Source: Methanomassiliicoccales archaeon
GTDB taxonomy: Archaea > Thermoplasmatota > Thermoplasmata > Methanomassiliicoccales > UBA472
Assembly: GCA_040765825.1 (NCBI GenBank)
Contig: JAXGRO010000001.1
Location: forward strand, 46,483-110,482
Length of the DNA: 64,000 bases
Reading direction: 5' to 3'
The notes under the pieces were generated by a model. That model was not told where the DNA came from and did not search any database. It saw only the letters and a program-made list of their open reading frames with translations. Below, in pieces: positions 1 through 64,000 of this stretch. A program made the translations under genes and the position numbers. Numbering within the stretch: the stretch's first letter is position 1; the number at the start of each line of letters is the position of its first letter.

Positions 1-582
1 GAAGAGCAGCCAGCCCCCGGTGGATATGGTGCTCCCCTGGAAGCCGGTCACCCCTATCACCCGGGTGGTCCCGGCGATGCCCACCGCGGTGAGCCCCTCC
101 AGCATGATCAGGGTGGCGACGGACGACCCCAGGAGCTCGACCACCCAATTATCGGAGCTGGTGTTGCGCAGGCGCCACATACGCAGGGACATGATCCCTA
201 CGGCAAAGAGCTGGGCACCCACCAGGACTATCCATTTCTTGCCCACGCCCCCGAAGCCCTCCACACTGACATCACCGGCCAGGAGCGCCACGGCGATCCC
301 CTCGGCCATCACCGTGGCCATGGCCAGATAGGTCATTGCGTTCATAATGCGCACGGCCATGGGCCTTTCCAGCCGGGGAAAGGCCAGCTTCAAGGCCCAG
401 GAGGCGGATATGAACAGGCCGAGCAGGATGAGCTGGATGGCCGCCAGTTCAAAGGTGGAGGCCTTGATCCCCCCAATGCCCTCCACGGTTGCCGAGCTGG
501 AGATGGAGAGGGCGAAGAAACCCTCGAAAATGATCAACCAGCCCAACAGCATCCCTATCAGGCTTCGGTCTGTGACCTTCAT
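1..582 (-). CDS. Polytopic membrane protein, C-terminus cut by window edge
   Basis: The minus-strand frame is open from ATG (582..580) to base 1, 194 codons: MKVTDRSLIGMLLGWLIIFEGFFALSISS...GIMSLRMWRL... It has hydrophobic helices and GC3-rich codons. It is absent from the ORF track only because it has no stop in the window. A TATA-like gactataaatc (rc of 618-628) lies upstream. Plus-strand ORFs 20..331 and 347..601 are Ser/Pro/Arg-rich shadows. Confidence 0.6.
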   Translation of the reverse strand, partial: MKVTDRSLIGMLLGWLIIFEGFFALSISSSATVEGIGGIKASTFELAAIQLILLGLFISASWALKLAFPRLERPMAVRIMNAMTYLAMATVMAEGIAVALLAGDVSVEGFGGVGKKWIVLVGAQLFAVGIMSLRMWRLRNTSSDNWVVELLGSSVATLIMLEGLTAVGIAGTTRVIGVTGFQGSTISTGGWLLF

Positions 583-658
583 CCGGACCCCCACTTTTTG
601 AAGATGACCGCCTTCATGATTTATAGTCATTCCGTCATGGAAACGTGAGTTGGCATGG

Positions 659-1447
659 TCAAGGGACCGCCCTCTCCTCTATAGAGGCCTCGCCGTCCCC
701 CGCCAAGGTACGCTGATAGAGGTCATTGACCATCTCCAATGCGGTCAGGCCCCTGGGGGTGAGGGAATAGTCGCCCCTCCCGCCGTTCTGGGCGATCATG
801 CCCGAACCGCTCAACCTTTGAAGGTGGAAGAGAAGGTTCCCCCCGCGCAGCCGGGTGAGCTCTGAGAGCTCGGAGAATGATCGCGCGGACCGGTTCAGCG
901 ATTTCATTATGGCCATGCGTTGAGGGTTCGACAGGGGGTCCAGGAGGTCCTTGACCACCCTCTCCTCCGGAAGGACGTCTATGTTCTCCCGGGCCTCCTC
1001 CCGGCTGCGGTACAGGTTCAGCTGCCGCATGAGCTCGGTCTGCTGTTTGAAGAGGGTGCCCACCTCCTCGAAGCACCCGTCGCAGCGACCGGGGACCGCC
1101 TTTGAGCGCAGGGTCTCGAGCTTGTCCGACTGCCTTTTCACATCCTCCTCGGAGATGCGGGGCCGGTCGAGCAGCGAGAGGTTCTCATCCAGCAGCTCCA
1201 TGAACCGCTGGCGGCATTCCGGGCGCATGTCGCATCGCTTGGCCATCCCCGCGTCCAGGCGGGTCTCCGCCTTCTGCCGGGCCTCGCCCCTCAGGAGCTC
1301 GAAGAACTGAAACCGGCCGAGCTGTTCGGCCTCGTATCCCTTGAGCATGGAGGTGATGGACTTCAGCTCGCAGCTGATCTCGTCCACCCTCTCCCGCAGA
1401 TGGCCCAGCTCCCTCTCCAAGGCATGCTTATCGCTCTTGTCAGGCAC
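659..1447 (-). CDS. ArsR-type winged-helix regulator with long N-terminal coiled-coil, Cys-containing sensor region
   Basis: 262 aa. The C-terminal PQRMAIMKSLNRSARSFSELSELTRLRGGNLLFHLQRLSGSGMI is a typical ArsR/SmtB wHTH. The N-terminal ~170 aa are heptad-like and carry the Cys pairs CDMRPEC and CDGC. The GTG start at 1447 lies ~23 nt downstream of gtaatata (rc of 1470-1477), a leaderless-type geometry. Confidence 0.7.
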   Translation of the reverse strand: MPDKSDKHALERELGHLRERVDEISCELKSITSMLKGYEAEQLGRFQFFELLRGEARQKAETRLDAGMAKRCDMRPECRQRFMELLDENLSLLDRPRISEEDVKRQSDKLETLRSKAVPGRCDGCFEEVGTLFKQQTELMRQLNLYRSREEARENIDVLPEERVVKDLLDPLSNPQRMAIMKSLNRSARSFSELSELTRLRGGNLLFHLQRLSGSGMIAQNGGRGDYSLTPRGLTALEMVNDLYQRTLAGDGEASIEERAVP

Positions 1448-1523
1448 GGGTATCGGAATGACCTATGGGTATATTACAATGCCCCTATATCAATATAAGA
1501 TTTCTCTGATAATAGTAAGGTTG

Positions 1524-1553
1524 AATAAAAAAAGGAATTGGGGGCGATGCCCC
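1524..1553 (-). terminator. Hairpin plus oligo-U terminator after corrinoid-protein gene
   Basis: Directly after the TAA stop (rc of 1555-1557) there is a hairpin GGGGC-AUC-GCCCC (rc of 1541-1553), followed by UUCCUUUUUUUAUU. Oligo-U tracts are the established archaeal termination signal. Confidence 0.5.
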
Positions 1554-1554
1554 T

Positions 1555-2190
1555 TTAGTGCTTCAGCAGGCCAGCGGCAACACGAACGGCCTCGTTCGCG
1601 TCGTAGCCCCAGCCGTCGGCACCGATGCTCTTGGCAAAGTCCTGAGAGGTAGCGCCGCCACCTATCATGGTCTTTATCTTGCCCTTCAGGCCGCCCTCGG
1701 CCAGCATCTTCTCGATCTCCTTCATGCCCGCCAGGGTGGGGGTCATCAGGGTGGAGGTCGCGATGATCTGGGCGCCCTCGGTCTTGGCCTTCTCCACGAT
1801 GTCCTTCAGGGGCACGTCGCGGCCCAGGTCGTACATGGTGTTGCCAGCGCCGGTCAGCAGGGCCTTGCAGATGTTCTTTCCGATGTCGTGAACGTCTCCC
1901 TCGACCACGCAGATGACGATCTTACCGGCAGCGTCAGCGGAAGCGGTGTCCAGCTTCGGCAGGGCCAGGTTCAATCCCTGGTACAGGGTCTGAGCGGACA
2001 GAAGAACCTGGGGCAGGAAGTACTCCTTCTTCTCGTACTTCTCACCAACGATCTCCATAGCCTTGCTCAATCCGTCGAAGATGATCTCACGGGCAGTGAC
2101 TCCGGCGTCCAGGAGCTTCTGGGTCTCTCCCTTGGCGTCCTTTATCCTTCCCTTAACAACGATCTCGATCAATGCGTCCATGTTTGCCAT
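1555..2190 (-). CDS. Methyltransferase-type corrinoid (B12-binding) protein, MtaC/MtbC/MttC family
   Basis: 211 aa from ATG 2190 (MANMDALIEIVVKG...). It has an N-terminal helical cap and a Rossmann-like B12 domain with the DxHxxG motif (EGDVHDIGKN) and MIGGGA. GGAGG (rc of 2200-2204) lies 9 nt upstream of the ATG. The 44-codon extension to 2322 in the ORF track runs through the AT-rich promoter and was trimmed. Confidence 0.9.
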   Translation of the reverse strand: MANMDALIEIVVKGRIKDAKGETQKLLDAGVTAREIIFDGLSKAMEIVGEKYEKKEYFLPQVLLSAQTLYQGLNLALPKLDTASADAAGKIVICVVEGDVHDIGKNICKALLTGAGNTMYDLGRDVPLKDIVEKAKTEGAQIIATSTLMTPTLAGMKEIEKMLAEGGLKGKIKTMIGGGATSQDFAKSIGADGWGYDANEAVRVAAGLLKH

Positions 2191-2251
2191 TTCTATTTTC
2201 CTCCAAAGAAGTTTTCTGCGTCCAAATTTCAATTTAAAGTAATAAACCCTT

Positions 2252-2304
2252 GGATGGATGGATGAGATATCCATGCCGTTTTTATTGGATGGATAATACA
2301 TCCA
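2252..2304. promoter_or_regulatory. GGAT-based repeats and two inverted repeats upstream of corrinoid-gene TATA
   Basis: (GGAT)3 lies at 2252-2263. The two inverted repeats are ATGGAT-gagat-ATCCAT (2258-2274) and TGGATG-gataata-CATCCA (2286-2304). All lie just distal to the TATA-like ctttaaat (rc of 2232-2239) that precedes the corrinoid gene. Confidence 0.4.
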
Positions 2305-2352
2305 TACAGCAATGCCATGCACTATCGTTAAGGCCGTTTAACCCTCAGATAA

Positions 2353-3441
2353 TCATCGAACGCGGCAGATAATATGACCGCAGGCCCTGCACCTTCCCTC
2401 GTTGGTTAGGTCCGTCACATCGGAATAGGAAGGGCAGAACTTGCTCAGACCCCTGCCCTCGTATACGATCCTCTCCGCCTCCTCCTTCGCCTCCCGGGTG
2501 ATCGCCACCGACCTGCATGAAGGGCAGACGGTCGTATGATCGTCGCCCACCATCCCGCTGACGTATACGAACTCGAGACCTCGCTCCATCGCCAATGACC
2601 TGGCCTCCCTCATGGCAAACAGGTCGGTGGGCTTCAGATGGGAAAGGCGATGGGCGGGCATGAACCTGTACAGGTGGACTGGGACCTGGGGCCCCAGGCC
2701 GGCCACCGCCCATGAGAAGAACCTGTCCAGCTCGTCCTTGGAATCGTTCAGCCCGGGGATGATAAGATAGGCCAGTTCCAGATGGTTCCCGTTCCTGTAG
2801 AGGTGCTCGCAGGTCCTGAGCACGGGGGCCAGCGAACCGCCGCAATGCCTGGAATAGAACGCCTCCGTGAAGCCCTTCACGTCCACCTTGAAGACGTCGA
2901 CCATCGACGCGAGCTCATGGAGCGGCCCAGGTTCTATGAAACCGTTGGTGTTCATCATGGTATAAAGGCCAGCATCCCTGGCCAAATGAGCTGTATCCAG
3001 CACGAACTCGCTCCAGACCACCGGCTCGTTGAAGGTGAACGCCATCCCCTGAGCGCCCTTCTCCAGGGCCAGACCGACCATGTCCTCAGGCGTCTCCTCC
3101 GGCACCTTCACCTCATCGAGGCCGGAACGGGCCACCGCGGCGTTCTGGCAGCAATCGCAGTCCAGGTTGCAGCCGAAGGTGCCCAGGGAGAGGAGCTTGG
3201 ACCCCGGACGGAAATGGTATATGGGCTTCTTCTCGATCTGGTCCACCATCCTGGCGCATACCCGCCCGTAGTTCAATGAGACCAGGGCGCCGTCGCGCAC
3301 CCCGCGGGCCCGGCACATGCCGTCCTTCCCTTCATCGATCAGGCACCGGTGCGGACAGAGCGCGCATTCCACCGGCGGTCCCCCTGGAACGCCCCACCTT
3401 GCCGGATGCAGCATACCAGATACCTTCCTAGTAATCGTCAT
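2353..3441 (-). CDS. Radical SAM enzyme, AmmeMemoRadiSam/PflA-activase-like (COG1180)
   Basis: 362 aa. It has the CX3CX2C cluster GCNLDCDCCQN and the N-terminal W..(x)..CALCPHRCLIDEGKDGMCRAR...IEKKPIYHF pattern typical of the AmmeMemoRadiSam radical SAM family. Extra C-terminal Cys pairs are present (CPSC, CRAC). The start may be the internal ATG at 3414 (MLHPARWG). Confidence 0.85.
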   Translation of the reverse strand: MTITRKVSGMLHPARWGVPGGPPVECALCPHRCLIDEGKDGMCRARGVRDGALVSLNYGRVCARMVDQIEKKPIYHFRPGSKLLSLGTFGCNLDCDCCQNAAVARSGLDEVKVPEETPEDMVGLALEKGAQGMAFTFNEPVVWSEFVLDTAHLARDAGLYTMMNTNGFIEPGPLHELASMVDVFKVDVKGFTEAFYSRHCGGSLAPVLRTCEHLYRNGNHLELAYLIIPGLNDSKDELDRFFSWAVAGLGPQVPVHLYRFMPAHRLSHLKPTDLFAMREARSLAMERGLEFVYVSGMVGDDHTTVCPSCRSVAITREAKEEAERIVYEGRGLSKFCPSYSDVTDLTNEGRCRACGHIICRVR

Positions 3442-3529
3442 CCTCGGACTGGGAAGCGCCGCACACTGGGCATTTGTCTTGGTTCTTCTTCAGAATACAT
3501 CCGCAGACAATGCACTCGACCAAATCCAC
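3428..3529 (-). CDS. Candidate zinc-ribbon micro-protein (31-33 aa)
   Basis: It is read from GTG 3529 (or TTG 3523) to TAG 3430..3428: (M)DLVECIVCGCILKKNQDKCPVCGASQSEDDDY. It has two CxxC knuckles, an acidic tail and GC3-rich codons. Its 3' end overlaps the radical-SAM ATG at 3441 by 14 nt. It is below the ORF-track size cut-off and the start codon is uncertain. Confidence 0.35.
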   Translation of the reverse strand: MDLVECIVCGCILKKNQDKCPVCGASQSEDDDY

Positions 3530-3604
3530 CCTCTTGGACCGGTAGGGGTTTGAAAAGCAATAATGTTTCGGTTCGAAGCCCGATGGGAGTTAGAAGTGAC
3601 CTGC

Positions 3605-4549
3605 TCAGCGGAAACCCCTGATAGTCTCCGAGAGGCCCTCCCCGATGCCGTATCTTGGTTGGAAACCAAGGTCACGCCGGACCTTCCCTATGTCCGCCAT
3701 GGAATGCTTGACGTCCCCCTTCCTGGCCTCCCTGTGCACCAGGTTCCCATCGGCCTCCCTGCCGAACTCCTTCAGCACCAGCAGCGCCAGCTCGTTGACC
3801 GAGACCCTCTGCTGCCTCCCTATGTTGTAGACCTCGCCGTGATGCGTCTCGTCCATGGCCGCCAGGATGTTGGCCTGTACCACGTCCTTGACGAATACGA
3901 AGTCCCGGGTCTGTTCCCCGTCGCCGTAGACGGTCAGGGGCCGGCCCTCCCTGGCCGCCTGGATGAAGCGGGGGATCACCGCCGCGTAATCGGAGGCAGG
4001 GTCCTGCCGGGGTCCGTAAATGTTGAAGTACCGCAGGCTGCAGGTGGGAAGCCCGTAGTTCAGCCAGAAGTTGCGGCAGTACATCTCCCCGGTCAGCTTG
4101 GTGACCGCATAGGGGGAGATGGGAGAGGGGACCTCGCCCTCGTTCTTCATCTCGGTGGTCGATTCCCCGTAGATCGCCGAGGAGGAGGCGAACACCACCT
4201 TGCGCACCTTGGCCTCCCGGGCTTCGGTGAGTATGCGCAGGGTGCCGCACACGTTCACCTGGTTGCTGGAGATGGGATCGTCCACGCTGCGCGGGACCGA
4301 GGCGATCGCCGCATGGTGGAACACGTAGTCCACTCCCTCCATGACCTCCCGGACCCGGTCGGCGTCCCTGATGCTGGCCACCACTAGCTCGGCCTTGATG
4401 CCCTTCAGGTTGTCCCTGCTGCCGGAGGAAAGGTCGTCCAGCACAAGGACCTCGTTCTCCGGGCCCAGGGCCTCGACGATGTGCGAACCTATGAAGCCGG
4501 CCCCTCCGGTCACCAGCACTCTCTTCCCCTTGATCGCCATCTCAGCCAT
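3605..4549 (-). CDS. NAD-dependent nucleotide-sugar epimerase/dehydratase (extended SDR, GalE/WbpP-like)
   Basis: 314 aa with VLVTGGAGFIGSH Rossmann motif, the catalytic YAVTK (YxxxK), and NIYGPRQ. Confidence 0.9.
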   Translation of the reverse strand: MAEMAIKGKRVLVTGGAGFIGSHIVEALGPENEVLVLDDLSSGSRDNLKGIKAELVVASIRDADRVREVMEGVDYVFHHAAIASVPRSVDDPISSNQVNVCGTLRILTEAREAKVRKVVFASSSAIYGESTTEMKNEGEVPSPISPYAVTKLTGEMYCRNFWLNYGLPTCSLRYFNIYGPRQDPASDYAAVIPRFIQAAREGRPLTVYGDGEQTRDFVFVKDVVQANILAAMDETHHGEVYNIGRQQRVSVNELALLVLKEFGREADGNLVHREARKGDVKHSMADIGKVRRDLGFQPRYGIGEGLSETIRGFR

Positions 4550-4576
4550 TAGGTCACCGAATCCCCTGTCTCGACT

Positions 4577-5308
4577 TCAAATTTGCCCACGTCTGCCCCG
4601 TAGTCCCGCCACCTTGCCCAGGGCCATGAGCCCGATGTCGCTGCACCCGTAGACCTCGGCCTGCCCCATCTCCACGTCCTTTAGGCCGGGGGACAGCGCT
4701 CCCTTCCCTTCTATGCTGGCGACGTCGTTCCCCGCGGCCAGCGGGCTGAACGCCGGGATCACCAGTATCCTTTCGTTTGGGTGATGAAGGAAGGCGGGCA
4801 TCTTGATGAACCCGCCGACGCCGTCGAACAGCCTTGCCGAGGGGTGCTCGTGCCCCTGCACCAGAGGGCGCCCGGAGCAGGGAATGTGGCCGTGGGAAAG
4901 GTGGAAGCCATCCACCTCCAGCTCGTCGACCAGGTCCACCCCTGCCCGGGAGGTGATATTTGCCAGATAGTTATCGTGGTTGCCTCTCACCACGGTCACC
5001 TCGGCGAAGGAGGACATGTGCTCCAGCATGCGCCTCACCTGGCTCCATTCCTGTTCCAGGTTGCGGGAGAACTCGTGCTTCATGTCCCCCAGCACCACGA
5101 CCCGCCGGGGATGGTGGGCCTCCGCGGCGGCGGTGAACCTACGCATCATCTCCGCGGCCTGGACCCGGGGGAGCTGCACGCCCTCCATCTCCAGGCTGGC
5201 CTCGATGCCCAGATGCAGGTCCCCCAGGACCATGGTCCCTGAGGCAAGGAGCAGGGCGCACCGATCGTTGGTGATGCGCAGCCCGGGAGCGATGTCCATG
5301 TGGCGCAT
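4577..5308 (-). CDS. Binuclear metallophosphoesterase, COG1407/MPE-type
   Basis: 243 aa with calcineurin-like motifs GDLHLG, VLGDMKHEF, RGNHD, HGH and GHEH. Confidence 0.8.
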   Translation of the reverse strand: MRHMDIAPGLRITNDRCALLLASGTMVLGDLHLGIEASLEMEGVQLPRVQAAEMMRRFTAAAEAHHPRRVVVLGDMKHEFSRNLEQEWSQVRRMLEHMSSFAEVTVVRGNHDNYLANITSRAGVDLVDELEVDGFHLSHGHIPCSGRPLVQGHEHPSARLFDGVGGFIKMPAFLHHPNERILVIPAFSPLAAGNDVASIEGKGALSPGLKDVEMGQAEVYGCSDIGLMALGKVAGLRGRRGQI

Positions 5309-5403
5309 ACGGACAGGAAGGGCGCAGGGTGGATATCAATCCCTTGCACACTTTCGCAGCTGGCAGCAAAAGGATATTATATCGATGCTCAGCTGAATGG
5401 ACC

Positions 5404-6168
5404 ATGATCAAGCGCACCTTCCTGCTTCTGCCGGGTATCGGCCAGGTCAAGGAGCGCAGACTATGGGAGTCGGGCGTTCTCTCCTGGGAGGAGTTCTCGG
5501 AGCGGAAGTGCCTGGAAGGCATCTCGGCCTGCCGGAAGCCCCTGCTGGACCGGGAGCTGGAACTGGTGCAGGATTCCTGGGAGAAGGGGAGGACGGAATA
5601 CTTCTCGCGCCTGCTGCCCAGCGGCCAGCACTGGCGGATGTACCGGCGGCTGAAGGAGGACGTCTGCTACCTTGATATCGAGACGGACGGGCTGGGGCCG
5701 GGCGCGGTGATAACCATGGTCTCCGTGCACCGCAACGGCGACACGGTCACCCTGACCAGGGGAATGGACCTCAACGCCGAGAGCCTGGGCTCCGCGCTCC
5801 GGGGAACAAAGATGCTGGTCACCTTCAACGGCAGCAGCTTCGACCTGCCCGTGATCGAGCGGGAGTTCCCCTTCACCGTTCCCCGGGTCCCGCACTACGA
5901 CCTCCGGCACGCCTGCCCGAAGGTGGGTCTGAGGGGCGGCCTGAAGCAGGTGGAGGTGCTCCTGGGGTACCGCCGCCCGCAGGAGGTGGAGTACGTCACC
6001 GGGGAGGAGGCGGTGTACCTTTGGCACCTCTGGCAGAAGAAGGGGAACGAGAACGCCCTGAAACTGCTGCGCCGCTACAACCAGGAGGACACCAGGAACC
6101 TGGAGCCGCTGGCGGAAGCGGTCTACGGACGCCTGGAGAAGGGGCTGCTCGAGAGGTGCGGTCAGTGA
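5404..6168 (+). CDS. RNase H-fold exonuclease-like protein (YprB/PF13482-like) with N-terminal HhH
   Basis: The start was trimmed to ATG 5404 (MIKRTFLLLPGIGQVKERRL). The TATA-like ggatattatatcg lies ~25 nt upstream. The Exo-I-like motif is CYLDIETDG, and NGSSFDLP and NQEDT follow. The stop overlaps the next gene (GTGA). Confidence 0.75.
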   Translation: MIKRTFLLLPGIGQVKERRLWESGVLSWEEFSERKCLEGISACRKPLLDRELELVQDSWEKGRTEYFSRLLPSGQHWRMYRRLKEDVCYLDIETDGLGPGAVITMVSVHRNGDTVTLTRGMDLNAESLGSALRGTKMLVTFNGSSFDLPVIEREFPFTVPRVPHYDLRHACPKVGLRGGLKQVEVLLGYRRPQEVEYVTGEEAVYLWHLWQKKGNENALKLLRRYNQEDTRNLEPLAEAVYGRLEKGLLERCGQ

Positions 6169-7709
6169 GCGGAAATCTGGAGGGGTTCCTGGAACGCGCC
6201 AGGTCATTGGCGGAGGTGGTCCGCTCCGCGGATTCGGTGGCGGTTGTCTCGCACATCGATGCGGACGGGATCACATCCGCGGCCATCGCGGTCCAAGCGC
6301 TCAAGCGCATGGGGATCCGCCACTCATTGCATTTCAAGAAGTCACTTGGGGAGGCGGAGGTCGACTCCATAGCGGACCTGGAGGAGGATCTGGTCTGGGT
6401 CTGTGACCTGGGCACCGCTTCCTTCGAACGTATGAACAGAAAGAGATGCGTGATCACAGACCATCATCAGTGCATTTCCAGTGGACAATCCCCTATGGAC
6501 CTTTACGTGTACCTTGACGGCATGCTGAACCCCGTTCTGTTCGGAATGAACGGATCTACATGCATAAGCGGGGCCGGTGCCACCTACTTCCTGGCCAGGG
6601 AGTTGGACCGCGCCAACAGGGACCTGGCATACTTGGCGATAGTCGGAGCGGTGGGCGACATGCAGGACCGCTCCGCCCACCGATTGGAGGGGGCATTGCA
6701 CGCCATGGTGCTGGAGGACGCCCGAGGGATGGTGGAGGTGGTCCCCAACGAACTTTCATTCTTCGGATGGGTGACCAGATCGGCCGCGGCCATGCTGGCC
6801 TTCTCCAATGAACTGAAGGACCTGGGATACCAGGATAGCGTCAAGGAGGTCTCCTCCCTGTTCTATGAGGCGGGCGTTTCGCTGAAGAGGTCCGGGGCTC
6901 CCCCAATGAAGGAGGGGAAGGGAGCTGTGTGGAGAAGTTGGTCCGAGCTCTCGCAGCCCGAAAGGAACATCATGAAGGTCACCCTGCGCATGCGCCTGGA
7001 GGAGCTGAAACTGGACTGCGAGGCCCTGGACCGGATGCTGGGCGAGGTGTATCTGTTCCCGGACCATCCTCCGGGGTCCCCCACCCGGGAAGCCAAGGAG
7101 TTCGCCACGCTGCTCAACGCCTCCGGTCGCTACATCCTCACACCGGATGGAAAGGGGGATGATGAGCGTGGGGACCTCATAGTGAACGTCTGCCTGAACC
7201 CCAAGGTGTACTCGGAATCGGCATTGCGGAACGTGGACAACCATAAGGTGCATATACGCGAGGGGGTGGAGAGCGTGGGCAGGGTGGATCAGATGTCCAA
7301 TATCCAGATCCTGAAGTCCAAGAACAACACCTATTCACTGAAGGTCAACGATACCATCCTCGGAATAATCGCCGGGATGGTCCTGGACCAGAAGCAGGAA
7401 AAGGGTGGCCTGGTGGTGGACTGCTGCAAGCCGATCGTGGCCTTCGCCGAGAGGCAAGGCTCAGCGGAGGCCGGCAAGGACCCCGAGGTCAAGGTCTCCA
7501 CCCGCATGAGAAGGGAGCTGACCAACAAAGGGATTAACCTGGGAAAGGCGGTCAGTGAGGCATCCTCGCAGGTGAAGGGAGGGGGAGGAGGTCACGACGT
7601 GGCCGCCGGCGCCAACATCCCGAAGAAGAAGATCAAGGCGTTCCTGGACGCGCTGGACCAGGAGATAGGCGCCCAGAAGGAGCGTTTCAGCTCATCAGGG
7701 CGACCATGA
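6165..7709 (+). CDS. RecJ-like DHH/DHHA1 phosphoesterase (archaeal RecJ/GAN family)
   Basis: It carries DHH motifs VVSHIDADGITSA, VCDLG and VITDHHQ, plus the DHHA1 motif GGGGHDVAAGA. I take GTG 6165 as the start, overlapping the upstream stop (GTG 6156 is an alternative). The track's N-terminal extension from 6021 overlaps the previous gene and was trimmed. Confidence 0.8.
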   Translation: MSGNLEGFLERARSLAEVVRSADSVAVVSHIDADGITSAAIAVQALKRMGIRHSLHFKKSLGEAEVDSIADLEEDLVWVCDLGTASFERMNRKRCVITDHHQCISSGQSPMDLYVYLDGMLNPVLFGMNGSTCISGAGATYFLARELDRANRDLAYLAIVGAVGDMQDRSAHRLEGALHAMVLEDARGMVEVVPNELSFFGWVTRSAAAMLAFSNELKDLGYQDSVKEVSSLFYEAGVSLKRSGAPPMKEGKGAVWRSWSELSQPERNIMKVTLRMRLEELKLDCEALDRMLGEVYLFPDHPPGSPTREAKEFATLLNASGRYILTPDGKGDDERGDLIVNVCLNPKVYSESALRNVDNHKVHIREGVESVGRVDQMSNIQILKSKNNTYSLKVNDTILGIIAGMVLDQKQEKGGLVVDCCKPIVAFAERQGSAEAGKDPEVKVSTRMRRELTNKGINLGKAVSEASSQVKGGGGGHDVAAGANIPKKKIKAFLDALDQEIGAQKERFSSSGRP

Positions 7710-8598
7710 TGGCCTTCTGCGCGTGCAGGCGGTTCTCCGCCTGGTCCAGGACCACGGAGCGCTCGCTGTCGATGACCTCGTCGGTGATCTCCATGCCCCG
7801 GTGGGCCGGCAGGCAGTGCATGACGATGGCCTTTGGATCGGCCACGGACATGAGGCGGGAATTCACCTGATAGGGCTTGAATATCTTCTCCCTGAGCTTC
7901 TGCTCCTCCTCCTGGCCCATGGACACCCATACGTCCGTGTATACCACGTTGGCGCCCCTGGCCGCCTCCATGGGGTCCTCCACCAGGGTCAGATGGCAGC
8001 CGTTGCGTCCGGCGATCTCCATGGCCTTCTCGATCACCCCTGGATCGGGCTCGTACCCCTTGGGGCAGCCGCAGGCCAGGTCCATGCCCACCATGGCGCA
8101 CCCCAGCATGAGGGAGTTGCAGACGTTGTTGCCATCGCCCACGTAGGCCATCTTGACGCCCTTGAGCCTCCCCAGGTGCTCCTTAACCGTAAGCAGGTCG
8201 GCCATGATCTGGCAGGGATGCTCGAAGTTGTCCAGGCCGTTGATCACCGGCACGGTGGCGTGCTTGGCCAGCTCCTTGACCATGGTGTGCTCGAAGGCCC
8301 GGTACATGATGCCGTCGACATAGCGGGAAAGCACCCGGGCGGTATCGGCCACGGTCTCCCCCCGGCCCATCTGCAGGTCCTTGGTGTTCAGGGTGACGGC
8401 GAATCCGCCCAGCTCGATCATCCCCACCTCGAAGGATACCCTGGTGCGGGTGGATGACTTCTCGAATATCATGGCCAGGACCTTTCCCTTGAGCGGATGG
8501 GCGTCCAGGTCACGCTTTTTCTTCATCTCCTCGGCATCTCCCAAAATGTCCAGTATGTCGTCCTGGACGTCCAGCATGGTAATGAGGTCCCTCTTCAT
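7687..8598 (-). CDS. argF: Ornithine carbamoyltransferase
   Basis: It has the STRTR, HPCQ, DVWVSMG and HCLPAHRG motifs. The start was trimmed to ATG 8598 (MKRDLITMLD), which matches the usual OTCase N-terminus. Confidence 0.95.
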   Translation of the reverse strand: MKRDLITMLDVQDDILDILGDAEEMKKKRDLDAHPLKGKVLAMIFEKSSTRTRVSFEVGMIELGGFAVTLNTKDLQMGRGETVADTARVLSRYVDGIMYRAFEHTMVKELAKHATVPVINGLDNFEHPCQIMADLLTVKEHLGRLKGVKMAYVGDGNNVCNSLMLGCAMVGMDLACGCPKGYEPDPGVIEKAMEIAGRNGCHLTLVEDPMEAARGANVVYTDVWVSMGQEEEQKLREKIFKPYQVNSRLMSVADPKAIVMHCLPAHRGMEITDEVIDSERSVVLDQAENRLHAQKAIMVALMS

Positions 8599-8753
8599 CC
8601 TTCGCACCGTTCTATCATTCACCAGGGCGATGATATTGCTATCGCCGGGGGTGTGTAGGATTCAACCCTCCGTAATAAATGAGATGACAGGGGTGCAACA
8701 AACCAGCGACTTTTTGTCCGTCGATGGTCGGAACGGGAGCGGAGACCCGATGG

Positions 8754-9554
8754 TCACGGAAGCAGATCGTAGCCGAACGGGATGAAGGAGAACAGGAAGA
8801 AGTTCAGCAGTCCGTGCATGAGGGCCACCAGCCCCAGGCTTCCGCTGCGCTCGTAAACGTAGGCCAGAACGAGGCCGACCCCGAACACGAACACCAGGTA
8901 GGGAAGGCTGCGATAACCCGAGTGCATGATCGAGAAGAGCAGGGCGGAGGTGAAAACGGCCGCGGCCCTTCCATAGGTGGGGGTGATGGCGCTCTGCAGC
9001 AGACCGCGGAACACCAGCTCCTCCCCGAAGCCCACGAAGGCCACCATGACCACCAGGAGCAGGGTAAGGTCCCTGGGGCCCAGATCGTGGACCAGGGCCT
9101 CATTCCCCAGCACGGCGAACTCCAGGTTGGCGCAGAGGTAGCCGAAGATTATGGCGAGCAGCAGGAACTCCCACCGCCAGGTGACCTTGTCCCTCAGCCC
9201 CCGGCCGTTCAGGAATCCCGCGAGGTTGCGCCAGTGCAGCCCGCCTGCATCGACCACCGTCTGACGCCAGACTATGTAACCGGCGATTATAATGGGCACG
9301 TAAACGAAGGGCATCCAGAGCAGGGTCTGGGTGAAGAACACCGGCATGCCCACGTTCAAAACCCTCAACAGGGATATCAGGGCGAAGGACTGGTAGAGCA
9401 GCATGCGCCTCTCCGCCCATACCGGTATGAGGATGCAGAGGAAGATGTTGAGGGCGTGCAGCCCCAATGCGCCCTCGGCGCTCCCGGAGAAGAAGAACGC
9501 CTCGGCTACGGTGATGACGAACACAGGTAGCAGCAGGGCGAGCTTATCCCGCAT
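8754..9554 (-). CDS. CPBP (CAAX/Abi) family intramembrane metalloprotease
   Basis: Polytopic protein with the signature motifs GFGEELVFRGLL, FSIMH and ALMHGLLNF. The ATG is at 9554. Confidence 0.85.
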   Translation of the reverse strand: MRDKLALLLPVFVITVAEAFFFSGSAEGALGLHALNIFLCILIPVWAERRMLLYQSFALISLLRVLNVGMPVFFTQTLLWMPFVYVPIIIAGYIVWRQTVVDAGGLHWRNLAGFLNGRGLRDKVTWRWEFLLLAIIFGYLCANLEFAVLGNEALVHDLGPRDLTLLLVVMVAFVGFGEELVFRGLLQSAITPTYGRAAAVFTSALLFSIMHSGYRSLPYLVFVFGVGLVLAYVYERSGSLGLVALMHGLLNFFLFSFIPFGYDLLP

Positions 9555-9649
9555 CAACTGGTGATTGATGGACCTTGATTATGAACTATTCCCCGGGAGG
9601 AGTTAAAAAAAATAAAAGAAAGGAGGATTGGTCAGCGGCAGGCACCGGT

Positions 9650-9718
9650 TCAGGCGCGCAGGAAGAAAATGTTCCCGTTGACTATTACGAAGTTAGGTTG
9701 ACCGTTATTCTTTTTCAT
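9650..9718 (-). CDS. Candidate 22-aa micro-ORF upstream of CPBP gene
   Basis: The peptide is MKKNNGQPNFVIVNGNIFFLRA with a TGA stop. GGTGA lies 6 nt upstream of the ATG, and a TATA-like gattatacc is further upstream. A U-rich tract (rc of 9604-9622) follows the stop. A competing SD-led tiny ORF exists on the plus strand, so this call is tentative. Confidence 0.3.
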   Translation of the reverse strand: MKKNNGQPNFVIVNGNIFFLRA

Positions 9719-9836
9719 CTCTTTTCACCCCTGCAATCTATTCATATCGGTATAATCGCATTTGAACGATGATTGAAATAATATTTAATCATTACCTTCG
9801 TACTAAAACGTTAAAAATACATTTTAGTGGTGTATA

Positions 9837-10409
9837 ATGACCGAGATCGGCGTTGAACAGATAAAGGTGCTGTCGGACCCCAACCGACTGGCCATCCTAT
9901 CCTTGCTAGCCATAAGAGAGATGACCACCACGGCCATTGCCGATATCCTGGGATTGAGCGTTCAGAACGCCCAGTACCATATCAAGAAGCTTCTGGAGGC
10001 CGAGCTCATCATCCCTACGAGGACGGAACTGGTGGGAAACCTGGTGGAGAAGTACTACCGCTCCGCATTCGAGCCGGGGATCATGGGGGACGCCGCCGGG
10101 GTCAGCTCAGTGGACATCTCCGAGAGGCTGAACATCGTGTTCGCGGCCCTGGGGGCCATCAAGGGCATCCTCAACCGCGGCATCCGCACCTTGGATGAGC
10201 GCAAGGATTACTTCATGAACGTGGCTGAACGGCCGAACTATCCCTTCGGGGCCAACTACGTCGTCCTGCCGGTGAGCGATTCCGCGGCCCAGGACGCGGA
10301 GAGGCTCATCACCGACCTCGACGACCGGCTGAAGGAGCTCTCCGACAAGCACCCCGAGGAGGGGAAGCCCAAGTTCGCCATACTCTACACGGTGTTCCCG
10401 TTCGAATGA
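9837..10409 (+). CDS. ArsR-like wHTH transcriptional regulator
   Basis: 190 aa. The N-terminal LSDPNRLAILSLLAIREMTTTAIADILGLSVQNAQYHIKKLLEAELI is an ArsR-type HTH. It is preceded by a 280-bp AT-rich spacer. Confidence 0.75.
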   Translation: MTEIGVEQIKVLSDPNRLAILSLLAIREMTTTAIADILGLSVQNAQYHIKKLLEAELIIPTRTELVGNLVEKYYRSAFEPGIMGDAAGVSSVDISERLNIVFAALGAIKGILNRGIRTLDERKDYFMNVAERPNYPFGANYVVLPVSDSAAQDAERLITDLDDRLKELSDKHPEEGKPKFAILYTVFPFE

Positions 10410-10456
10410 GAAGGCGAATGTTTAATAGGATGAAAGCGTTGACGAAATTCCATCAT

Positions 10457-10531
10457 GGCCGGGATGGGGTAGCCTGGTTATCCTTGGGGATTGTGGATCC
10501 CCGGACCCGCGTTCAAATCGCGGTCTCGGCC
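10457..10531 (+). tRNA. tRNA-His (anticodon GTG) with genome-encoded G-1
   Basis: The cloverleaf was read by eye. It has G-1 and the acceptor stem GCCGGGA/TCTCGGC. The D arm carries A14, G18G19 and A21. The anticodon stem is GGGGA/TCCCC with loop TTGTGGA, and the T arm is CCGCG-TTCAAAT-CGCGG. Discriminator C73 sits opposite G-1, the His identity element. No CCA is encoded. Confidence 0.9.
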
Positions 10532-11709
10532 CCTTCTTTTCCTATAACGATGTCGATGCCCCTCTCCAATATGGCCCTCTGTCTTTCCGATAGGGCCATT
10601 GGGTCCACCGTGACCAGCAGGATGGCCCCCTCCACCACGGCCATGTCCCGAAGCTGGCCCAGGAACTTCAGGACCCGGGTGATGTCGTTGTTGACCAGGA
10701 GGTATTCCAGGCCATCGATGGCAACCAGCGAGGGACCTTTCCTCAGGAACTCGGTGGTCATGTGCGTCAGCATCTGCAGGTTGCCGGGATGGACGTTGTT
10801 GGGGCCCGGCGTCTCCGCCAACCAGAGAAAGGGCGTCCTGGTGAGTTCGTAACGGGACCTCAGCTGGTCCGGGTGCGTCCGGCTTATGATCAGGGCGGGG
10901 AGCCCCTCTACCATGCGATTCAACAGGGCGTTGTACATGCCCTCCGGCCCCTTGGACTCGAAGAGATAGGAACGACCGGACTCCAGTTCAACCGAGGGGG
11001 CGGAATGGAGCGGGGCCTTCTCGCTGACCCTCGGAGGGACCAGCAGGTCGTAGCGCAGTATGCCGAAGGAGATGACCACCACCGAGACCAGCTCCCCCAG
11101 GCCGAACAGCCTGGGCATGTTCAGAACGGTGGCCGTGAGCACGATGAGGATGGCCATGTAGACCATGGGGAAGGCCAGGGAGAAGGTGAGCAGCAGGGCC
11201 TGCTTGGCGCCTCTCTGGTCCAGGCGGGGGAGCTTGCGCCGCAGGGATATGGTCATGAAGGTGGTGTATGCCATCATGCACAGGACCATGGCCGCATAGG
11301 GCCAGTTGGCCTCGGGTACCCAGCCGTGATCGTCCCTGCGCATCCCCCAGACGGTGAGCCCGGAAATGGCGGCGATGGTGGTGACCAGGATCCAGAAGGG
11401 GCGGCCGTTCAGCCATTTGAAGATCATACCGCTGTCATACGGCACCATGGCGGCCAGTCTATATCCCACACCCATCTCGATCACCAGCAGCAACACCAGC
11501 AACCGGAAGGTCCAGGCCGCGGCCGCCTCCCCGGTCAGGCTGTGCATGAGCATGTCAAGCAGGCTGCCGATGGCCACCAATATTGAGAACGCGAAGAAGA
11601 TGCGGTTCACCGAAGAGCCCGGGGCCCTGCTCAGCACAAAGGCTCCGAGAAGCAGCTCGGTCAGCGAGATGCCTATGAACAATGGTGTGTGGGGGCAGAG
11701 CTCTATCAT
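10513..11709 (-). CDS. Seven-TM membrane protein with C-terminal DUF835 domain
   Basis: The start was trimmed to ATG 11709 (MIELCPHTPLFIG) because the upstream part of the 509-aa ORF is antisense to rtcB. It has seven hydrophobic helices followed by a DUF835-like region (LIISRTHPDQLR...WLAE...DGLEYLLVNN...LLVTVDP). The last 19 nt overlap tRNA-His in antisense. Confidence 0.8.
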   Translation of the reverse strand: MIELCPHTPLFIGISLTELLLGAFVLSRAPGSSVNRIFFAFSILVAIGSLLDMLMHSLTGEAAAAWTFRLLVLLLVIEMGVGYRLAAMVPYDSGMIFKWLNGRPFWILVTTIAAISGLTVWGMRRDDHGWVPEANWPYAAMVLCMMAYTTFMTISLRRKLPRLDQRGAKQALLLTFSLAFPMVYMAILIVLTATVLNMPRLFGLGELVSVVVISFGILRYDLLVPPRVSEKAPLHSAPSVELESGRSYLFESKGPEGMYNALLNRMVEGLPALIISRTHPDQLRSRYELTRTPFLWLAETPGPNNVHPGNLQMLTHMTTEFLRKGPSLVAIDGLEYLLVNNDITRVLKFLGQLRDMAVVEGAILLVTVDPMALSERQRAILERGIDIVIGKEGAETAI

Positions 11710-11832
11710 TTCCGCCTCTGAAAGGATTCGCCCGCGATTATTTAATGGTGCTATATGCGGAAGGTGATGCGTGAGAACACGGTTTCCTATAAATGATGGA
11801 AGCTGCATGGGTTTTCCGCCGAGGATGAGGAA
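11710..11832. promoter_or_regulatory. Divergent promoter region (DUF835 gene / rtcB)
   Basis: For rtcB, ctataaat (11787-11794) lies 39 nt upstream of the ATG, with gaggatgagg as the SD. For the DUF835 gene, attaaataat (rc of 11737-11746) lies ~27 nt upstream of its ATG. Confidence 0.45.
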
Positions 11833-13287
11833 ATGAGCTGGAACGGACCCCTGGAAAAGGTCGATGACTATCGCTGGAAGATCCCCCGCACCTACAAGGA
11901 CTGCATGAACACCGACGCGATCGTCTTCGCCGACGAGAAGATGATCAGGACCATCACCTCCGACAACTCCCCGGAGCAGGCGGCCAACGTGGCCTGCCTT
12001 CCCGGGATTGTCGGGAACTCCATGGCCATGCCCGACATCCACTGGGGATACGGGTTCCCCATCGGCGGCGTGGCGGCCATGGACGCCGAGGAGGGGGTGA
12101 TATCACCAGGGGGCATCGGTTTCGACATAAACTGCGGGGTGAGGCTGATCTCCACCAACCTGAGGGAGTCGGACGTCGCCCCCAGGATAAAGGAGCTGAT
12201 CAACACCCTGTTCCAGAACGTGCCCGCTGGCGTGGGCTCCAAGGGCGTGGTGGACGTGGCCGCCAGCCAGATCGACCGCATCCTGGAGGAGGGTGCGGAG
12301 TGGGCGGTGGCCGAGGGTTTCGGCTGGGAGGAGGACCTGGACCGCACCGAGGAGAACGGGCGCCTGAAGATCGCCGACGCCTCCAAGGTCTCCGGGAAGG
12401 CCAAGCAGCGCGGGGTGCCCCAGGTCGGCTCCCTGGGCTCCGGGAACCACTTCCTGGAGGTGGACAGGGTGGAGAAGATATTCGACCCCCGGGCGGCCAA
12501 GGCCTTCGGGCTGGAGGAGGAGGGACAGATAACCGTCTCCATCCACTGCGGCTCCCGCGGCTGCGGGCACCAGATCGCCACCGACTACCTTCAGGTCATG
12601 GAGCGAGCGGTAAAGGGCAGCGGGCTGAAGCTGCCGGACCGCCAGCTGGCCTGCGCGCCGGTGAACTCCCGCGAGGGGCAGGATTACTATGCGGCCATGG
12701 CCTGCGGGGCCAACTACGCCTGGGCCAATCGGCAGATGATCATGCACTGGGTCAGGCAGTCCTTCGAGAAGGTGTTCTCCCGCAGCGCTGAGGACATGGA
12801 GATGGGCTTGGTGTACGACGTGGCGCACAACATCGCCAAGGTTGAGGAGCATCTGGTCGAGGGTGCGAGGCGCAAGGTGTACGTGCACCGCAAGGGGGCC
12901 ACCAGGGCCTTTCCGAGCGAGCATCCCGAGGTCCCGTCCATTTACCGCTCCGTGGGCCAGCCTGTGCTGATCCCCGGGGACATGGGCACCGGCTCGTATG
13001 TGCTGGTGGGGACCGAGCAGGCCATGAGGGAATCGTTCGGCTCCACCTGCCACGGGGCCGGCCGGGTAATGTCCAGGGAGGCGGCCATCCGTTCCTATTC
13101 CGTGAAGGCGATCACGCAGGAGATGGAGTCCAAGGGGATCTACCTCAAGGGGAGCACCCGGGACGGAATTCAGGAGGAGGCCCCGGGGGCCTACAAGGAC
13201 ATTGACGACGTGATCCGGGTGGTGGTCGGCGCCGGCCTGTCCAGGCCGGTGGCCAAGCTCACGCCCCTGGGAGTGATGAAGGGTTAA
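11833..13287 (+). CDS. rtcB: RNA-splicing ligase RtcB
   Basis: 484 aa with the RtcB hallmarks MPDIHWGYGFPIGG, GGIGFDINCGVR, GSGNHFLE and GDMGT. The length gives no sign of an intein. Confidence 0.95.
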   Translation: MSWNGPLEKVDDYRWKIPRTYKDCMNTDAIVFADEKMIRTITSDNSPEQAANVACLPGIVGNSMAMPDIHWGYGFPIGGVAAMDAEEGVISPGGIGFDINCGVRLISTNLRESDVAPRIKELINTLFQNVPAGVGSKGVVDVAASQIDRILEEGAEWAVAEGFGWEEDLDRTEENGRLKIADASKVSGKAKQRGVPQVGSLGSGNHFLEVDRVEKIFDPRAAKAFGLEEEGQITVSIHCGSRGCGHQIATDYLQVMERAVKGSGLKLPDRQLACAPVNSREGQDYYAAMACGANYAWANRQMIMHWVRQSFEKVFSRSAEDMEMGLVYDVAHNIAKVEEHLVEGARRKVYVHRKGATRAFPSEHPEVPSIYRSVGQPVLIPGDMGTGSYVLVGTEQAMRESFGSTCHGAGRVMSREAAIRSYSVKAITQEMESKGIYLKGSTRDGIQEEAPGAYKDIDDVIRVVVGAGLSRPVAKLTPLGVMKG

Positions 13288-14606
13288 AGGTCGGAGATGG
13301 TCCTGGCGGCCGCCCGGCCCACCCGCTCCACGTACCCCTGCGGGCAGGAGACCATCACCGCCCAGTCCTGGACCCCCCGGGACTGCAGCGCCTTGCTTAT
13401 GGGGCTGAGGCGGGTGAGAGGGCGCACCTTCCCCCCGTTGAGGATGGGGACCTCGGTCTTGCCCCGGCGGGCCTGGCCGGTGATGAGCTCGCGTGATGGA
13501 ACGTCCAGTATGACCTCGGATATGTCCACTGAGGCCCGGTCGGCGATCAGCTCCTCCACGGACTTGCGCTTCCTGTAGTCGGTGAGGCGGACCAGGCCGT
13601 CCACGTCCTCCTCGGTCAGGTCCGGGATGTACACGGAATGCGCCCTCTTGTACAGGTGGCGGTACTTGATCATGGTGGCCATCCGCTCCGGGCGTCCCCC
13701 TTGGGCCACCAGCCGTTCCATGAGCGAGGCGTCGTTCTCCGCCTGGATGCCCTCGACGATGGACTCGTCGGCCAGCTCCAGGGCCTTGCACAGCATCATC
13801 TCGGCGATGCGCACGGTCTTGTGGAAGTACACGGAGGTGTACATCAGGGCCCGGGCCACCATCAGCCCCTCGGCGGCCACCATGCCCCCCTTGCGCACCA
13901 CGATGTCCCCGTGATGCAGCGCGATGGTATGCACCAGCCGGTCGATGTCGATGGCCCCGTGGGCCACCCCGGTGTAGTGGGCGTCGCGAAGCAGGTAGTC
14001 CATCTGGTCGGCGTCCACCGGGCCGTGTATCATCTGGTTGAGGTGATCCCGGGAGTTGAAATGGGATTGCCCGCCGGCCTCGGTCACCAGCCGCTGCCCC
14101 CTCCGGGCCTTGTGCCCCGGGGAGACGATGATGTCGGAAACGTCCTCGGATGATATCCCGGCCCTGTCAAGGACCTCGCATATCGGCTCCAGTTCGGGCA
14201 TGTGGACCCTCTCGCCCTGGCGGTACACCGTCCTCTCCCCCCGCACCAGGGAGGCCCCCAGCTCCATGTGGTCCAGGGAGAAGCGGTTCTCCAGCACCTC
14301 CTCCAGGGTGTGCGAGAACGGTGTGTGGCCGACGTCGTGCAGCATGGCCGCGGCCAGGGCCTGATCGCGGTCCTCCTGGTCCAGGCCCAACGCCTGGCAC
14401 ATGAGGTCGGCCACATGATACGTGCCGAGCGAGTGTTCGAAGCGGGTATGGTTGGCCCCCGGGAAGACCAGATGGGCCAGGCCCAGTTGCTTTATCCCGT
14501 GCAGCCGCTGAAGCTCGGGGCGATGAAGAAGTTCCAGGAACACACCGCTGACCTTGACGCTGCCGTGCACGCTGTCGTGGATAATCTTGTGCTCTGGAAC
14601 GGACAT
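13284..14606 (-). CDS. HD-domain phosphohydrolase (COG1078, dGTPase/SAMHD1-like family)
   Basis: 440 aa with RFEHSLGT and MLHDVGHTPFSH. Its stop overlaps the rtcB stop within the palindromic TTAA. Confidence 0.85.
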   Translation of the reverse strand: MSVPEHKIIHDSVHGSVKVSGVFLELLHRPELQRLHGIKQLGLAHLVFPGANHTRFEHSLGTYHVADLMCQALGLDQEDRDQALAAAMLHDVGHTPFSHTLEEVLENRFSLDHMELGASLVRGERTVYRQGERVHMPELEPICEVLDRAGISSEDVSDIIVSPGHKARRGQRLVTEAGGQSHFNSRDHLNQMIHGPVDADQMDYLLRDAHYTGVAHGAIDIDRLVHTIALHHGDIVVRKGGMVAAEGLMVARALMYTSVYFHKTVRIAEMMLCKALELADESIVEGIQAENDASLMERLVAQGGRPERMATMIKYRHLYKRAHSVYIPDLTEEDVDGLVRLTDYRKRKSVEELIADRASVDISEVILDVPSRELITGQARRGKTEVPILNGGKVRPLTRLSPISKALQSRGVQDWAVMVSCPQGYVERVGRAAARTISDL

Positions 14607-14637
14607 GGGAGGGGTTTAGCCCGGCCTCACGGCCGGT

Positions 14638-15015
14638 TCACTGGTAGCCGCCCTTTATCTTCTTCCGGTCGATGCGGATTCCGTTGGGGGCCACGACGAT
14701 GAAGTTGTTCCCGATGGCCGCCACATCCCCGTTGGTGTCCCTGGCCACCGACTTCAGCTCGTTGGTGATGCGCTTCAGGGTGTTCGTGTCATTGGCGATG
14801 GGGGAATAATCGATCATCAGGATGTTGCCCTGATAGACCGGCTGGGTTATCGGGCCCACGTCCTCGTAGCGGTAGATCTCGGCCACCTTGATCCCTCCGG
14901 CGGAGATCGTGCTCTCGTCCTGGAAGTACAAGGCTCCGAGGTCGATGTACTGGTCGGTCTCCACGCTCTTGACTTCTTCCTTCGCCTTTCCCAGCGGCTT
15001 CTTCAGAATCGGCAT
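14638..15015 (-). CDS. sepF: Archaeal cell-division protein SepF (DUF552)
   Basis: 125 aa. The pattern IKVAEIYRYEDVGPITQPVYQGNILMIDYSPI...GDVAAIGNNFIVVAPNGIRI fits the SepF core. Confidence 0.8.
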   Translation of the reverse strand: MPILKKPLGKAKEEVKSVETDQYIDLGALYFQDESTISAGGIKVAEIYRYEDVGPITQPVYQGNILMIDYSPIANDTNTLKRITNELKSVARDTNGDVAAIGNNFIVVAPNGIRIDRKKIKGGYQ

Positions 15016-15089
15016 TGCATCCCTCGGTTGGCAGAGTTATGGCGTCTAATCAATATTAATCTATCTCACTTTGAGCACCCCAGAGTGCC

Positions 15090-15584
15090 TCACCTCTCGT
15101 CGAACTTCCATATCTTGTCGCCCACGAAGTGCAGGTTCTTGATGGCCTTACCGGGGGCCTTGGCGGCCATGACCTCCGCGGAGACCAGGGCCTTTCCGAC
15201 CGCCAGGGGGCGCTTGTGCGTGACGTCCCTGATCCACACCAGATCGCCCTCCCTGACCGCGGGGTCCACCTCCACTATCCCCGGGGCCATGACATCGGCC
15301 CCGTTGGTCACGTAGGGAACGGCCCCCATGTCCACGGTGACGTAGCGTTTGGAGGCCTTGCGCTTGAGCAGCCCGCGCACGGCCAGGAAGGGATGGCCTT
15401 CCACGATGATTCCCTCTATGACGTTATTCACGAACACCAGTTCGAAGTCCGGCCCCTCGGCGGTGTCCACGGTGTCCTTGGGGGTCAGGGGTTCGATCCC
15501 CAGCACCTCCACCATCGTCTCCGTGAGCGCCTTGAGCTCCTTCTCCCGCAGCCTCTTGCGCTTCCTGACCCTTATCTCGCTCAC
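15090..15584 (-). CDS. PUA-domain RNA-binding protein (COG2016, MCT-1/Tma20-like)
   Basis: The C-terminal PUA-like region is GADVMAPGIVEVDPAVREGDLVWIRD...PLAVGKAL. The track start (TTG 15632) gives an odd CCC-containing leader. I prefer GTG 15584 (VSEIRVRKRKRL), but the start remains uncertain. Confidence 0.7.
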   Translation of the reverse strand: MSEIRVRKRKRLREKELKALTETMVEVLGIEPLTPKDTVDTAEGPDFELVFVNNVIEGIIVEGHPFLAVRGLLKRKASKRYVTVDMGAVPYVTNGADVMAPGIVEVDPAVREGDLVWIRDVTHKRPLAVGKALVSAEVMAAKAPGKAIKNLHFVGDKIWKFDER

Positions 15585-15670
15585 GTCCTCGGTTATGCAA
15601 CAGCAAGCAATTATCTTTTTTGATGCCAGCAATTAGATAAATTCATAAGCCCGCAAATAAATTGGAGGAC

Positions 15671-16861
15671 ATGAAACTCCCCTTGGTGGCCACCCGTTTG
15701 ATCATCATCGCCTTCAAGCTGATGGTGGCGGCGATCGTCGTTCTGAGCATACTGCCGCTGCTTACCGGAGGCATTGGGCTGGACATGGACGATGGCAGCG
15801 AGGGTGGAATGACGCTCGACGGGAGCGTCATCCGCGTACAGATGCCGATAACCGTCCGCAATGATGGGACATTCGACATCAACGACCTTCAGGTGTCCTT
15901 CATATTCATGAACGAGGACGGGGACGTGCTGGCGGAGAGCGAGGGAGAGCAGATGGACATACCCGCCGGGCGGGAGACCGAGATCACCATAGGATTGGCC
16001 CTGGACCTTCTCGATCTGGAGAGGCAGGTCCGTTCCGACCTCATATTCAACGGCACGGAGATGATGTTCGATGCCACGATCTCCGCGAAGTACACCCTGG
16101 ACATGGTTCAGCTCAGCGTGGAGGTCGGAAGCGACATGGAATGGGGCCCCTTCGTGAGCGACCTGCAGGTGGAGGCCTGGAACGCCCAGGCCATGGAGGA
16201 GGGCGGCGAGCGGTACATGTACGTTCCGTACTCCTTCCAAGCCGATGATGTGCTGGCCGGGCTTGAAACGCTCACCATCACCGAGTACAGGGACGAGAGC
16301 GGATATTCCAGCAATATCACCCAATCCGTCCAACTGTCGCCGCAGGTCAACGAGATGGCCAAGATCCCCCTTTCGCAGGAGGCTTACAACCGTTACATCA
16401 ACGGGACCGCCAATGCCACCGTGCGCACCACCCTGTACGTCCTGGACTGCTCCACCTATGACCAGGAGGGCCTGGTCGCCGGAGGGGGCGGCGGTGGAGG
16501 CGGGGCGGACCCGGTCAGGGACCTGAATGTTCAGCTGTTCAACTCGTACCTGCAGGAGATGGGCGGTGAGTATTACGTGGTGATGCCGTACAGCTTCAAC
16601 ACCGATCCGGCCTATCAGGGCCAGGAGGCCCAGGTGCTCATCGAGTACTGGGACGAACATGGGTTCACAACCAACACCTGGCAGACGGTCAACCTGTGGG
16701 ATGGCAGCTGGTACGAACCCTGGCTGCCCCTATCCCAGGAGGCGTATGACCGGGTGCTCAACAACGATGAGCTGGTACACGTCCGGGTGACCGTGTATCA
16801 TCAATCGTGGAACACCTTCGTCGAGGAATCCTATCACGAGCCGTGGGGGGTGGGCCCATGA
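15671..16861 (+). CDS. Membrane-anchored extracytoplasmic protein with tandem 120-aa internal repeat, unknown function
   Basis: ATG 15671 is preceded by GGAGG, and an N-terminal TM anchor follows. PYSF (nt 16226 and 16586) and PLSQEAY (nt 16367 and 16727) both recur exactly 360 nt apart. The two repeats are joined by a Gly8 linker (16481-16504). Confidence 0.75.
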   Translation: MKLPLVATRLIIIAFKLMVAAIVVLSILPLLTGGIGLDMDDGSEGGMTLDGSVIRVQMPITVRNDGTFDINDLQVSFIFMNEDGDVLAESEGEQMDIPAGRETEITIGLALDLLDLERQVRSDLIFNGTEMMFDATISAKYTLDMVQLSVEVGSDMEWGPFVSDLQVEAWNAQAMEEGGERYMYVPYSFQADDVLAGLETLTITEYRDESGYSSNITQSVQLSPQVNEMAKIPLSQEAYNRYINGTANATVRTTLYVLDCSTYDQEGLVAGGGGGGGGADPVRDLNVQLFNSYLQEMGGEYYVVMPYSFNTDPAYQGQEAQVLIEYWDEHGFTTNTWQTVNLWDGSWYEPWLPLSQEAYDRVLNNDELVHVRVTVYHQSWNTFVEESYHEPWGVGP

Positions 16862-18018
16862 ACCTCGGGGAGTTCGACAGGAAGCACATCTCCCCGGTCA
16901 AGGGAGCTATCACCGCCGCGGTGCACGCCGTGGTGTACCTGGCGATACCGTACATGGTGCTGACGTTCGTCCTGATCATGCTCGCCGGCCGGGATGGTCC
17001 GGCCATCGTGGAGGACCTGCTGAGGGAGATGCAGGCCCTGGTGATCGTCTTCGGCATCCTGCTCGCCGTACTGGGGTTCTTCAAGGGAGCGTACCCCAGG
17101 GGAAGCTATTCGCGATTCACCTTCGCCATAACCGCGTCGGTGCTGGTCATCGTGTACGTCTTCTCCCTGCTGCTGAATGGCCGCACCGAGGAGGTCATCG
17201 CCAGGGAGGCCTTCGAGCTGGACCTGTACTCGATTTTCGCGCTCTACTTCTTCCCGGCCCTGCTGGCGGTGCTGATGCAGTTCGGCGAGTTCGTCGATCA
17301 CCGCCGTCCCTTCCTGGAGAAGGAGGGCAAGGTGCCGGCCATGGAGAGGGAGGACCCCGATGGCCATCGCTTCTACCATGACTTCCGGCCCAGGTACGGC
17401 TCCCTGTTCAACGGCTTGAAGCTGGCCAGGAGCACCCTGGTCGGTTTCGTGATCATTCCCCTGGTCATACTGATCCTTCTCCAGGCAGGGCTCTCATCCC
17501 TGAACGTGGAGGAGGTGGACTCCATGGTCTCCAACCTGGACGACATCAGCTCCTACATGGTCCTGCTCGGGGTCCCCATGTCCGCCCTGGCCTTCTTCAA
17601 GGGGTTCTACCCCAAGGGTTCCGTCTCCCGCTTCATCCCGGCCGTGGCCATGGTCCTCATCGCCCTGTACTGGATATGGCTGCTGGGCATGGGAGGGCAG
17701 TTCGTCTTCGATTCGATAGAGGAGATATCCATCGAGCTGGACTTCTCCGGCCTGCTCCTGCTGATAATGGCCGGAACGGCCATCTGGATAGTTTACTACG
17801 TCCTGGAGCTGCTGCTCTATCGCAGGGAATGGAGGGAGGCGGGCTTCCCCAAGGACCTGCGGTCCCAGGAGAGCCGCAGGGAACGGAAGCTCAGGAAGGC
17901 CGAGGCCGTACTGGCGGCCGAGAAGAAGCGGACGGAGGACGCACAGGACGCCGAGGAAGCTCCGGAGAACTCCAAGGAGGAGGCCGCCACCCCGGATCAG
18001 GAGAGCAGGGAGGCGTAG
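16858..18018 (+). CDS. Polytopic membrane protein with internal duplication and charged C-terminal tail, unknown function
   Basis: ATG 16858 overlaps the upstream stop (ATGA). LGFFKGAYPRGSYSRF and LAFFKGFYPKGSVSRF lie ~172 aa apart, each inside a multi-TM module. The tail is Lys/Glu/Arg-rich and the gene ends in TAG. Confidence 0.75.
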   Translation: MNLGEFDRKHISPVKGAITAAVHAVVYLAIPYMVLTFVLIMLAGRDGPAIVEDLLREMQALVIVFGILLAVLGFFKGAYPRGSYSRFTFAITASVLVIVYVFSLLLNGRTEEVIAREAFELDLYSIFALYFFPALLAVLMQFGEFVDHRRPFLEKEGKVPAMEREDPDGHRFYHDFRPRYGSLFNGLKLARSTLVGFVIIPLVILILLQAGLSSLNVEEVDSMVSNLDDISSYMVLLGVPMSALAFFKGFYPKGSVSRFIPAVAMVLIALYWIWLLGMGGQFVFDSIEEISIELDFSGLLLLIMAGTAIWIVYYVLELLLYRREWREAGFPKDLRSQESRRERKLRKAEAVLAAEKKRTEDAQDAEEAPENSKEEAATPDQESREA

Positions 18019-19232
18019 AAGTCCAATATCTGGGACATCACCGTGTCCGGGTGGTAGCGTTTCAGGACCTCCTCCCCGGCCATGACCGTCCTCTCCCGGA
18101 GGCCGGGATCGTCCATCAGAAGTTCGAGCTTCTTCGCCAGGTCGAAATGGTCCCCGTTGCGGAAGGGGATCCCGGCGGCGCCGAGTATGCTGGCCGATGA
18201 GCCGCTGTCCGAGACGACCATGGGCAGATGATAGGAGAGGGCCTCGAGTATGGTGCGCGGGAACGGTTCTGGCCAGAGGGCCGGATGGACGAAAATGTCG
18301 GCCATGCCGTAGTAGCGCCCGGTCTCCTCCTTCTCCATGAACCCGGTGAATATGACCCTCCCCTCCAGGCCCAGCTGGTCCACCAGCCTTTTCAGCTGGG
18401 GCTCGTAGTCGCCCTTGCCCACCAGATACAGGATGCTGCCATCATGCAGCTCGGCGAAGGCCTTTATTAGCACCTGCAGGCCCTTCTCCACCTCCAGCCT
18501 TCCCACGTAGAGGATGATCTTCTTGTGCTTTGAGTCCTCCGGCCTTTCCGCGACGGAGCTGAGGCCGGGATCGAACATGTTGGGGATCAACCGTATGCGC
18601 TGGGCTTGATATCCTGCGTCGAGATAGCACTGCCGGGTGGCCTCGGACAGGGCGATGTAACCATCGGCCTTCCGGGAGAGGCGGTGCAGCATCTCGAACT
18701 CCATCCAGTGTATGGGCATGAAGGCCCTCATCTTCAGGGGGCCGGGGCGGCGCAGGGAGCAGGAGAGGGTGTCCAGGGGGCCGCAGCCGGCGCATTCCCC
18801 CTCCACGTAGCGGCTGGGATTGGTGCATATGGGGGCCAGGTTGTTCAGGGTGGCGGTGACCTTCATCCCGTGCCTGCGGGCGTATCGCACCGCCGCGGGC
18901 AGCTGCTGAGTGTTGTAGACGTGGATGATGTCGCAATCCGGCCTTCGCTGTGATAGCTCCCTGAAGGCAAGGCGGTTCAGGCCCAGGAGGGTGCGGGAGG
19001 TGCGTAGGTAACGGGTCTCCCCCATCTCCCCCTTGCGCGCAGGCAGATGATCGCCATTGAAGGCCCAAACGTCCGTGGGCACCCCCCTGGCCCTCAGCCC
19101 CTCTACCAGCAGGCTGCAGCTGAAGGCGCAGCCTCCGGTGTAACGAGGAGGGAAATCCGGGGTGATGACCAGCACCTTGAACGGGGGGTGGTTGCCTTCC
19201 AGACGAACACCTTTCCAGGGGGTGATGTCCAT
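17997..19232 (-). CDS. Glycosyltransferase, GT4 (GT-B) family
   Basis: 411 aa. The C-terminal EPFPRTILEALSYHLPMVVSDSGS is the GT4 E-x7-E region. Its 3' end converges on and overlaps the previous gene by 22 nt. Confidence 0.85.
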   Translation of the reverse strand: MDITPWKGVRLEGNHPPFKVLVITPDFPPRYTGGCAFSCSLLVEGLRARGVPTDVWAFNGDHLPARKGEMGETRYLRTSRTLLGLNRLAFRELSQRRPDCDIIHVYNTQQLPAAVRYARRHGMKVTATLNNLAPICTNPSRYVEGECAGCGPLDTLSCSLRRPGPLKMRAFMPIHWMEFEMLHRLSRKADGYIALSEATRQCYLDAGYQAQRIRLIPNMFDPGLSSVAERPEDSKHKKIILYVGRLEVEKGLQVLIKAFAELHDGSILYLVGKGDYEPQLKRLVDQLGLEGRVIFTGFMEKEETGRYYGMADIFVHPALWPEPFPRTILEALSYHLPMVVSDSGSSASILGAAGIPFRNGDHFDLAKKLELLMDDPGLRERTVMAGEEVLKRYHPDTVMSQILDFYASLLS

Positions 19233-19267
19233 GCGATTAGGTAATTCTTTCCTCGGTCACTTCCGCG

Positions 19268-19293
19268 GCCCGCCTGGGCGGGCCTTATATAAT
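19268..19293 (+). promoter_or_regulatory. GC palindrome abutting TATA box of ugd
   Basis: GGCCCGCC-tg-GGCGGGCC (19268-19285) is immediately followed by ccttatataat (19283-19293). GAGGGAGGGG serves as the SD, and the ATG is at 19325. Confidence 0.35.
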
Positions 19294-19324
19294 CCGTCGC
19301 CGTTTTTGAGGGAGGGGCATTTCC

Positions 19325-20584
19325 ATGAGGGTTTCCATAATCGGTACGGGATACGTCGGGCTGGTCTCCGGGGTCTGCTTCGCGGAGCTGGGGCACCGGG
19401 TGGTGTGCGTGGACACCGTGAATGAGAAGGTGCAGGCCATCAACGCCGGCGAACCGCCGATATTCGAGGTGGGATTGGAGGAGATGCTGCGCCGGCACCT
19501 GTCCACAGGGGCCTTCAGGGCCACCACGGACTACCATGAGGTTCCATCCACGGACATCACCTTCCTCTGCGTGGGAACCCCCTCCAACTCGGACGGTTCG
19601 CTGGACCTCAGGTACCTGAGGATGGCCGCGGAGGGTCTGGGAAGGGCGCTGCGGGGGAAGGAGGGGAGGCATGTGGTGGTGGTCAAGAGCACGGTGCCCC
19701 CGAACACCACCCGTGACCTGGTCACCCCGCTGGTGCTGGGAGCCTCAGGCAGGAAGGCCGGGGAGATCGGCCTGGCCATGAACCCCGAGTTCCTGAAGGA
19801 GGGGGTGGCCGTGCAGGACTTCCTGCACCCGGACCGGGTGGTCATCGGGGCCTCCGACGACAGGACCTATCAGGACGTGGCCTCCCTCTACACCGGCGTG
19901 GACGCCCCGGTGCTGCGCACCGACGTCTCCACCGCGGAGATGATCAAGCTGGCCTCCAACGCCTTCCTGGCCGCCAGGATATCCCTGGTGAACGAGATGG
20001 GCAACCTGTGCAAGGCACTGGGCCTGGACTTCCGGGAGGTGGCCAGGGGCGTGGGCATGGACCCCAGGGTGGGCCCACTGTTCCTGAGGTCTGGATGCGG
20101 CTTCGGGGGCTCCTGCTTCCCCAAGGACGTCAAGTCCGTGAGGGCCCAGGCCCGCTCGCTGGGAGTCCCCACGGACATGCTGGACGCCACCCTGTCCGTG
20201 AACGAGAGGCAGCCCCGCCGCCTGGTGGAGCTGCTCGAGGGCAGGATGGAGGTGTACGGCCGCACCATCGCCGTCCTGGGGCTGGCTTTCAAGCCCGGCA
20301 CCGACGACATCCGGGAGGCCAGCTCCCTGACGGTGGTGGAGGATCTGCTACAGAAGGGGGCGATGGTGAGAGCCTACGACCCGCAGGCCATGCCCAACTT
20401 CCGGAAGGAGTTCCCCCAGCTGACCTACTGCCCCTCGGCCAGAGAATGCCTGGAGGGCGCGGACGCCGCCCTGATCGTCACCGAGTGGAAGGAGTTCGCC
20501 GACCCCGCGCTATACGGGAGCACGCTGGTGGTGGACGGAAGGGGCATAACAAAAACCAATAACTACGAAGGGATATGCTGGTAG
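19325..20584 (+). CDS. ugd: UDP-glucose/GDP-mannose 6-dehydrogenase family (UDP-glucose 6-dehydrogenase)
   Basis: It has IIGTGYVGLVSG Rossmann motif and the catalytic GGSCFPKDV. The stop is TAG, followed two codons later by TGA. Confidence 0.9.
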   Translation: MRVSIIGTGYVGLVSGVCFAELGHRVVCVDTVNEKVQAINAGEPPIFEVGLEEMLRRHLSTGAFRATTDYHEVPSTDITFLCVGTPSNSDGSLDLRYLRMAAEGLGRALRGKEGRHVVVVKSTVPPNTTRDLVTPLVLGASGRKAGEIGLAMNPEFLKEGVAVQDFLHPDRVVIGASDDRTYQDVASLYTGVDAPVLRTDVSTAEMIKLASNAFLAARISLVNEMGNLCKALGLDFREVARGVGMDPRVGPLFLRSGCGFGGSCFPKDVKSVRAQARSLGVPTDMLDATLSVNERQPRRLVELLEGRMEVYGRTIAVLGLAFKPGTDDIREASSLTVVEDLLQKGAMVRAYDPQAMPNFRKEFPQLTYCPSARECLEGADAALIVTEWKEFADPALYGSTLVVDGRGITKTNNYEGICW

Positions 20585-20586
20585 CC

Positions 20587-21456
20587 ATGAAGGCGGTCAT
20601 TCCTGCGGCGGGGTGGGGGGTGAGATTCCTCCCGCTCACCAAGGAGCAGCCCAAGGAGATGCTCCCGGTCATCGACAAGCCCGTCATCCAATATGTGGTG
20701 GAGGAGGCGGTGCGGGCAGGGATACAGGACATAATTATCATCACCGGTAGGCACAAGCGGACCATAGAGGACCACTTCGACCGGTCCTTCGAGCTGGAGA
20801 GCATACTGCGGAATGGCAACCGCAGGGACTACCTGGAGAGCATCCGCGGGCTCAACAACCTGGCCAATCTGCATTACATCCGGCAGAGGGAGCAGCGGGG
20901 GCTGGGGGACGCGGTGTACCACGCCAGGCACCATGTCGGTGACGAGCCGTTCGCGGTCATGCTTGGGGACACCATACACGTCTCCGAGGTGCCCGTGGTC
21001 AGGCAGCTCATGGACGTGCACGCCCGCACCGGGAGGTCGGTCATAGCCGCCGAGCGCGTCCCGGGGGAGAAGGTCAGGGACTACGGGGTCTTGGACGCGG
21101 TCAAGGTGTCCGACCGGCTGTACGAGATAAGGGACCTGGTGGAGAAGCCCCGGCCGGAGGAGGCCCCCTCGGACCTGTGCATCGCCGGAACCTACGTGCT
21201 GACCCCGGGCATCTTCGAGTGCCTGGAGAGGACCGAGCCCGGCTACAACGGCGAGGTGCAGCTCACCGACGCCCTGCGCCTGCTCCGGGAGAGGGAGGGC
21301 ATGATGGCCTGGGAGTTCTCCGGAAAGAGGTACGACATCGGGGACATCCCTGGCTGGCTGAACTCCCAGTTGGAACTGGCATTGCGGCACCCGGTCTACG
21401 GCCCGAAGCTGCGGGACCGGATTAGGGAGCTGAACGAGAGGGAGCACTTCCTCTGA
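20587..21456 (+). CDS. galU: UTP--glucose-1-phosphate uridylyltransferase
   Basis: MKAVIPAAGWGVRFLPLTKEQPKEMLPV is the canonical N-terminus. The start was trimmed to ATG 20587, 2 nt after the ugd stop. Confidence 0.9.
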   Translation: MKAVIPAAGWGVRFLPLTKEQPKEMLPVIDKPVIQYVVEEAVRAGIQDIIIITGRHKRTIEDHFDRSFELESILRNGNRRDYLESIRGLNNLANLHYIRQREQRGLGDAVYHARHHVGDEPFAVMLGDTIHVSEVPVVRQLMDVHARTGRSVIAAERVPGEKVRDYGVLDAVKVSDRLYEIRDLVEKPRPEEAPSDLCIAGTYVLTPGIFECLERTEPGYNGEVQLTDALRLLREREGMMAWEFSGKRYDIGDIPGWLNSQLELALRHPVYGPKLRDRIRELNEREHFL

Positions 21457-22283
21457 TCAGGCGGGGATGAGAAGCACCGGCCCGCTGGACCCCTTGACCA
21501 CCTCTTCGGAGGTCGATCCCAGGGTCGCCCCGCGCAGGTAGCTCTTGCCGGTGGTCCCCAGCATAATGAGGGTGGCCTCGGCCTCCCTGGCGGACTCCAG
21601 GATGTTGTAGGTGGAGGTTCCGAACCTCACGTAGGTATCCACCTGACAATCCCCTGTCTCCAGCTTGGAGCGGTGCTCCTCAAGCTTGCGGTTGACCTCC
21701 TGGAACCGGCGCTCGTCGGTGATGCTGTACCGTGAGGATTGCACACCACGTGCAGAAGCGTCACGCGTCTGGCCCCGGCGTCGATCAACTGCTGGACGTA
21801 GGGCATCATGTGCTTGGTGGCCTTCGAAAGGTCCAGGGTCACCAGCACGCTGTCCAGCAATCCGGGGGATTGCTCCACGAAGCCCACCGGGTCGCTGTCG
21901 GCCTCCATGGGGAACTTGTCCAGAAGCACCGGCAGCTTGGATCGCCGGATCACCGCCAGGGAGGTGCTGCCCACGAAGAACTCCCTGACCCTCCCCTTTC
22001 CGGAGGCGGCCATGGCGATCATGGTCGAGCCGTGGGCCTCCGCGGCCTTCAGGATGGCCGAGGCAGGGTCCTTGCGGACCTCGGTGACCACCCGGTGCTT
22101 CAGCCCTGATTCCCCAAGACGATCGTCGATGGCCTTGAGCAGCGGGTCCCTCTTGGAATGGTGCTCCAGGGCTGAGTAGAGGACCACCTCCCGGACGCCG
22201 TAGGAGGCCATGCGCGCGGCGGTGGTGGCCATCATCTGCGATTGCGGGGAAAGGTCCACGGGCACCAGCAGCTTCTCGAACAT
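21457..22283 (-). pseudogene. Tandem universal stress protein (2 x UspA domain) split by a frameshift
   Basis: Domain 1 and the start of domain 2 (MFEKLLVPVDLS...RVTLLHVV) are in the frame of ORF 21627..22469. The rest of domain 2 (YSITDERRFQEV...ATLIMLGTTGKSYLRGATLGSTSEEVVKGSSGPVLLIPA) is in ORF 21457..21744. The frames meet at gtggtgtgcaa (~21742-21746). Confidence 0.75.
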
Positions 22284-22413
22284 GTGAGCGTGCCTATAAC
22301 CCTGAGCGGGGGATATTATCCTTTTCCAGAAAAGCCCCGCCGTTCGCACTTTCGATGGATGGTCCGCAAGCTTGATGACCGGGTAACCGTTCATCGGTGG
22401 CTGTCGCCCTTCC

Positions 22414-23301
22414 ATGAGAACCGCCGCGCTGTCCGACCTGTCGCCCAAGACCGGGGCCCTGCTCACCACCCTGCTCTCCAGCCTGATGCTGGGGACCTCC
22501 TACGTGGCGGTCAAGATGCAGGTCGGCGGTGCCAACCCGTTCCTCCTGGGGGCGGCCATCATGGCCGTGGGCTCGGCCCTTCTGCTGGGATACCTGGTGT
22601 TCACCGGAGGCCTGGACCGGCGCATGCTCGGGCGCTGGGAGTTCTGGGCGGCCCCGCTGATCAACACCGGGGTGGTGGCCCCTTCCTACCTGGGCCTGAC
22701 CATGACCACCGCCTCCGCCGCCGGGCTCATAATCGGTACCAACGTGGTCTTCGTGGCCCTCTTCAGCAAGATACTGTTCAGGGAGAGCATGGGATGGCGC
22801 CGACTGCTGGGGATAGGGGTGGCATTGCTGGGACTGATCACCCTCACCACCCGCTGGGACCTGTCCGTGCTGCAGGGCTCCCAGCTAACCGGGAACCTGT
22901 TGGTGCTGCTCTCCTCGGCCTGCATAGGCGTCTCGGTGGTTACCTCGCGCATCGCCCTGCGCAGCATGTCCCCCGGGCAGTGGAGCCTGGGGCTGCACCT
23001 GTTCCTGCCGGCCACGCTCGTGGCCTTCTACTTCCTGATACCTCTGGAGGGGGGCTTCGGAACGGATGACCTGCCCGCGACCCTGTTCATCGGGGCGGTC
23101 TGCACCACCGTGCCCACGGTCCTCTGGACGTCCGCGCTGAAGCACATCAGCGTGGTCACCTCGGCCACCGTGCTCATGGTGGAATCGGCCTTCGCGGTGT
23201 TCCTGAGCTGGCTCCTGCTGGGGGAGGTCATGGACCTCTTCGTGATAGGCGGGGCGGTCATGATCTTCCTGGCCATATCGCTGCTGGCCAGGAACGATTG
23301 A
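22414..23301 (+). CDS. EamA/DMT-family transporter
   Basis: 295 aa with ten hydrophobic segments in two EamA-like halves. Confidence 0.85.
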   Translation: MRTAALSDLSPKTGALLTTLLSSLMLGTSYVAVKMQVGGANPFLLGAAIMAVGSALLLGYLVFTGGLDRRMLGRWEFWAAPLINTGVVAPSYLGLTMTTASAAGLIIGTNVVFVALFSKILFRESMGWRRLLGIGVALLGLITLTTRWDLSVLQGSQLTGNLLVLLSSACIGVSVVTSRIALRSMSPGQWSLGLHLFLPATLVAFYFLIPLEGGFGTDDLPATLFIGAVCTTVPTVLWTSALKHISVVTSATVLMVESAFAVFLSWLLLGEVMDLFVIGGAVMIFLAISLLARND

Positions 23302-23366
23302 TGGTGCATGGACTAACATAGAAGAAGTGTTTAAGGGGTTTGAGATCGGTCGGATGCAAGAAGCGC

Positions 23367-23429
23367 TCACTTCTTCTTCTTGTCATCCTTCTTCTTCTCA
23401 CCCTTAGCGCCGCACTTTCCGCAGGACAT
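23367..23429 (-). CDS. Candidate 20-aa Cys/Lys-rich micro-protein
   Basis: The peptide is MSCGKCGAKGEKKKDDKKKK with a TGA stop. A perfect GGAGGT (rc of 23435-23440) lies 5 nt upstream of the ATG. The TATA-like gattaatata (rc of 23479-23488) lies ~49 nt upstream. It sits in an AT-rich 400-bp spacer. Confidence 0.5.
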   Translation of the reverse strand: MSCGKCGAKGEKKKDDKKKK

Positions 23430-23708
23430 GTTCGACCTCCTATGGGGGCGACCCACGAGATAAGATTGGACCGCGACGTATATTAATCTAATCTTCCAAT
23501 CCGAATAAATGTTAAGAAAAGCATGAAAAAGTAACACGCATCGACTGGATTTGCTACGCCTCTGCGATTACCGCAGTTGATAAGGGATTCCCTGGATATC
23601 CCTGCAGATAAGTATGCTGGCTAGGTGTGATTATCAAAAATCAAAAGTGATTCTGAGGTCGCTCGGGTTATATACCCCGCTCTGCAGTTGTTGTCATAGG
23701 TGCGAAAC

Positions 23709-24065
23709 ATGCAGGTTCTGGAGACCTCAAGACTGTTGACCGAGGAATATTCGTCCAAGATACTGATGGCCACCATGGGCAGGGCCAAGAGCGCTTTCGA
23801 GCTAAGCGAGGCCTTGGGGATACCGATCGCCGCATGCTACCGCAAGATCAAGGTGCTGGAGGACGCGGGCTTCCTGCGCTGCAGCGAGAGGCGGCTTACG
23901 CAATCCGGGAAGCGCATGAGCATGTACAGGTCCAACGTGCGCAACGCCCACATAACCTTCGAGAGGAACCGCATCCGGGCCCACATCGAGATGGAGGACG
24001 GGAGCAGCACCGATGACAGCATGGACATAGATATCAGCATGACCTTCAGGGAGACCACCGCCTGA
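23709..24065 (+). CDS. Small wHTH (ArsR-like) regulator
   Basis: ATG 23709 lies ~33 nt downstream of ttatatac. The HTH is SAFELSEALGIPIAACYRKIKVLEDAGFL. It is a paralogue of the 57857..58330 product. A T8 run follows the stop. Confidence 0.7.
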   Translation: MQVLETSRLLTEEYSSKILMATMGRAKSAFELSEALGIPIAACYRKIKVLEDAGFLRCSERRLTQSGKRMSMYRSNVRNAHITFERNRIRAHIEMEDGSSTDDSMDIDISMTFRETTA

Positions 24066-24291
24066 GCGGCCTCCCTTCCCCCCTTTTTTTGATTCCTCAG
24101 AGGAATAGCAAATCCACCATTGGAATCGAACCACGCAATCAAATCGACAAAATCAGTAGTGACGGTGGCAAATTATAATTAATTCCGCCCTTCCTATGCG
24201 TTTTCCATAATCCTTATAACTTACATTACGGACATGGGACCGGCGAGAGGCCTAGTTCCGGCGGATGTCCGCCCACAGGAGGAAGCGGAGA

Positions 24292-26274
24292 ATGAGTGAC
24301 GGAAAGACCATCGAGAGCGTAATGGAAGAGGTTAGGCGGTTCCCGCCATCCAAGGAGTTCAGCGAGAAGGCGCACATCAAGAGCCTTGAGCAGTACAAGA
24401 AGATGTACAAGGAGTCAGTGGACGACCCGGAGAAGTTCTGGGGGAAGATGGCCACCGACGAGCTGCACTGGTTCGAGAGGTGGACCAACCTTCACAGCTG
24501 GGACAGGGAGAACGCCATCATAAAGTGGTTCGAGGGCGGCAAGCTTAACGTCTCCTACAACTGCCTGGACCGCCACCTGGAGAACGGGCGCAAGAACAAG
24601 GCGGCCATCATCTGGCAGGGTGAGAACGAGGATGATGTCCGGACTTTCACCTACCAGCAGCTGCACACCGAGGTCTGCCGTTTCGCCAACGTCCTCAAGT
24701 CCCACGGGGTGCAGAAGGGCGACCGGATATCCCTGTACCTGCCCATGATCCCCGAGCTGGCCATCGCCATGCTGGCCTGTACCAGGATCGGCGCCATTCA
24801 CAGCATCGTGTTCGGCGGCTTCAGCTCCGAGTCCCTGAAGGACCGCATCGCCGACTGCGGCTCGAAGATACTCATCACCGCCGATGGAAATCACCGCGGC
24901 AGCAAGTTCGTGCCGCTGAAGAGCAACGCGGACGTGGCCCTGGAGAAGGGGACTTCAATAGAGAAGGTCATCGTGGTCAAGCGCGCCGGGGCGGAATGCC
25001 CCATGGAGCCGGGCAGGGACATCTGGTGGCATGACGAGATGGCCAAGGCCGACCGCTCCTGCGAGCCGGTGTGGTGCGACGCCGAGGACCCCCTGTTCAT
25101 CCTCTACACCTCCGGCTCCACCGGGAAGCCGAAGGGCGTGGTGCACAGCACCGCCGGGTACCTGCTGGGGACCTGCATCACCTTCAAGAACATCTTCGAC
25201 TACCATGAGGATGACACCTACTGGTGCACCGCGGACATCGGCTGGATAACCGGCCACAGCTACATCGTCTACGGGCCGCTGTGCGCCGGCGCGACCACCC
25301 TCATGTTCGAGGGCATTCCCACCTACCCGCAGGTGGACCGCTTCTGGAACATCGTGGAGAAGTTCAAGGTGAACATCTTCTACACCGCCCCCACGGCCAT
25401 CCGCTCCCTGATGAGGGAGGGGGAGAAGTGGCCGCAGGGCCGCGACCTCTCGTCCCTGAGGGTGCTGGCCTCCGTGGGCGAGCCGATCAACCCCGAGGCC
25501 TGGATGTGGTACCACAAGTACGTGGGCAACGAGAAGTGCCCCATCATGGACACCTGGTGGCAGACCGAGACCGGCTCGATCCTGATCACCCCGCTGCCCG
25601 GGGCCATAACCACCAAGCCCGGTTCTGCGACGCTTCCGTTCTTCGGGGTATGCCCGGAGGTCGTCAAGGACGACGGGAGCAAGGCCGGGGTGAACGAGGG
25701 AGGATACCTTTGCATCACCAAGCCCTGGCCGTCCATAATGCGAACGGTCTGGGGGCAGCACGAGAGGTTCAAGGAGATCTACTGGGTCCGCTTCCCGGGA
25801 AAGTACTTCACCGGCGACTCGGCGCGCTGCGACGAGGAGGGCTACTACTGGATCATGGGTCGCGTGGACGACGTGATCAAGGTCTCCGGGCACCGCATAG
25901 GGGCCGCGGAGGTGGAGTCCGCTCTGGTCTCCCATCACAACGTGGCCGAGGCGGCGATCGTGCCCGTGCCGCACAGCATCAAGGGCGAGGCCATCTACGC
26001 CTTCGTGACCCTGAAGACCGGCATCGAGGAAACGGACCAGCTGCGCAAGGAGCTGGTGGCGCATGTGCGCCGGGAGGTCGGCCCCATCGCCACCCCCGAG
26101 GTCATCCAGTTCTGCCCGGGCATGCCCAAGACCCGCAGCGGCAAGATCATGCGGCGCATCCTGAGGAAGGTGGCCACGGGAACCGCGGAAGAGCTCGGGG
26201 ACACATCGACCCTGGCCGACCCCGGTATCCTGGACATCCTTATTCAGGGAAGCCGGGCGCTGCACAAGAAGTGA
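24292..26274 (+). CDS. acs: Acetyl-CoA synthetase (AMP-forming)
   Basis: It has the [19 protein letters not shown] and SGKIMRR motifs. The start was trimmed to ATG 24292, which is preceded by GGAGGAAGCGGAG. Confidence 0.95.
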
Positions 26275-26282
26275 AACCGCAA

Positions 26283-26320
26283 GGGCGGCCGCAAGGCCGT
26301 CCCTCCATCTTTCCTTTTTT
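26283..26320. terminator. Bidirectional hairpin plus T-run between convergent acs and flippase genes
   Basis: The hairpin is GGGCGGCC-GCAA-GGCCGTCC, an 8-bp stem with one G.U and a GNRA loop. It is followed by ctccatctttcctttttt. Confidence 0.5.
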
Positions 26321-26328
26321 CCGGAGCA

Positions 26329-27819
26329 TCACTTGCGGACCAGCTCGTCCCTGATGTAGATGGCCATCTTGCGCACGTTCAGCAGCTCCAGGAAGAAGTC
26401 CAGGTCCCTGCGGGTGAACTCCCTTATGGCCGCCAGCACCGCCAGGAAGGCGGCGAAGGACACCAGGCCGAACACTATCAGCGTGTAGAAGCGGTCGATG
26501 GTGATGAACATGTCCAGGACGTACATGGCCACCACGGACGCCCCGCCGGCCAGCAGCTGCAATGCCAGGCGCGGGTTGGTGCTGGTGCCGGTGAGCCGGT
26601 AGACCACGTAGCGGACGATGACCAGTCCCACGATGTTCCCGATGAGCAGGGCCATGGCGGCGCCCACGAAGGACAGTCCGAGGCCGAACTCGGGTATGAA
26701 GACCAGCATCAGCGAGATGTTCAGGAACACCGTGAAAACGGTGATGCGCGCGGATATGTCCGGGCGGCCCACGGCGATGATCTGCGAGCCGTGCACCGCG
26801 TTTATCATGGTCAGGAAGGTGGTGGCGGCCATGATGCTGATCGCCCTCCCGGAGTCCACGTACTTGGGGCCGAGCAGGACCTCGCAGACCTCGTAGGGGA
26901 ACATCATGATCAGGATGGTGATGGGCAGCCCTATCATGGCGATGTACCGCTCGGCCTGCTTGGACAGGGCCCGTATCTCCTCCATGTGCCCCTCCTTGTG
27001 CAATTTCGAGAAGGAGGGGAAGGTCAGCGTGGACACGGCCGTGCTGATGGTGGCGAACACCCCCAGGAACACCGCCGGGGCGGCGTAAAGGCTCACGTCG
27101 CTGGTGTTCCAGAAGGCGGTTATCAGTAGCTTGTCCGCGCTCCCGCTCACGGCGCTGACCACTGTGATCAGGATCAGCGGCAGGGCGAAGGTGTAGTAGG
27201 AGCGGAGGAGCGTGGGCCTCCTCCACCGGATGTTCTCCCGGGAGATGAGGTACGCGGCGGTGAGGACCACGGCCACCGCCCCGAAGATGTAGGTTATGGA
27301 CAGCTCCAGGACGCCCATGCGGTTCAGGGAGACGAAAATGATCAGGGGAACGCGCACGAAGGGGTCGATCAGGGTGACCAGCGGCATCTTGGCCATCTCC
27401 ATGCGGGCCTGGAAGGTGGTGGTCGCTATGCTCGACAGGTCATAGAGGACCTGATACAGCACGAACAGCAGGATGATGTCCGTGCTGGTGTCGGCCAGGG
27501 TGTTCCCGAGCACCGAGGTCCAGACGAACACGGAGGAGAGGGTGAGCACCACCATGAGGGCGGTCAGCACGATCTTGATGAAGGCGAACGTGCTGATGCA
27601 GTCATTGGGATCGCACCCCTCGGACATGCGTTTGACGTGCGCGCTGCTGAACCCCAGGTCGGACACGGCGTTGAAGGTGGCCACCAGGGCCATGGCCGCG
27701 GTGACCGTGCCATAAACATCGTTGTCCAGATACCTGGTGATGAAGTACAGCCCCACATAGGCCAGGGCCGCGGAGAGCATCCGCGAGAGGAACAGCAGGA
27801 ACGAGCGTCTTCCTAGCAC
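26329..27819 (-). CDS. Oligosaccharide/polysaccharide flippase (Wzx/MOP superfamily)
   Basis: 496 aa with ~14 TM segments and the typical MOP flippase architecture. The GTG start at 27819 lies ~30 nt downstream of gattaaatatcc. Confidence 0.8.
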   Translation of the reverse strand: MLGRRSFLLFLSRMLSAALAYVGLYFITRYLDNDVYGTVTAAMALVATFNAVSDLGFSSAHVKRMSEGCDPNDCISTFAFIKIVLTALMVVLTLSSVFVWTSVLGNTLADTSTDIILLFVLYQVLYDLSSIATTTFQARMEMAKMPLVTLIDPFVRVPLIIFVSLNRMGVLELSITYIFGAVAVVLTAAYLISRENIRWRRPTLLRSYYTFALPLILITVVSAVSGSADKLLITAFWNTSDVSLYAAPAVFLGVFATISTAVSTLTFPSFSKLHKEGHMEEIRALSKQAERYIAMIGLPITILIMMFPYEVCEVLLGPKYVDSGRAISIMAATTFLTMINAVHGSQIIAVGRPDISARITVFTVFLNISLMLVFIPEFGLGLSFVGAAMALLIGNIVGLVIVRYVVYRLTGTSTNPRLALQLLAGGASVVAMYVLDMFITIDRFYTLIVFGLVSFAAFLAVLAAIREFTRRDLDFFLELLNVRKMAIYIRDELVRK

Positions 27820-27868
27820 ATGATCGCCCGGACAGTTCCCCCAGGATATTTAATCCTGCGCCAGCTCC

Positions 27869-28966
27869 TCATTCCTCCTCCCACTTGGTGACCAGCACGG
27901 CGACTATGACGAAGACGACGGCGATCACCGCCACCACCGCCAGGTTCCAGTAGGCCCCGTCCAAATTGTCGTAGACCATGGCGTCCCTGAGCCCCTGGCT
28001 GACGTAGGTCAGCGGAAGCACCGAGGCCACCTGCTGCAGGTATGCGGGCATGGTCTCCAGCTGGAAGAACGTCCCGGACAGGAACATCATGGGGAAGGTG
28101 ATGGCGTTGGCAGCGGCGCTGGCGGTCTCCTCGTTCTTCACGAAGCGGGCGATGATCATCCCCAGGGCCGAGAACATGGCACTGGCGCTGACCACTATGA
28201 GCAGCGCAGCCGGGTTCAGCGTCATGTTCATGCCGAACACCAGCATGCCGAAGCCCATGACCACCGCCAGGGTGACCAGGGAGATGAACAGGAACCAGAG
28301 CATGCGGGCCAGCAGCCATTCGAAGGGGGTCATGGGGGTGGTGGCCAGCTTGCGGAATATGCCCGCGGCGCGGAAGCGGGATATGGTCCCCTGCATCCCG
28401 AACACGCAGGTGGTCATCACCGTCAGGCCGATGACCCCGGGCACGAAGAAGTCCAGGAAGGTGAAGCGCTTCTGCACTATGCTGCCCACGTCCATGACCA
28501 GGTACTCCCGGCCACCGGACATCCCCAGGTTGTAGTTGTTGACCACCGCGCTCACGATATTGCGCACGATGGAGGCCGAGGAGACCGTCTCATCCAGGCG
28601 CAGGTCCACGTGCGCGGTGGCCGTGCTGTTCGGAAGGAAGGCCTCCGAGAAGTTGGATGGTAGGACCATCACGAAGGCCAGGGAGTTGTCCTTTATGTGC
28701 TGTTCCAGGTCGGCCTGCGGGTCTATGAACCGTATCTCGATGGCCCCGGTGTCGTTAAGGGACTGCAGGAAGGCCTGCGCCCCCGGACCCCCGTCCAGGT
28801 CCTGCACGTTGAGGGTGACCGTCCCCGAGCCCATGTTGGAGAAGATGGCCCCGAACACCAGTATGAGGAACAGCGGGAAGGCCAGGGTCCAGAATATGTT
28901 GCTCTTGATGCGGAAGAAGGCCTTGGACTGGCCCTTGAGGTCCACAAGTATATGCCTGAGCTTCAT
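27869..28966 (-). CDS. ABC-2 type transporter permease
   Basis: 365 aa with an N-terminal TM, a large loop and a C-terminal six-TM ABC-2 domain. It overlaps the ATPase gene by 4 nt. Confidence 0.85.
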   Translation of the reverse strand: MKLRHILVDLKGQSKAFFRIKSNIFWTLAFPLFLILVFGAIFSNMGSGTVTLNVQDLDGGPGAQAFLQSLNDTGAIEIRFIDPQADLEQHIKDNSLAFVMVLPSNFSEAFLPNSTATAHVDLRLDETVSSASIVRNIVSAVVNNYNLGMSGGREYLVMDVGSIVQKRFTFLDFFVPGVIGLTVMTTCVFGMQGTISRFRAAGIFRKLATTPMTPFEWLLARMLWFLFISLVTLAVVMGFGMLVFGMNMTLNPAALLIVVSASAMFSALGMIIARFVKNEETASAAANAITFPMMFLSGTFFQLETMPAYLQQVASVLPLTYVSQGLRDAMVYDNLDGAYWNLAVVAVIAVVFVIVAVLVTKWEEE

Positions 28967-29883
28967 TGCCCCACCTCCGCCAGCTTCCGGCCGGTGAGCT
29001 TCAGGAACACATCCTCCAGGGTGCTGCCCTTGACCAGCAGCTCGTCGTAGGAGGCTTCGGGCGCCGTCAGCAGGTTGACCAGCTTGGCCAGGCTGCCCTT
29101 GTTATCCAGCCGGACCCACAGGTCGCCGTCCTTCACCTCGCCGTCCATTCCCGCGGCCAGGACCGCTGCGCGGGCGGCCTCGTTGGCCGCCTTCACCACG
29201 CAGGTGCTTCCGGAACCGTGGCGGTCGATTATCTCCCGGGGGGTGCCCATGGCTATGAAGACCCCGTCGTTCATGATGGCCACCCGGTCGGAGAGCACCT
29301 CGGCCTCCTCCATGTAGTGGGTGGTCAGGATGACCGTCTTGTTCTGGGACTTGAGCTTGCGGATGACCTCCCAGACCTCCCGGCGGGCCTTGGGGTCCAG
29401 GCCGGTGGTGGGCTCGTCCAGGAATATCAGCTCGGGGTCGTTGACCATGGATATGGCCACGCCCACCCTCTGCTTCAGCCCCCCGGACAGGTTCAAGAAC
29501 CAGGTGTCCCTCTTGTCCTGCAGCTGCACGGCCTCTATGAGCTCTTCTGCGCCCAGTCTCTTGTCGAAGAGCGCCCCGAAGTAGTCTATGTTCTCCTTAA
29601 CCGTCAGGTAGTCGAAGGCGTTGAAGGCCTGCGGAAGCACCCCGATGCGCTTGCGTATCTCCCGCTGGTGCTTGTCGATATCATGGCCGAGGATGCGCAC
29701 CTCCCCGGCGGTCTTGATCCTCAGGCACTCCATGATCTCCACCGAGGTGGTCTTGCCCGCGCCGTTCGGTCCCAGGATGGAATATACCTCCCCGGCCTTC
29801 ACATCCAGGTCGATCCCGTTAACCGCGCGGAGCTTGTCGTAGTCCTTGATCAGGCCACGGACCTCGATAACCGATTCTCCCAT
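28963..29883 (-). CDS. ABC transporter ATP-binding protein
   Basis: It has Walker A GPNGAGKTT, the signature LSGGLKQR and Walker B LIFLDEP. I prefer ATG 29883 because the first ATG (29913) directly abuts the TATA taatatataaat. Confidence 0.9.
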   Translation of the reverse strand: MGESVIEVRGLIKDYDKLRAVNGIDLDVKAGEVYSILGPNGAGKTTSVEIMECLRIKTAGEVRILGHDIDKHQREIRKRIGVLPQAFNAFDYLTVKENIDYFGALFDKRLGAEELIEAVQLQDKRDTWFLNLSGGLKQRVGVAISMVNDPELIFLDEPTTGLDPKARREVWEVIRKLKSQNKTVILTTHYMEEAEVLSDRVAIMNDGVFIAMGTPREIIDRHGSGSTCVVKAANEAARAAVLAAGMDGEVKDGDLWVRLDNKGSLAKLVNLLTAPEASYDELLVKGSTLEDVFLKLTGRKLAEVGQ

Positions 29884-29979
29884 GGTTTCCCCCGGAACGG
29901 GGAAGAATTCCATATTTATATATTAGTCGAGGGGAACGGGCGCAACCTGATATATCCGCCGAGGGCATTCCATACGCCC
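29884..29979. promoter_or_regulatory. Divergent promoter region (ABC exporter / ThiF-like gene)
   Basis: atttatatatta (29914-29925) lies 31 nt from the minus-strand ATG at 29883. gatatatcc (29949-29957) lies 23 nt upstream of the plus-strand ATG at 29980. Both geometries are leaderless-type. Confidence 0.5.
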
Positions 29980-30705
29980 ATGAGGGACCGCTATTCCCGT
30001 CAGCTTCCCATCCCGGATTTCGGAGAACAGGCCCAGAGGAAGCTGGGCGATACCTGCGTGGCCGTGGTGGGCATCGGGGGATTGGGTTCCCCGGTATGCC
30101 AGTACCTGGCGGCCGCCGGCGTCGGCAAGCTGCTGCTCATCGACGACCAGAAGGCGGAGCCCTCCAACCTGAACCGGCAGGTGCTCCATTTCGAGGAGGA
30201 CGCACTGCTACCCCGCTACAAGGTGGAGTCGGCGCGCATGAAGCTGAAGGAGATGAACTCGGAGATGGACATCGAGGCCCTGCCCATGAAGCTGGAGGAG
30301 GAGACCTCGTTCATCCTAAGGGAGGCGGACCTGGCCGTGGACTGCCTGGACAACCCCAAGGGACGCTACCTCCTGAACCGCATATGCCTGGAGAGGCGCA
30401 TCCCCCTGGTGCACGGGGCGGTGGAGGGCATGGAGGGGCACGTCCTCACCCTGCTGCCCGGGGGGCCGTGCCTGCGCTGCGCCTTCCCCGCGCTGGTGGC
30501 CAGGAAGGGGCCGGTACCGGTGCTGGGGGCGGCGGCCGGGGTGATCGGTTCGCTGCAGGCCCTGGAAGCCATAAAGCTCATCGCGGGCATCGGGGACCGG
30601 GTCCCGGGAAGGGGATTGTTCTTCGACATGCGCTCCGGCCAGCTGAACGAGGTTCTGTTCTCCCGCAACCCCTCGTGCCCGGACTGCGGCTCACTTGGCC
30701 CATAG
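29980..30705 (+). CDS. ThiF/MoeB/HesA-family E1-like adenylyltransferase
   Basis: 241 aa starting MRDRYSRQL, with GIGGLGS, NLNRQ, and the Zn-type pairs CLRC and CPDC. Only the last third of the 579-aa track ORF is real. The gene ends in TAG. Confidence 0.85.
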   Translation: MRDRYSRQLPIPDFGEQAQRKLGDTCVAVVGIGGLGSPVCQYLAAAGVGKLLLIDDQKAEPSNLNRQVLHFEEDALLPRYKVESARMKLKEMNSEMDIEALPMKLEEETSFILREADLAVDCLDNPKGRYLLNRICLERRIPLVHGAVEGMEGHVLTLLPGGPCLRCAFPALVARKGPVPVLGAAAGVIGSLQALEAIKLIAGIGDRVPGRGLFFDMRSGQLNEVLFSRNPSCPDCGSLGP

Positions 30706-32550
30706 GTCGATGGTCACCAGGTAGGTGTCCTCCACCAGCCTGGTCTCCACCTTCAGCCCGGTGCGGTAGAACAGGTCCAGCATGCGCATGTTCTCCGCCA
30801 GCAGCTCGGCGGTGAACGCCCTTATCTTCCGGTCCCTGGCTATGCCAATCATCATGTCCATGAGCAGGGTGCCTATGCGCCGGTTCTGCCACTGGTCGCT
30901 GACGGCGAACGATATCTCCGCGGTGTTCGACTCCTTGTCCAGGTCGTACATGGCGAAGGCCACCATGGACCACACCCCCTCCTCGTTGACGAAGCCGGCG
31001 ATGGTCATGCGCGTGTCATAGTCGATGTTCACGATGCGCTGCAGCTCGCGATGGGGCATGCTGCGCTTCAGCCCCATGAATCGGTTGTACACCGTGTCCC
31101 TGGAGAAGGAATAGAACATCTCCTTGAGCATCGGCTCGTCCGTGGGCTTGGCCGGCCGGAAGTACATCTCCGTGTCCGCCACCACCTTCACCACCTCGTA
31201 CTGCTCCGGATACACCCCCACGTACCCGGCCTCCATCTGGTCCTGGTAGACGTAGTGCAGCGACTTGGCGTGCATGAGCAGCTCGGCGCGGAAACGGGGA
31301 TGGGAGATGCCGATGAGCGCCAGGGCCCTCTCCATGATGCTCTTGCCCCGGAGATCGGCCACGCCATACTCGGTGACCACGAACTGCACGTCCCCCCGGG
31401 TGGTGGTGACCCCTCCCCCGGAGGTCAGGGTGGGCACGATGCGCGAGACGGTGTTGTGCTGCGCGGTGGAGGGCATGGCGATGATGGCCTTGCCCCCGGG
31501 GGAGCGGGCCGCCCCCCGCATGAAGTCCGCCTGCCCGCCGATGCCCGAATAGAAACGATGGCCGATCTGGTCCGTGCACACCTGGCCGGTGAGGTCCACC
31601 TCCAGGGCGGAGTTGATGGCGATCATGCGGTCGTTGCGGGAGATGTTGCACGGGTCGTTCGTGTAGGAGGAGGGGTACATCTCGAACATCTCGTTCCCGT
31701 CGATGAAGTCGTACAGCCTCCTGGTGCCCATGCAGAAGGAGGCCACTATCTTCCCCTCGTGGAAGCCCTTGCGGGCGCCGGTGATGACCCCCTTCTCCAC
31801 CAGGTCGATGATGCCGTCGGAGAACATCTCGGTGTGCACCCCCAGGTCCTTCTTGTCCTCCAGGAAGGCCAGTATGGCGTCGGGTATGCTGCCGTAGCCC
31901 ACCTGGATGGTGGCACCGTCCGGCACCAGGTCGGCCACGTTCTTGCCGATGCGCGGGGCCACCTTGCCGGAGTCGCCCTCCGCCACGTACTCCAGCAGGG
32001 GCTGGTCGTTCTCCACCAGGTGGTCGATCTCCCGGAGGTGCAGGCGGCTGTCCCCGCCCACCCGGGGCATGTTGGGGTTCACCTCGGCAATCACCACGTC
32101 GGCGTGCATGGCCGCGGCCATGGTGATGTCCACCGACACGCCCAGATTGCAGTATCCGTCCTGGTCCGGGGGGGCCACCTGGATCATGGCCACGTCCACC
32201 GGCTTCAGCCCGCTGGCGAACAGCCTCTCGATGTCGGAGAGGTTCACCGGGGTGTAGTCCGCCCTGCCCTCGTTCACCGCGGAGCGCACGTTGGGGCCGA
32301 TGAAGAAGGCGTTCAGGCGGAACTGGTCCCGGAATTGGTCGTCCGCGTAGAAGGTCAGCCCCAGCGACAGGGTCTGGATGACCTCGCTGTCGATCATGGC
32401 GTAGGACTTGGCGAGGAGCGCCTTGACCAACGATTGCGGCTCGCCGCAGGCCGTGCCCAGGAAGACCGACCTTCCCGGGCCGACCTTGAGCACCGCCTCC
32501 TCCGCGCTGAGCAGCTTCGAGCGGTACTCCTCCCCCCAATCCGTCGCCAT
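30691..32550 (-). CDS. Acetyl-CoA hydrolase/CoA-transferase family enzyme fused to C-terminal GNAT acetyltransferase domain
   Basis: The N-terminal ~430 aa match the 4-hydroxybutyrate/acetyl-CoA transferase family (GTACGEPQ, GIGGQADF). The C-terminal ~170 aa are GNAT-like (VSDQWQNRRIGTLLM). Confidence 0.85.
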   Translation of the reverse strand: MATDWGEEYRSKLLSAEEAVLKVGPGRSVFLGTACGEPQSLVKALLAKSYAMIDSEVIQTLSLGLTFYADDQFRDQFRLNAFFIGPNVRSAVNEGRADYTPVNLSDIERLFASGLKPVDVAMIQVAPPDQDGYCNLGVSVDITMAAAMHADVVIAEVNPNMPRVGGDSRLHLREIDHLVENDQPLLEYVAEGDSGKVAPRIGKNVADLVPDGATIQVGYGSIPDAILAFLEDKKDLGVHTEMFSDGIIDLVEKGVITGARKGFHEGKIVASFCMGTRRLYDFIDGNEMFEMYPSSYTNDPCNISRNDRMIAINSALEVDLTGQVCTDQIGHRFYSGIGGQADFMRGAARSPGGKAIIAMPSTAQHNTVSRIVPTLTSGGGVTTTRGDVQFVVTEYGVADLRGKSIMERALALIGISHPRFRAELLMHAKSLHYVYQDQMEAGYVGVYPEQYEVVKVVADTEMYFRPAKPTDEPMLKEMFYSFSRDTVYNRFMGLKRSMPHRELQRIVNIDYDTRMTIAGFVNEEGVWSMVAFAMYDLDKESNTAEISFAVSDQWQNRRIGTLLMDMMIGIARDRKIRAFTAELLAENMRMLDLFYRTGLKVETRLVEDTYLVTIDLWAK

Positions 32551-32636
32551 CGTTGGCGTATTAACAATGGCGCCATTAAAGGCTTCTGCGACGTTCGCGG
32601 GGTTCGACGCAAAATATCTTAGGGAGCGGTTCCATC

Positions 32637-32849
32637 ATGGGCGCGATGGCGTTCAGCATACTCCTGATACTGCTGTTCCTGCTGCTGGTGGGCATCGGGG
32701 CCCTGGTGCTCCTGCTGGTGGTGGGCAGTCTGATAATGTTCCTCCCGGCCACCCTGGTGGCCCTCATAGTGCTCCTGTTGACCGGCAGCTGGACCCTGGC
32801 CGGGCTGGCCTTCCTGATCGTGGCCGTGCTCATGGTCCTCTTCAAATGA
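32637..32849 (+). CDS. Small hydrophobic membrane protein (70 aa)
   Basis: It has two to three Leu/Val-rich helices and consistently GC3-rich codons. An AT-rich element lies upstream. There is no homology handle. Confidence 0.45.
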   Translation: MGAMAFSILLILLFLLLVGIGALVLLLVVGSLIMFLPATLVALIVLLLTGSWTLAGLAFLIVAVLMVLFK

Positions 32850-32897
32850 GGAAATCCTTATCTCCGTACTAGGGCATCTCGGTCAGGGTTTTCCACC

Positions 32898-33164
32898 ATG
32901 GAACTGAGCAGCGTGGACAAGAAGAGGGTCATCAGCAAGGACGGACGGGAACTGGGGATCTTGGCCGGAAGCACCATCGACACCTCCAAATGGACGGTGT
33001 TGAACATCATGGTCAACGTGCCCAAGGAGCCGGCCAAGGAGCTGGGGATCAAGAAGAAGCTCTTCAAGCCGGTCATCATCAATGTGTCTACCGACCTCAT
33101 CGCCGTTGTGGGCGATGTGATACAGCTTCGCCTGGACATGAAGGAGCTGGCCGAGAAGTTCTGA
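32898..33164 (+). CDS. PRC-barrel domain protein
   Basis: 88 aa. VISKDGRELGILAGSTIDTSKWTVLNIMV fits the PRC-barrel pattern. Confidence 0.75.
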   Translation: MELSSVDKKRVISKDGRELGILAGSTIDTSKWTVLNIMVNVPKEPAKELGIKKKLFKPVIINVSTDLIAVVGDVIQLRLDMKELAEKF

Positions 33165-33166
33165 GC

Positions 33167-33325
33167 TCAGTCCGCCCCCATGAAGCGCGGGCGCCCGCAC
33201 CTCCAGCATTTGGCCTCGCGGGAGATGTTCACCGCCCCGCACTCGCAGTTCCAGGTGCCCTTCATGTTGAAGGATTGGCACAGTGTGCATTTTCCCTTGG
33301 TGTCCTCGGGCTTCGCCTCGGCCAT
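33167..33325 (-). CDS. Zinc-finger micro-protein (52 aa), RanBP2/NZF-like C-terminal knuckles
   Basis: The sequence is MAEAKPEDTKGKCTLCQSFNMKGTWNCECGAVNISREAKCWRCGRPRFMGAD. It forms the tail of the spurious 218-aa ORF 33167..33823. The pattern is W-x-C-x-C-x3-N-x6-C-x2-C. It lies 50 nt downstream of cobO on the same strand. Confidence 0.55.
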   Translation of the reverse strand: MAEAKPEDTKGKCTLCQSFNMKGTWNCECGAVNISREAKCWRCGRPRFMGAD

Positions 33326-33375
33326 CGTTATTAATCTTGGACCGCAGGGTAGATAAGCGTATCGATTCGCCGTTC

Positions 33376-33900
33376 TCAACGGTCCACGCCCTGCCTGGAG
33401 AGCACTCCCCTCTGGTAGGGATGGCGCGCGCACCTCATCTCGGTGACGTAGTCGGCCAGTTCCAGGAGCTCGGGCTGGGCGTAGCGTCCGGTGAGCAGCA
33501 CCTCCACCCCCTGGGCGCGGGAGCGTACCGCCTCCGCCACCTCCCGAACGTCCAGAAGACCGAACTTGACGGCCACGCAGACCTCGTCCAGGACCACGAT
33601 GTCGTAGCCGCCGGAACGCATGGCCTCTGAGGCCGCCCTCAGCCCTTCGGCGGCACTGTCCCGGTCCAGCTGGGTTATCTCCTGGGAATAGACCAGGCAG
33701 TCGTGCCCCGCGGGCACGACCGTCAATCCGTCCAGCCGGAGGAAGTTCTCCCCGTAGGTCCCCCCGGTCTTCATGAACTGCACGATGATCGAGCGCAGCC
33801 CGTGCCCGGCGGCCCTGGCGCACAGGCCCAGGGCGGCGGTTGTCTTCCCCTTGCCGTCCCCGGTGTAGACGTGGACCAGGCCCAGGTCGGAGCTCATCAT
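33376..33900 (-). CDS. cobO: ATP:cob(I)yrinic acid a,c-diamide (corrinoid) adenosyltransferase, CobA/CobO/BtuR type
   Basis: It has the P-loop GDGKGKTTAALG, then DIVVLDE and HPYQRGV. The ATG overlaps the isf stop (ATGA). Confidence 0.9.
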   Translation of the reverse strand: MMSSDLGLVHVYTGDGKGKTTAALGLCARAAGHGLRSIIVQFMKTGGTYGENFLRLDGLTVVPAGHDCLVYSQEITQLDRDSAAEGLRAASEAMRSGGYDIVVLDEVCVAVKFGLLDVREVAEAVRSRAQGVEVLLTGRYAQPELLELADYVTEMRCARHPYQRGVLSRQGVDR

Positions 33901-34469
33901 ACCAGCTTCTTAAGCAGCCAGGCCATGTTCCGGCCCAGGGTCCGCATGGTCTGCAGCCCCTCCTCGTCGGAGGCGATGTCCCCCGGCTTCAGGGCGGTGG
34001 CCACGTTCCAGTAGCTGCTGCCCGGGACTATCATCTGGCTGATCAGGAATAGCTTGTTTATCTCATCGAAGGTGTCCAGGGCCCCTGCCCTGCGGTTCAC
34101 GGCCACGGCCGCGCCCACCTTGCGCCGGAACATGTCCCCGTTGGCCCTGCCCACGAAGAAGGCCCGGTCCACGAAGGCCTTGGTCTGCGCGGTCATGTTG
34201 CCGAAGTAGACCGGAGAACCGATGATGATCCCGTCGGCCTCCTTCATCAGCTGCACGTACTCGTTCAGGCGGTCGTCGGCCAGCACGCACCTCTCGTCCT
34301 TGTTGCGCCCGCAGCTGCCGCAGGCCCGGCAGGGCCTGAGGTCCTCCCGACAGATGTCGATCAGCTGGGTGTCGACCCCCTCCTTCCCGAGCTCGGCAAG
34401 CACGACCTCCAGGGCCTGGTGGGTGTTGCCATTGACCCTGGGGCTTCCGTTGAACGCCACGACCTTCAT
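33897..34469 (-). CDS. isf: Iron-sulfur flavoprotein / NADPH-dependent FMN reductase family (Isf-like)
   Basis: It starts at ATG 34469 (MKVVAFNGSPRVNGNT). The compact Cys motif CRACGSCGRNKDERC fits CX2CX2CX4-7C. GSPVYFG is the flavodoxin-like FMN site. Confidence 0.85.
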   Translation of the reverse strand: MKVVAFNGSPRVNGNTHQALEVVLAELGKEGVDTQLIDICREDLRPCRACGSCGRNKDERCVLADDRLNEYVQLMKEADGIIIGSPVYFGNMTAQTKAFVDRAFFVGRANGDMFRRKVGAAVAVNRRAGALDTFDEINKLFLISQMIVPGSSYWNVATALKPGDIASDEEGLQTMRTLGRNMAWLLKKLV

Positions 34470-34565
34470 GGTTATCGGCCACCGAATGCTGCGGCCGGTA
34501 TTATCGTTTTTCCTGGAAAGCGCCAATGTTAATCTATCATACCGTCGTTCCATGCGCGGTCGGGC

Positions 34566-35180
34566 ATGAGCGCGCTTCTTGAAGGACTGATAGCCGGCTT
34601 CGGAATAGCCATACCCCTGGGTGCGGTCTCCATCCTCATAGTGAGCATCGCCCTGGAGAGGGGCTTCGGCCTGGGCTTCGTGGCCGGGGTGGGCGCGGCC
34701 ACCGTGGACGCCCTGTGCGCCACCCTGGCCGTGTTCGCCGGCGCGGCGGTGGCCGCCCTGATCTCCCCCTACTCATTCTGGCTGCAGGTGGCCAGCGGAC
34801 TGGCCCTGGTGGTCATGGGCGCCTTCGGACTCCTGCATCTCAGGAAGGTCAGGATGGAAGATGGACCGCAGGAGGACGGCAAGGTGGAGGTGCTCAAGAT
34901 CTACACCAAATTGGTGCTGGTCACCCTGGTCAACCCCTTCACCGTGGCCTACTTCGCGGCGCTGATCATCGGCAAGGGGCCGACCTGGTCATTCACCACC
35001 GCCGACTGCCTGCTGTTCGTGGCCGGGGTGGCCATCGCCTCGGTCTCCTGGCAGGCCCTGCTGGCGGCCATCGGGGCCGTGGCCCGCTCCCGGCTGACAC
35101 CGCGTTTCATGGGCATCACCATCCTGGTGGGGAACGCCATAGTGGTGCTGCTGGGGCTGCAGATCCTGTTCACCCTGTGA
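34566..35180 (+). CDS. LysE/RhtB-family amino-acid exporter
   Basis: 204 aa with six TM segments and the LysE-type N-terminus GLIAGFGIAIPLG. Confidence 0.85.
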   Translation: MSALLEGLIAGFGIAIPLGAVSILIVSIALERGFGLGFVAGVGAATVDALCATLAVFAGAAVAALISPYSFWLQVASGLALVVMGAFGLLHLRKVRMEDGPQEDGKVEVLKIYTKLVLVTLVNPFTVAYFAALIIGKGPTWSFTTADCLLFVAGVAIASVSWQALLAAIGAVARSRLTPRFMGITILVGNAIVVLLGLQILFTL

Positions 35181-35269
35181 ACGGACGCCGTGCGCAACGG
35201 CCTACTTGTCTTGTGGTCCCCTGCCGCCGGCCTTATAAATTAGTTAGTGTATTATAAATAACAATAATG

Positions 35270-35295
35270 CTTTTATATGTTCATTATTGTGCACA
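35270..35295 (+). promoter_or_regulatory. trp operon promoter with palindrome TGTGCACA
   Basis: cttttatatg (35270-35279) lies 24 nt upstream of the trpE ATG at 35303, a leaderless geometry. The perfect 8-bp palindrome TGTGCACA (35288-35295) lies between the TATA and the start. Confidence 0.45.
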
Positions 35296-35302
35296 GTTCA
35301 TC

Positions 35303-36610
35303 ATGACAGAAGCACCGGACATCGTGTTCGAGGAGGTATCCCTGGGAATGGGGCCGGCGGAAGCCTATTCGCGCCTCAGGACCGCCCAGGGACCGTCCTT
35401 CCTGCTGGAGAGCGCGGAGGGCTGCTCCAGGACCGTGGCCTACTCGTTCCTGGGGGCCCTGCCAAGCCGCGTGCTATGCGGAACGGACCAGGGGCTTGCG
35501 GAGGTCCGGAAGGCAATGGAGGGGCGGCGTAGGGTCCGTTCGCCATTTCCGTTCATGGGCGGGCTGGTGGGCTACTTCTCCTATCACCTGGTGAACATGG
35601 TGGAGAAGGGGCTGGAGGTCCGGGACGGCGGCTTCCCAGCATACGAGCTGGGACTGTTCGACCGCGGCCTGGTCTTCGATCATTCCGCCTTCAAGGCCTA
35701 TCACTTCCACCCCCGGGGGGAGGAGGGCCTGCTCCATCTGCTGGAATCGGCAACGGAGAGGAGGCCCTTCCAGCTCGGGGAGATGGTGTCCATGACACCC
35801 CGTGACGAGTATAAGCAGGGGGTACAGCGGCTCAAGGACAGCATAACCGAGGGCGAGGCCTTCCAGGTGGTGCTCTCCGGCCACCGGGAGCACCGCTTCG
35901 AGGGGGACCCGTTCGATTTATACCTGCGCCTTCGGCAGGTCAACCCCTCCCCCTACATGTTCTTCCTGGACTTCGGGGAACGCAAGGTCCTGGGCTCCAG
36001 CCCGGAGACCCTGGTCACCGTGCGCGAAAGGGAGGCGGTCACCTATCCCATCGCCGGCACCTGCCCCCTGGGCGCAGGGCTGAGGGAGAGGAGGAGCAAC
36101 CGCAGCGCCATGCTCTCCGACCCCAAGGAGAGGGCCGAGCACGTCATGCTGGTGGACCTGGCCAGGAACGACCTGGGGAAGGTCTGCGAATTCGGCTCGG
36201 TGGAGGTGGCCGACCTAATGCGGGTGGAGGAGTACAGCCACGTGCAGCACATGGTATCCAGGGTGCGCGGGATCCTGCGCCAGGACACGGACGCCCTGGA
36301 CGCCCTGACCGCGGTGTTCCCGGCGGGCACGGTCAGCGGGGCGCCCAAGCATCGGGCCATGAGGCTCATCGAATCCCTGGAGGCCAGGGGGCGGGGGCCG
36401 TACGCCGGGGCGGTGGGATACATCTCCGACAGTGGCGACATGGACACCGCCATCACCATCCGCTCGGCCTTTGTCAACGGGGACCGCATATACCTGCAGG
36501 CAGGGGCTGGAATTGTGCTGGACTCCCGGCCGGAGAGGGAGTATCAGGAATGCCAGGGGAAGCTCGGGGCTCTGCACCGCTCCCTCCAGATCTGCGAGGG
36601 GGGAGCATGA
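35303..36610 (+). CDS. trpE: Anthranilate synthase component I
   Basis: FPAGTVSGAPKHRAM and GPYAGAVGY are present. The start was trimmed to ATG 35303. Confidence 0.92.
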   Translation: MTEAPDIVFEEVSLGMGPAEAYSRLRTAQGPSFLLESAEGCSRTVAYSFLGALPSRVLCGTDQGLAEVRKAMEGRRRVRSPFPFMGGLVGYFSYHLVNMVEKGLEVRDGGFPAYELGLFDRGLVFDHSAFKAYHFHPRGEEGLLHLLESATERRPFQLGEMVSMTPRDEYKQGVQRLKDSITEGEAFQVVLSGHREHRFEGDPFDLYLRLRQVNPSPYMFFLDFGERKVLGSSPETLVTVREREAVTYPIAGTCPLGAGLRERRSNRSAMLSDPKERAEHVMLVDLARNDLGKVCEFGSVEVADLMRVEEYSHVQHMVSRVRGILRQDTDALDALTAVFPAGTVSGAPKHRAMRLIESLEARGRGPYAGAVGYISDSGDMDTAITIRSAFVNGDRIYLQAGAGIVLDSRPEREYQECQGKLGALHRSLQICEGGA

Positions 36611-37200
36611 GGCCCAGGGTGCTGGTGGTAGACAACTACGATTCCTTCGTGTACAACCTGGCCCACTCCCTGGCCGCGGCTGGAGCCGAGCCGACGGTGG
36701 TGCGCAACGACCTCGTCGACCCTCGGATGGTCGAGGGGCGCTTCCAGGGGATGGTGATATCACCAGGCCCAGGCCATCCCTCCCGTTCTGGGGACTTCGG
36801 GGTCTGCATGGAGCTACTGAAGGGGATCTCGCCCCGGCTGCCCACCCTGGGGGTGTGCCTGGGGCATCAGGGCATCGCCTGCGCCTTCGGGGGCCGGGTG
36901 GACATAACCCCCTCGCCCATGCATGGCCGTTCCTCGCTGGTGGTCCATGACGGGCGCGGCGTGTTCCAGGGCCTGCCCTCCCCGCTGACCGCCGGAAGGT
37001 ATCATTCCCTTGCCGTGGTGGAGGACGGTCTCCCGGATTGCCTGGAGGTCACCGCGCGCAGCGAGGAGGGGGTGGTCATGGGCTTGCGGCACCGCCGCTT
37101 CCCCATCGAGGGGCTGCAGTTCCATCCCGAATCGGTGCTCACCGACCGGGGGGACGACCTCATCGCCAACTTCGTAAGATCCCTGGAGGCGGTGAAATGA
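36607..37200 (+). CDS. trpG: Anthranilate synthase component II (glutamine amidotransferase)
   Basis: LVVDNYDSFVYNL, the catalytic LGVCLGHQ and QFHPES are present. The ATG overlaps the trpE stop (ATGA). Confidence 0.92.
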   Translation: MRPRVLVVDNYDSFVYNLAHSLAAAGAEPTVVRNDLVDPRMVEGRFQGMVISPGPGHPSRSGDFGVCMELLKGISPRLPTLGVCLGHQGIACAFGGRVDITPSPMHGRSSLVVHDGRGVFQGLPSPLTAGRYHSLAVVEDGLPDCLEVTARSEEGVVMGLRHRRFPIEGLQFHPESVLTDRGDDLIANFVRSLEAVK

Positions 37201-38189
37201 GCAGCGCCGGAGAGATGCCCGCGCAGATGTTCGCCTCGCGCATACTGGAGGGCAGGATGTCAGACCAGGACATCGCCGATCGCCTGCGGGAGATGTCCTC
37301 GCAGGGCGATTCGCTGAAGGACCTCATGGGCATGGTCTCGGTGTTCTACGCGCAGAGCGTGCGCATCGCCACCCGCCATCCCATGGTCATGGACCTGTGC
37401 GGGACCGGGGGGGCACCGGTGAGGACCTTCAACATCAGCACCGTCAGCTCGTTCGTGGTCTCCGCGGCCGGGGTACCGGTGGCCAAGCATGGCAACCGTT
37501 CCTCCATCGGCAGATGCGGCAGCGCGGACATGCTGGAGTCGATCGGGGCGGACATCTCCCCGGGAGTGGAGGCCTGCCAGAGGATGCTGGACCGGTTCGG
37601 CTTCACCTTCCTGTTCGCTCCCGGCTTCCATCCCGCGATGCGCCGCGTGGCCAAGGCCAGACGGCTGGTGCCCCAGAGGACCCTCTTCAATGTCATGGGC
37701 CCGCTGATGAACCCCGTGCTGGGACCGCGAAGGCAGCTCATGGGAGTGAGCGACCCCTCCCTCCTGGATATCATCCCGCAGGCCCTCGAGCTCCTGGGGG
37801 TGGAGAGGGCCATGGTGATGCATGGGCTACCGGGCATGGACGAGGTGTCCCTGTGCGGACCGACCATGGTCTGCGAGCTCCGGAACGGGGAGGTGGAGAG
37901 GTACCAGCTGACCCCGGAGGAGCTGGGGTTCCGGACCTGCGCCCCCAGCGCGGTCGCGGAGATGGCCCCGCAGGCGGCCGGCCGCGCCTGCTGCGAGATA
38001 CTTCGGGGAAAGCGCGGCGAGCGCAGGGACGCGGTGCTGCTGAACTCCGCCTGCGCCCTGCTGATCGCCGGCAAGGTGCCCACCCTGGCCTCCGGGGTGT
38101 CCCTGGCCGAGATGACCGTCGACAGCGGAAGGGCCTTCAACAGGATGAGGGAGTTCATAGCGGCGAGCAGGGGGGAGGCCCCTTGCTGA
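37197..38189 (+). CDS. trpD: Anthranilate phosphoribosyltransferase
   Basis: CGTGGAPVRTFNISTVSSFVVSAAGVPVAKHGNRS is present. The ATG overlaps the trpG stop. Confidence 0.92.
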   Translation: MSSAGEMPAQMFASRILEGRMSDQDIADRLREMSSQGDSLKDLMGMVSVFYAQSVRIATRHPMVMDLCGTGGAPVRTFNISTVSSFVVSAAGVPVAKHGNRSSIGRCGSADMLESIGADISPGVEACQRMLDRFGFTFLFAPGFHPAMRRVAKARRLVPQRTLFNVMGPLMNPVLGPRRQLMGVSDPSLLDIIPQALELLGVERAMVMHGLPGMDEVSLCGPTMVCELRNGEVERYQLTPEELGFRTCAPSAVAEMAPQAAGRACCEILRGKRGERRDAVLLNSACALLIAGKVPTLASGVSLAEMTVDSGRAFNRMREFIAASRGEAPC

Positions 38190-38974
38190 GCGGGGTGGAG
38201 GACCGGCTGTCCCTGCTGGTTCGGAACGCCAGGGACCTGGTGGACTGCGGGTTCTACAGCACCCCGGATGCATCTGACGGGGGACCTGGTCCCCGGGTCT
38301 CGTTGGTCTCCGCCCTGCGCGCGAACGATAGCTTTCCAGTGGTGGCGGAGGTAAAGCTGGCCTCTCCCGTGGCCGGGAGGCTGGGAACGCATGTGGCCGA
38401 GGAGCTGATCGAGGACTACCGTTCCGGTGGTGCCGCAGGCCTCTCCGTGCTCACAGAGCCCCGATTCTTCCAGGGTTCGCTCCGTTACCTGAAGATGGCC
38501 TGCCGGACCGGGCTGCCGGCGATGATGAAGGACTTCGTGGTGGACCGTGAGCAGGTGATCTGCGCCGCCCGCGCGGGGGCCTCCGCCATACTGCTCATAC
38601 AAGGGGTGTTCGACTGGGACCTGGCCGAGGGACGTGACGCCCTGGTGGACGAGGCCCATCGTCTGGGTCTGGAGGTGGTGCTGGAGGCTTCCACGCTGGA
38701 GGAGCTCCAGGAGGCCCGCCGCTCCAGGGCGGATGTCCTGGCCTACAATCGCCGGGACCTGCGCACCTTCCGGCCCGGCCCGGACCTCCTCGCGGAAGCC
38801 CTGGGATCGGTCCGGGGAGACGAGCGGCCGACCCTGGTCATGAGCATGATGGGCTCTCTTGAGGACCTCCGCAGGGTCCGGGAGCTGGGGGGTTCCGGGG
38901 TGCTGATAGGCACGGCCCTGAGCTCCTCCCCCTGTCCGAGGGACAAGCTGATCTCCCTGAGGCTGGGCGCATGA
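38183..38974 (+). CDS. trpC: Indole-3-glycerol-phosphate synthase
   Basis: VVAEVKLASPVAG and the (beta/alpha)8 pattern are present. The TTG start at 38183 lies 5 nt after GGGGGAGG and overlaps the trpD stop. GTG 38195 is an alternative start. Confidence 0.85.
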   Translation: MLSGVEDRLSLLVRNARDLVDCGFYSTPDASDGGPGPRVSLVSALRANDSFPVVAEVKLASPVAGRLGTHVAEELIEDYRSGGAAGLSVLTEPRFFQGSLRYLKMACRTGLPAMMKDFVVDREQVICAARAGASAILLIQGVFDWDLAEGRDALVDEAHRLGLEVVLEASTLEELQEARRSRADVLAYNRRDLRTFRPGPDLLAEALGSVRGDERPTLVMSMMGSLEDLRRVRELGGSGVLIGTALSSSPCPRDKLISLRLGA

Positions 38975-39585
38975 CCCGGTTGAAGATATGCGGCCTGCGC
39001 GCCCTCCAGGACTTGGAGGCCTGCAGGGGGGCGGACTACCTGGGATTCGTGGTGCGGTCCGATTCGCCCCGCTGCCTTCCGCTGGAGAGGGCCGCGGAGC
39101 TGATGTCGGTGTGCGACGGGGTTCGGGTGGCGGTGACCACCGAGACCCGGGTGGAAGCACTTAGGTTGATCGTCAGGACCCTGGAACCGGACGTGATGCA
39201 GCTGCACTCGCCCCTCGATCCGGGCCTGCTGAAGGAGGTTTCGGATATGGGAGTGCCGGTCTGGGGGATGATGACGGTGCGTCCGGGGGTGCAGGTCGAG
39301 CCCTGCGCGGCGGAGCGCCTGGAAGCCATGGTGCTGGACAGCCCCGGGCCCCGGGCCGGAGGCAACGGCCGTGCCCACGATTGGAGCCTGAGCCGGAGGC
39401 TGCGGGAGGAGCTGGACCCTTTGCCGGTGGTGTTGGCCGGGGGAATAGGACCGCAGAACGCCCGGGAGGCCGTGGAGATTGTTTCGCCCTACGCCCTGGA
39501 CGTGTCCAGCGGGGTGGAGCGCGCCGGGGGCAAGGACCCCCTCATGGTGAGCGAGCTCATCAGAGCATTGAAAGGTGAGAATTGA
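38971..39585 (+). CDS. trpF: Phosphoribosylanthranilate isomerase
   Basis: It begins MTRLKICGL and has a PRAI-type barrel. It has an ATGA overlap with trpC. Confidence 0.88.
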
Positions 39586-40757
39586 TGGAAGCTAGGTTCG
39601 GAGAGTACGGCGGACAGTACGTGCCGGAGGTGCTGGTGCCCGCCCTGTTGGAGCTGGAGAGGGAATACCTGAGGGCCATGGAGGACCCGGCCTTCGTTCA
39701 GGAGCTGGAGATGTACAACCGCCATTACGGGGGGCGGGAGACGCCCCTGTACTTCGCCAGACGGCTCACCGAAAGGTGCGGGGGGGCCAGGATATACCTG
39801 AAGAGGGAGGATCTGTGCCATGGCGGAGCGCACAAGTTCAACAACGTGATGGGGCAGGCCCTGCTGGCCAAGCGCATGGGCAAGGGACGGCTGATCGCCG
39901 AGACCGGCGCGGGGCAGCATGGGACCGCGACGGCCATGGCCGCCGCGGTGCTGGGCCTGCGGGCGGAGATATACATGGGGGAGAAGGACGTGGCCAGGCA
40001 GCGTATGAACGTGTTCCGCATGAGGCTCATGGGCGCCCTGGTGCACGAGGTGCGCTCCGGTTCGAGGCTCCTCAAGGACGCGATCAACGAGGCGTTCCGC
40101 GACTGGGCGGAGAGCGTGGAGAGCACCTACTATCTCCTGGGCACGGCCGCGGGACCGCATCCCTATCCCAGCATGGTGCGCGACTTCCAGAGCGTGATCG
40201 GACGGGAGATACGCCGGCAGCTGCAGGAGGCCGAGGGCCGCCTCCCGGACCTGCTGGTGGCCTGCGTGGGCGGAGGGAGCAACGCCATCGGGACCTTTCA
40301 CCCCTTCATCCAGGACCACCGTGTCCGGCTGCTGGGGGCGGAGGCCGCCGGGGACGGGCTGGACACGGAACGCCATTCCGCCTCCCTGAGCCGCGGGGAG
40401 GTGGGGGTGCTGCAGGGCTGCAAGGCCTACCTGCTGCAGGACGAGCATGGCATGATCAGGGAGGCGCACAGCGTGGCCCCCGGCCTGGACTATCCGGGGG
40501 TTGGTCCCCAGCACTGCCTGCTGAAGGACCTGGAACGGGCCAGCTACGTGGGCGTGACCGACCGGGAGGCCCTGGAGGCCTTCGTGACCCTTTCCCGGGT
40601 CGAGGGCATAATTCCGGCCCTGGAGAGCGCCCACGCGGTGCACGCGGGAATGGCGGAGGCCGGGAGGATGGGCAGGGACGAGGTGGTGGTCATAACCATC
40701 TCCGGACGCGGGGACAAGGACCTGGAGACGGTGTTCAGCCTGGGGATGGTGGAATGA
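39585..40757 (+). CDS. trpB: Tryptophan synthase beta chain
   Basis: It has HGGAHKFNN (the PLP lysine) and [11 protein letters not shown] 39585 overlaps the trpF stop by 1 nt. Confidence 0.95.
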
Positions 40758-41557
40758 GCAGGATGAGAGAGGCGTTCGCAAAAGCAAGGGAGGAGGGGCG
40801 CACCGCCCTGGTCTGCTATCTGATGGCCGGGGTCCCCGATACGCAGCGTTTCGTGGATTTCGGAATGGCCTGCCTGGAGGGGGGAGCGGACGTGCTGGAG
40901 GTGGGCATACCCTTCTCCGACCCGGTGGCCGATGGCCCGGTGATACAGGACGCGGGGGTGAGGGCGATGGAGAACGGCGTCACCCCGATGCAGGTCCTGG
41001 AGATGGTCGGGGAACTGCGTCGGAGGACGGAGAGGCCGATCGTGCTCATGGGCTATTACAACCCCATATTCCGCAGGGGCGAGGAGCGCTTCGTGCGCGA
41101 GGCCCTGGAGGCCGGGGCGGACGGGCTCATCGTACCGGACCTTCCGCTGCACGAGAGCGGGGGATTGCGGGCCGTTTGCCAGGAGCAGGGAATGGACCTG
41201 GTGCAGCTGAGCACCCCGCTCACGCCGGTGGAAAGGCAGAGGGCGTTGATGGAGGCGACGTCCGGCTTCCTGTATCTGGTCACCAGGACCGGTGTGACCG
41301 GGGCCTCTGACGGCATCGGGGAGCAGCTGGGCAGGATGGTGCGCGAGGCCCGTTCCATCGATGCTGGTGTTCCGATCGCCGCGGGGTTCGGCATCTCCGG
41401 CCCGGAGCAGGTGAGGATGGCCCGGGCCGAGGGGGTGGACGGGGTGATCGTGGGCAGCGCCCTGGTGGCCATGACCCTGAACGGGAACGATCCCCGGGAC
41501 GTCATGGAGAAGGTCAAGGAACTGACCAGGGCCTGCCGGGGACCGCCCATGATGTGA
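40754..41557 (+). CDS. trpA: Tryptophan synthase alpha chain
   Basis: [17 protein letters not shown] is present. It has an ATGA overlap with trpB. Only the last 267 codons of track ORF 39776..41557 are real. Confidence 0.92.
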
Positions 41558-41627
41558 TCCCCTGCCCCCAAGGCCCCGGATGACCCTCGGCGAATGTATT
41601 AATCGGGATGATGGGCTTCCCTCCCTC

Positions 41628-42906
41628 ATGGGCCTGAAGGCCGCGGGCGGTGGGAGATCGAGGGACAAGTATCACCGGCATGCCCGGCTCCTGTGGAACC
41701 GCTGGACCGTGCTCGGCATTCTGGCCCTCACCTACTTCCTGGTGTACTTCCACCGGGTATCCCCGGCGGTCCTGGCCGAGGTGCTAAGGGGAGCCTTCGG
41801 CGTCGGGCTGGCCTCCATCGCCGTGCTCAGCTCGGCGTACTTCTACGCCTACACCGTGATGCAGCTTCCCTGCGGCATCTCACCGACCGCTGGGGCCCCG
41901 GCACGGTGTGCGTTCACCGCCCTCTCGGCCCTGGGGGCCTTCGTCACCGCCCTGGCCGCCAGCTTCGAGATGGTGGTCCTGGGCAGGGTCATGATCGGCC
42001 TGGGAGTGGCCATGGTCTACGTTCCCACGTTGAAGGTGCTCTCGGCCTGGTTCCGCAGGGACGAGTTCAGCTCCCTCACCGGGCTTCTGCTGACCGTGGG
42101 CAACATCGGGGGGCTGGCCGCGGCCGGCCCTCTGGCGGCCATGTCCGAGTACGCCGGCTGGCAGAGGGTGTTCCTCGCGCTCGGGGTGCTGACCACTGGT
42201 GCTCACCTGGCTGATGTGGCTTCTGGTGCGGGACCGCCCGGAGGAGGTGGGCCTGCCCAGGGTGAGCGACGAGGAGGAGGGGCAGAGGATGCCGGTGCTG
42301 GCCTCCCTGCGCCTGATCTTCGGCTCGGGCATGCGCTGGCCCTATGCCGCGATCTTCTTCTTCATGTACGGAAGCCTGATGGTGTACCAGGGCTTGCTGG
42401 GCGGACCGTTCTTCCGGGACGTGCTGGGCTGGGACAAGGCCGCCTACGGGTTCTCCCTGACCTTCGTGGGCGTGGGGATGATCGCCGGCTGCCCGGTGGC
42501 GGGTTTCATATCCGACCGGGTGCTGCGCTCCCGGCGCAGGGTCGTGGTCATCGGGACCGCGGCCTTCGCGGTCATGTGGGGGGCGATCTGGATGACCGCG
42601 GGCCAGGTGCACGACCAGTGGGCCTACGTCATCCTGCATTTCACCTTCGGCTTCTTCGCCGGCTGGTACGTCCCGATATACGGGCAGGTCAAGGATTCCT
42701 TTCCCAGGGCGATGTCCGGTACCGCATTGGCCGCTCTGAACGTGTTCCCCTTCGCCGGGGCCGCGGTGCTGCAGTTGGCAGCCGGCAACATGGCCGCGGA
42801 CGGCGCTCTGGCGGACTACCGGTCGGTCTGGGCGCTGATGACCGCCGGGATGGTCGCGGCCTTCGTCCTGGCCGCGCTGTCGCGGGAGGATGGTCCGGCG
42901 CGGTGA
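41628..42906 (+). pseudogene. MFS transporter disrupted by frameshift(s)
   Basis: The N-terminal half is in the frame of ORF 41580..42935 up to ...VFLALGVLTT. The C-terminal half (VLTWLMWLLVRDRPEEVGLP... to 42906) is in ORF 42199..42906. One extra g lies at ~42198. Motif A (GILTDRWGPGTV) is readable only in a third frame between ~41879 and ~41909. Confidence 0.75.
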
Positions 42907-42969
42907 TTTGTATGGCGACCGAAACCGTCGCCTGAAGGCGAGCAATCGTTCGGATAGTGAAAATAGTTG

Positions 42970-43758
42970 CTACTGGTCCTCGACGCTGGAGACGAGCAGG
43001 TGGAGCATGGAGTCGGCGTGCGCGCGGTCCGGTACCAGGGACACCTTGACCCCGTACTCCTCCAGGCGCTCCCTGGTCTCCCGGCCCATGGCCGCCACGG
43101 CGACCCCTTCCAGCAGCATGAGTGCGTTCTCCTTGCCATCCCGCTCCTCCAGCTGCACCAGGAAGGCCTGGGCGTGCGCGGGCGTGGGGAAGGCCAGAAC
43201 ATCTATGCCACCGTCCTCCAGACGGTCAAGCAGCTCCTCCATCTCCTCCCCCTCGTCCACCAGCAGGGCGTACACCGAGACCTGCTCCACCTTCCAGCCC
43301 GTCGATTGAAGGTCCTTCACCATCAGAGGGGAACCCTGGTCCGAGCGCAGGAGGGCCACGGTTCCCCGGCGGGGCAGGCGGTTGATATGGCCGACCAGGG
43401 AATCGGTGGTGGCCTCCGGGGCCACCGATGCCACCCTCAGTCCGTGGTGGGTGGCGGCGGCCGAGGTGCGCTCGCCGATGACCACCATCTCCGTCCGGGA
43501 GACGGACTCCTTAAGCCGGTCCAGCATCTTGCGGCCCCTGGCCATGTGCACCATGGACTCGATGACCGTGGGGCAGGTGACCACCAGGACCTCGAAGCGC
43601 CCGGCGAACAGGTCCACCAGGAACAGGGAGAAGTTGGCGTCGTCAATGGGCTGGGCCCTTAACGGCGAGACGCATATGAAATCGGCCAGCTGCCGGTACG
43701 GCCGGCAAAGAGGCACCCACCTCTCCGGGGGGCCTAGTATGGCCACGACCTTCCTCAT
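42970..43758 (-). CDS. Uroporphyrinogen-III synthase-like protein (second, divergent HemD/HEM4 paralogue)
   Basis: 262 aa with a two-lobe HEM4-like pattern (VVTCPTVIES..., VVIGERTSAAA, ALLRSDQGSPLM, VYALL, AFPTPAHAQAF, AAMGRETRERL). It ends in TAG. Confidence 0.7.
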   Translation of the reverse strand: MRKVVAILGPPERWVPLCRPYRQLADFICVSPLRAQPIDDANFSLFLVDLFAGRFEVLVVTCPTVIESMVHMARGRKMLDRLKESVSRTEMVVIGERTSAAATHHGLRVASVAPEATTDSLVGHINRLPRRGTVALLRSDQGSPLMVKDLQSTGWKVEQVSVYALLVDEGEEMEELLDRLEDGGIDVLAFPTPAHAQAFLVQLEERDGKENALMLLEGVAVAAMGRETRERLEEYGVKVSLVPDRAHADSMLHLLVSSVEDQ

Positions 43759-43781
43759 GTCCCCTCGAAGCGCGCCTATGG

Positions 43782-44537
43782 TTAATTACTTTGCCTGAGG
43801 TGGCCGTCCACCGCCCTCAGCAGGTCCGGGAAGGTGGCCCTCTCCGCGGTCACCTGGACCGACATCCCCAGGGAGAGCAGCGTGTCCCTGGTCGGAGGTC
43901 CGATGGCCGCGTTAATGGCCTCCCATCTGAAATCCGGGCCGAAGAGCTCCGCGGCCCTGGCCACCGTCAACCTCGCGGACAGCGATGAGGTGTGCAGTAT
44001 TGCGTCCACCTTCCCGGACCGCAGCGCCCGCAGCGCCCGGTCCAGGGAATCCCCGCGATCCTCCCTGAGGGAGTAAATGGGCACCTCAAGGAATTCCCGG
44101 AGGCCGAGCAATCCCCTGCCCAGGACGTCGTTGCCCTGGTCCGATCTGAACATGAGCACGCTTCCCTCACCCCGGGAGAGCAGGTCCAGCAGCCCCTCGG
44201 AGGTGTACTCTTCGGGCAGGGAGACCTTCTGGACACCGAGCCTCTTCAGGGCGTCGGCGGTGGGCGGACCGATGGCCACGAGCTCCGTGCCCTGGGGAAC
44301 ATCATCGATGAGGCCCGGGTCGGCCCGCGAAAGGGCCTTCACCGCGGTGACGCTGGCGAACACCAGGGACGTGAAATGGCCCTGCCGCACATCGTTCAGC
44401 AATGCAGTGAGACCCGGCGGTCCGAGGTACTCCACCTCCACCACCGAGGCGCAGATGGCCTGGTGACCGGACGCCTCGACCAGGCGGCGCGACTCCTCCC
44501 AGCGGTCCTGGGGCCGCAGTACCAGCAGGGTGCTCAT
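43782..44537 (-). CDS. hemD: Uroporphyrinogen-III synthase
   Basis: 251 aa with the HEM4 pattern (LVFASVTAVKAL, VAIGPPTADAL, LMFRSDQGNDVL, IYSL, ILHTSSLSARL, AAIGPPTRDTL). It has an ATGA overlap with cobA. Confidence 0.8.
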   Translation of the reverse strand: MSTLLVLRPQDRWEESRRLVEASGHQAICASVVEVEYLGPPGLTALLNDVRQGHFTSLVFASVTAVKALSRADPGLIDDVPQGTELVAIGPPTADALKRLGVQKVSLPEEYTSEGLLDLLSRGEGSVLMFRSDQGNDVLGRGLLGLREFLEVPIYSLREDRGDSLDRALRALRSGKVDAILHTSSLSARLTVARAAELFGPDFRWEAINAAIGPPTRDTLLSLGMSVQVTAERATFPDLLRAVDGHLRQSN

Positions 44538-45277
44538 CGCAGGTCACCCAGCAAGGAGGCCATCTCCACCACCCGACCCACCACGATGACCGACGGGGCG
44601 CGCATCCCCTGTTGCCGGCAGTCCTCGCCGGCCCGGGAGACCGTGGTGATCAGGGACCTCTGCGATGCGCTGGAACCGTCCTGGACCACCGCCACCGGGG
44701 AATCGGGGTCCAGCCCGCCCTCCATCAGCCGCCTCATGTTCCTGTCGATGTTGGACATGCCCATCATGATCACCAGTGTGCCCCCGCTGCGGGCCAGCGC
44801 CGCCCAGTCCAGCCATTCCCCCTCCTTGTGGTCGCCCTCGTGCCCGGTGATGATGGTGACGGACGAGGACAGGGTGCGGTGGGTAACCGGCACTCCGGCC
44901 AGGGCCGGCACGGCTATGCTGGCGCTGACCCCGGGCACCACATGCACCTCCACACCGTGACGGCGCAGGTGCTCGGCCTCCTCGCCCCCCCGGCCGAACA
45001 GGAAGGGGTCCCCGCCCTTCAGCCTGACCACCATGCTCCCCTGATGGGCCTTTTCCAGCAGGATGCGGTTGATCTCCTCCTGTTCGGCCTTGTGGCCTCC
45101 GCCCCTCTTCCCCACGTCGAGCATCTCAGCATCGGGCGGGGCCTCCCGCAGCACCTTCTCCCCCACCAGTGAATCGTGTACCACCACCTCCGCGCTGCGC
45201 AGCAGCTCCAGTCCGCGCACGGTCATCAGCCCGGGGTCGCCCGGACCCGCTCCCACCAGGTATACAACCCCGGCCAT
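44534..45277 (-). CDS. cobA: Uroporphyrinogen-III C-methyltransferase (SUMT)
   Basis: VYLVGAGPGDPGLMT, GGDPFLFGRGGEE and VPGVSA are present. The start was trimmed to ATG 45277, overlapping the hemC stop by 1 nt. Confidence 0.9.
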   Translation of the reverse strand: MAGVVYLVGAGPGDPGLMTVRGLELLRSAEVVVHDSLVGEKVLREAPPDAEMLDVGKRGGGHKAEQEEINRILLEKAHQGSMVVRLKGGDPFLFGRGGEEAEHLRRHGVEVHVVPGVSASIAVPALAGVPVTHRTLSSSVTIITGHEGDHKEGEWLDWAALARSGGTLVIMMGMSNIDRNMRRLMEGGLDPDSPVAVVQDGSSASQRSLITTVSRAGEDCRQQGMRAPSVIVVGRVVEMASLLGDLR

Positions 45278-46146
45278 CAGCTCCACCCCCATTGACGCCT
45301 CATATCCTCGGCCACCCTCAGCACATCCTGTGCCCCCTGCAATCTGGCCTCATACCGCTTGGCCCATGAACCGTCCGGAGAGAGCCAGAGGCAGTGCAGC
45401 ATGATCGCCTCGCCCTCAGGGGAGGCCCAGATGCCCAGGGGGACCTGGCAGCTGGCCCCCAGCTCCAGCATAATCCCCCTCTCCACATCCACGCATCTCC
45501 GCGTCGGCAGATGGTCCAGCCGGGCGATGGCCCCGGCGCGTTCATCGCCCTCGCGGCAGACTAGCGCTATGGCCCCCTGCCCCGCCGGAGGCACCCAGAC
45601 CCCGGGGTCCAGAGCATGTCGGGGCACGTTCTCCCCCAGCCTCTCCAGTCCGGCCTCCGCCAGCACTATGGCGTGGTAATCCCCCCTGCGCCAGCGGTTG
45701 AGGCGGGTGGTGATGTTCCCGCGCAGCTCGGCCACCTCCAGGTCCGGCCGGAGATGCTTCAATAGGGCTTTGCGGCGCACGCTGGAGGTACCCACCACCG
45801 CCCCTTGCGGCAATGCGGACAGATCGGACCTGGACACCAGCACGTCCGCGGAGGGACCCCGGGGAAGGACCGCTGCCAGCATGGTCCCGGGCGTGAGCGC
45901 GGAGGGCATGTCCTTCAGGGAGTTCACCGCCAGGTCGATCTCCCCGGAGAGCAGCCTCTGGTCCAGCTCCTTGGTGAAAACACCGTACCCGCCCATGGCC
46001 TCCAGGGGGGTGCAGCGGTCCCGGTCCCCGCAGGTGGTGATGACCTTGATCTCCGGGGACAGGCCCTCCGGAAGGCCCCCGAGGGCCTCCAGGGCCAGAT
46101 CGGCCTGGGCCATGGCCAGGCGGCTCCCCCTGGTTCCCAGGATCAA
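45277..46146 (-). CDS. hemC: Porphobilinogen deaminase (hydroxymethylbilane synthase)
   Basis: It is the tail of track ORF 45277..47037. The sequence runs (M)ILGTRGSRLAMAQ...GNITTRL...GQGAIAL...ELGASCQVPLG. The TTG start at 46146 overlaps the hemL stop (TTGA). Confidence 0.9.
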   Translation of the reverse strand: MILGTRGSRLAMAQADLALEALGGLPEGLSPEIKVITTCGDRDRCTPLEAMGGYGVFTKELDQRLLSGEIDLAVNSLKDMPSALTPGTMLAAVLPRGPSADVLVSRSDLSALPQGAVVGTSSVRRKALLKHLRPDLEVAELRGNITTRLNRWRRGDYHAIVLAEAGLERLGENVPRHALDPGVWVPPAGQGAIALVCREGDERAGAIARLDHLPTRRCVDVERGIMLELGASCQVPLGIWASPEGEAIMLHCLWLSPDGSWAKRYEARLQGAQDVLRVAEDMRRQWGWS

Positions 46147-47423
46147 GCCATCCCCTCCAGGGCCTCTGAGAACGCCTGCGCGAGCATGCCCATCTCCCGG
46201 TCCCCGTGGGCCAGCGAAAGGAAGCAGGTCTCGAATTGGGAGGGGGGCATGCTCACCCCCAGTTCCAGCATGCTCCGGTAGAAGGACATGTACCTGGACC
46301 GGTCGCATTCCAGGACCTCCCTGGCGTTGCTCAGCGGCCCCCTGCCGAAGAATACCTGGAACATGGACCCCTCGCCCTGCACCTGGGCCTCGATGCCCAG
46401 CCGGGTTATTCCCCTGGAAAGTCGGCCGCGAAGCCGTTCGCCCCGGAGGTTGAGGTCCTGCAGACCCTCCGATTCCAGCACCTCCAGGGTCGCCAGCCCC
46501 GCGCTCAGGCTCATGGGGTTGCCGCTGTACGTTCCAGCCTGGTACACCCTGCCCAGCGGGGAGATGAGGGACATCATCTCCCTGGAGCCGCCGAAGGCAC
46601 CCATGGGCATGCCCCCGCCCAGCACCTTGCCCAGCACGGTCAGGTCCGGGCGAACGCCATAGAGCTCCTGGGCCCCTCCCAGGGAGAGTCGGAATCCGGT
46701 GATGACCTCGTCGAATATGAGCAATGAACCGTGAGAATCGGCCAGGCGGCGCACCTCCGCGAGGTACCCGGGGGAGGGCGGGACGGGGCCCACGTTCCCC
46801 AGCATGGGCTCCAGTATGATCGCGGCCACCTGACCCTTGTTGGCCCTCAGCGCCCCCTCCATCTGATCCGGGTCGTTGTAATCGACCACCAGAGTATGGG
46901 CGGCCACCTCCTCCAGCACCCCCGCAGAATCCGGGGAGCCGTGGGTCAGCGCCCCTGAGCCGGAGCGCACCAGCACGGCGTCGTGCGCACCGTGGAAGCC
47001 GCCGTCCACCTTTATGACCTTCTTGCGGCCGGTGCACCCGCGGGCCAGGCGCAGCGCGTGCATGGTGGCCTCGGTGCCGCTGCTCACGAAGCGCATCATC
47101 TCCATGCTCGGGAGGTGACCACGGACCTTCTCGGCCAGCAACACCTCCTTCTCGTGCGGCGCACCGTACAATGTGCCCAGGGCGGCCTGCTCCCGAAGAA
47201 CGCTGACGATGGCCGGATGGGCATGTCCCAGCAACATCGGCCCGTAGCCCAGCACCAGGTCCACGTACTCCCGGCCGTCGACGTCGACCACCATGGCCCC
47301 CCGCCCCTGTTCGATGTACAGGGGGAAGGGCTTCACCGCGCGCACCGGGGAGGACACCCCGCCGGGCATGAGGTCGACCGCCCTTGAGTATAGCTTCCTT
47401 GAGCGTTCGGTCAGTTCACTCAC
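46143..47423 (-). CDS. hemL: Glutamate-1-semialdehyde 2,1-aminomutase
   Basis: It shows the class-III aminotransferase pattern PGGVSSPVRA, FDEVITGFR and the lysine region VLGKVLGGG. The start is GTG. Confidence 0.95.
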   Translation of the reverse strand: MSELTERSRKLYSRAVDLMPGGVSSPVRAVKPFPLYIEQGRGAMVVDVDGREYVDLVLGYGPMLLGHAHPAIVSVLREQAALGTLYGAPHEKEVLLAEKVRGHLPSMEMMRFVSSGTEATMHALRLARGCTGRKKVIKVDGGFHGAHDAVLVRSGSGALTHGSPDSAGVLEEVAAHTLVVDYNDPDQMEGALRANKGQVAAIILEPMLGNVGPVPPSPGYLAEVRRLADSHGSLLIFDEVITGFRLSLGGAQELYGVRPDLTVLGKVLGGGMPMGAFGGSREMMSLISPLGRVYQAGTYSGNPMSLSAGLATLEVLESEGLQDLNLRGERLRGRLSRGITRLGIEAQVQGEGSMFQVFFGRGPLSNAREVLECDRSRYMSFYRSMLELGVSMPPSQFETCFLSLAHGDREMGMLAQAFSEALEGMA

Positions 47424-48369
47424 CTCGGAGAACGTTGGCGATGTCGGCGGCGAAGTATGATATGATGAGGTCCGCCCCCGCCCTGCGTATGCATTGCAGC
47501 GATTCCATGATGCCCGCCTTGAGGTCCAGGGCCCCCTGCGCCGCGGCGCACATGATCATGGCGTACTCGCCGCTCACCTGATAGGCGCAGATGGGCAGGT
47601 CGAACTCCTGATGGGCCCGGAATATCACGTCCAGGTAGGGCAGGGCAGGCTTGACCATCAGGATGTCCGCCCCCTCCTGCGCATCCGCCCTAAGCTCCCG
47701 GACGGCCTGCCGGGCGTTGCCTGGGTCCATCTGGTGGGAGCGGCGGTCGCCATGCGATGGGCAGCTGCCAACCATGTCCCGGAAGGGACCGTAGAAGCAT
47801 GAGGCGAACTTGGCCGAATAGGCCATTATCCCCGTGTCGATGAACCCTTCGGCGTCCAGGGCCTTCCGTATGGCCGCCACCTGCCCGTCCATCATGCCCG
47901 AGGGGGCCACCATATCCGCCCCGGCCCGGGCATGGGAGACGGCTATCCTTCCATATAGCTCCAGGGTGGGGTCGTTGAGCACCATGCCGCCCTCCAGCAC
48001 CCCGCAGTGTCCGTGGTCGGTGTACTCGCAAAGGCACAGGTCGGTGATGACCGGAAGATCGCAAGCATCCTTGACCTTCCTGATCGCCCTCTGCACCGCC
48101 CCCGGGGGGTTCCATGCCTCCGAACCCGTGGGATCCTTGCTGCACGGCACTCCGAACAGCAGCACCGCGCCAAGTCCGAGATTGCCCAGGCGAACGCATT
48201 CCCCGGCCACCTCGTCCAGGGGCAGCGCGAACTGCCCGGGAAGGGTGGACACCTCCCTCCGTTCACTGATGTTCTCGTCCACGAACACCGGTTGGATCAG
48301 CTGTCCGGGCCGCAGGGAGGTCTCCTGGAGCATCCTGCGCAGTTGCGGCGTGGTCCTAAGCCTTCTCAT
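47416..48369 (-). CDS. hemB: Porphobilinogen synthase (ALA dehydratase)
   Basis: It begins MRRLRTTPQLRRMLQETSL and has MVKPALPYLD (the active-site Lys) and YQVSGEYAM. ATG 48369 follows AGGAAAGG and lies inside the hemA 3' end. Confidence 0.9.
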   Translation of the reverse strand: MRRLRTTPQLRRMLQETSLRPGQLIQPVFVDENISERREVSTLPGQFALPLDEVAGECVRLGNLGLGAVLLFGVPCSKDPTGSEAWNPPGAVQRAIRKVKDACDLPVITDLCLCEYTDHGHCGVLEGGMVLNDPTLELYGRIAVSHARAGADMVAPSGMMDGQVAAIRKALDAEGFIDTGIMAYSAKFASCFYGPFRDMVGSCPSHGDRRSHQMDPGNARQAVRELRADAQEGADILMVKPALPYLDVIFRAHQEFDLPICAYQVSGEYAMIMCAAAQGALDLKAGIMESLQCIRRAGADLIISYFAADIANVLRGE

Positions 48370-49626
48370 CCTTTCCTGCGGGTACGTCCTGCACCACCTC
48401 CAATGCGAATATCTCCTTGGTACTGCGCAGCAGTCCACCATCACCCTGCCTGCTGGCGATCTTGACCGCGGCTGTGGGATCGGCCAGGAAGCGGCTCATC
48501 AGGGATGAGGCCAGAGCCTCCAGCACCTCCTCGGCGGATTCCCCTGCCTTCAGCCGGTTCAGGGCCTTGCCCACCTCCCGGGCCTTCATGCCCTCGTACT
48601 TGATGTAGACCAGCCGGAGGATCTCCGCGGCCCTCATCTCGTCCAACCGGCGGGAGAGCAGGTCCAGCTCGTCCTTTACCACCCGTTCGGCGTTGAAGAC
48701 CTCCATCCTGCGCCTCTCCAGGTTCTCCCTGGCCACCTCGTTCAAGGCCGACAGGTCGCAGAGTTGCACTCCCGGTATGGAGCGCACGGCCTGGTCCACG
48801 TTGCGCGGGAAGGAGACGTCGATTATGAACATGCCCCGACCCGAACGTCGCTCCATGGCCGGGGATATCTCCTTGAGTCCCAGGATGTTGTGGGTGGCCG
48901 AGGTGGCGCAGAGAACCACGTCGGCCTTGACCAGATAGTCATGGAGATGCTCGAAGCGCACCGCCTTCCCGTCCAGCGACCAGGCCAGCTCCACCGCCCG
49001 TGCATAGGTGCGGTTGGAGACGAAGACCGCCTCCGGCCCCTTCCCGGCCAGATGCTTGGCGATCAGGGAGGCCATCTGTCCGGCCCCCACCACCAGGACG
49101 GTCTTGCCCTTCAGGTCCCCCATGCGGGATTCGGCCAGGTCCACCGCGGCCGAGCCGATCGATACATTGCCCTTGTTCACCCGGGTCTCGGTTCGCACCC
49201 TCTTTCCGGTGTTGAGGGCTTTGCGGAACACCTCGCCCATCAGCGGACCGCAGCACCCCTCGCGGCAGGAGAGCTCGAAGGCCTCCTTTACCTGGGACTG
49301 GATCTGGTCCTCACCCACGATCATGGATTCCAGCCCCGAGGCCACCCGCAGGAGATGATGCAGGGTCTCCTTTCCAGCCATGTACCGGACCAGACTGCCC
49401 TGGGCCTCGTAGGGGAGAAGCGATGCCACAAGGCCCTCCAGCCCCTCGCGTGCCGCCTCCCTTTCCCGGGACACCAGGTAGAACTCACCCGGTTGCAGGT
49501 CTTGAGCACCGCGCACTCGCCACCTGGGCGGTGCGCATCTCTGAAGAATGGCCGCGGCGTCCATCTGCCCCAGCTGCCCCAGGTCCTGGATACGGAGTCC
49601 TTGTGCTTGATGTGCGCGCTGAGCAA
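48356..49626 (-). pseudogene. hemA: Glutamyl-tRNA reductase with 5' region broken by three apparent 1-nt indels (or sequence errors)
   Basis: The body frame (48356..49564) carries GLESMIVGEDQIQSQV, the NADPH site VVGAGQMA and the dimerisation helix. The catalytic motif LKTCNRV is encoded only in the other frame (ORF 49321..49626, TTG start 7 nt after the sirC stop). EFYLV follows it in the body frame. Confidence 0.8.
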
Positions 49627-49633
49627 AAGAACG

Positions 49634-50218
49634 TCATTTGACCGCCTCCTTGGCGATCTCCCGTACCTCGTCTTGATCGCGGGCCAATGCCTCCCAGACG
49701 TGCCTGTTCTCCAGCATACGCCGGATACGCCCCTCCCTATCAGCTGGATCGGGGAATGTCTCCCTCAGCTCCTCCCTCAGCCTCTCGCTGAGGTCCACCA
49801 TGTCCTCGATGGAAGCGGACAGATCCCTCTCCAGCAGCAGACGGATGTACCTGGACATGCCAGGGCTACGACCCAGTGTGGACACTGCGATGGTGTAATT
49901 GCGTTTCTCCACCACCGAGGGAATGAGGAAATCACCTGGGCGGTCGGACCTGTTGCATGGCTTTCCCTGGACCCTTGCGCGTTCGAATATGACATCGTCG
50001 GTCGAGGTGTCTCCGGTGGCGGCCACCACGAGGTCCGTCCCGCCGATCAGGTGAAGGTTATCGAGGACCTCCCCTCTGATGAAGCGGATGCCTGCAGGGA
50101 CCTCGCACGGCTGCCGGTCCACGATAACGACATCGGCCTCCTTGAAGAGGTACAAGGCCTTGCGCATGCCCACTAGCCCGGCGCCGAAGACCACCGCCTT
50201 CCTCCCTCTGAGATCCAT
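49634..50218 (-). CDS. sirC: Precorrin-2 dehydrogenase / sirohydrochlorin-forming enzyme (SirC, CysG-N/Met8-like)
   Basis: 194 aa with the Rossmann motif KAVVFGAGLVGMRK, followed by the SirC-type C-terminal helical domain. Confidence 0.8.
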   Translation of the reverse strand: MDLRGRKAVVFGAGLVGMRKALYLFKEADVVIVDRQPCEVPAGIRFIRGEVLDNLHLIGGTDLVVAATGDTSTDDVIFERARVQGKPCNRSDRPGDFLIPSVVEKRNYTIAVSTLGRSPGMSRYIRLLLERDLSASIEDMVDLSERLREELRETFPDPADREGRIRRMLENRHVWEALARDQDEVREIAKEAVK

Positions 50219-50293
50219 GAACAGGGGTAACAGCTAGACCACTCGGACCCCCACATATCTTAGCGTAATAAAAATGCTTCTATTTTTAATATG

Positions 50294-50320
50294 AATAACA
50301 TTCATATAATTAATGTTATT
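50294..50320. promoter_or_regulatory. Perfect 9-bp inverted repeat centred in sirC/cfbA divergent control region
   Basis: The repeat is AATAACATT-catataatt-AATGTTATT. It lies between the TATA-like element for sirC (rc of ~50262-50275) and the one for cfbA (taatatttat, ~50336-50346). Confidence 0.45.
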
Positions 50321-50380
50321 TTTAGATTCAATAGTAATATTTATCAAGTCCTTGGAATATCGGCATGCAAGGTGGTTCTG

Positions 50381-50770
50381 ATGAAGAACGGAGTATTGGT
50401 AGTGGGACATGGAAGCAAGATGGAGCACAACATGGGACTGGTGGTCAGCATGGCCAAGAGACTTCAGGAGAAGGGCGAGTTCGGACCGGTGGAGGCCGCG
50501 TTCATGCAGCTGAACGATCCGGACATACCCACTGGGCTGGCCAACGTGGCCGCCAGGGGCGCGGACATTATCTACGTGGTGCCCTGCTTCCTGGCCACGG
50601 GCATACACACCACCGAGGACATCCCGGGCGTGTTGGGGTTCTCCAAGGGGCAGCGCTCCGGAAAGGTCAAGGCGGGAGGGCGCACCGTGGAGGTCCGCTA
50701 CTGCCAGCCAATGGGTGACGACGCCCGCCTGGCGGAGATACTGGCCGACCGGGTCAAGGCCGAGATGTGA
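50381..50770 (+). CDS. cfbA: Sirohydrochlorin nickelochelatase / small CbiX(S)-type chelatase
   Basis: 129 aa from ATG 50381 (AAGGTGG upstream). LVVGHGSK and PCFLATGIHTTEDIP are the class II chelatase His motifs. Confidence 0.85.
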   Translation: MKNGVLVVGHGSKMEHNMGLVVSMAKRLQEKGEFGPVEAAFMQLNDPDIPTGLANVAARGADIIYVVPCFLATGIHTTEDIPGVLGFSKGQRSGKVKAGGRTVEVRYCQPMGDDARLAEILADRVKAEM

Positions 50771-50772
50771 AC

Positions 50773-52056
50773 ATGAAGGTGCTCGTACTGGACCTCACCC
50801 ATGGTGGGGAGGTCCTGGCCCGGGAGTACCTGCGCCGCGGGAACCAAGTCACTGCGGTGGACATCTATCGAACTGCCGTGGAGACCGCACGATGCCTTTC
50901 CGCTGAGGGAGTGCGTATCCTTCCGGCGGCGCCGGACGAGCGGTTCGATCTTGCGGTGGCTCCCGTGCATTCACCGGACCGTTTCATCGGGAAGGCCTTG
51001 GCCGATCGAAAGCTCACCCATCATCAGGCCGTGGGTGAACTGGCCAGCTTCCCGTATCCGGTGGTGGAGGTCACCGGGGTCAGGGGTAAGACCGGCACCG
51101 TGCGCGTGCTCTCATTCCTGATGGCCTCGATGGGCAGGAGGGTGTTGTGCCTGAGCAGCTCGGGACTGAGCCGGTACGATGGTGAGGAGACGGTGCTGGA
51201 GGACAAGGTCAGCATTGCCCCTCCCACCTTGCTCAGGCTGTCCTCCTCGCCAACGGACGTGGACCTCGGCGTCTTCGAGGTCAGCCTGGGAGGCACCGGG
51301 ATCGGGAAGGTCTCGGTGATAACCGGCCTGCAGGAGAATTATCCCATCGCGGCCGGTACGCGCCGGGCCTTCGACGGAAAATCGCAGATGGCCGAATCGG
51401 CCCGGGATGTCCTGATCATCCCCAAGGGTGAGGAGGAGACCTGGAGGCCCCTGGCCCGGAGATGCCGGCGGATGGTGACCTTCGGCAAGGGCGGCGATGT
51501 GGAGGCGGAGGTGTCGAACGCGGCACTGGGCTCCCCTTCCCTGCTCACCGTGCGCACTGGGCGGGGAGAGAGGGAGGTCCCCCTGCAGCCGTCGTTCCTG
51601 CCTGATGCTTACACCCTGGCCTTCTCCTGCGCCCTGGCCGCGGCCGAGGGATTGGGCAGCGACCCGCTGGAAATTTGCCCGTCGTTGAGCGGCTTTCCGG
51701 GCGCCAGAGGAAGGGCCGAGGTCCTTGTGGACGAACGGGGGGAGATGGTCAGGGAACGCAACCCCGGGGTGTGCACCGCCTCCTTGGACTTCATCATTGA
51801 CCGCATGGTCCGAGAACACGGGTGCCGGGACATCGGACTGGTGCTCGATCCTGTGAACATGAAGGTGTGCGAGAAGCTGGACCTGGAACGGATGGCGGAG
51901 ATGTGCGAGCGGCATCCCCAGGTCACCGGGAGGTACATTCTTCCCAGTGGGATGCGGGAAGGCGGTTCACAGCTCTTCGAGCCCGTTGGTAACGTGGACG
52001 AGGTCCGGACGCGCCACCGCACCGTGCTGTGGGCCACCAAGGAGGGATACCTTTGA
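50773..52056 (+). CDS. cfbE: Coenzyme F430 synthetase (Mur-ligase-like)
   Basis: It begins MKVLVLDLTHGG and has the P-loop VTGVRGKTGT, with Mur-ligase-like central and C-terminal domains. GTG 50767, overlapping the cfbA stop, is an alternative start. Confidence 0.85.
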   Translation: MKVLVLDLTHGGEVLAREYLRRGNQVTAVDIYRTAVETARCLSAEGVRILPAAPDERFDLAVAPVHSPDRFIGKALADRKLTHHQAVGELASFPYPVVEVTGVRGKTGTVRVLSFLMASMGRRVLCLSSSGLSRYDGEETVLEDKVSIAPPTLLRLSSSPTDVDLGVFEVSLGGTGIGKVSVITGLQENYPIAAGTRRAFDGKSQMAESARDVLIIPKGEEETWRPLARRCRRMVTFGKGGDVEAEVSNAALGSPSLLTVRTGRGEREVPLQPSFLPDAYTLAFSCALAAAEGLGSDPLEICPSLSGFPGARGRAEVLVDERGEMVRERNPGVCTASLDFIIDRMVREHGCRDIGLVLDPVNMKVCEKLDLERMAEMCERHPQVTGRYILPSGMREGGSQLFEPVGNVDEVRTRHRTVLWATKEGYL

Positions 52057-53135
52057 GCGATGTGCTGCACCCCCGGCCGAACCCCATAGTTGCCGCCATG
52101 TACACCCTGCGGGACATGGACGCCGAGGTGATCGTGGTGCACGGTCCCGCCGGATGCGGATTCATGGTCTCCAGGCGATTGGAGGACGCCGGGGTCCGCG
52201 TTGTCACCACGGGCATGAAGGAGAACGATCTGATATTCGGGGCCGAGGAGAAGCTGGCGGAAACGCTTCGTCTGGTGCAGGACCGTTTCTCCCCGGGCCT
52301 GGTGGGGGTCGTGGGGACCTGCGCCAGCATGATAATCGGCGAGAACCTGGACCGGGCGGTGCAGAAGGCCGGGCTCAAGGCCAAGGTCATCCCGGTCGAC
52401 GTGCACGGCTGTTCGGGGGCCAACACCACCGGGGCCATAAGGGCCCTGGAGGTGGCCGCTGAGAGGGGGGTGATCCCGCAGGAGGAGATGTTCCGCCAGA
52501 GGGAGATGCTGACCCGGGCCACCCTGCTGGAGAGCAACCGGGGGCTGACCAGCAAGGAGCACCTGTCACCGAACTACGGGGTCACCAAGTACTCGGCCGC
52601 GAGACGCATCAGGGACGTCCTGGCCACAGGGGGACGGGTCCTGGTGGTTCTGAACGGCAAGAAGGAGCTGGCCTACGGGCATGCCGACGTGCTGCGGGGG
52701 GTGCAGGAGAGCGCGGACGCCCTGGGCGGAGAGGCCGTCTTCGTGGGCAACCTGGACCCGAACGTGGGATTGCCGCGCATCCGTCGTTACGCTCGGGAAA
52801 TACTGAGGGACCTGGAGTGCGCCGGGGTGTCCCTGGAACGTGACACCGGTGGGCTGGACGAGTACCCCGTGGCGGGGATCAGGGCCGCGGAGGCGGTAAG
52901 CGAGATCGACCACGATCTGCTGGTGGCCTGCGGCATTGTGCATGCCATACCGAACCTTGACCGCAGGGCGGTGCTGGTCTCCGACCAGCCGCGGGAGGTG
53001 GACAATTACCTTCGTGACGGTTATGCCATGGTGGTCTCCGAACCGGACATCCACCCCCGGGTCATGGGAGCCTCGGGGATCATCAGGATGGAGCTGGCGG
53101 ACACCCTGCGCGAGATGGCCGCGGAGGGGAAATGA
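52053..53135 (+). CDS. cfbD: Ni-sirohydrochlorin a,c-diamide reductive cyclase, NifD/BchN-like subunit (NflD)
   Basis: HGPAGCG and VGTCASMIIGENL are nitrogenase-component-1-like. The TTG start at 52053 follows AAGGAGGGA and overlaps the cfbE stop. Confidence 0.85.
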   Translation: MSDVLHPRPNPIVAAMYTLRDMDAEVIVVHGPAGCGFMVSRRLEDAGVRVVTTGMKENDLIFGAEEKLAETLRLVQDRFSPGLVGVVGTCASMIIGENLDRAVQKAGLKAKVIPVDVHGCSGANTTGAIRALEVAAERGVIPQEEMFRQREMLTRATLLESNRGLTSKEHLSPNYGVTKYSAARRIRDVLATGGRVLVVLNGKKELAYGHADVLRGVQESADALGGEAVFVGNLDPNVGLPRIRRYAREILRDLECAGVSLERDTGGLDEYPVAGIRAAEAVSEIDHDLLVACGIVHAIPNLDRRAVLVSDQPREVDNYLRDGYAMVVSEPDIHPRVMGASGIIRMELADTLREMAAEGK

Positions 53136-53923
53136 GGCAGATAGCAATCTACGGGAAGGGCGGCATCGGAAAATCCACGGTGGCCGCCAATGTGGTGGCC
53201 AGCATGGCCGAGTCCGGCCTTCGCGTATGGTACGTGGGCTGCGACCCCAAGGCCGACGGTTCCATGACCCTGCTGGGCGGAAGGAAGATGGAAACATTCC
53301 TGGACCGCATGAAGGATGGCGGGCCCGGGGAATACGAGGTGGGATTGGGCTTCCAAGGGGCCATGTGCATGGAGGTCGGAGGCCCTCTGGCGGGCGTGGG
53401 CTGCGCCGGCCGGGGGATTATTGTTGCACTGCAGGCCCTGAAGAGGGACCACTTCCGGGACCCTCCGGACGTGGTGCTCTACGACGTCCCAGGGGACGTG
53501 GTCTGCGGTGGCTTCGCCACCCCGGTGCGCCAGGGGTTCGCGGACGAGGTGTACGTGGTCACCTCCGGAGAGTACCTGTCCCTGTACGCCGCCAACAACA
53601 TATGCCGGGGGATGCGCAACCTGGGGGTGGGAGTGGGCGGCCTGATCTGCAACTCCAGGGAAGTGATGAACGAGAGGGAGGCTGTGGCCTCGGTGGCGGG
53701 AAGGCTGGGCACCAAGATGCTGGGATTCGTGCCCCGGCACCGTTCCGTGCGGGACTGCGAGAACGCCGGCCGAACGGTGGTCGAGGGGGCGCCCGATTCC
53801 GAGCAGGCCCGGGCCTACCGGGAGCTGGCGGCCGCCATGCTCTCCAATTCCAGCTTCGCCGTGCCCCAGCCAATCGACCCCGCGGAGCTGCGATCGATGC
53901 TTAAGGAGCTGACCGCGGAATGA
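53132..53923 (+). CDS. cfbC: Ni-sirohydrochlorin a,c-diamide reductive cyclase, NifH-like ATPase subunit (NflH)
   Basis: IYGKGGIGKSTV, GCDPKADG and the cluster Cys residues GVGCAGRG...CGGF are present. It has an ATGA overlap with cfbD. Confidence 0.9.
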   Translation: MRQIAIYGKGGIGKSTVAANVVASMAESGLRVWYVGCDPKADGSMTLLGGRKMETFLDRMKDGGPGEYEVGLGFQGAMCMEVGGPLAGVGCAGRGIIVALQALKRDHFRDPPDVVLYDVPGDVVCGGFATPVRQGFADEVYVVTSGEYLSLYAANNICRGMRNLGVGVGGLICNSREVMNEREAVASVAGRLGTKMLGFVPRHRSVRDCENAGRTVVEGAPDSEQARAYRELAAAMLSNSSFAVPQPIDPAELRSMLKELTAE

Positions 53924-55245
53924 GGAGGGTGGTACTGGCCGGCTCGGGCAGCGGGGTGGGGAAGACCAGCATCGCCGCCGGGCTCATGCTGCGCCTGGGT
54001 GACGGGGTCCAGCCCTTCAAGGTCGGGCCGGACTTCATCGACCCCATGTTCCATTCCCTGGCCACCGGGCGCCCCTCCAGGAACCTGGACACGTTCATGA
54101 TGGACCCTGAGGTGATGGTGGAGCACTTCCGCTGGGCCTGCCGGGACGCGGACATGGCCCTGGTGGAGGGAGTGCGGGGGCTGTATGACGGCCTCACCTC
54201 CACCGAGGACGTGGGGAGCACCGCGGAGATAGCCAAGCTGCTGGACGCGCCGGTGGTGCTGGTGATCAACGCCCGCAGCCTGGCCAAGAGCGCTGCGGCG
54301 GTCGCGCTCGGATTCAAGAATCTGGACCCCCGGGTGCGGGTGGCCGGGGTCATCCTGAACAACGTGAGCGGGGAACGGCATCGGCGCAAGGCCACGGAGG
54401 CCGTGGAGCAGCTGGCAAAGCTGCCGGTGCTGGGAGCGGTGGAGCGGGGAAGGTCCCTTCCGGAAAGGCATCTCGGACTGCTCACCGTGGAGGAGCACGG
54501 GGACCGGGAAAGGCTCAAGGACGAACTGCGGGGGATGGTTGAGGACATCGATCTGGAGATGCTGAGGGAGATCGCCGAGACCTCTGGACCGATGGAGCCG
54601 CGCCGGGAGCCGCTCTTCCCCCGCGGGGACTCCGGGGCCAAGGTGGCCGTGCCCATGGACCGCTCGTTCTGCTTTTACTACCGGGAGAACCTGGAGGCCC
54701 TGGAGATGGCCGGGGCCGAGCTGCGTTACTTCCGCCCTGAGGAGGGCCAGGGCCTTCCGGACGCGGACCTGTACTATCTGGGCGGGGGGTATCCGGAGGC
54801 ACATATGGAGGAGATATCGGCCAACAGGGACTTCCTGGAGGGGCTGGGGAACGCCGCTGACGACCGGGCCATCTACGCGGAGTGCGGGGGGCTCATGATC
54901 CTGTGCTCGGCCATAGAGGCCGGCGGACGGGCGGAGATGGCCGGGGTGTTCCCCTGCGAGGCGCATCTGACCCCCGAGCGCCAGGGGCTCTCGTACGTCC
55001 GGGCGGCGGGCACCGCGCACAACCCCTTCTTCCCCGGGATCGAGGTGAGGGGGCATGAGTTCCACTACTCCCGCCTGGTTCCCCTCCCAGCCGGCCCCTT
55101 CGGTTTCGATGTGAGCAGGGGCACGGGCATAGACGGCCGCCACGACGGCATGGTGCGGGGGAAGGTGCTGGGAAGCTACCTGCATATGCACGCCCTCTCC
55201 CGCCTGGACTGGGGGAAAAGGCTTCTGGATGCGGCCCTGAGCTGA
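53920..55245 (+). CDS. cfbB: Ni-sirohydrochlorin a,c-diamide synthase (CbiA/CobB family amidotransferase)
   Basis: It has GSGSGVGKTS and the PDFIDP region. The C-terminal GATase has the nucleophile ECGGLMIL. It has an ATGA overlap with cfbC. Confidence 0.9.
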   Translation: MRRVVLAGSGSGVGKTSIAAGLMLRLGDGVQPFKVGPDFIDPMFHSLATGRPSRNLDTFMMDPEVMVEHFRWACRDADMALVEGVRGLYDGLTSTEDVGSTAEIAKLLDAPVVLVINARSLAKSAAAVALGFKNLDPRVRVAGVILNNVSGERHRRKATEAVEQLAKLPVLGAVERGRSLPERHLGLLTVEEHGDRERLKDELRGMVEDIDLEMLREIAETSGPMEPRREPLFPRGDSGAKVAVPMDRSFCFYYRENLEALEMAGAELRYFRPEEGQGLPDADLYYLGGGYPEAHMEEISANRDFLEGLGNAADDRAIYAECGGLMILCSAIEAGGRAEMAGVFPCEAHLTPERQGLSYVRAAGTAHNPFFPGIEVRGHEFHYSRLVPLPAGPFGFDVSRGTGIDGRHDGMVRGKVLGSYLHMHALSRLDWGKRLLDAALS

Positions 55246-55281
55246 AGAAATGTTTTCTATGCGCAGGGCCATAGGCCGTTC

Positions 55282-55707
55282 ATGCCCATCGGAGACCCCA
55301 TGGGGGCGGAGGCCCCCCTGCAAGAGAAGGGAAGGCTCACCCGGGTTTGGATGGCCACGGTGCCGGTGAGGGACCTGAACGCGGCCCTGGAGTTCTACAC
55401 CGTGCGGCTCGGGCTGGAGGTCCGGAGGAGGGATGACCGCTGGGCGGACCTGGGGCCCTCGGAACCGATGGGGAAGGTCGCGCTGTACGTGCCGTTGGCC
55501 GATGAGCCCAGGCAGCCCGGGGGACCCACGGGAGTGGTGTTCTCCTGCGACAGCATGTACGATGTCCACCGGGTGCTGGTGGACGAGGGTGTGATCTTCA
55601 AGCTAAAGCCGGAGCGGCAGCCCTGGGGCGGCCTCCTGGCCATCTTCCTGGACCAGGACGGCAACGAGCTGATGGTCCTGGAACACCCTGAACGGTACAA
55701 ACGATGA
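55282..55707 (+). CDS. VOC (glyoxalase/bleomycin-resistance/dioxygenase) family protein
   Basis: 141 aa. VPVRDLNAALEFYTVRLGLEV ... PWGGLLAIFLDQDGNELMVLE is a typical single VOC module. It starts 36 nt after cfbB. Confidence 0.75.
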   Translation: MPIGDPMGAEAPLQEKGRLTRVWMATVPVRDLNAALEFYTVRLGLEVRRRDDRWADLGPSEPMGKVALYVPLADEPRQPGGPTGVVFSCDSMYDVHRVLVDEGVIFKLKPERQPWGGLLAIFLDQDGNELMVLEHPERYKR

Positions 55708-55757
55708 CTCGATATCATTATTAACGTCGGCTAACAATCGAGGGGGGAGAGGAGCCA

Positions 55758-56525
55758 ATGCTGGAGATCGAGAACCTTACCGTGGAGGTGGGCGGCCGGG
55801 AGATACTGCACGACCTGTCGCTCAACGTCATGACCGGATACACCACCGTGCTCTTCGGGCCCAACGGCTCGGGGAAGTCCACCCTGCTCATGACCATAAT
55901 GGGCTTTTCCGGGTACAAGGTGAAGAGCGGGAGGATCATCCTCAATGGGGAGGACATCACCCACCTGCCGGTGAACGAGAGGGCCAAGAGGGGCATCGGC
56001 ATGATGATGCAGAGGCCGCCGAACCTCACCGGGGTGCGGCTGAAGGACCTGGTGAGGGTCACCAGCAAGGGGAATGTGGACACTGAGAAGGTGGCCGAGG
56101 ATCTGGACATGACCCGCTTCCTGGAGAGGGATGTGAACGTGGGCTTCTCCGGCGGGGAGATCAAGCGCTCGGAGATACTGCAGCTGACGGCCCAGAACCC
56201 CTGCATGATCCTGCTGGACGAGCCGGAGAGCGGGGTGGACATGGTCTCCATCGAGAAGCTGGGCTCCAAGGTGCACGACCTGCTGCAGGGGCCCTCGCAC
56301 TGCGCCGGGTGGCGGGAGAAGAGCGGTAAGGCGGCCCTCATCATCACCCACACCGGGCAGATACTGGATTACGTGGAGGCCGATCGAGGCTACGTGATGT
56401 GCAACGGCACGGTGGCCTGCTCCGGGAACCCCCGCGAGCTGCTGCAGGAGATACGCAAGATGGGCTACAACGAGTGCATCCGCTGCAAGATCAACCGCGC
56501 GAACATCATCAAGGAGAACATCTGA
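55758..56525 (+). CDS. sufC: Fe-S cluster assembly ATPase SufC
   Basis: GPNGSGKSTL, FSGGEIKRSEILQL and ILLDEPESGVD are present. GGGGGGAGAGGAG serves as the SD. Confidence 0.9.
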   Translation: MLEIENLTVEVGGREILHDLSLNVMTGYTTVLFGPNGSGKSTLLMTIMGFSGYKVKSGRIILNGEDITHLPVNERAKRGIGMMMQRPPNLTGVRLKDLVRVTSKGNVDTEKVAEDLDMTRFLERDVNVGFSGGEIKRSEILQLTAQNPCMILLDEPESGVDMVSIEKLGSKVHDLLQGPSHCAGWREKSGKAALIITHTGQILDYVEADRGYVMCNGTVACSGNPRELLQEIRKMGYNECIRCKINRANIIKENI

Positions 56526-56534
56526 GGGTTTCCC

Positions 56535-57752
56535 ATGGTCAGCAACGATGAGAAGAGGGCCAAGGAAGCCCTGAAGAAGCAGGCCAAGTTCGGAGAGGAC
56601 ATCGACCTGGAGGAGTACGATGAGGGCAGCCGGGACCTCTCGGAGCTGGAGTCCCTGGAGGATCTGCCGGGCGAGACCAAGAGCACCATGCTGGATTCTG
56701 GCATTGTGCCATCAGAGAAGGGCAAGTCCGGCAACTTCCTGCTGATGGACAACACCGTGGTGCACTCCGCGGTCATGGGCAGCGGCGTCGAGGTGATGCC
56801 CCTCAGCCAGGCGCTGAAGGTGCACGACTGGCTCAAGAATTACATGTGGAAGGGCGTGCAGCCCGATTCCGACAAGTACACCGCGGAGACCTACCTGCAG
56901 AGGGCCGACGGGTACTTCATACGGGCGCTCCCTGGCGCCAAGGTCAGGATGCCGGTGCAGACCTGCCTCCTGCTCAAGAATCGCAACACCAAGCAGTACG
57001 TGCACAACGTGCTGATAGCCGAGGAGGGCTCGGAGTTCGAGGTGGTCACCGGCTGCGCCACCTCCAAGGGGGTGGAGAAGGGGCTGCACCTGGGGATATC
57101 GGAGTTCTTCCTGAAGAAGGACTCCAAGCTGACGTTCACCATGGTGCACAACTGGTCGGAGTTCGTTGGCGTCCGTCCACGCAGCAGCATCGTCATGGAG
57201 GAGGGGTCCACCTACATCAACAACTACGTGGCGCTCAAGCCGGTCAAGACCATCCAGACCTATCCCACGGCCTACCTGAACGGCCCGAACGCGGTCTGCC
57301 GCTTCAATTCCGTGGCCGTGGCCCACCCGGGAAGCATGATGGACATGGGCTCCCGAGCGGTGCTGAACGCCCCGGGATGCAAGGCCGAGCTGATCTCCCG
57401 CACCATCACCACCGGCGGAACGGTCATCGCCCGCGGTCAGCTGGTCGGGAACTCCCCGGGCATCAAGGCCCACCTGGAGTGCAAGGGGCTCATCCTCAGC
57501 GAGAAGGGGGTGCAGATAGCCATCCCCGAGCTGGAGGCGCGCATCCCGGACGTGGAGATGACCCACGAGGCCGCCGTGGGCAAGATCGCCCAGGACCAGG
57601 TGGAGTACCTGATGTCCCGCGGGCTCTCCGAGGACGAGGCCGTGGGCATGATCGTCCGCGGCTTCCTGGACGTGGGCATACGCGGCATACCGGACCATCT
57701 GAAGGCCGAGATAGACAAGATCCTGCAGGAGACCGACGTCCGCGGCTCCTGA
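56535..57752 (+). CDS. sufB: Fe-S cluster assembly scaffold SufB/SufD family
   Basis: 405 aa with SufBD beta-helix repeats and the C-terminal HEAAVGKI...YLMSRGL motif. Confidence 0.9.
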   Translation: MVSNDEKRAKEALKKQAKFGEDIDLEEYDEGSRDLSELESLEDLPGETKSTMLDSGIVPSEKGKSGNFLLMDNTVVHSAVMGSGVEVMPLSQALKVHDWLKNYMWKGVQPDSDKYTAETYLQRADGYFIRALPGAKVRMPVQTCLLLKNRNTKQYVHNVLIAEEGSEFEVVTGCATSKGVEKGLHLGISEFFLKKDSKLTFTMVHNWSEFVGVRPRSSIVMEEGSTYINNYVALKPVKTIQTYPTAYLNGPNAVCRFNSVAVAHPGSMMDMGSRAVLNAPGCKAELISRTITTGGTVIARGQLVGNSPGIKAHLECKGLILSEKGVQIAIPELEARIPDVEMTHEAAVGKIAQDQVEYLMSRGLSEDEAVGMIVRGFLDVGIRGIPDHLKAEIDKILQETDVRGS

Positions 57753-57810
57753 GGAGACCATTTCGGTTCCGATATTTCATCGATATTATCAGAACGGATA
57801 CTGTCTGGCA

Positions 57811-57837
57811 AAAGTATTAACATGGTCCATGGCCATG
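57811..57837 (+). promoter_or_regulatory. TATA-like element plus perfect 10-bp palindrome CATGGCCATG upstream of wHTH gene
   Basis: aaagtattaac lies at 57811-57821. CATGGCCATG (57828-57837) sits ~7 nt downstream of it, at the expected transcription start. This is the classical position for an archaeal repressor operator. Confidence 0.4.
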
Positions 57838-57856
57838 CGCACCGGGGGAAAAACTT

Positions 57857-58330
57857 TTGTCTGGACAGGACCTTCAGGTCGAGAGGGCGGTGCACGAGGC
57901 CCTGATGAAGATGAGGTCGCAGGACCGGTTAGACGTCGCCAGGTTCATGATAGATCCCGTGGTCCTCTACATACTGGCGGCCACGTCCCGGAGATGCCTG
58001 ACCGTATCCGAGATGTCGCCCATCGTGAACATGCCCCCGGCGACCTGCTACAAGATGATCTACCAGATGGAGAGGCTCGGCCTGGTGGCCTACTGCGGCC
58101 CGGGCCGGAACGGCGGCCGCGGCAAGGCCTCCACCTACACCTCGGTGCTCAGGGAGATGCGATTGGATGTGAGGGGCAACACCATACACCTCACCGTGGC
58201 CTGGAAGAACGGCACCTGCGACGAGTTCCACAGGGAGATGATGACCGTCGAGCCTGAGGGGGACGGTGCGGTGGGGACCGATGGCGTCCATGTCACCGTC
58301 GCACGGGACGGGGCCGCCTCCTCGGACTAG
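57857..58330 (+). CDS. wHTH (ArsR-like) regulator, paralogue of 23709..24065
   Basis: The HTH is LTVSEMSPIVNMPPATCYKMIYQMERLGLV, followed by a beta-rich C-terminal segment as in the paralogue. The start is TTG 57857 (ATG 57905 is an alternative). It ends TAG GAA GCT TGA. Confidence 0.65.
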   Translation: MSGQDLQVERAVHEALMKMRSQDRLDVARFMIDPVVLYILAATSRRCLTVSEMSPIVNMPPATCYKMIYQMERLGLVAYCGPGRNGGRGKASTYTSVLREMRLDVRGNTIHLTVAWKNGTCDEFHREMMTVEPEGDGAVGTDGVHVTVARDGAASSD

Positions 58331-58366
58331 GAAGCTTGATTAATCGCCACCCCGATGACCTGGACC

Positions 58367-59164
58367 ATGCGTGTGGTGAAGCGGTCCGGGGAGACCGAGG
58401 AGTTCGACCCCGCCAAGGCCATCAACGCCATCCTGCGTGCTGGGCTTTCCCAGGAGGACGCCGAGCGGCTGATGGATGAGGTGCGGCCCCGGCTCTATGA
58501 TGGAATGAGCACCGAGGAGCTGTACCGCATCATCAGGAGCAGGCTTCCCTCCTGCAACGCCAGCAGGTACTCCCTCAAGAAGGCCATACTGCTAATGGGC
58601 CCCGACGGCCATTCCTTCGAGACCCTGGTGGGCAGGGTGTTCCAGGAGCTGGGATACCATGTGGAGGTCCGACAGCTGCTCAAGGGACACTGCGTCACCC
58701 ACGAGGTGGACCTGGTCATCAGCAAGGGCGGTAGCAAGGGCATGGTGGAGTGCAAGTACCACAACGCACCGAACTACAAGAGCAGCATCCAGGAGGCCCT
58801 TTACACCTACAGCAGGTTCCTGGACCTCAAGGACTCCCATGGCTTCGACGCGCCCTGGCTGGTGACCAACACCAAGTTCTCCGGGGACGTGGTGCAGTAC
58901 GCCAGGTGCGTGGGCATGAGGACCGTATGCTGGAAGTGCACGGAGGAGAAGGGGCTGGAGAGGCTGGTGGAGAAGGCCAATGTGTACCCGGTGACCGTGC
59001 TGAGCCTGAGGAAGAACGAGTGGCGCACCCTGCTGGACCACGACCTGGTGCTCTGCCGGGACCTGATCGAGCGAAAGGAGGAGGTGCGCAGGCTGTTCCC
59101 CAGGGAGACCGCCGACCGCGTGATCGCAAAGGCCGCGGAGTTCCTCGAGTGTGTGAAGAGATGA
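58367..59164 (+). CDS. ATP-cone domain fused to PD-(D/E)xK (Mrr-cat-like) nuclease domain
   Basis: ATG 58367 lies ~22 nt downstream of ttgattaatcgc. The N-terminal MRVVKRSGETEEFDPAKAINAILRAG...EELYRIIRSRL is an ATP-cone. The central FETLVGRVFQELGY...HEVDLVISKGGSKGMVECKYH gives the D...E-x-K motif. The C-terminal ~90 aa contain CWKC. Confidence 0.75.
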   Translation: MRVVKRSGETEEFDPAKAINAILRAGLSQEDAERLMDEVRPRLYDGMSTEELYRIIRSRLPSCNASRYSLKKAILLMGPDGHSFETLVGRVFQELGYHVEVRQLLKGHCVTHEVDLVISKGGSKGMVECKYHNAPNYKSSIQEALYTYSRFLDLKDSHGFDAPWLVTNTKFSGDVVQYARCVGMRTVCWKCTEEKGLERLVEKANVYPVTVLSLRKNEWRTLLDHDLVLCRDLIERKEEVRRLFPRETADRVIAKAAEFLECVKR

Positions 59165-60249
59165 GGTTCAGCGTGGTACTGGGCACCCGGCCCGAGATAG
59201 TGAAGATGTCCCCGGTGGTGCGCGAGCTTCAGCGTACCCGCCATGACTTCGACCTGGTGCACACCGGGCAGCACTACTCCTTCGATATGGACAAGGTGTT
59301 CTTCCGGGACCTGGAGCTTCCGGAGCCTGCCGTCAACCTGGAGGTGGGATCGGGCACCCACGGGGCGCAGACCGGAAGGATGCTGGCCGGCCTGGAGGCC
59401 TTCTTCCAGAGCAGCCGCCCGGACATGGTCCTGGTGCAGGGGGACACCAACACGGTCCTGGCCGGGGCCCTGGCCGCGGTGAAGCTGGGGATCCCGGTGG
59501 GGCATGTGGAGGCCGGCCTGCGCTCCTTCGACCGCAGCATGCCGGAGGAGACCAACCGGGTGCTGGCGGACCACGCCTCGGACCTGCTGTTCGCCCCCAC
59601 GGAGACATCAGCGCGGAACCTGAGGGCCGAGGGGATACCGGAGGAGAGGATATTCGTAACCGGCAACACCATCGTGGACGCGGTGCGGGAGAACCTCCAG
59701 CTGGCCCGGGACAAAGGGGACGCTCTGGCAAAGCTGGGGGTGAGCAAGGGGAGGTACATCCTGGCCACCCTGCACCGGCAGGAGAACGTGGACTCCCGGG
59801 AGCGCATGAGAGGCATACTGGAGGGCCTGGGGAAGGTGTCCGGGGGCACGGGAATGCCGGTCATTTGGCCCGTGCATCCCCGCACCGGCAAGAACCTGGA
59901 GCGGTTCGGGCTCTCCGTTCCCGAGGGGGTGAGGACGGTGGCCCCCCTGGGCTTCCTGGAGTTCCTGCAGGCCGAGGGCAGCGCCGCCCTCGCCCTTACC
60001 GACTCGGGAGGGGTGCAGGAGGAGTGCTGCATCCTGGGCGTCCCCTGCGTGACGCTCCGGGACAACACCGAGCGCCCGGAGACGGTGGACGTGGGGGCCA
60101 ATGTGGTCGCCGGCACCTCCCCCTCCAGGGTGCTGGCCCTGGCCCTGGAGATGCTGGACCGCAAGGGTGGATGGGAATGCCCGCTGGGAGCCCCCGGCTC
60201 CGCGGAACGCATAGTCTCCATTTGCCTGAGGCGAAGCAAACAGGGGTAA
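59161..60249 (+). CDS. wecB: UDP-N-acetylglucosamine 2-epimerase (non-hydrolysing)
   Basis: LGTRPEIVKMSPV, HTGQHYS, VQGDTNT and HVEAGLRS are present. It has an ATGA overlap with the upstream gene. Confidence 0.9.
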   Translation: MRFSVVLGTRPEIVKMSPVVRELQRTRHDFDLVHTGQHYSFDMDKVFFRDLELPEPAVNLEVGSGTHGAQTGRMLAGLEAFFQSSRPDMVLVQGDTNTVLAGALAAVKLGIPVGHVEAGLRSFDRSMPEETNRVLADHASDLLFAPTETSARNLRAEGIPEERIFVTGNTIVDAVRENLQLARDKGDALAKLGVSKGRYILATLHRQENVDSRERMRGILEGLGKVSGGTGMPVIWPVHPRTGKNLERFGLSVPEGVRTVAPLGFLEFLQAEGSAALALTDSGGVQEECCILGVPCVTLRDNTERPETVDVGANVVAGTSPSRVLALALEMLDRKGGWECPLGAPGSAERIVSICLRRSKQG

Positions 60250-60289
60250 CCTTTTCTATACCCCCATAGATTGGCGGTGCGAGGCGAGC

Positions 60290-60925
60290 ATGATCGAGGC
60301 GGTGCTGGAGGTCAACATACCGGACGGGTGGGTGCATGACATCTCCTCCGACTTCGATGTTCCGGTACGCATCCTGGACTGCATACCGTTCGGGGACAAG
60401 GGCGCCCGGTCGTTCGTGGAGGTGGAGTGCGACGATCCGGAGATGCAGCAGATCGTCTCCCGGGCCATTGAGAAGCACCCCGACGTCTGCAAGTGGGAGC
60501 CGGCCATCACCGAGGACGGCCGCATGCGGGGCATCGCCCTGCTCACCAAGTGCCGGGCCTGCAAGGCCATCATGCGCTCGGACTGCTATCTGCGTTCCGC
60601 CAAGACCATGGGAGGAGGGCTGGTGGAATGGCAGATCATCGCCAGCAAGGAGAGTGCGCTCAGCGAGCTCATCCAGGAGCTCAAGGACAACGGCTGCACC
60701 ATAAAGCTGCTGTCCAAGAAGAAGCTGGACGACAGCAGCTTCGTCACCAGGCGCCAGGAGGCCGCGGTGCGCGCGGCCCTGGAGAAGGGATACTACGATT
60801 ATCCCCGGAGGACCAGCCTTCAGGAGATGGCCAGGAGCTTCGGGGTCACCGCATCCACCATGGGGGAGATCCTTCAGCGGGGGGAGCGCAACATCATCCG
60901 GGAGTACTTCCGGACCAAGATGTGA
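60290..60925 (+). CDS. HTH_10 (bacterio-opsin-activator-type HTH) DNA-binding protein
   Basis: The C-terminal [52 protein letters not shown] is the HTH_10 signature. The N-terminal region carries Cys residues ([12 protein letters not shown]). Confidence 0.75.
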
Positions 60926-60935
60926 GGAAGATAAA

Positions 60936-61775
60936 ATGGAAGATTCGGATAAGATCGAGGTCAAGACCATGGACGAGAAGGACTACCGTCTCAAGAAGTC
61001 CCTGGCTCGCATAAAGCACAAGATAGTGGTGATGTCCGGAAAGGGCGGCGTGGGCAAGAGCACGGTGACCGTGAACCTGGCCACCGCCCTGGCCATGAGG
61101 GGCTTCGAGGTCGGCATCCTGGACGCGGACATACATGGACCGAACATACCCAAGATGCTGAACATCGAGAGCGAGGCGGTCATGTCCGACGAGGACGGGC
61201 TCATGCCCGTGCTGGTCCCCCCGCACATGAAGGTCATGTCCATGGCCTTCCTGCTGCAGGACCCGGACACCCCGGTGGTCTGGCGAGGCCCGATCAAGAT
61301 GGGGGCGCTTCGCCAGTTCATCGCCGAGGTGAAGTGGGGAGACCTGGACTTCCTGGTGGTGGACCTGCCGCCGGGGACCGGTGACGAGCCGCTGACCATC
61401 GCCCAGCTGATCGAGGACGCCGACGGCGCGATCATCGTCACCACCCCGCAGGACGTGGCCCTGCTGGACTCCAGGAAGACCGTCACCTTCGCCCAGGCCC
61501 TGAAGATGCCCGTGCTGGGAGTGGTCGAGAACATGAGCGGGCTGATCTGCCCGCACTGCGGTAAGGTCATCGACCTGTTCAAGACCGGAGGCGGGGAGAG
61601 GGCCGCCGCGGAGATGGGCGTGCCCTTCCTGGGCCGCGTGCCCCTGGACCCCAATGTGGTGCTGGGCGGGGACGATGGAACGCCCATAGTGCTCAAGGAC
61701 AAGTCCAACCCCGCCTCACAGGCCTTCGACGATATGGTGGAGACGCTCCTGGCCAAGGTGAACGGGGGCAGGTGA
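60936..61775 (+). CDS. Mrp/NBP35/ApbC-family Fe-S cluster carrier ATPase
   Basis: It has the deviant Walker [11 protein letters not shown] and the CPHCG cluster-ligand motif. Confidence 0.9.
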
Positions 61776-62105
61776 ATGGTCCGCCTCCTGGTCACCGCGG
61801 AGGGTCCCGGACTGGACGACCTGGTCGAGGAGGACTTCGGCCACGCCCGCTACCTGCTCATCGTGGACCCCGAGACCTGGGAGGTGGAGGTGCACGACAA
61901 CCCCAAGAAGCACACGGACATGGGGCACGGCATCATGACCGCGGAGAACATCGCCAAGCTCAGGCCGGACGCGGTGCTCACGGGCTTCGCCGGGGAGCAC
62001 GGCCGACGCAAGATGGAGGACCTGGGCATCCGCATGATCATGGACGAGGAGGGCACCGTCCGCGATGCGGTGAACGGGTACATCCGCCGGCATATGAAGA
62101 AGTGA
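61776..62105 (+). CDS. NifB/NifX/NafY-family (dinitrogenase FeMo-cofactor-biosynthesis-like) small protein
   Basis: 109 aa. EEDFGHARYLLIVD...GHGIMTAENIAKLRPDAVLTGFAGEHGRRKMEDLGIRMI fits PF02579. The ATG directly follows the mrp stop (TGA ATG). Confidence 0.8.
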   Translation: MVRLLVTAEGPGLDDLVEEDFGHARYLLIVDPETWEVEVHDNPKKHTDMGHGIMTAENIAKLRPDAVLTGFAGEHGRRKMEDLGIRMIMDEEGTVRDAVNGYIRRHMKK

Positions 62106-62107
62106 AC

Positions 62108-62128
62108 GGGCGTCCAACGCCCCCTTTT
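62108..62128 (+). terminator. Hairpin plus short T-run after nifX-like gene
   Basis: GGGCG-tccaa-CGCCC is followed by CCTTTTCG, 3 nt after the stop. Confidence 0.4.
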
Positions 62129-62194
62129 CGTAACTTTTCTACGACTACCGCTGATACAGATGTCGGTCCTATGGTTACTCGTAGTCCGGGGCGC

Positions 62195-62446
62195 GCAATC
62201 ATTTTAAATGGCCACCATCATCTGCTTCCACATGCTGGAGGTCCGACAATGCCGCGAACGCGGGACCTCGGCCGTGAACGCAGGCCGGAGGAACCGCATC
62301 CTGAACAGACGCCCGACCGATGTTGAACGCCTGAACGGATCCGGTTTGCGTTCGCCCCCTGAGACCTGGAAAGGAACATCGGACCTGGGGGTAATACCCT
62401 GAACCACCGGATACTTCTGCCCACCAACGGGTCGCTCCCGGCCCTG
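62195..62446 (+). other. Candidate promoter plus structured GC-rich leader or small RNA
   Basis: TTTTAAAT (62202-62209) is preceded by a BRE-like gcgcaatc. The downstream ~200 nt are GC-rich and non-coding in all frames. A 14-bp helix pairs GAACGCAGGCCGGA (62276-62289) with TCCGGTTTGCGTTC (62340-62353). A 7-bp helix pairs GAGGTCC (62238-62244) with GGACCTC (62263-62269). TGAAC occurs five times. No RNA family was recognised. Confidence 0.3.
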
Positions 62447-63118
62447 GTGGCCACCCGGGAGGCGGTGCGCATCGCCCGGGACAAGGGGGCCGCCCTGGTC
62501 ATCCTAAACGTGGTCGAGCAGGACGTGAACACCTATGTCGAGCAGATAAGCGAGGACCTCGGACGCCGGGGCAGCGAGATCGACGGGGTCGCCTTCGCGC
62601 AGCAGCTGGCCAAGGAGGCGGGGCTCAGGACCGAGGTCCTGGTCAGGGAGGGGGCGGTGACCGGGGAGATCCTGAGGGCCGCCGATGAGTCCGGCATAAG
62701 CATGATCGTGATGGGAAGCTCCAACCCGCGCGGGCTGGCCGGCCTGTACCTGGGGAACGTGGCGGAGGCGGTGACCAAGAAGGCCAAGGTCTCCGTGTAC
62801 ATAGTGAAGCCGACCGAGGAGGAGATCGAGGCCGTGCTGGCCATGGCCAAGCCCAGGCCGGTCACCGTGGAGGAGCAGGCCCTGTCGGCCATAATCCATT
62901 CCCGCAAGTTCAGGGTCGGGCTGGCCCTGTTCTCCGTGTACGGTGTGCTCTACGTGATATTCACCGCCCTGGGCACCTACGGCCGGGACATAATGGCCAC
63001 CCGCCTGGGAGGTATGAACCTGGGACTGGTCCTGGGCATGACCGTCATATTGCTGGCCATCATCATGGCCCTGTCCTTCAACATGTACGCGGTGCGCCTG
63101 GAGAGGGAGGGTGAGTAG
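62447..63118 (+). CDS. Universal stress protein domain fused to DUF485 (YjcH-like) two-TM domain
   Basis: The USP core is ALVILNVVE...MIVMGSSNPRGLAGLYLGNVAEAVTKKAKVSVYIVKP. The C-terminal FRVGLALFSVYGVLYVIF...LVLGMTVILLAIIMALSFNMY is DUF485-like. The coordinates use the first canonical start (GTG 62447). The USP-like reading (HRILLPTNGSLPAL) continues upstream to 62363 without any ATG/GTG/TTG. The gene ends in TAG. Confidence 0.75.
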   Translation: MATREAVRIARDKGAALVILNVVEQDVNTYVEQISEDLGRRGSEIDGVAFAQQLAKEAGLRTEVLVREGAVTGEILRAADESGISMIVMGSSNPRGLAGLYLGNVAEAVTKKAKVSVYIVKPTEEEIEAVLAMAKPRPVTVEEQALSAIIHSRKFRVGLALFSVYGVLYVIFTALGTYGRDIMATRLGGMNLGLVLGMTVILLAIIMALSFNMYAVRLEREGE

Positions 63119-64000
63119 ATGGCGGACGTGCTGGACAACAGCTTCAAGCCATTGGCCTTCGCGCTCTTCCTGCTCATCACCATCGCCACCCTGGCCATAT
63201 CCGTCTACTTCTCCAGGAGGGTGCGCACCGCCGGCCACTACTACGTGGCCGGGGGCGGGGTGAAGTGGTTCGTCAACGGCATCGCCTTCGCCGGCGACTA
63301 CCTGAGCGCGGCCTCCTTCCTGGGGGTGGCGGGCATGATAGCCTTCAGCGGGTACGACGGATTCATGTACGGCATCGGGTTCCTGGCGGGGTGGATCGTG
63401 GCCCTCTTCCTTATAGCCGAGCCGCTGAGGGTCATGGGCAAGTACACCTTCGCGGACGCCCTGGTGCACAAGTTCAAGAGCAAGCGGGTGCGGCTGGCCG
63501 CGGCCATATCCACATTGGTGGTCAGCGTCTTCTACCTCATCCCGCAGATGGTGGGGGCGGGGACCATCGTGCAGCCCCTGATAGGGCTGCCCTACGCCTG
63601 GGGGGTGGTGATCGTGGGCGGGGTGGTCATCCTGATCACCGCCACCGCCGGAATGGTCTCCACCACCTGGGTGCAGTTCATAAAGGGAATGCTGCTGCTG
63701 GTGGCCGCCCTGGGACTGACCATCGCCGTGCTCATGCTCTCGGGCTTCGGCCCGGTGGAGTTCATCACCCACTTCCTGGAGAACGGGGCCTCGGACCCGA
63801 CCACGGGAGCCTTCCCGGCTTACTCCGGGGACGCCTTCCTCTCCCCCGGGCTGAAGTTCACCAACCCCCTGGACTACGCCTCGCTGGCTTTGGCGCTCAT
63901 CCTGGGAACGGCGGCATTGCCGCACATCCTGATCAGGTATTACACCGTTCCCAAGCCCTCCGACGCGCGCAAGTCCACGGTGGTGGCCATCGTGGCCATC
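63119..64000 (+). CDS. actP: Cation/acetate symporter ActP (SSS family), 3' end beyond window
   Basis: ATG 63119 lies directly after the upstream TAG. The sequence is MADVLDNSFKPLAFALFLLITIATLAISVYFSRRVRTAGHYYVAGGGV...AALPHILIRYYTVP, typical of ActP. It is missing from the ORF track because it has no stop in the window. Confidence 0.9.
   Translation, partial: MADVLDNSFKPLAFALFLLITIATLAISVYFSRRVRTAGHYYVAGGGVKWFVNGIAFAGDYLSAASFLGVAGMIAFSGYDGFMYGIGFLAGWIVALFLIAEPLRVMGKYTFADALVHKFKSKRVRLAAAISTLVVSVFYLIPQMVGAGTIVQPLIGLPYAWGVVIVGGVVILITATAGMVSTTWVQFIKGMLLLVAALGLTIAVLMLSGFGPVEFITHFLENGASDPTTGAFPAYSGDAFLSPGLKFTNPLDYASLALALILGTAALPHILIRYYTVPKPSDARKSTVVAIVAI

Follow-up and report, generated by a model that had tools for sequence, protein, structure and literature searches.

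An N-terminal ATP-cone fused to a predicted PD-(D/E)xK nuclease in archaea and bacteria: a candidate link between adenine nucleotides and nucleic-acid breakdown

Introduction

To our knowledge, almost all that is understood of ATP-cones concerns their regulation of dNTP synthesis, through ribonucleotide reductases (RNRs) and NrdR. NrdR, the repressor of ribonucleotide reductase genes, combines a Zn-ribbon with an ATP-cone, and in the ATP-cone RNRs (NrdA, NrdD and NrdJ, and NrdB of Leeuwenhoekiella) an N-terminal cone is fused to the enzyme as an allosteric on/off module. Nucleases with a PD-(D/E)xK core include the type IV, modification-dependent enzymes Mrr, MspJI and AspBHI, which carry an N-terminal reader of modified DNA, and the CARF/SAVED-gated effectors Can2, Card1 and Cdn1, in which an N-terminal sensor of a small nucleotide is joined to the nuclease. 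AF1548 of Archaeoglobus fulgidus was deposited by structural genomics as a 'protein of unknown function' (PDB 1Y88), and its D-x12-E-x-K triad was predicted to be catalytic (PMC1821046).

The protein considered here, which combines an ATP-cone, a PD-(D/E)xK core and an AF1548-like_C domain, is encoded in a Methanomassiliicoccales archaeon within the window, i.e., the whole stretch of 64,000 nucleotides that was analysed. A preliminary description, made from the letters of the DNA, read it as a nuclease coupled to the (d)ATP pool, with a logic resembling that of defence or stress nucleases, and considered it experimentally uncharacterised. The last point agrees with the literature searched, in which neither an experimental paper nor any paper on an ATP-cone/nuclease fusion was found, the original ATP-cone paper lying outside that search. 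The fusion is already recognised in databases, which list it as an 'ATP cone domain-containing protein' or as a 'restriction endonuclease', and for the nuclease half there is a structure in the PDB (1Y88); no NCBIfam model matches the 265-aa protein.

Results

The gene and its start site

The features of the locus are given in Table 1. A second in-frame ATG lies upstream of the assigned start, at 58355. The N-terminus of most homologues, M-x-V-x-K-R/A-S-G, matches the ATG at 58367, and a TGATTWAT box with similar spacing is found 5' of the orthologue in related loci (L001, L002, L003, L004, L005, L007, L009, L016 and L020). The distance of the box TTGATTAAT from the ATG and this recurrence fit a start at 58367, leaderless or nearly so, and not one at 58355, which agrees with the leaderless-type promoter of the preliminary description; the box is a putative promoter element. 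The motifs VVKRSGETEEFDPAKAINAI, FETLVG, HEVDLVIS and MVECKYH are all present in the product, for which the AlphaFold2 model has a pLDDT of 94.3 and a pTM of 0.88. The stop codon TGA (59162-59164) overlaps the ATG of wecB as ATGA, as had been described.

Table 1. Positions of the features in the window and the basis of each assignment.
Feature	Position	Strand	Basis or remark
Small upstream gene, probable winged-HTH	57857..58330	+	Sub-threshold HTH matches, synteny
TATA-like box TTGATTAAT	58336..58344	+	~30 nt 5' of ATG 58367; read from sequence
CDS of ATP-cone / PD-(D/E)xK / AF1548-like_C protein	58367..59164	+	265 aa; Pfam, homologue starts
ATP-cone sensor domain, residues 1-76	58367..58594	+	PF03477, model, Foldseek, residue mapping, conservation
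Linker and PD-(D/E)xK nuclease core, residues 77-190	58595..58936	+	Mrr_cat, 1Y88 match, alignment of 381 relatives
Predicted catalytic codons	E85 58619-58621; D115 58709-58711; E128 58748-58750; K130 58754-58756	+	
C-terminal helical domain, AF1548-like_C	58937..59161	+	PF22357, model helices 197-264
wecB, non-hydrolysing UDP-GlcNAc 2-epimerase	59161..60249	+	TIGR00236, E 1.2e-116

The ATP-cone

The assignment of an ATP-cone to the N-terminus, made in the preliminary description, is borne out by the Pfam match, the fold of the model and the retained ligand residues. PF03477 aligns with residues 1-61 over HMM positions 1-68 of 88 (E 8e-11, 42.8 bits, gathering cutoff 25.8). The model contains the fold expected of an ATP-cone, namely an N-terminal beta-hairpin at residues 2-12 (strands 2-4 and 10-12) followed by a four-helix bundle, with helices at 15-24, 29-42, 49-59, 62-68 and 70-75 and a pLDDT of ~90. 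The sensor closest in sequence is that of NrdR, and when the model was compared using Foldseek, the two cones superposed at an rmsd of about 2 Å (9fxk, 79 columns, 1.9-2.0 Å). The RNR cones matched were 7agj (88 columns, 2.7 Å), 3hnf (86 columns, 3.0 Å) and 5olk.

The predicted ligand residues of the cone are V3, K5, R6, E11, F13, K17, R24 and K71, of which V3, K5, R6, E11, F13, K17 and R24 align with V48, K50, R51, E56, F58, K62 and K69 of Streptomyces coelicolor NrdR; this alignment was taken from the family profile, as a search of the PDB with the single cone sequence was too weak. The roles of these NrdR residues are documented, and their binding of ATP/dATP was shown by mutation and cryo-EM (PMC9110341). 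Among 381 relatives, K5 is kept in 376, K17 in 375, T49 in 357, F13 in 343 and E11 in 335, while K71 is found in 356 (with Arg in 24 more) and R24 in 320 (with Lys in 37 more). R6 is variable, being Arg in 153 and Ala in 152 of the 381. Since R6 corresponds to the phosphate contact R51 of NrdR and is replaced by Ala in ~40% of the relatives, the ligand preference may differ between branches. The conservation and the model support the view that the ATP-cone is functional and is a predicted binder of ATP/dATP.

The nuclease core and the C-terminal domain

The Mrr-cat-like core that had been read from the sequence was likewise recovered by Pfam, where Mrr_cat (PF04471) matches residues 80-180 (E 6.5e-8, 33.1 bits, cutoff 21). 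The alpha-beta-beta-beta-alpha-beta core of the PD-(D/E)xK fold is present in the model as helix 82-94, strands 98-106, 111-120 and 123-130, helix 141-158 and strand 162-167. The predicted catalytic residues E85, D115, E128 and K130, together with E113, R150 and D153, are each conserved in 381/381 relatives. In the linker, G78-P79-x-G81-x-x-F84-E85, G78 and G81 are invariant, and P79 and F84 are kept in 377/381 and 380/381, respectively. The model and the alignment support an intact, functional-looking domain, i.e., a predicted nuclease. The mean column identity is ~50% across archaea and bacteria, which is very high for a nuclease.

The C-terminal domain matches AF1548-like_C (PF22357) at residues 207-258 (E 1.2e-9, 38.5 bits, cutoff 23.9), and in the 381 relatives P208 is invariant and T210 near-invariant. 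Only a weak similarity to HHH_5 (E 0.013) was seen, in an Archaeoglobus member, and the domain is possibly helix-hairpin-helix-like (HhH-like) and nucleic-acid binding. The CWKC sequence, which the preliminary description had singled out as a C-terminal feature, was rejected as a metal-binding motif; C188 occurs in 8/381 relatives and only W189 is conserved. A pairing of C109 with C181 is possible.

Relation to AF1548

AF1548 belongs to the same family as the protein of the window, with E 4.7e-41 over residues 87-257; the family profile finds 1Y88 at E 1e-57, and Foldseek finds it at E 3e-18 with a TM-score of 0.86 (normalised to the target) and an rmsd of 2.5 Å over 184 columns. The two proteins have in common the D-x12-E-x-K triad and the C-terminal domain PF22357. 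In the crystal, the chain begins at what corresponds to residue 87, so that the ATP-cone is absent, as is the GPxGxxFE segment that carries E85. The Archaeoglobus protein P0275, which is identical to AF1548 at 172/173 positions, has 265 aa and a full ATP-cone, and the deposited AF1548 is therefore most likely an N-terminally truncated annotation. Judging from this comparison, the AF1548 gene start appears to have been annotated too far downstream, and 1Y88 would be a fragment without the sensor and one residue of the catalytic helix. The reading of 1Y88 is corrected in this respect, as an apparently sensor-less fragment.

Distribution of the family

The family is patchily distributed over the domains of life and is widespread in CPR and DPANN. 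The archaeal/CPR/DPANN branch covers at least 582 GTDB species, and clustering of the bacterial branch, which is only ~36% identical, gave at least 6547 protein clusters when cut at 90% identity; at E up to 1e-30, 601 clusters at 50% identity were obtained. A phage origin was rejected, with copies found in 0/50,697 phage records; 2/72,556 plasmid records contained one.

Genomic neighbourhood

As the DNA has a GC content of 64% and spurious antisense ORFs, neighbourhood genes were called by a conservation-weighted choice of ORFs. The upstream gene had been called a wHTH regulator. The gene is found in 19 Methanomassiliicoccales loci, 15 of which have it directly upstream of the nuclease gene and in the same orientation. 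The winged-HTH matches are all sub-threshold (residues 31-79; HTH_20 E 2.9e-4, 21 bits vs cutoff 27; HTH_IclR 1.9e-3; Fe_dep_repress), and the product also gives weak PADLOC matches to Csa3/CARF3 models. Among the related loci, only 6 have wecB next after the nuclease gene.

Across 80 archaeal/CPR loci, no universal partner gene was found; the synteny is that of each lineage, with the winged-HTH gene and SufC/SufBD in Methanomassiliicoccales, DUF2079 and DinB in CPR, and Orc1/Cdc6 in Micrarchaeota. DinB, a Y-family polymerase, is convergent in 16 CPR loci and Orc1/Cdc6 is divergent in 6 Micrarchaeota loci; these neighbours would fit a role in DNA maintenance equally well. In Ferroglobus, genes for a HicA toxin, a transposase and a Prim-Pol lie within a few kb of the nuclease gene. 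No RNR gene was present in any neighbourhood examined.

The context of the bacterial branch, which points to nucleic-acid turnover and nucleotide salvage, was not considered in the preliminary description. There, the nuclease gene commonly comes first in an operon, with genes for a beta-CASP nuclease, for an AMP-phosphorylase-like enzyme and for PRPP synthetase behind it. Among 80 metagenome loci, 35 of the 56 that could be assessed have the beta-CASP gene directly downstream, 22 of 45 have the full trio, and a tandem-Usp (universal stress protein) gene lies directly upstream in 18 of 60. These loci were the top matches to a single query, and many of them come from related marine Bacteroidota, so that they do not represent independent events. 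The cassette, made up of nuclease, beta-CASP MBL, thymidine/AMP-phosphorylase family and PRPP synthetase, also occurs in three independent records, on a Chlamydiota plasmid, on a Cytophagales plasmid and in a Bacteroidota MAG, and the partner proteins of the two plasmids are 54-60% identical. The phosphorylase of the cassette scores above the TIGR02645 cutoff and reaches 486 bits against AMP phosphorylase, and the kinase scores above the NF005537 cutoff. The partners are ribo-oriented, with an aCPSF1-like beta-CASP protein and the AMP-phosphorylase-like enzyme. Salvage partners were absent around the gene in the window and in the 80 archaeal/CPR loci, except for L034, where a phosphorylase-family gene is nearby.

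Discussion

Comparison with described systems

The expected logic of the protein resembles that of NrdR, i.e., a change in conformation or oligomeric state that depends on a nucleotide. Unlike in NrdR, the cone lies at the extreme N-terminus, a Zn-ribbon and an association with nrd genes are absent, and the output is a predicted nuclease instead of a Zn-ribbon DNA binder. The arrangement of a cone fused to an enzyme is that of the RNRs, but the enzyme here is a predicted nucleic-acid hydrolase, not a reductase that synthesises dNTPs. With Mrr, MspJI and AspBHI the protein has in common the Pfam family Mrr_cat and a similar core fold, at a sequence identity of only 15-19%; the sequence conservation within the present family is much higher than in these enzymes, and a defence context is lacking. 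Where a type IV enzyme has an N-terminal modified-DNA domain (winged helix or SRA-like), the ATP-cone is found instead. The outline of Can2, Card1 and Cdn1 is similar, with weak structural and profile matches to the nuclease part only; however, an ATP-cone takes the place of CARF as the sensor, a housekeeping nucleotide instead of a cyclic oligoadenylate is expected as the ligand, and a CRISPR or CBASS neighbourhood is lacking.

Proposed mechanism and function

Since both domains look functional, a nuclease coupled to adenine nucleotides is the natural reading, and this part of the preliminary description is retained. The ligand bound, the direction of the switch, the substrate (DNA or RNA) and the physiological role are what we infer from the comparisons above. 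The ATP-cone would bind ATP and/or dATP, possibly ADP or AMP. The GPxGxxFE linker is predicted to join the last cone helix directly to the first catalytic helix, which carries E85, so that a movement of the cone driven by the ligand, or cone-cone oligomerisation as in NrdR and the RNRs, could turn the presumably Mg2+-dependent site of E85, D115, E128 and K130 on or off, with the C-terminal helical domain holding the nucleic acid. The role that seems likeliest is a controlled breakdown of nucleic acid that would feed salvage or catabolism in times of a low nucleotide or energy pool. Endonucleolytic cutting by the nuclease would come first, followed by the beta-CASP nuclease, the AMP-phosphorylase-like enzyme and the PRPP synthetase whose genes are adjacent in many bacteria.

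We see about an even chance that the protein is a stand-alone, chromosomally stable endonuclease which is set by adenine nucleotides and supplies the salvage or catabolism of nucleotides. In this archaeon, where the gene lies between the winged-HTH gene and wecB, the salvage role would be an extrapolation from the bacterial branch at the identity given above. As for the substrate, the partners of the cassette are ribo-oriented, whereas a core of the Mrr type and a possible HhH domain would point to DNA. A more specific form of this reading, which is possible but rather doubtful, is that the cone acts as a gauge of energy charge or dATP that licenses cuts in own or scavenged nucleic acid, the products passing to the beta-CASP exonuclease, the AMP-phosphorylase-like enzyme and then the PRPP synthetase in starvation, hypoxia or dormancy. 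If it were true, control of a hydrolase by an ATP-cone would be shown for the first time, and cone control over nucleotide supply would have a second, catabolic arm, common to thousands of genomes of Bacteroidota, Chlamydiota, CPR, DPANN and other archaea.

If the cone does gate cutting, a classic allosteric module would be extended to nucleic-acid breakdown. The operon link would also provide a concrete entry step for the nucleoside/AMP-phosphorylase pathway that has been described for CPR and DPANN organisms (PMC5113843, PMC6389311).

Alternative readings

The same domains could belong to a structure-specific nuclease of DNA maintenance, in which the core and the HhH-like domain form an XPF/Hef-like arrangement that the dATP/ATP ratio licenses to act on damaged DNA or at stalled forks, which would tie cutting to dNTP supply. 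The Foldseek neighbours include the repair nucleases NucS/EndoMS and Bax1, and the HHH_5 similarity and the DinB and Orc1/Cdc6 neighbours point in the same direction, as does the very high column identity, which fits a structural rather than a sequence-specific substrate. However, each of the links to DinB and Orc1 is limited to a single lineage and could be synteny alone, a repair partner common to the lineages is missing, and the bacterial branch is linked to genes of nucleotide metabolism and stress instead of repair genes. We regard a maintenance role as unlikely.

A role in defence, as a solitary Mrr-like (type IV) nuclease or an abortive-infection enzyme that is triggered when infection disturbs the ATP/dATP pool and acts against viruses or plasmids, appears quite improbable and is less likely than one in salvage or catabolism. 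The Mrr_cat domain, the nearest functional folds after 1Y88 (MspJI, AspBHI, Can2, Card1 and Cdn1) and a weak PADLOC match of the nuclease part to CARF_PDDEXK models (8e-4) are consistent with it, as are the Ferroglobus neighbours and the patchy distribution, which suggests horizontal transfer. The preliminary description had proposed to distinguish between defence islands and housekeeping surroundings, and the surroundings proved to be of the housekeeping kind. The 138 genes at positions -1/+1 of the 80 loci have no enrichment of defence families, with only scattered single PADLOC matches, and the defence flavour of the earlier reading is not retained. A methyltransferase partner is missing, as none is found among the 25 commonest Pfam families of these 138 genes or in the neighbourhood in the window or the further single neighbourhoods that were inspected, and the cassette partners gave no meaningful PADLOC matches and matched no PADLOC system. 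The gene is also absent from the phage records and nearly absent from the plasmid records, its location is stable within lineages beside housekeeping genes, its sequence is conserved to a degree unusual among restriction enzymes, and the reader of DNA modification found in Mrr, MspJI and AspBHI is lacking.

The last reading, that the nuclease fold serves as a DNA-binding module in a non-cleaving archaeal/CPR analogue of NrdR which represses genes according to the dATP/ATP ratio, draws on the closeness of the cone to NrdR cones and on the JGI label of one member, 'transcriptional regulator NrdR family protein', but is highly improbable given that the predicted catalytic residues are all invariant, which is unexpected for a fold that only binds, that the protein has no Zn-ribbon and that no link to a ribonucleotide reductase gene was seen in the loci examined.

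The proteins of the family are small and look soluble, and members occur in the cultured organisms Ferroglobus placidus, Geoglobus, Pontibacter, Chitinophaga and Psychroserpens.

Domain architecture and active site

As listed in the table below, three Pfam families match the protein encoded at 58367-59164 over their curated thresholds, and all of the sequence and fold criteria applied place it in the ATP-cone, Mrr_cat and AF1548-like families. The fusion of an ATP-cone to a PD-(D/E)xK nuclease domain that the preliminary description had proposed is borne out by the first two of these matches, and also by structure prediction. An AlphaFold2 model calculated with 82 relatives as input is confident (pLDDT 94.3, pTM 0.88) and contains no disordered linker. 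Its best Foldseek match in the PDB is 1Y88, the Archaeoglobus fulgidus protein AF1548 (E 3e-18, TM 0.86 normalised to the target), followed by the PD-(D/E)xK enzymes MspJI, AspBHI, NucS/EndoMS, the R2 endonuclease domain, Can2, Card1 and Cdn1. Separate matches were obtained to NrdR ATP-cones (79 columns, rmsd 1.9-2.0 Å) and to the ribonucleotide reductase cones 7agj, 3hnf and 5olk.

Features of the nuclease gene and of related loci
Feature	Position	Strand	Remarks
Nuclease ORF	ATG 58367 (alternative ATG 58355) to TGA 59162-59164	+	265 aa counted from 58367
ATP-cone	residues 1-61		Pfam E 8e-11, over curated threshold
Mrr_cat (PD-(D/E)xK 'restriction endonuclease' core)	residues 80-180		Pfam E 6.5e-8, over curated threshold
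AF1548-like_C	residues 207-258		Pfam E 1.2e-9, over curated threshold
Small gene upstream of the nuclease gene	57857-58330	+	No curated family over threshold
Antisense artefact	53815-55569	-	
P0275, Archaeoglobus family member	L083:8001-8798		265 aa
Genes preceding the nuclease gene in three Archaeoglobi genera (CorA, amino-acid permease-Usp fusion, MscS)	L081:6958-8001, L082:5722-7998, L083:7193-8035		
84-aa CCGGN ORF, examples	L087:7883-8137, L125:4256-4507, L103:4390-4641		

When 381 members of the family are aligned, E85, E113, D115, E128, K130, R150 and D153 are invariant, so that the expected catalytic triad (D115, E128 and K130, with E85) is found in every member. The spacing D115-x12-E128-x-K130 is that of the AF1548 triad predicted by Yooseph et al. 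(PMC1821046). The CWKC motif that had been taken as a feature of the C-terminal region is not conserved, with C188 present in 8 of the 381.

In profile and pairwise alignments, V3/K5/R6/E11/F13/K17/R24 correspond to V48/K50/R51/E56/F58/K62/K69 of Streptomyces coelicolor NrdR, residues that contact ATP/dATP in cryo-EM structures; nucleotide binding of NrdR is lost when V48, K50, E56 or K62 is mutated (PMC9110341). Among the 381 members, K5 and K17 are conserved in at least 98%, E11, F13 and T49 in 88-94%, and position 71 holds K or R in 380. R6 is variable (R in 153, A in 152), and the equivalent arginine is also absent from E. coli NrdR. The segment from the last cone helix to the first catalytic helix, G78-P79-x-G81-x-x-F84-E85, is essentially invariant, which suggests that the sensor is tightly and mechanically coupled to the active site. 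The ATP-cone, with its conserved ligand residues, and the PD-(D/E)xK site are both complete, the linker between them is rigid and conserved, and the model as a whole is compact and confident.

The bacterial cassette and the proposed mechanism

Both full-length plasmid copies, from Criblamydia sequanensis (Chlamydiota) and Pontibacter actiniarum (Cytophagales), head one shared four-gene, same-strand cassette, in which the ATP-cone nuclease is followed by an MBL-fold hydrolase, a thymidine-phosphorylase-family protein and a ribose-phosphate pyrophosphokinase (Prs). The partner proteins of the two plasmids are 54-60% identical. The cassette is also present in a Bacteroidota MAG, where the MBL protein has Lactamase_B, Beta-Casp and RMMBL domains, and a Chlamydiia MAG has the nuclease and beta-CASP pair. 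In Chitinophaga and Psychroserpens, the partner is instead an AAA_28 P-loop protein, next to CstA or in a cluster including Usp (universal stress protein), PFK and P-type ATPase genes. Among 80 bacterial metagenome loci, which are phylogenetically non-independent, the gene directly downstream of the nuclease gene is beta-CASP in 35 of the 56 with enough sequence (AAA_28 in 5 more), the beta-CASP, phosphorylase and Prs trio is complete in 22 of 45, and the gene directly upstream is a tandem-Usp gene in 18 of 60.

In NCBIfam searches, the phosphorylase exceeds the cutoff of TIGR02645/NF003338 and reaches 486 bits against a cutoff of 535 for the AMP phosphorylase model, and the kinase exceeds that of NF005537. 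The beta-CASP protein is nearest to aCPSF1 and Cas14-type ribonucleases, under their cutoffs. No cassette partner had a meaningful match to PADLOC defence models. Read in order, the neighbours would outline a route that takes polymer to mononucleotide, then to base plus pentose phosphate, and finally to PRPP. The literature describes a nucleoside/AMP-phosphorylase pathway in CPR and DPANN groups (PMC5113843, PMC6389311), and the spread of the family across these groups fits this route.

In bacteria, the operon tie to nucleotide metabolism is established, and the favoured reading of the protein, held with moderate confidence, is an adenine-nucleotide-gated nuclease for salvage or catabolism. 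By analogy with NrdR and ribonucleotide reductases, ATP, dATP or related adenine nucleotides would bind the cone, and the resulting conformational or oligomeric change would turn cleavage on or off. The nuclease would then make the initial cuts in a nucleic-acid turnover that supplies salvage or catabolism during a shortage of nucleotides or energy.

Two further features of the bacterial loci were observed. The Criblamydia cassette lies amid P-type ATPase, phosphoketolase, glycogen phosphorylase, acetate kinase and glucoamylase genes (record 5885-19950), an arrangement suggestive of a transferable module for fermentation or starvation. Between the nuclease and beta-CASP genes, 22 of the 80 metagenome loci carry a conserved 84-aa ORF with a C-terminal CCGGN motif and no Pfam match (48-87% identity).

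Genomic context in archaea and CPR, and alternative functions

The start at 58367 is probably to be preferred to that at 58355. About 30 nt upstream of it is a TATA-like TTGATTAAT box, a TGATTWAT box recurs at nine related loci, and most homologues begin with M-x-V-x-K-R-S-G; the boxes and these N-termini favour this start and an mRNA with no leader or a very short one, in agreement with the promoter type first suggested. The overlap with wecB (TIGR00236, E 1e-116) also holds, the nuclease stop sharing ATGA with its start. As for the winged-HTH regulator placed upstream, the ORF is present and all of its winged-HTH matches are below threshold; it also shows weak matches to the PADLOC Csa3/CARF3 models.

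Because longest-ORF gene calling was misled by long antisense ORFs, neighbourhoods at 80 archaeal and CPR loci were called by conservation-weighted ORF choice. In the window (G+C 63.7%), the antisense ORF in the table and other very long ones opposite real genes (for example 584 aa opposite ORF 53920-55245 and neighbours) are artefacts of the high G+C (64%). No neighbour is universal across the 80 loci, and lineage-specific synteny is clear. In Methanomassiliicoccales, to which the closest relatives of the protein belong, the counterpart of the small putative winged-HTH gene is kept upstream (19 loci, in 15 of them directly so on the same strand), with SufC/SufBD farther upstream and wecB downstream (6 loci). 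One Methanomassiliicoccaceae MAG (MFD00905.bin.2.116) has two nuclease copies on separate contigs (L040 and L074), each preceded by this putative winged-HTH gene, the L040 copy being followed by wecB. The nuclease gene of cultured Archaeoglobi comes directly after a gene for a membrane transporter or channel, with overlap in two of three genera, which could be coincidental or reflect a link to stress. MscS-type genes occur 4 times among 138 immediate neighbours.

In CPR, a DUF2079 membrane protein gene lies upstream (21 loci) and a DinB-type polymerase gene is convergent (16 loci); in Micrarchaeota, an Orc1/Cdc6 gene is divergent (6 loci). The window gene and the other archaeal and CPR loci are without the cassette partners, except for a phosphorylase gene at one locus (L034). 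The partners look ribo-oriented and the nuclease modules DNA-oriented. A DNA-maintenance nuclease tied to dNTP supply is an unlikely alternative, though the foremost one.

A defence nuclease, as the initially noted resemblance to nucleotide-sensing defence enzymes would imply, is somewhat less probable still. The survey of the 80 loci gave no defence-island pattern: the common families of the 138 neighbours include no DNA methyltransferase, PADLOC matches among them are scattered and single, and synteny is stable. Copies were found in 0 of 50,697 phage records and, at full length, in 2 of 72,556 plasmids.

Having no modified-DNA reader, the protein is not a restriction enzyme of the Mrr type, and it does not belong to a restriction-modification pair. 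Can2 and Card1 are alike in outline, with a ligand sensor and a PD-(D/E)xK effector; the sensor here is of the housekeeping-nucleotide type. The protein is not NrdR, and an NrdR-like regulator without cleavage is very improbable. For the nucleotide-gated salvage nuclease, both modules and allosteric logic are already known; no paper studying the fusion was found in the literature search, and the literature searched describes neither a nuclease as ATP-cone output nor the proposed salvage role. The hypothesis is concrete, concerns a very large family and can be checked by simple biochemistry.

Family distribution and the AF1548 fragment

A scan of GTDB species representatives gave at least 582 encoding loci, in archaea (Methanomassiliicoccales, Archaeoglobi, Micrarchaeota, Aenigmatarchaeota, Nanoarchaeota, Thermofilaceae, Bathyarchaeia, Hadarchaeum and Nitrosopumilaceae) and bacteria (Levyibacteriota and other Patescibacteria, Bacteroidales and Limnocylindrales). 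Searching 1.84 billion representatives with a profile yielded 601 clusters at E up to 1e-30, of which the best 150 are all full-length three-domain proteins of 263-335 aa; the bacterial branch (Bacteroidota, Chlamydiota) has at least 6547 clusters at the same limit among up to 8000 candidates. The family is huge and under strong purifying selection. Databases already record the fusion, as members are labelled 'ATP cone domain-containing protein', 'restriction endonuclease', 'Holliday junction resolvase-like endonuclease' and even 'NrdR family'. Nine MAG records (L030, L031, L037, L041, L050, L056, L073, L079 and L080) are titled 'uncultured Gammaproteobacteria bacterium'; they have in common members of the gene clusters (DUF2079 membrane protein, nuclease and convergent DinB) otherwise seen in Levyibacteriota and Patescibacteria, and their taxonomic labels look doubtful.

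The 1Y88 chain can be aligned only from residue 87 of the window protein onward, and it is without the ATP-cone and the GPxGxxFE segment bearing E85. P0275 from Archaeoglobus is identical to the 1Y88 sequence at 172 of 173 positions, yet it has a complete ATP-cone; the junction codons in its gene are TTT GTG GCG. Members from Ferroglobus and Geoglobus (Archaeoglobi) are likewise full-length. Given these proteins, the annotated start of AF1548 most likely lies inside the gene, and 1Y88 is probably a mis-annotated N-terminal truncation.
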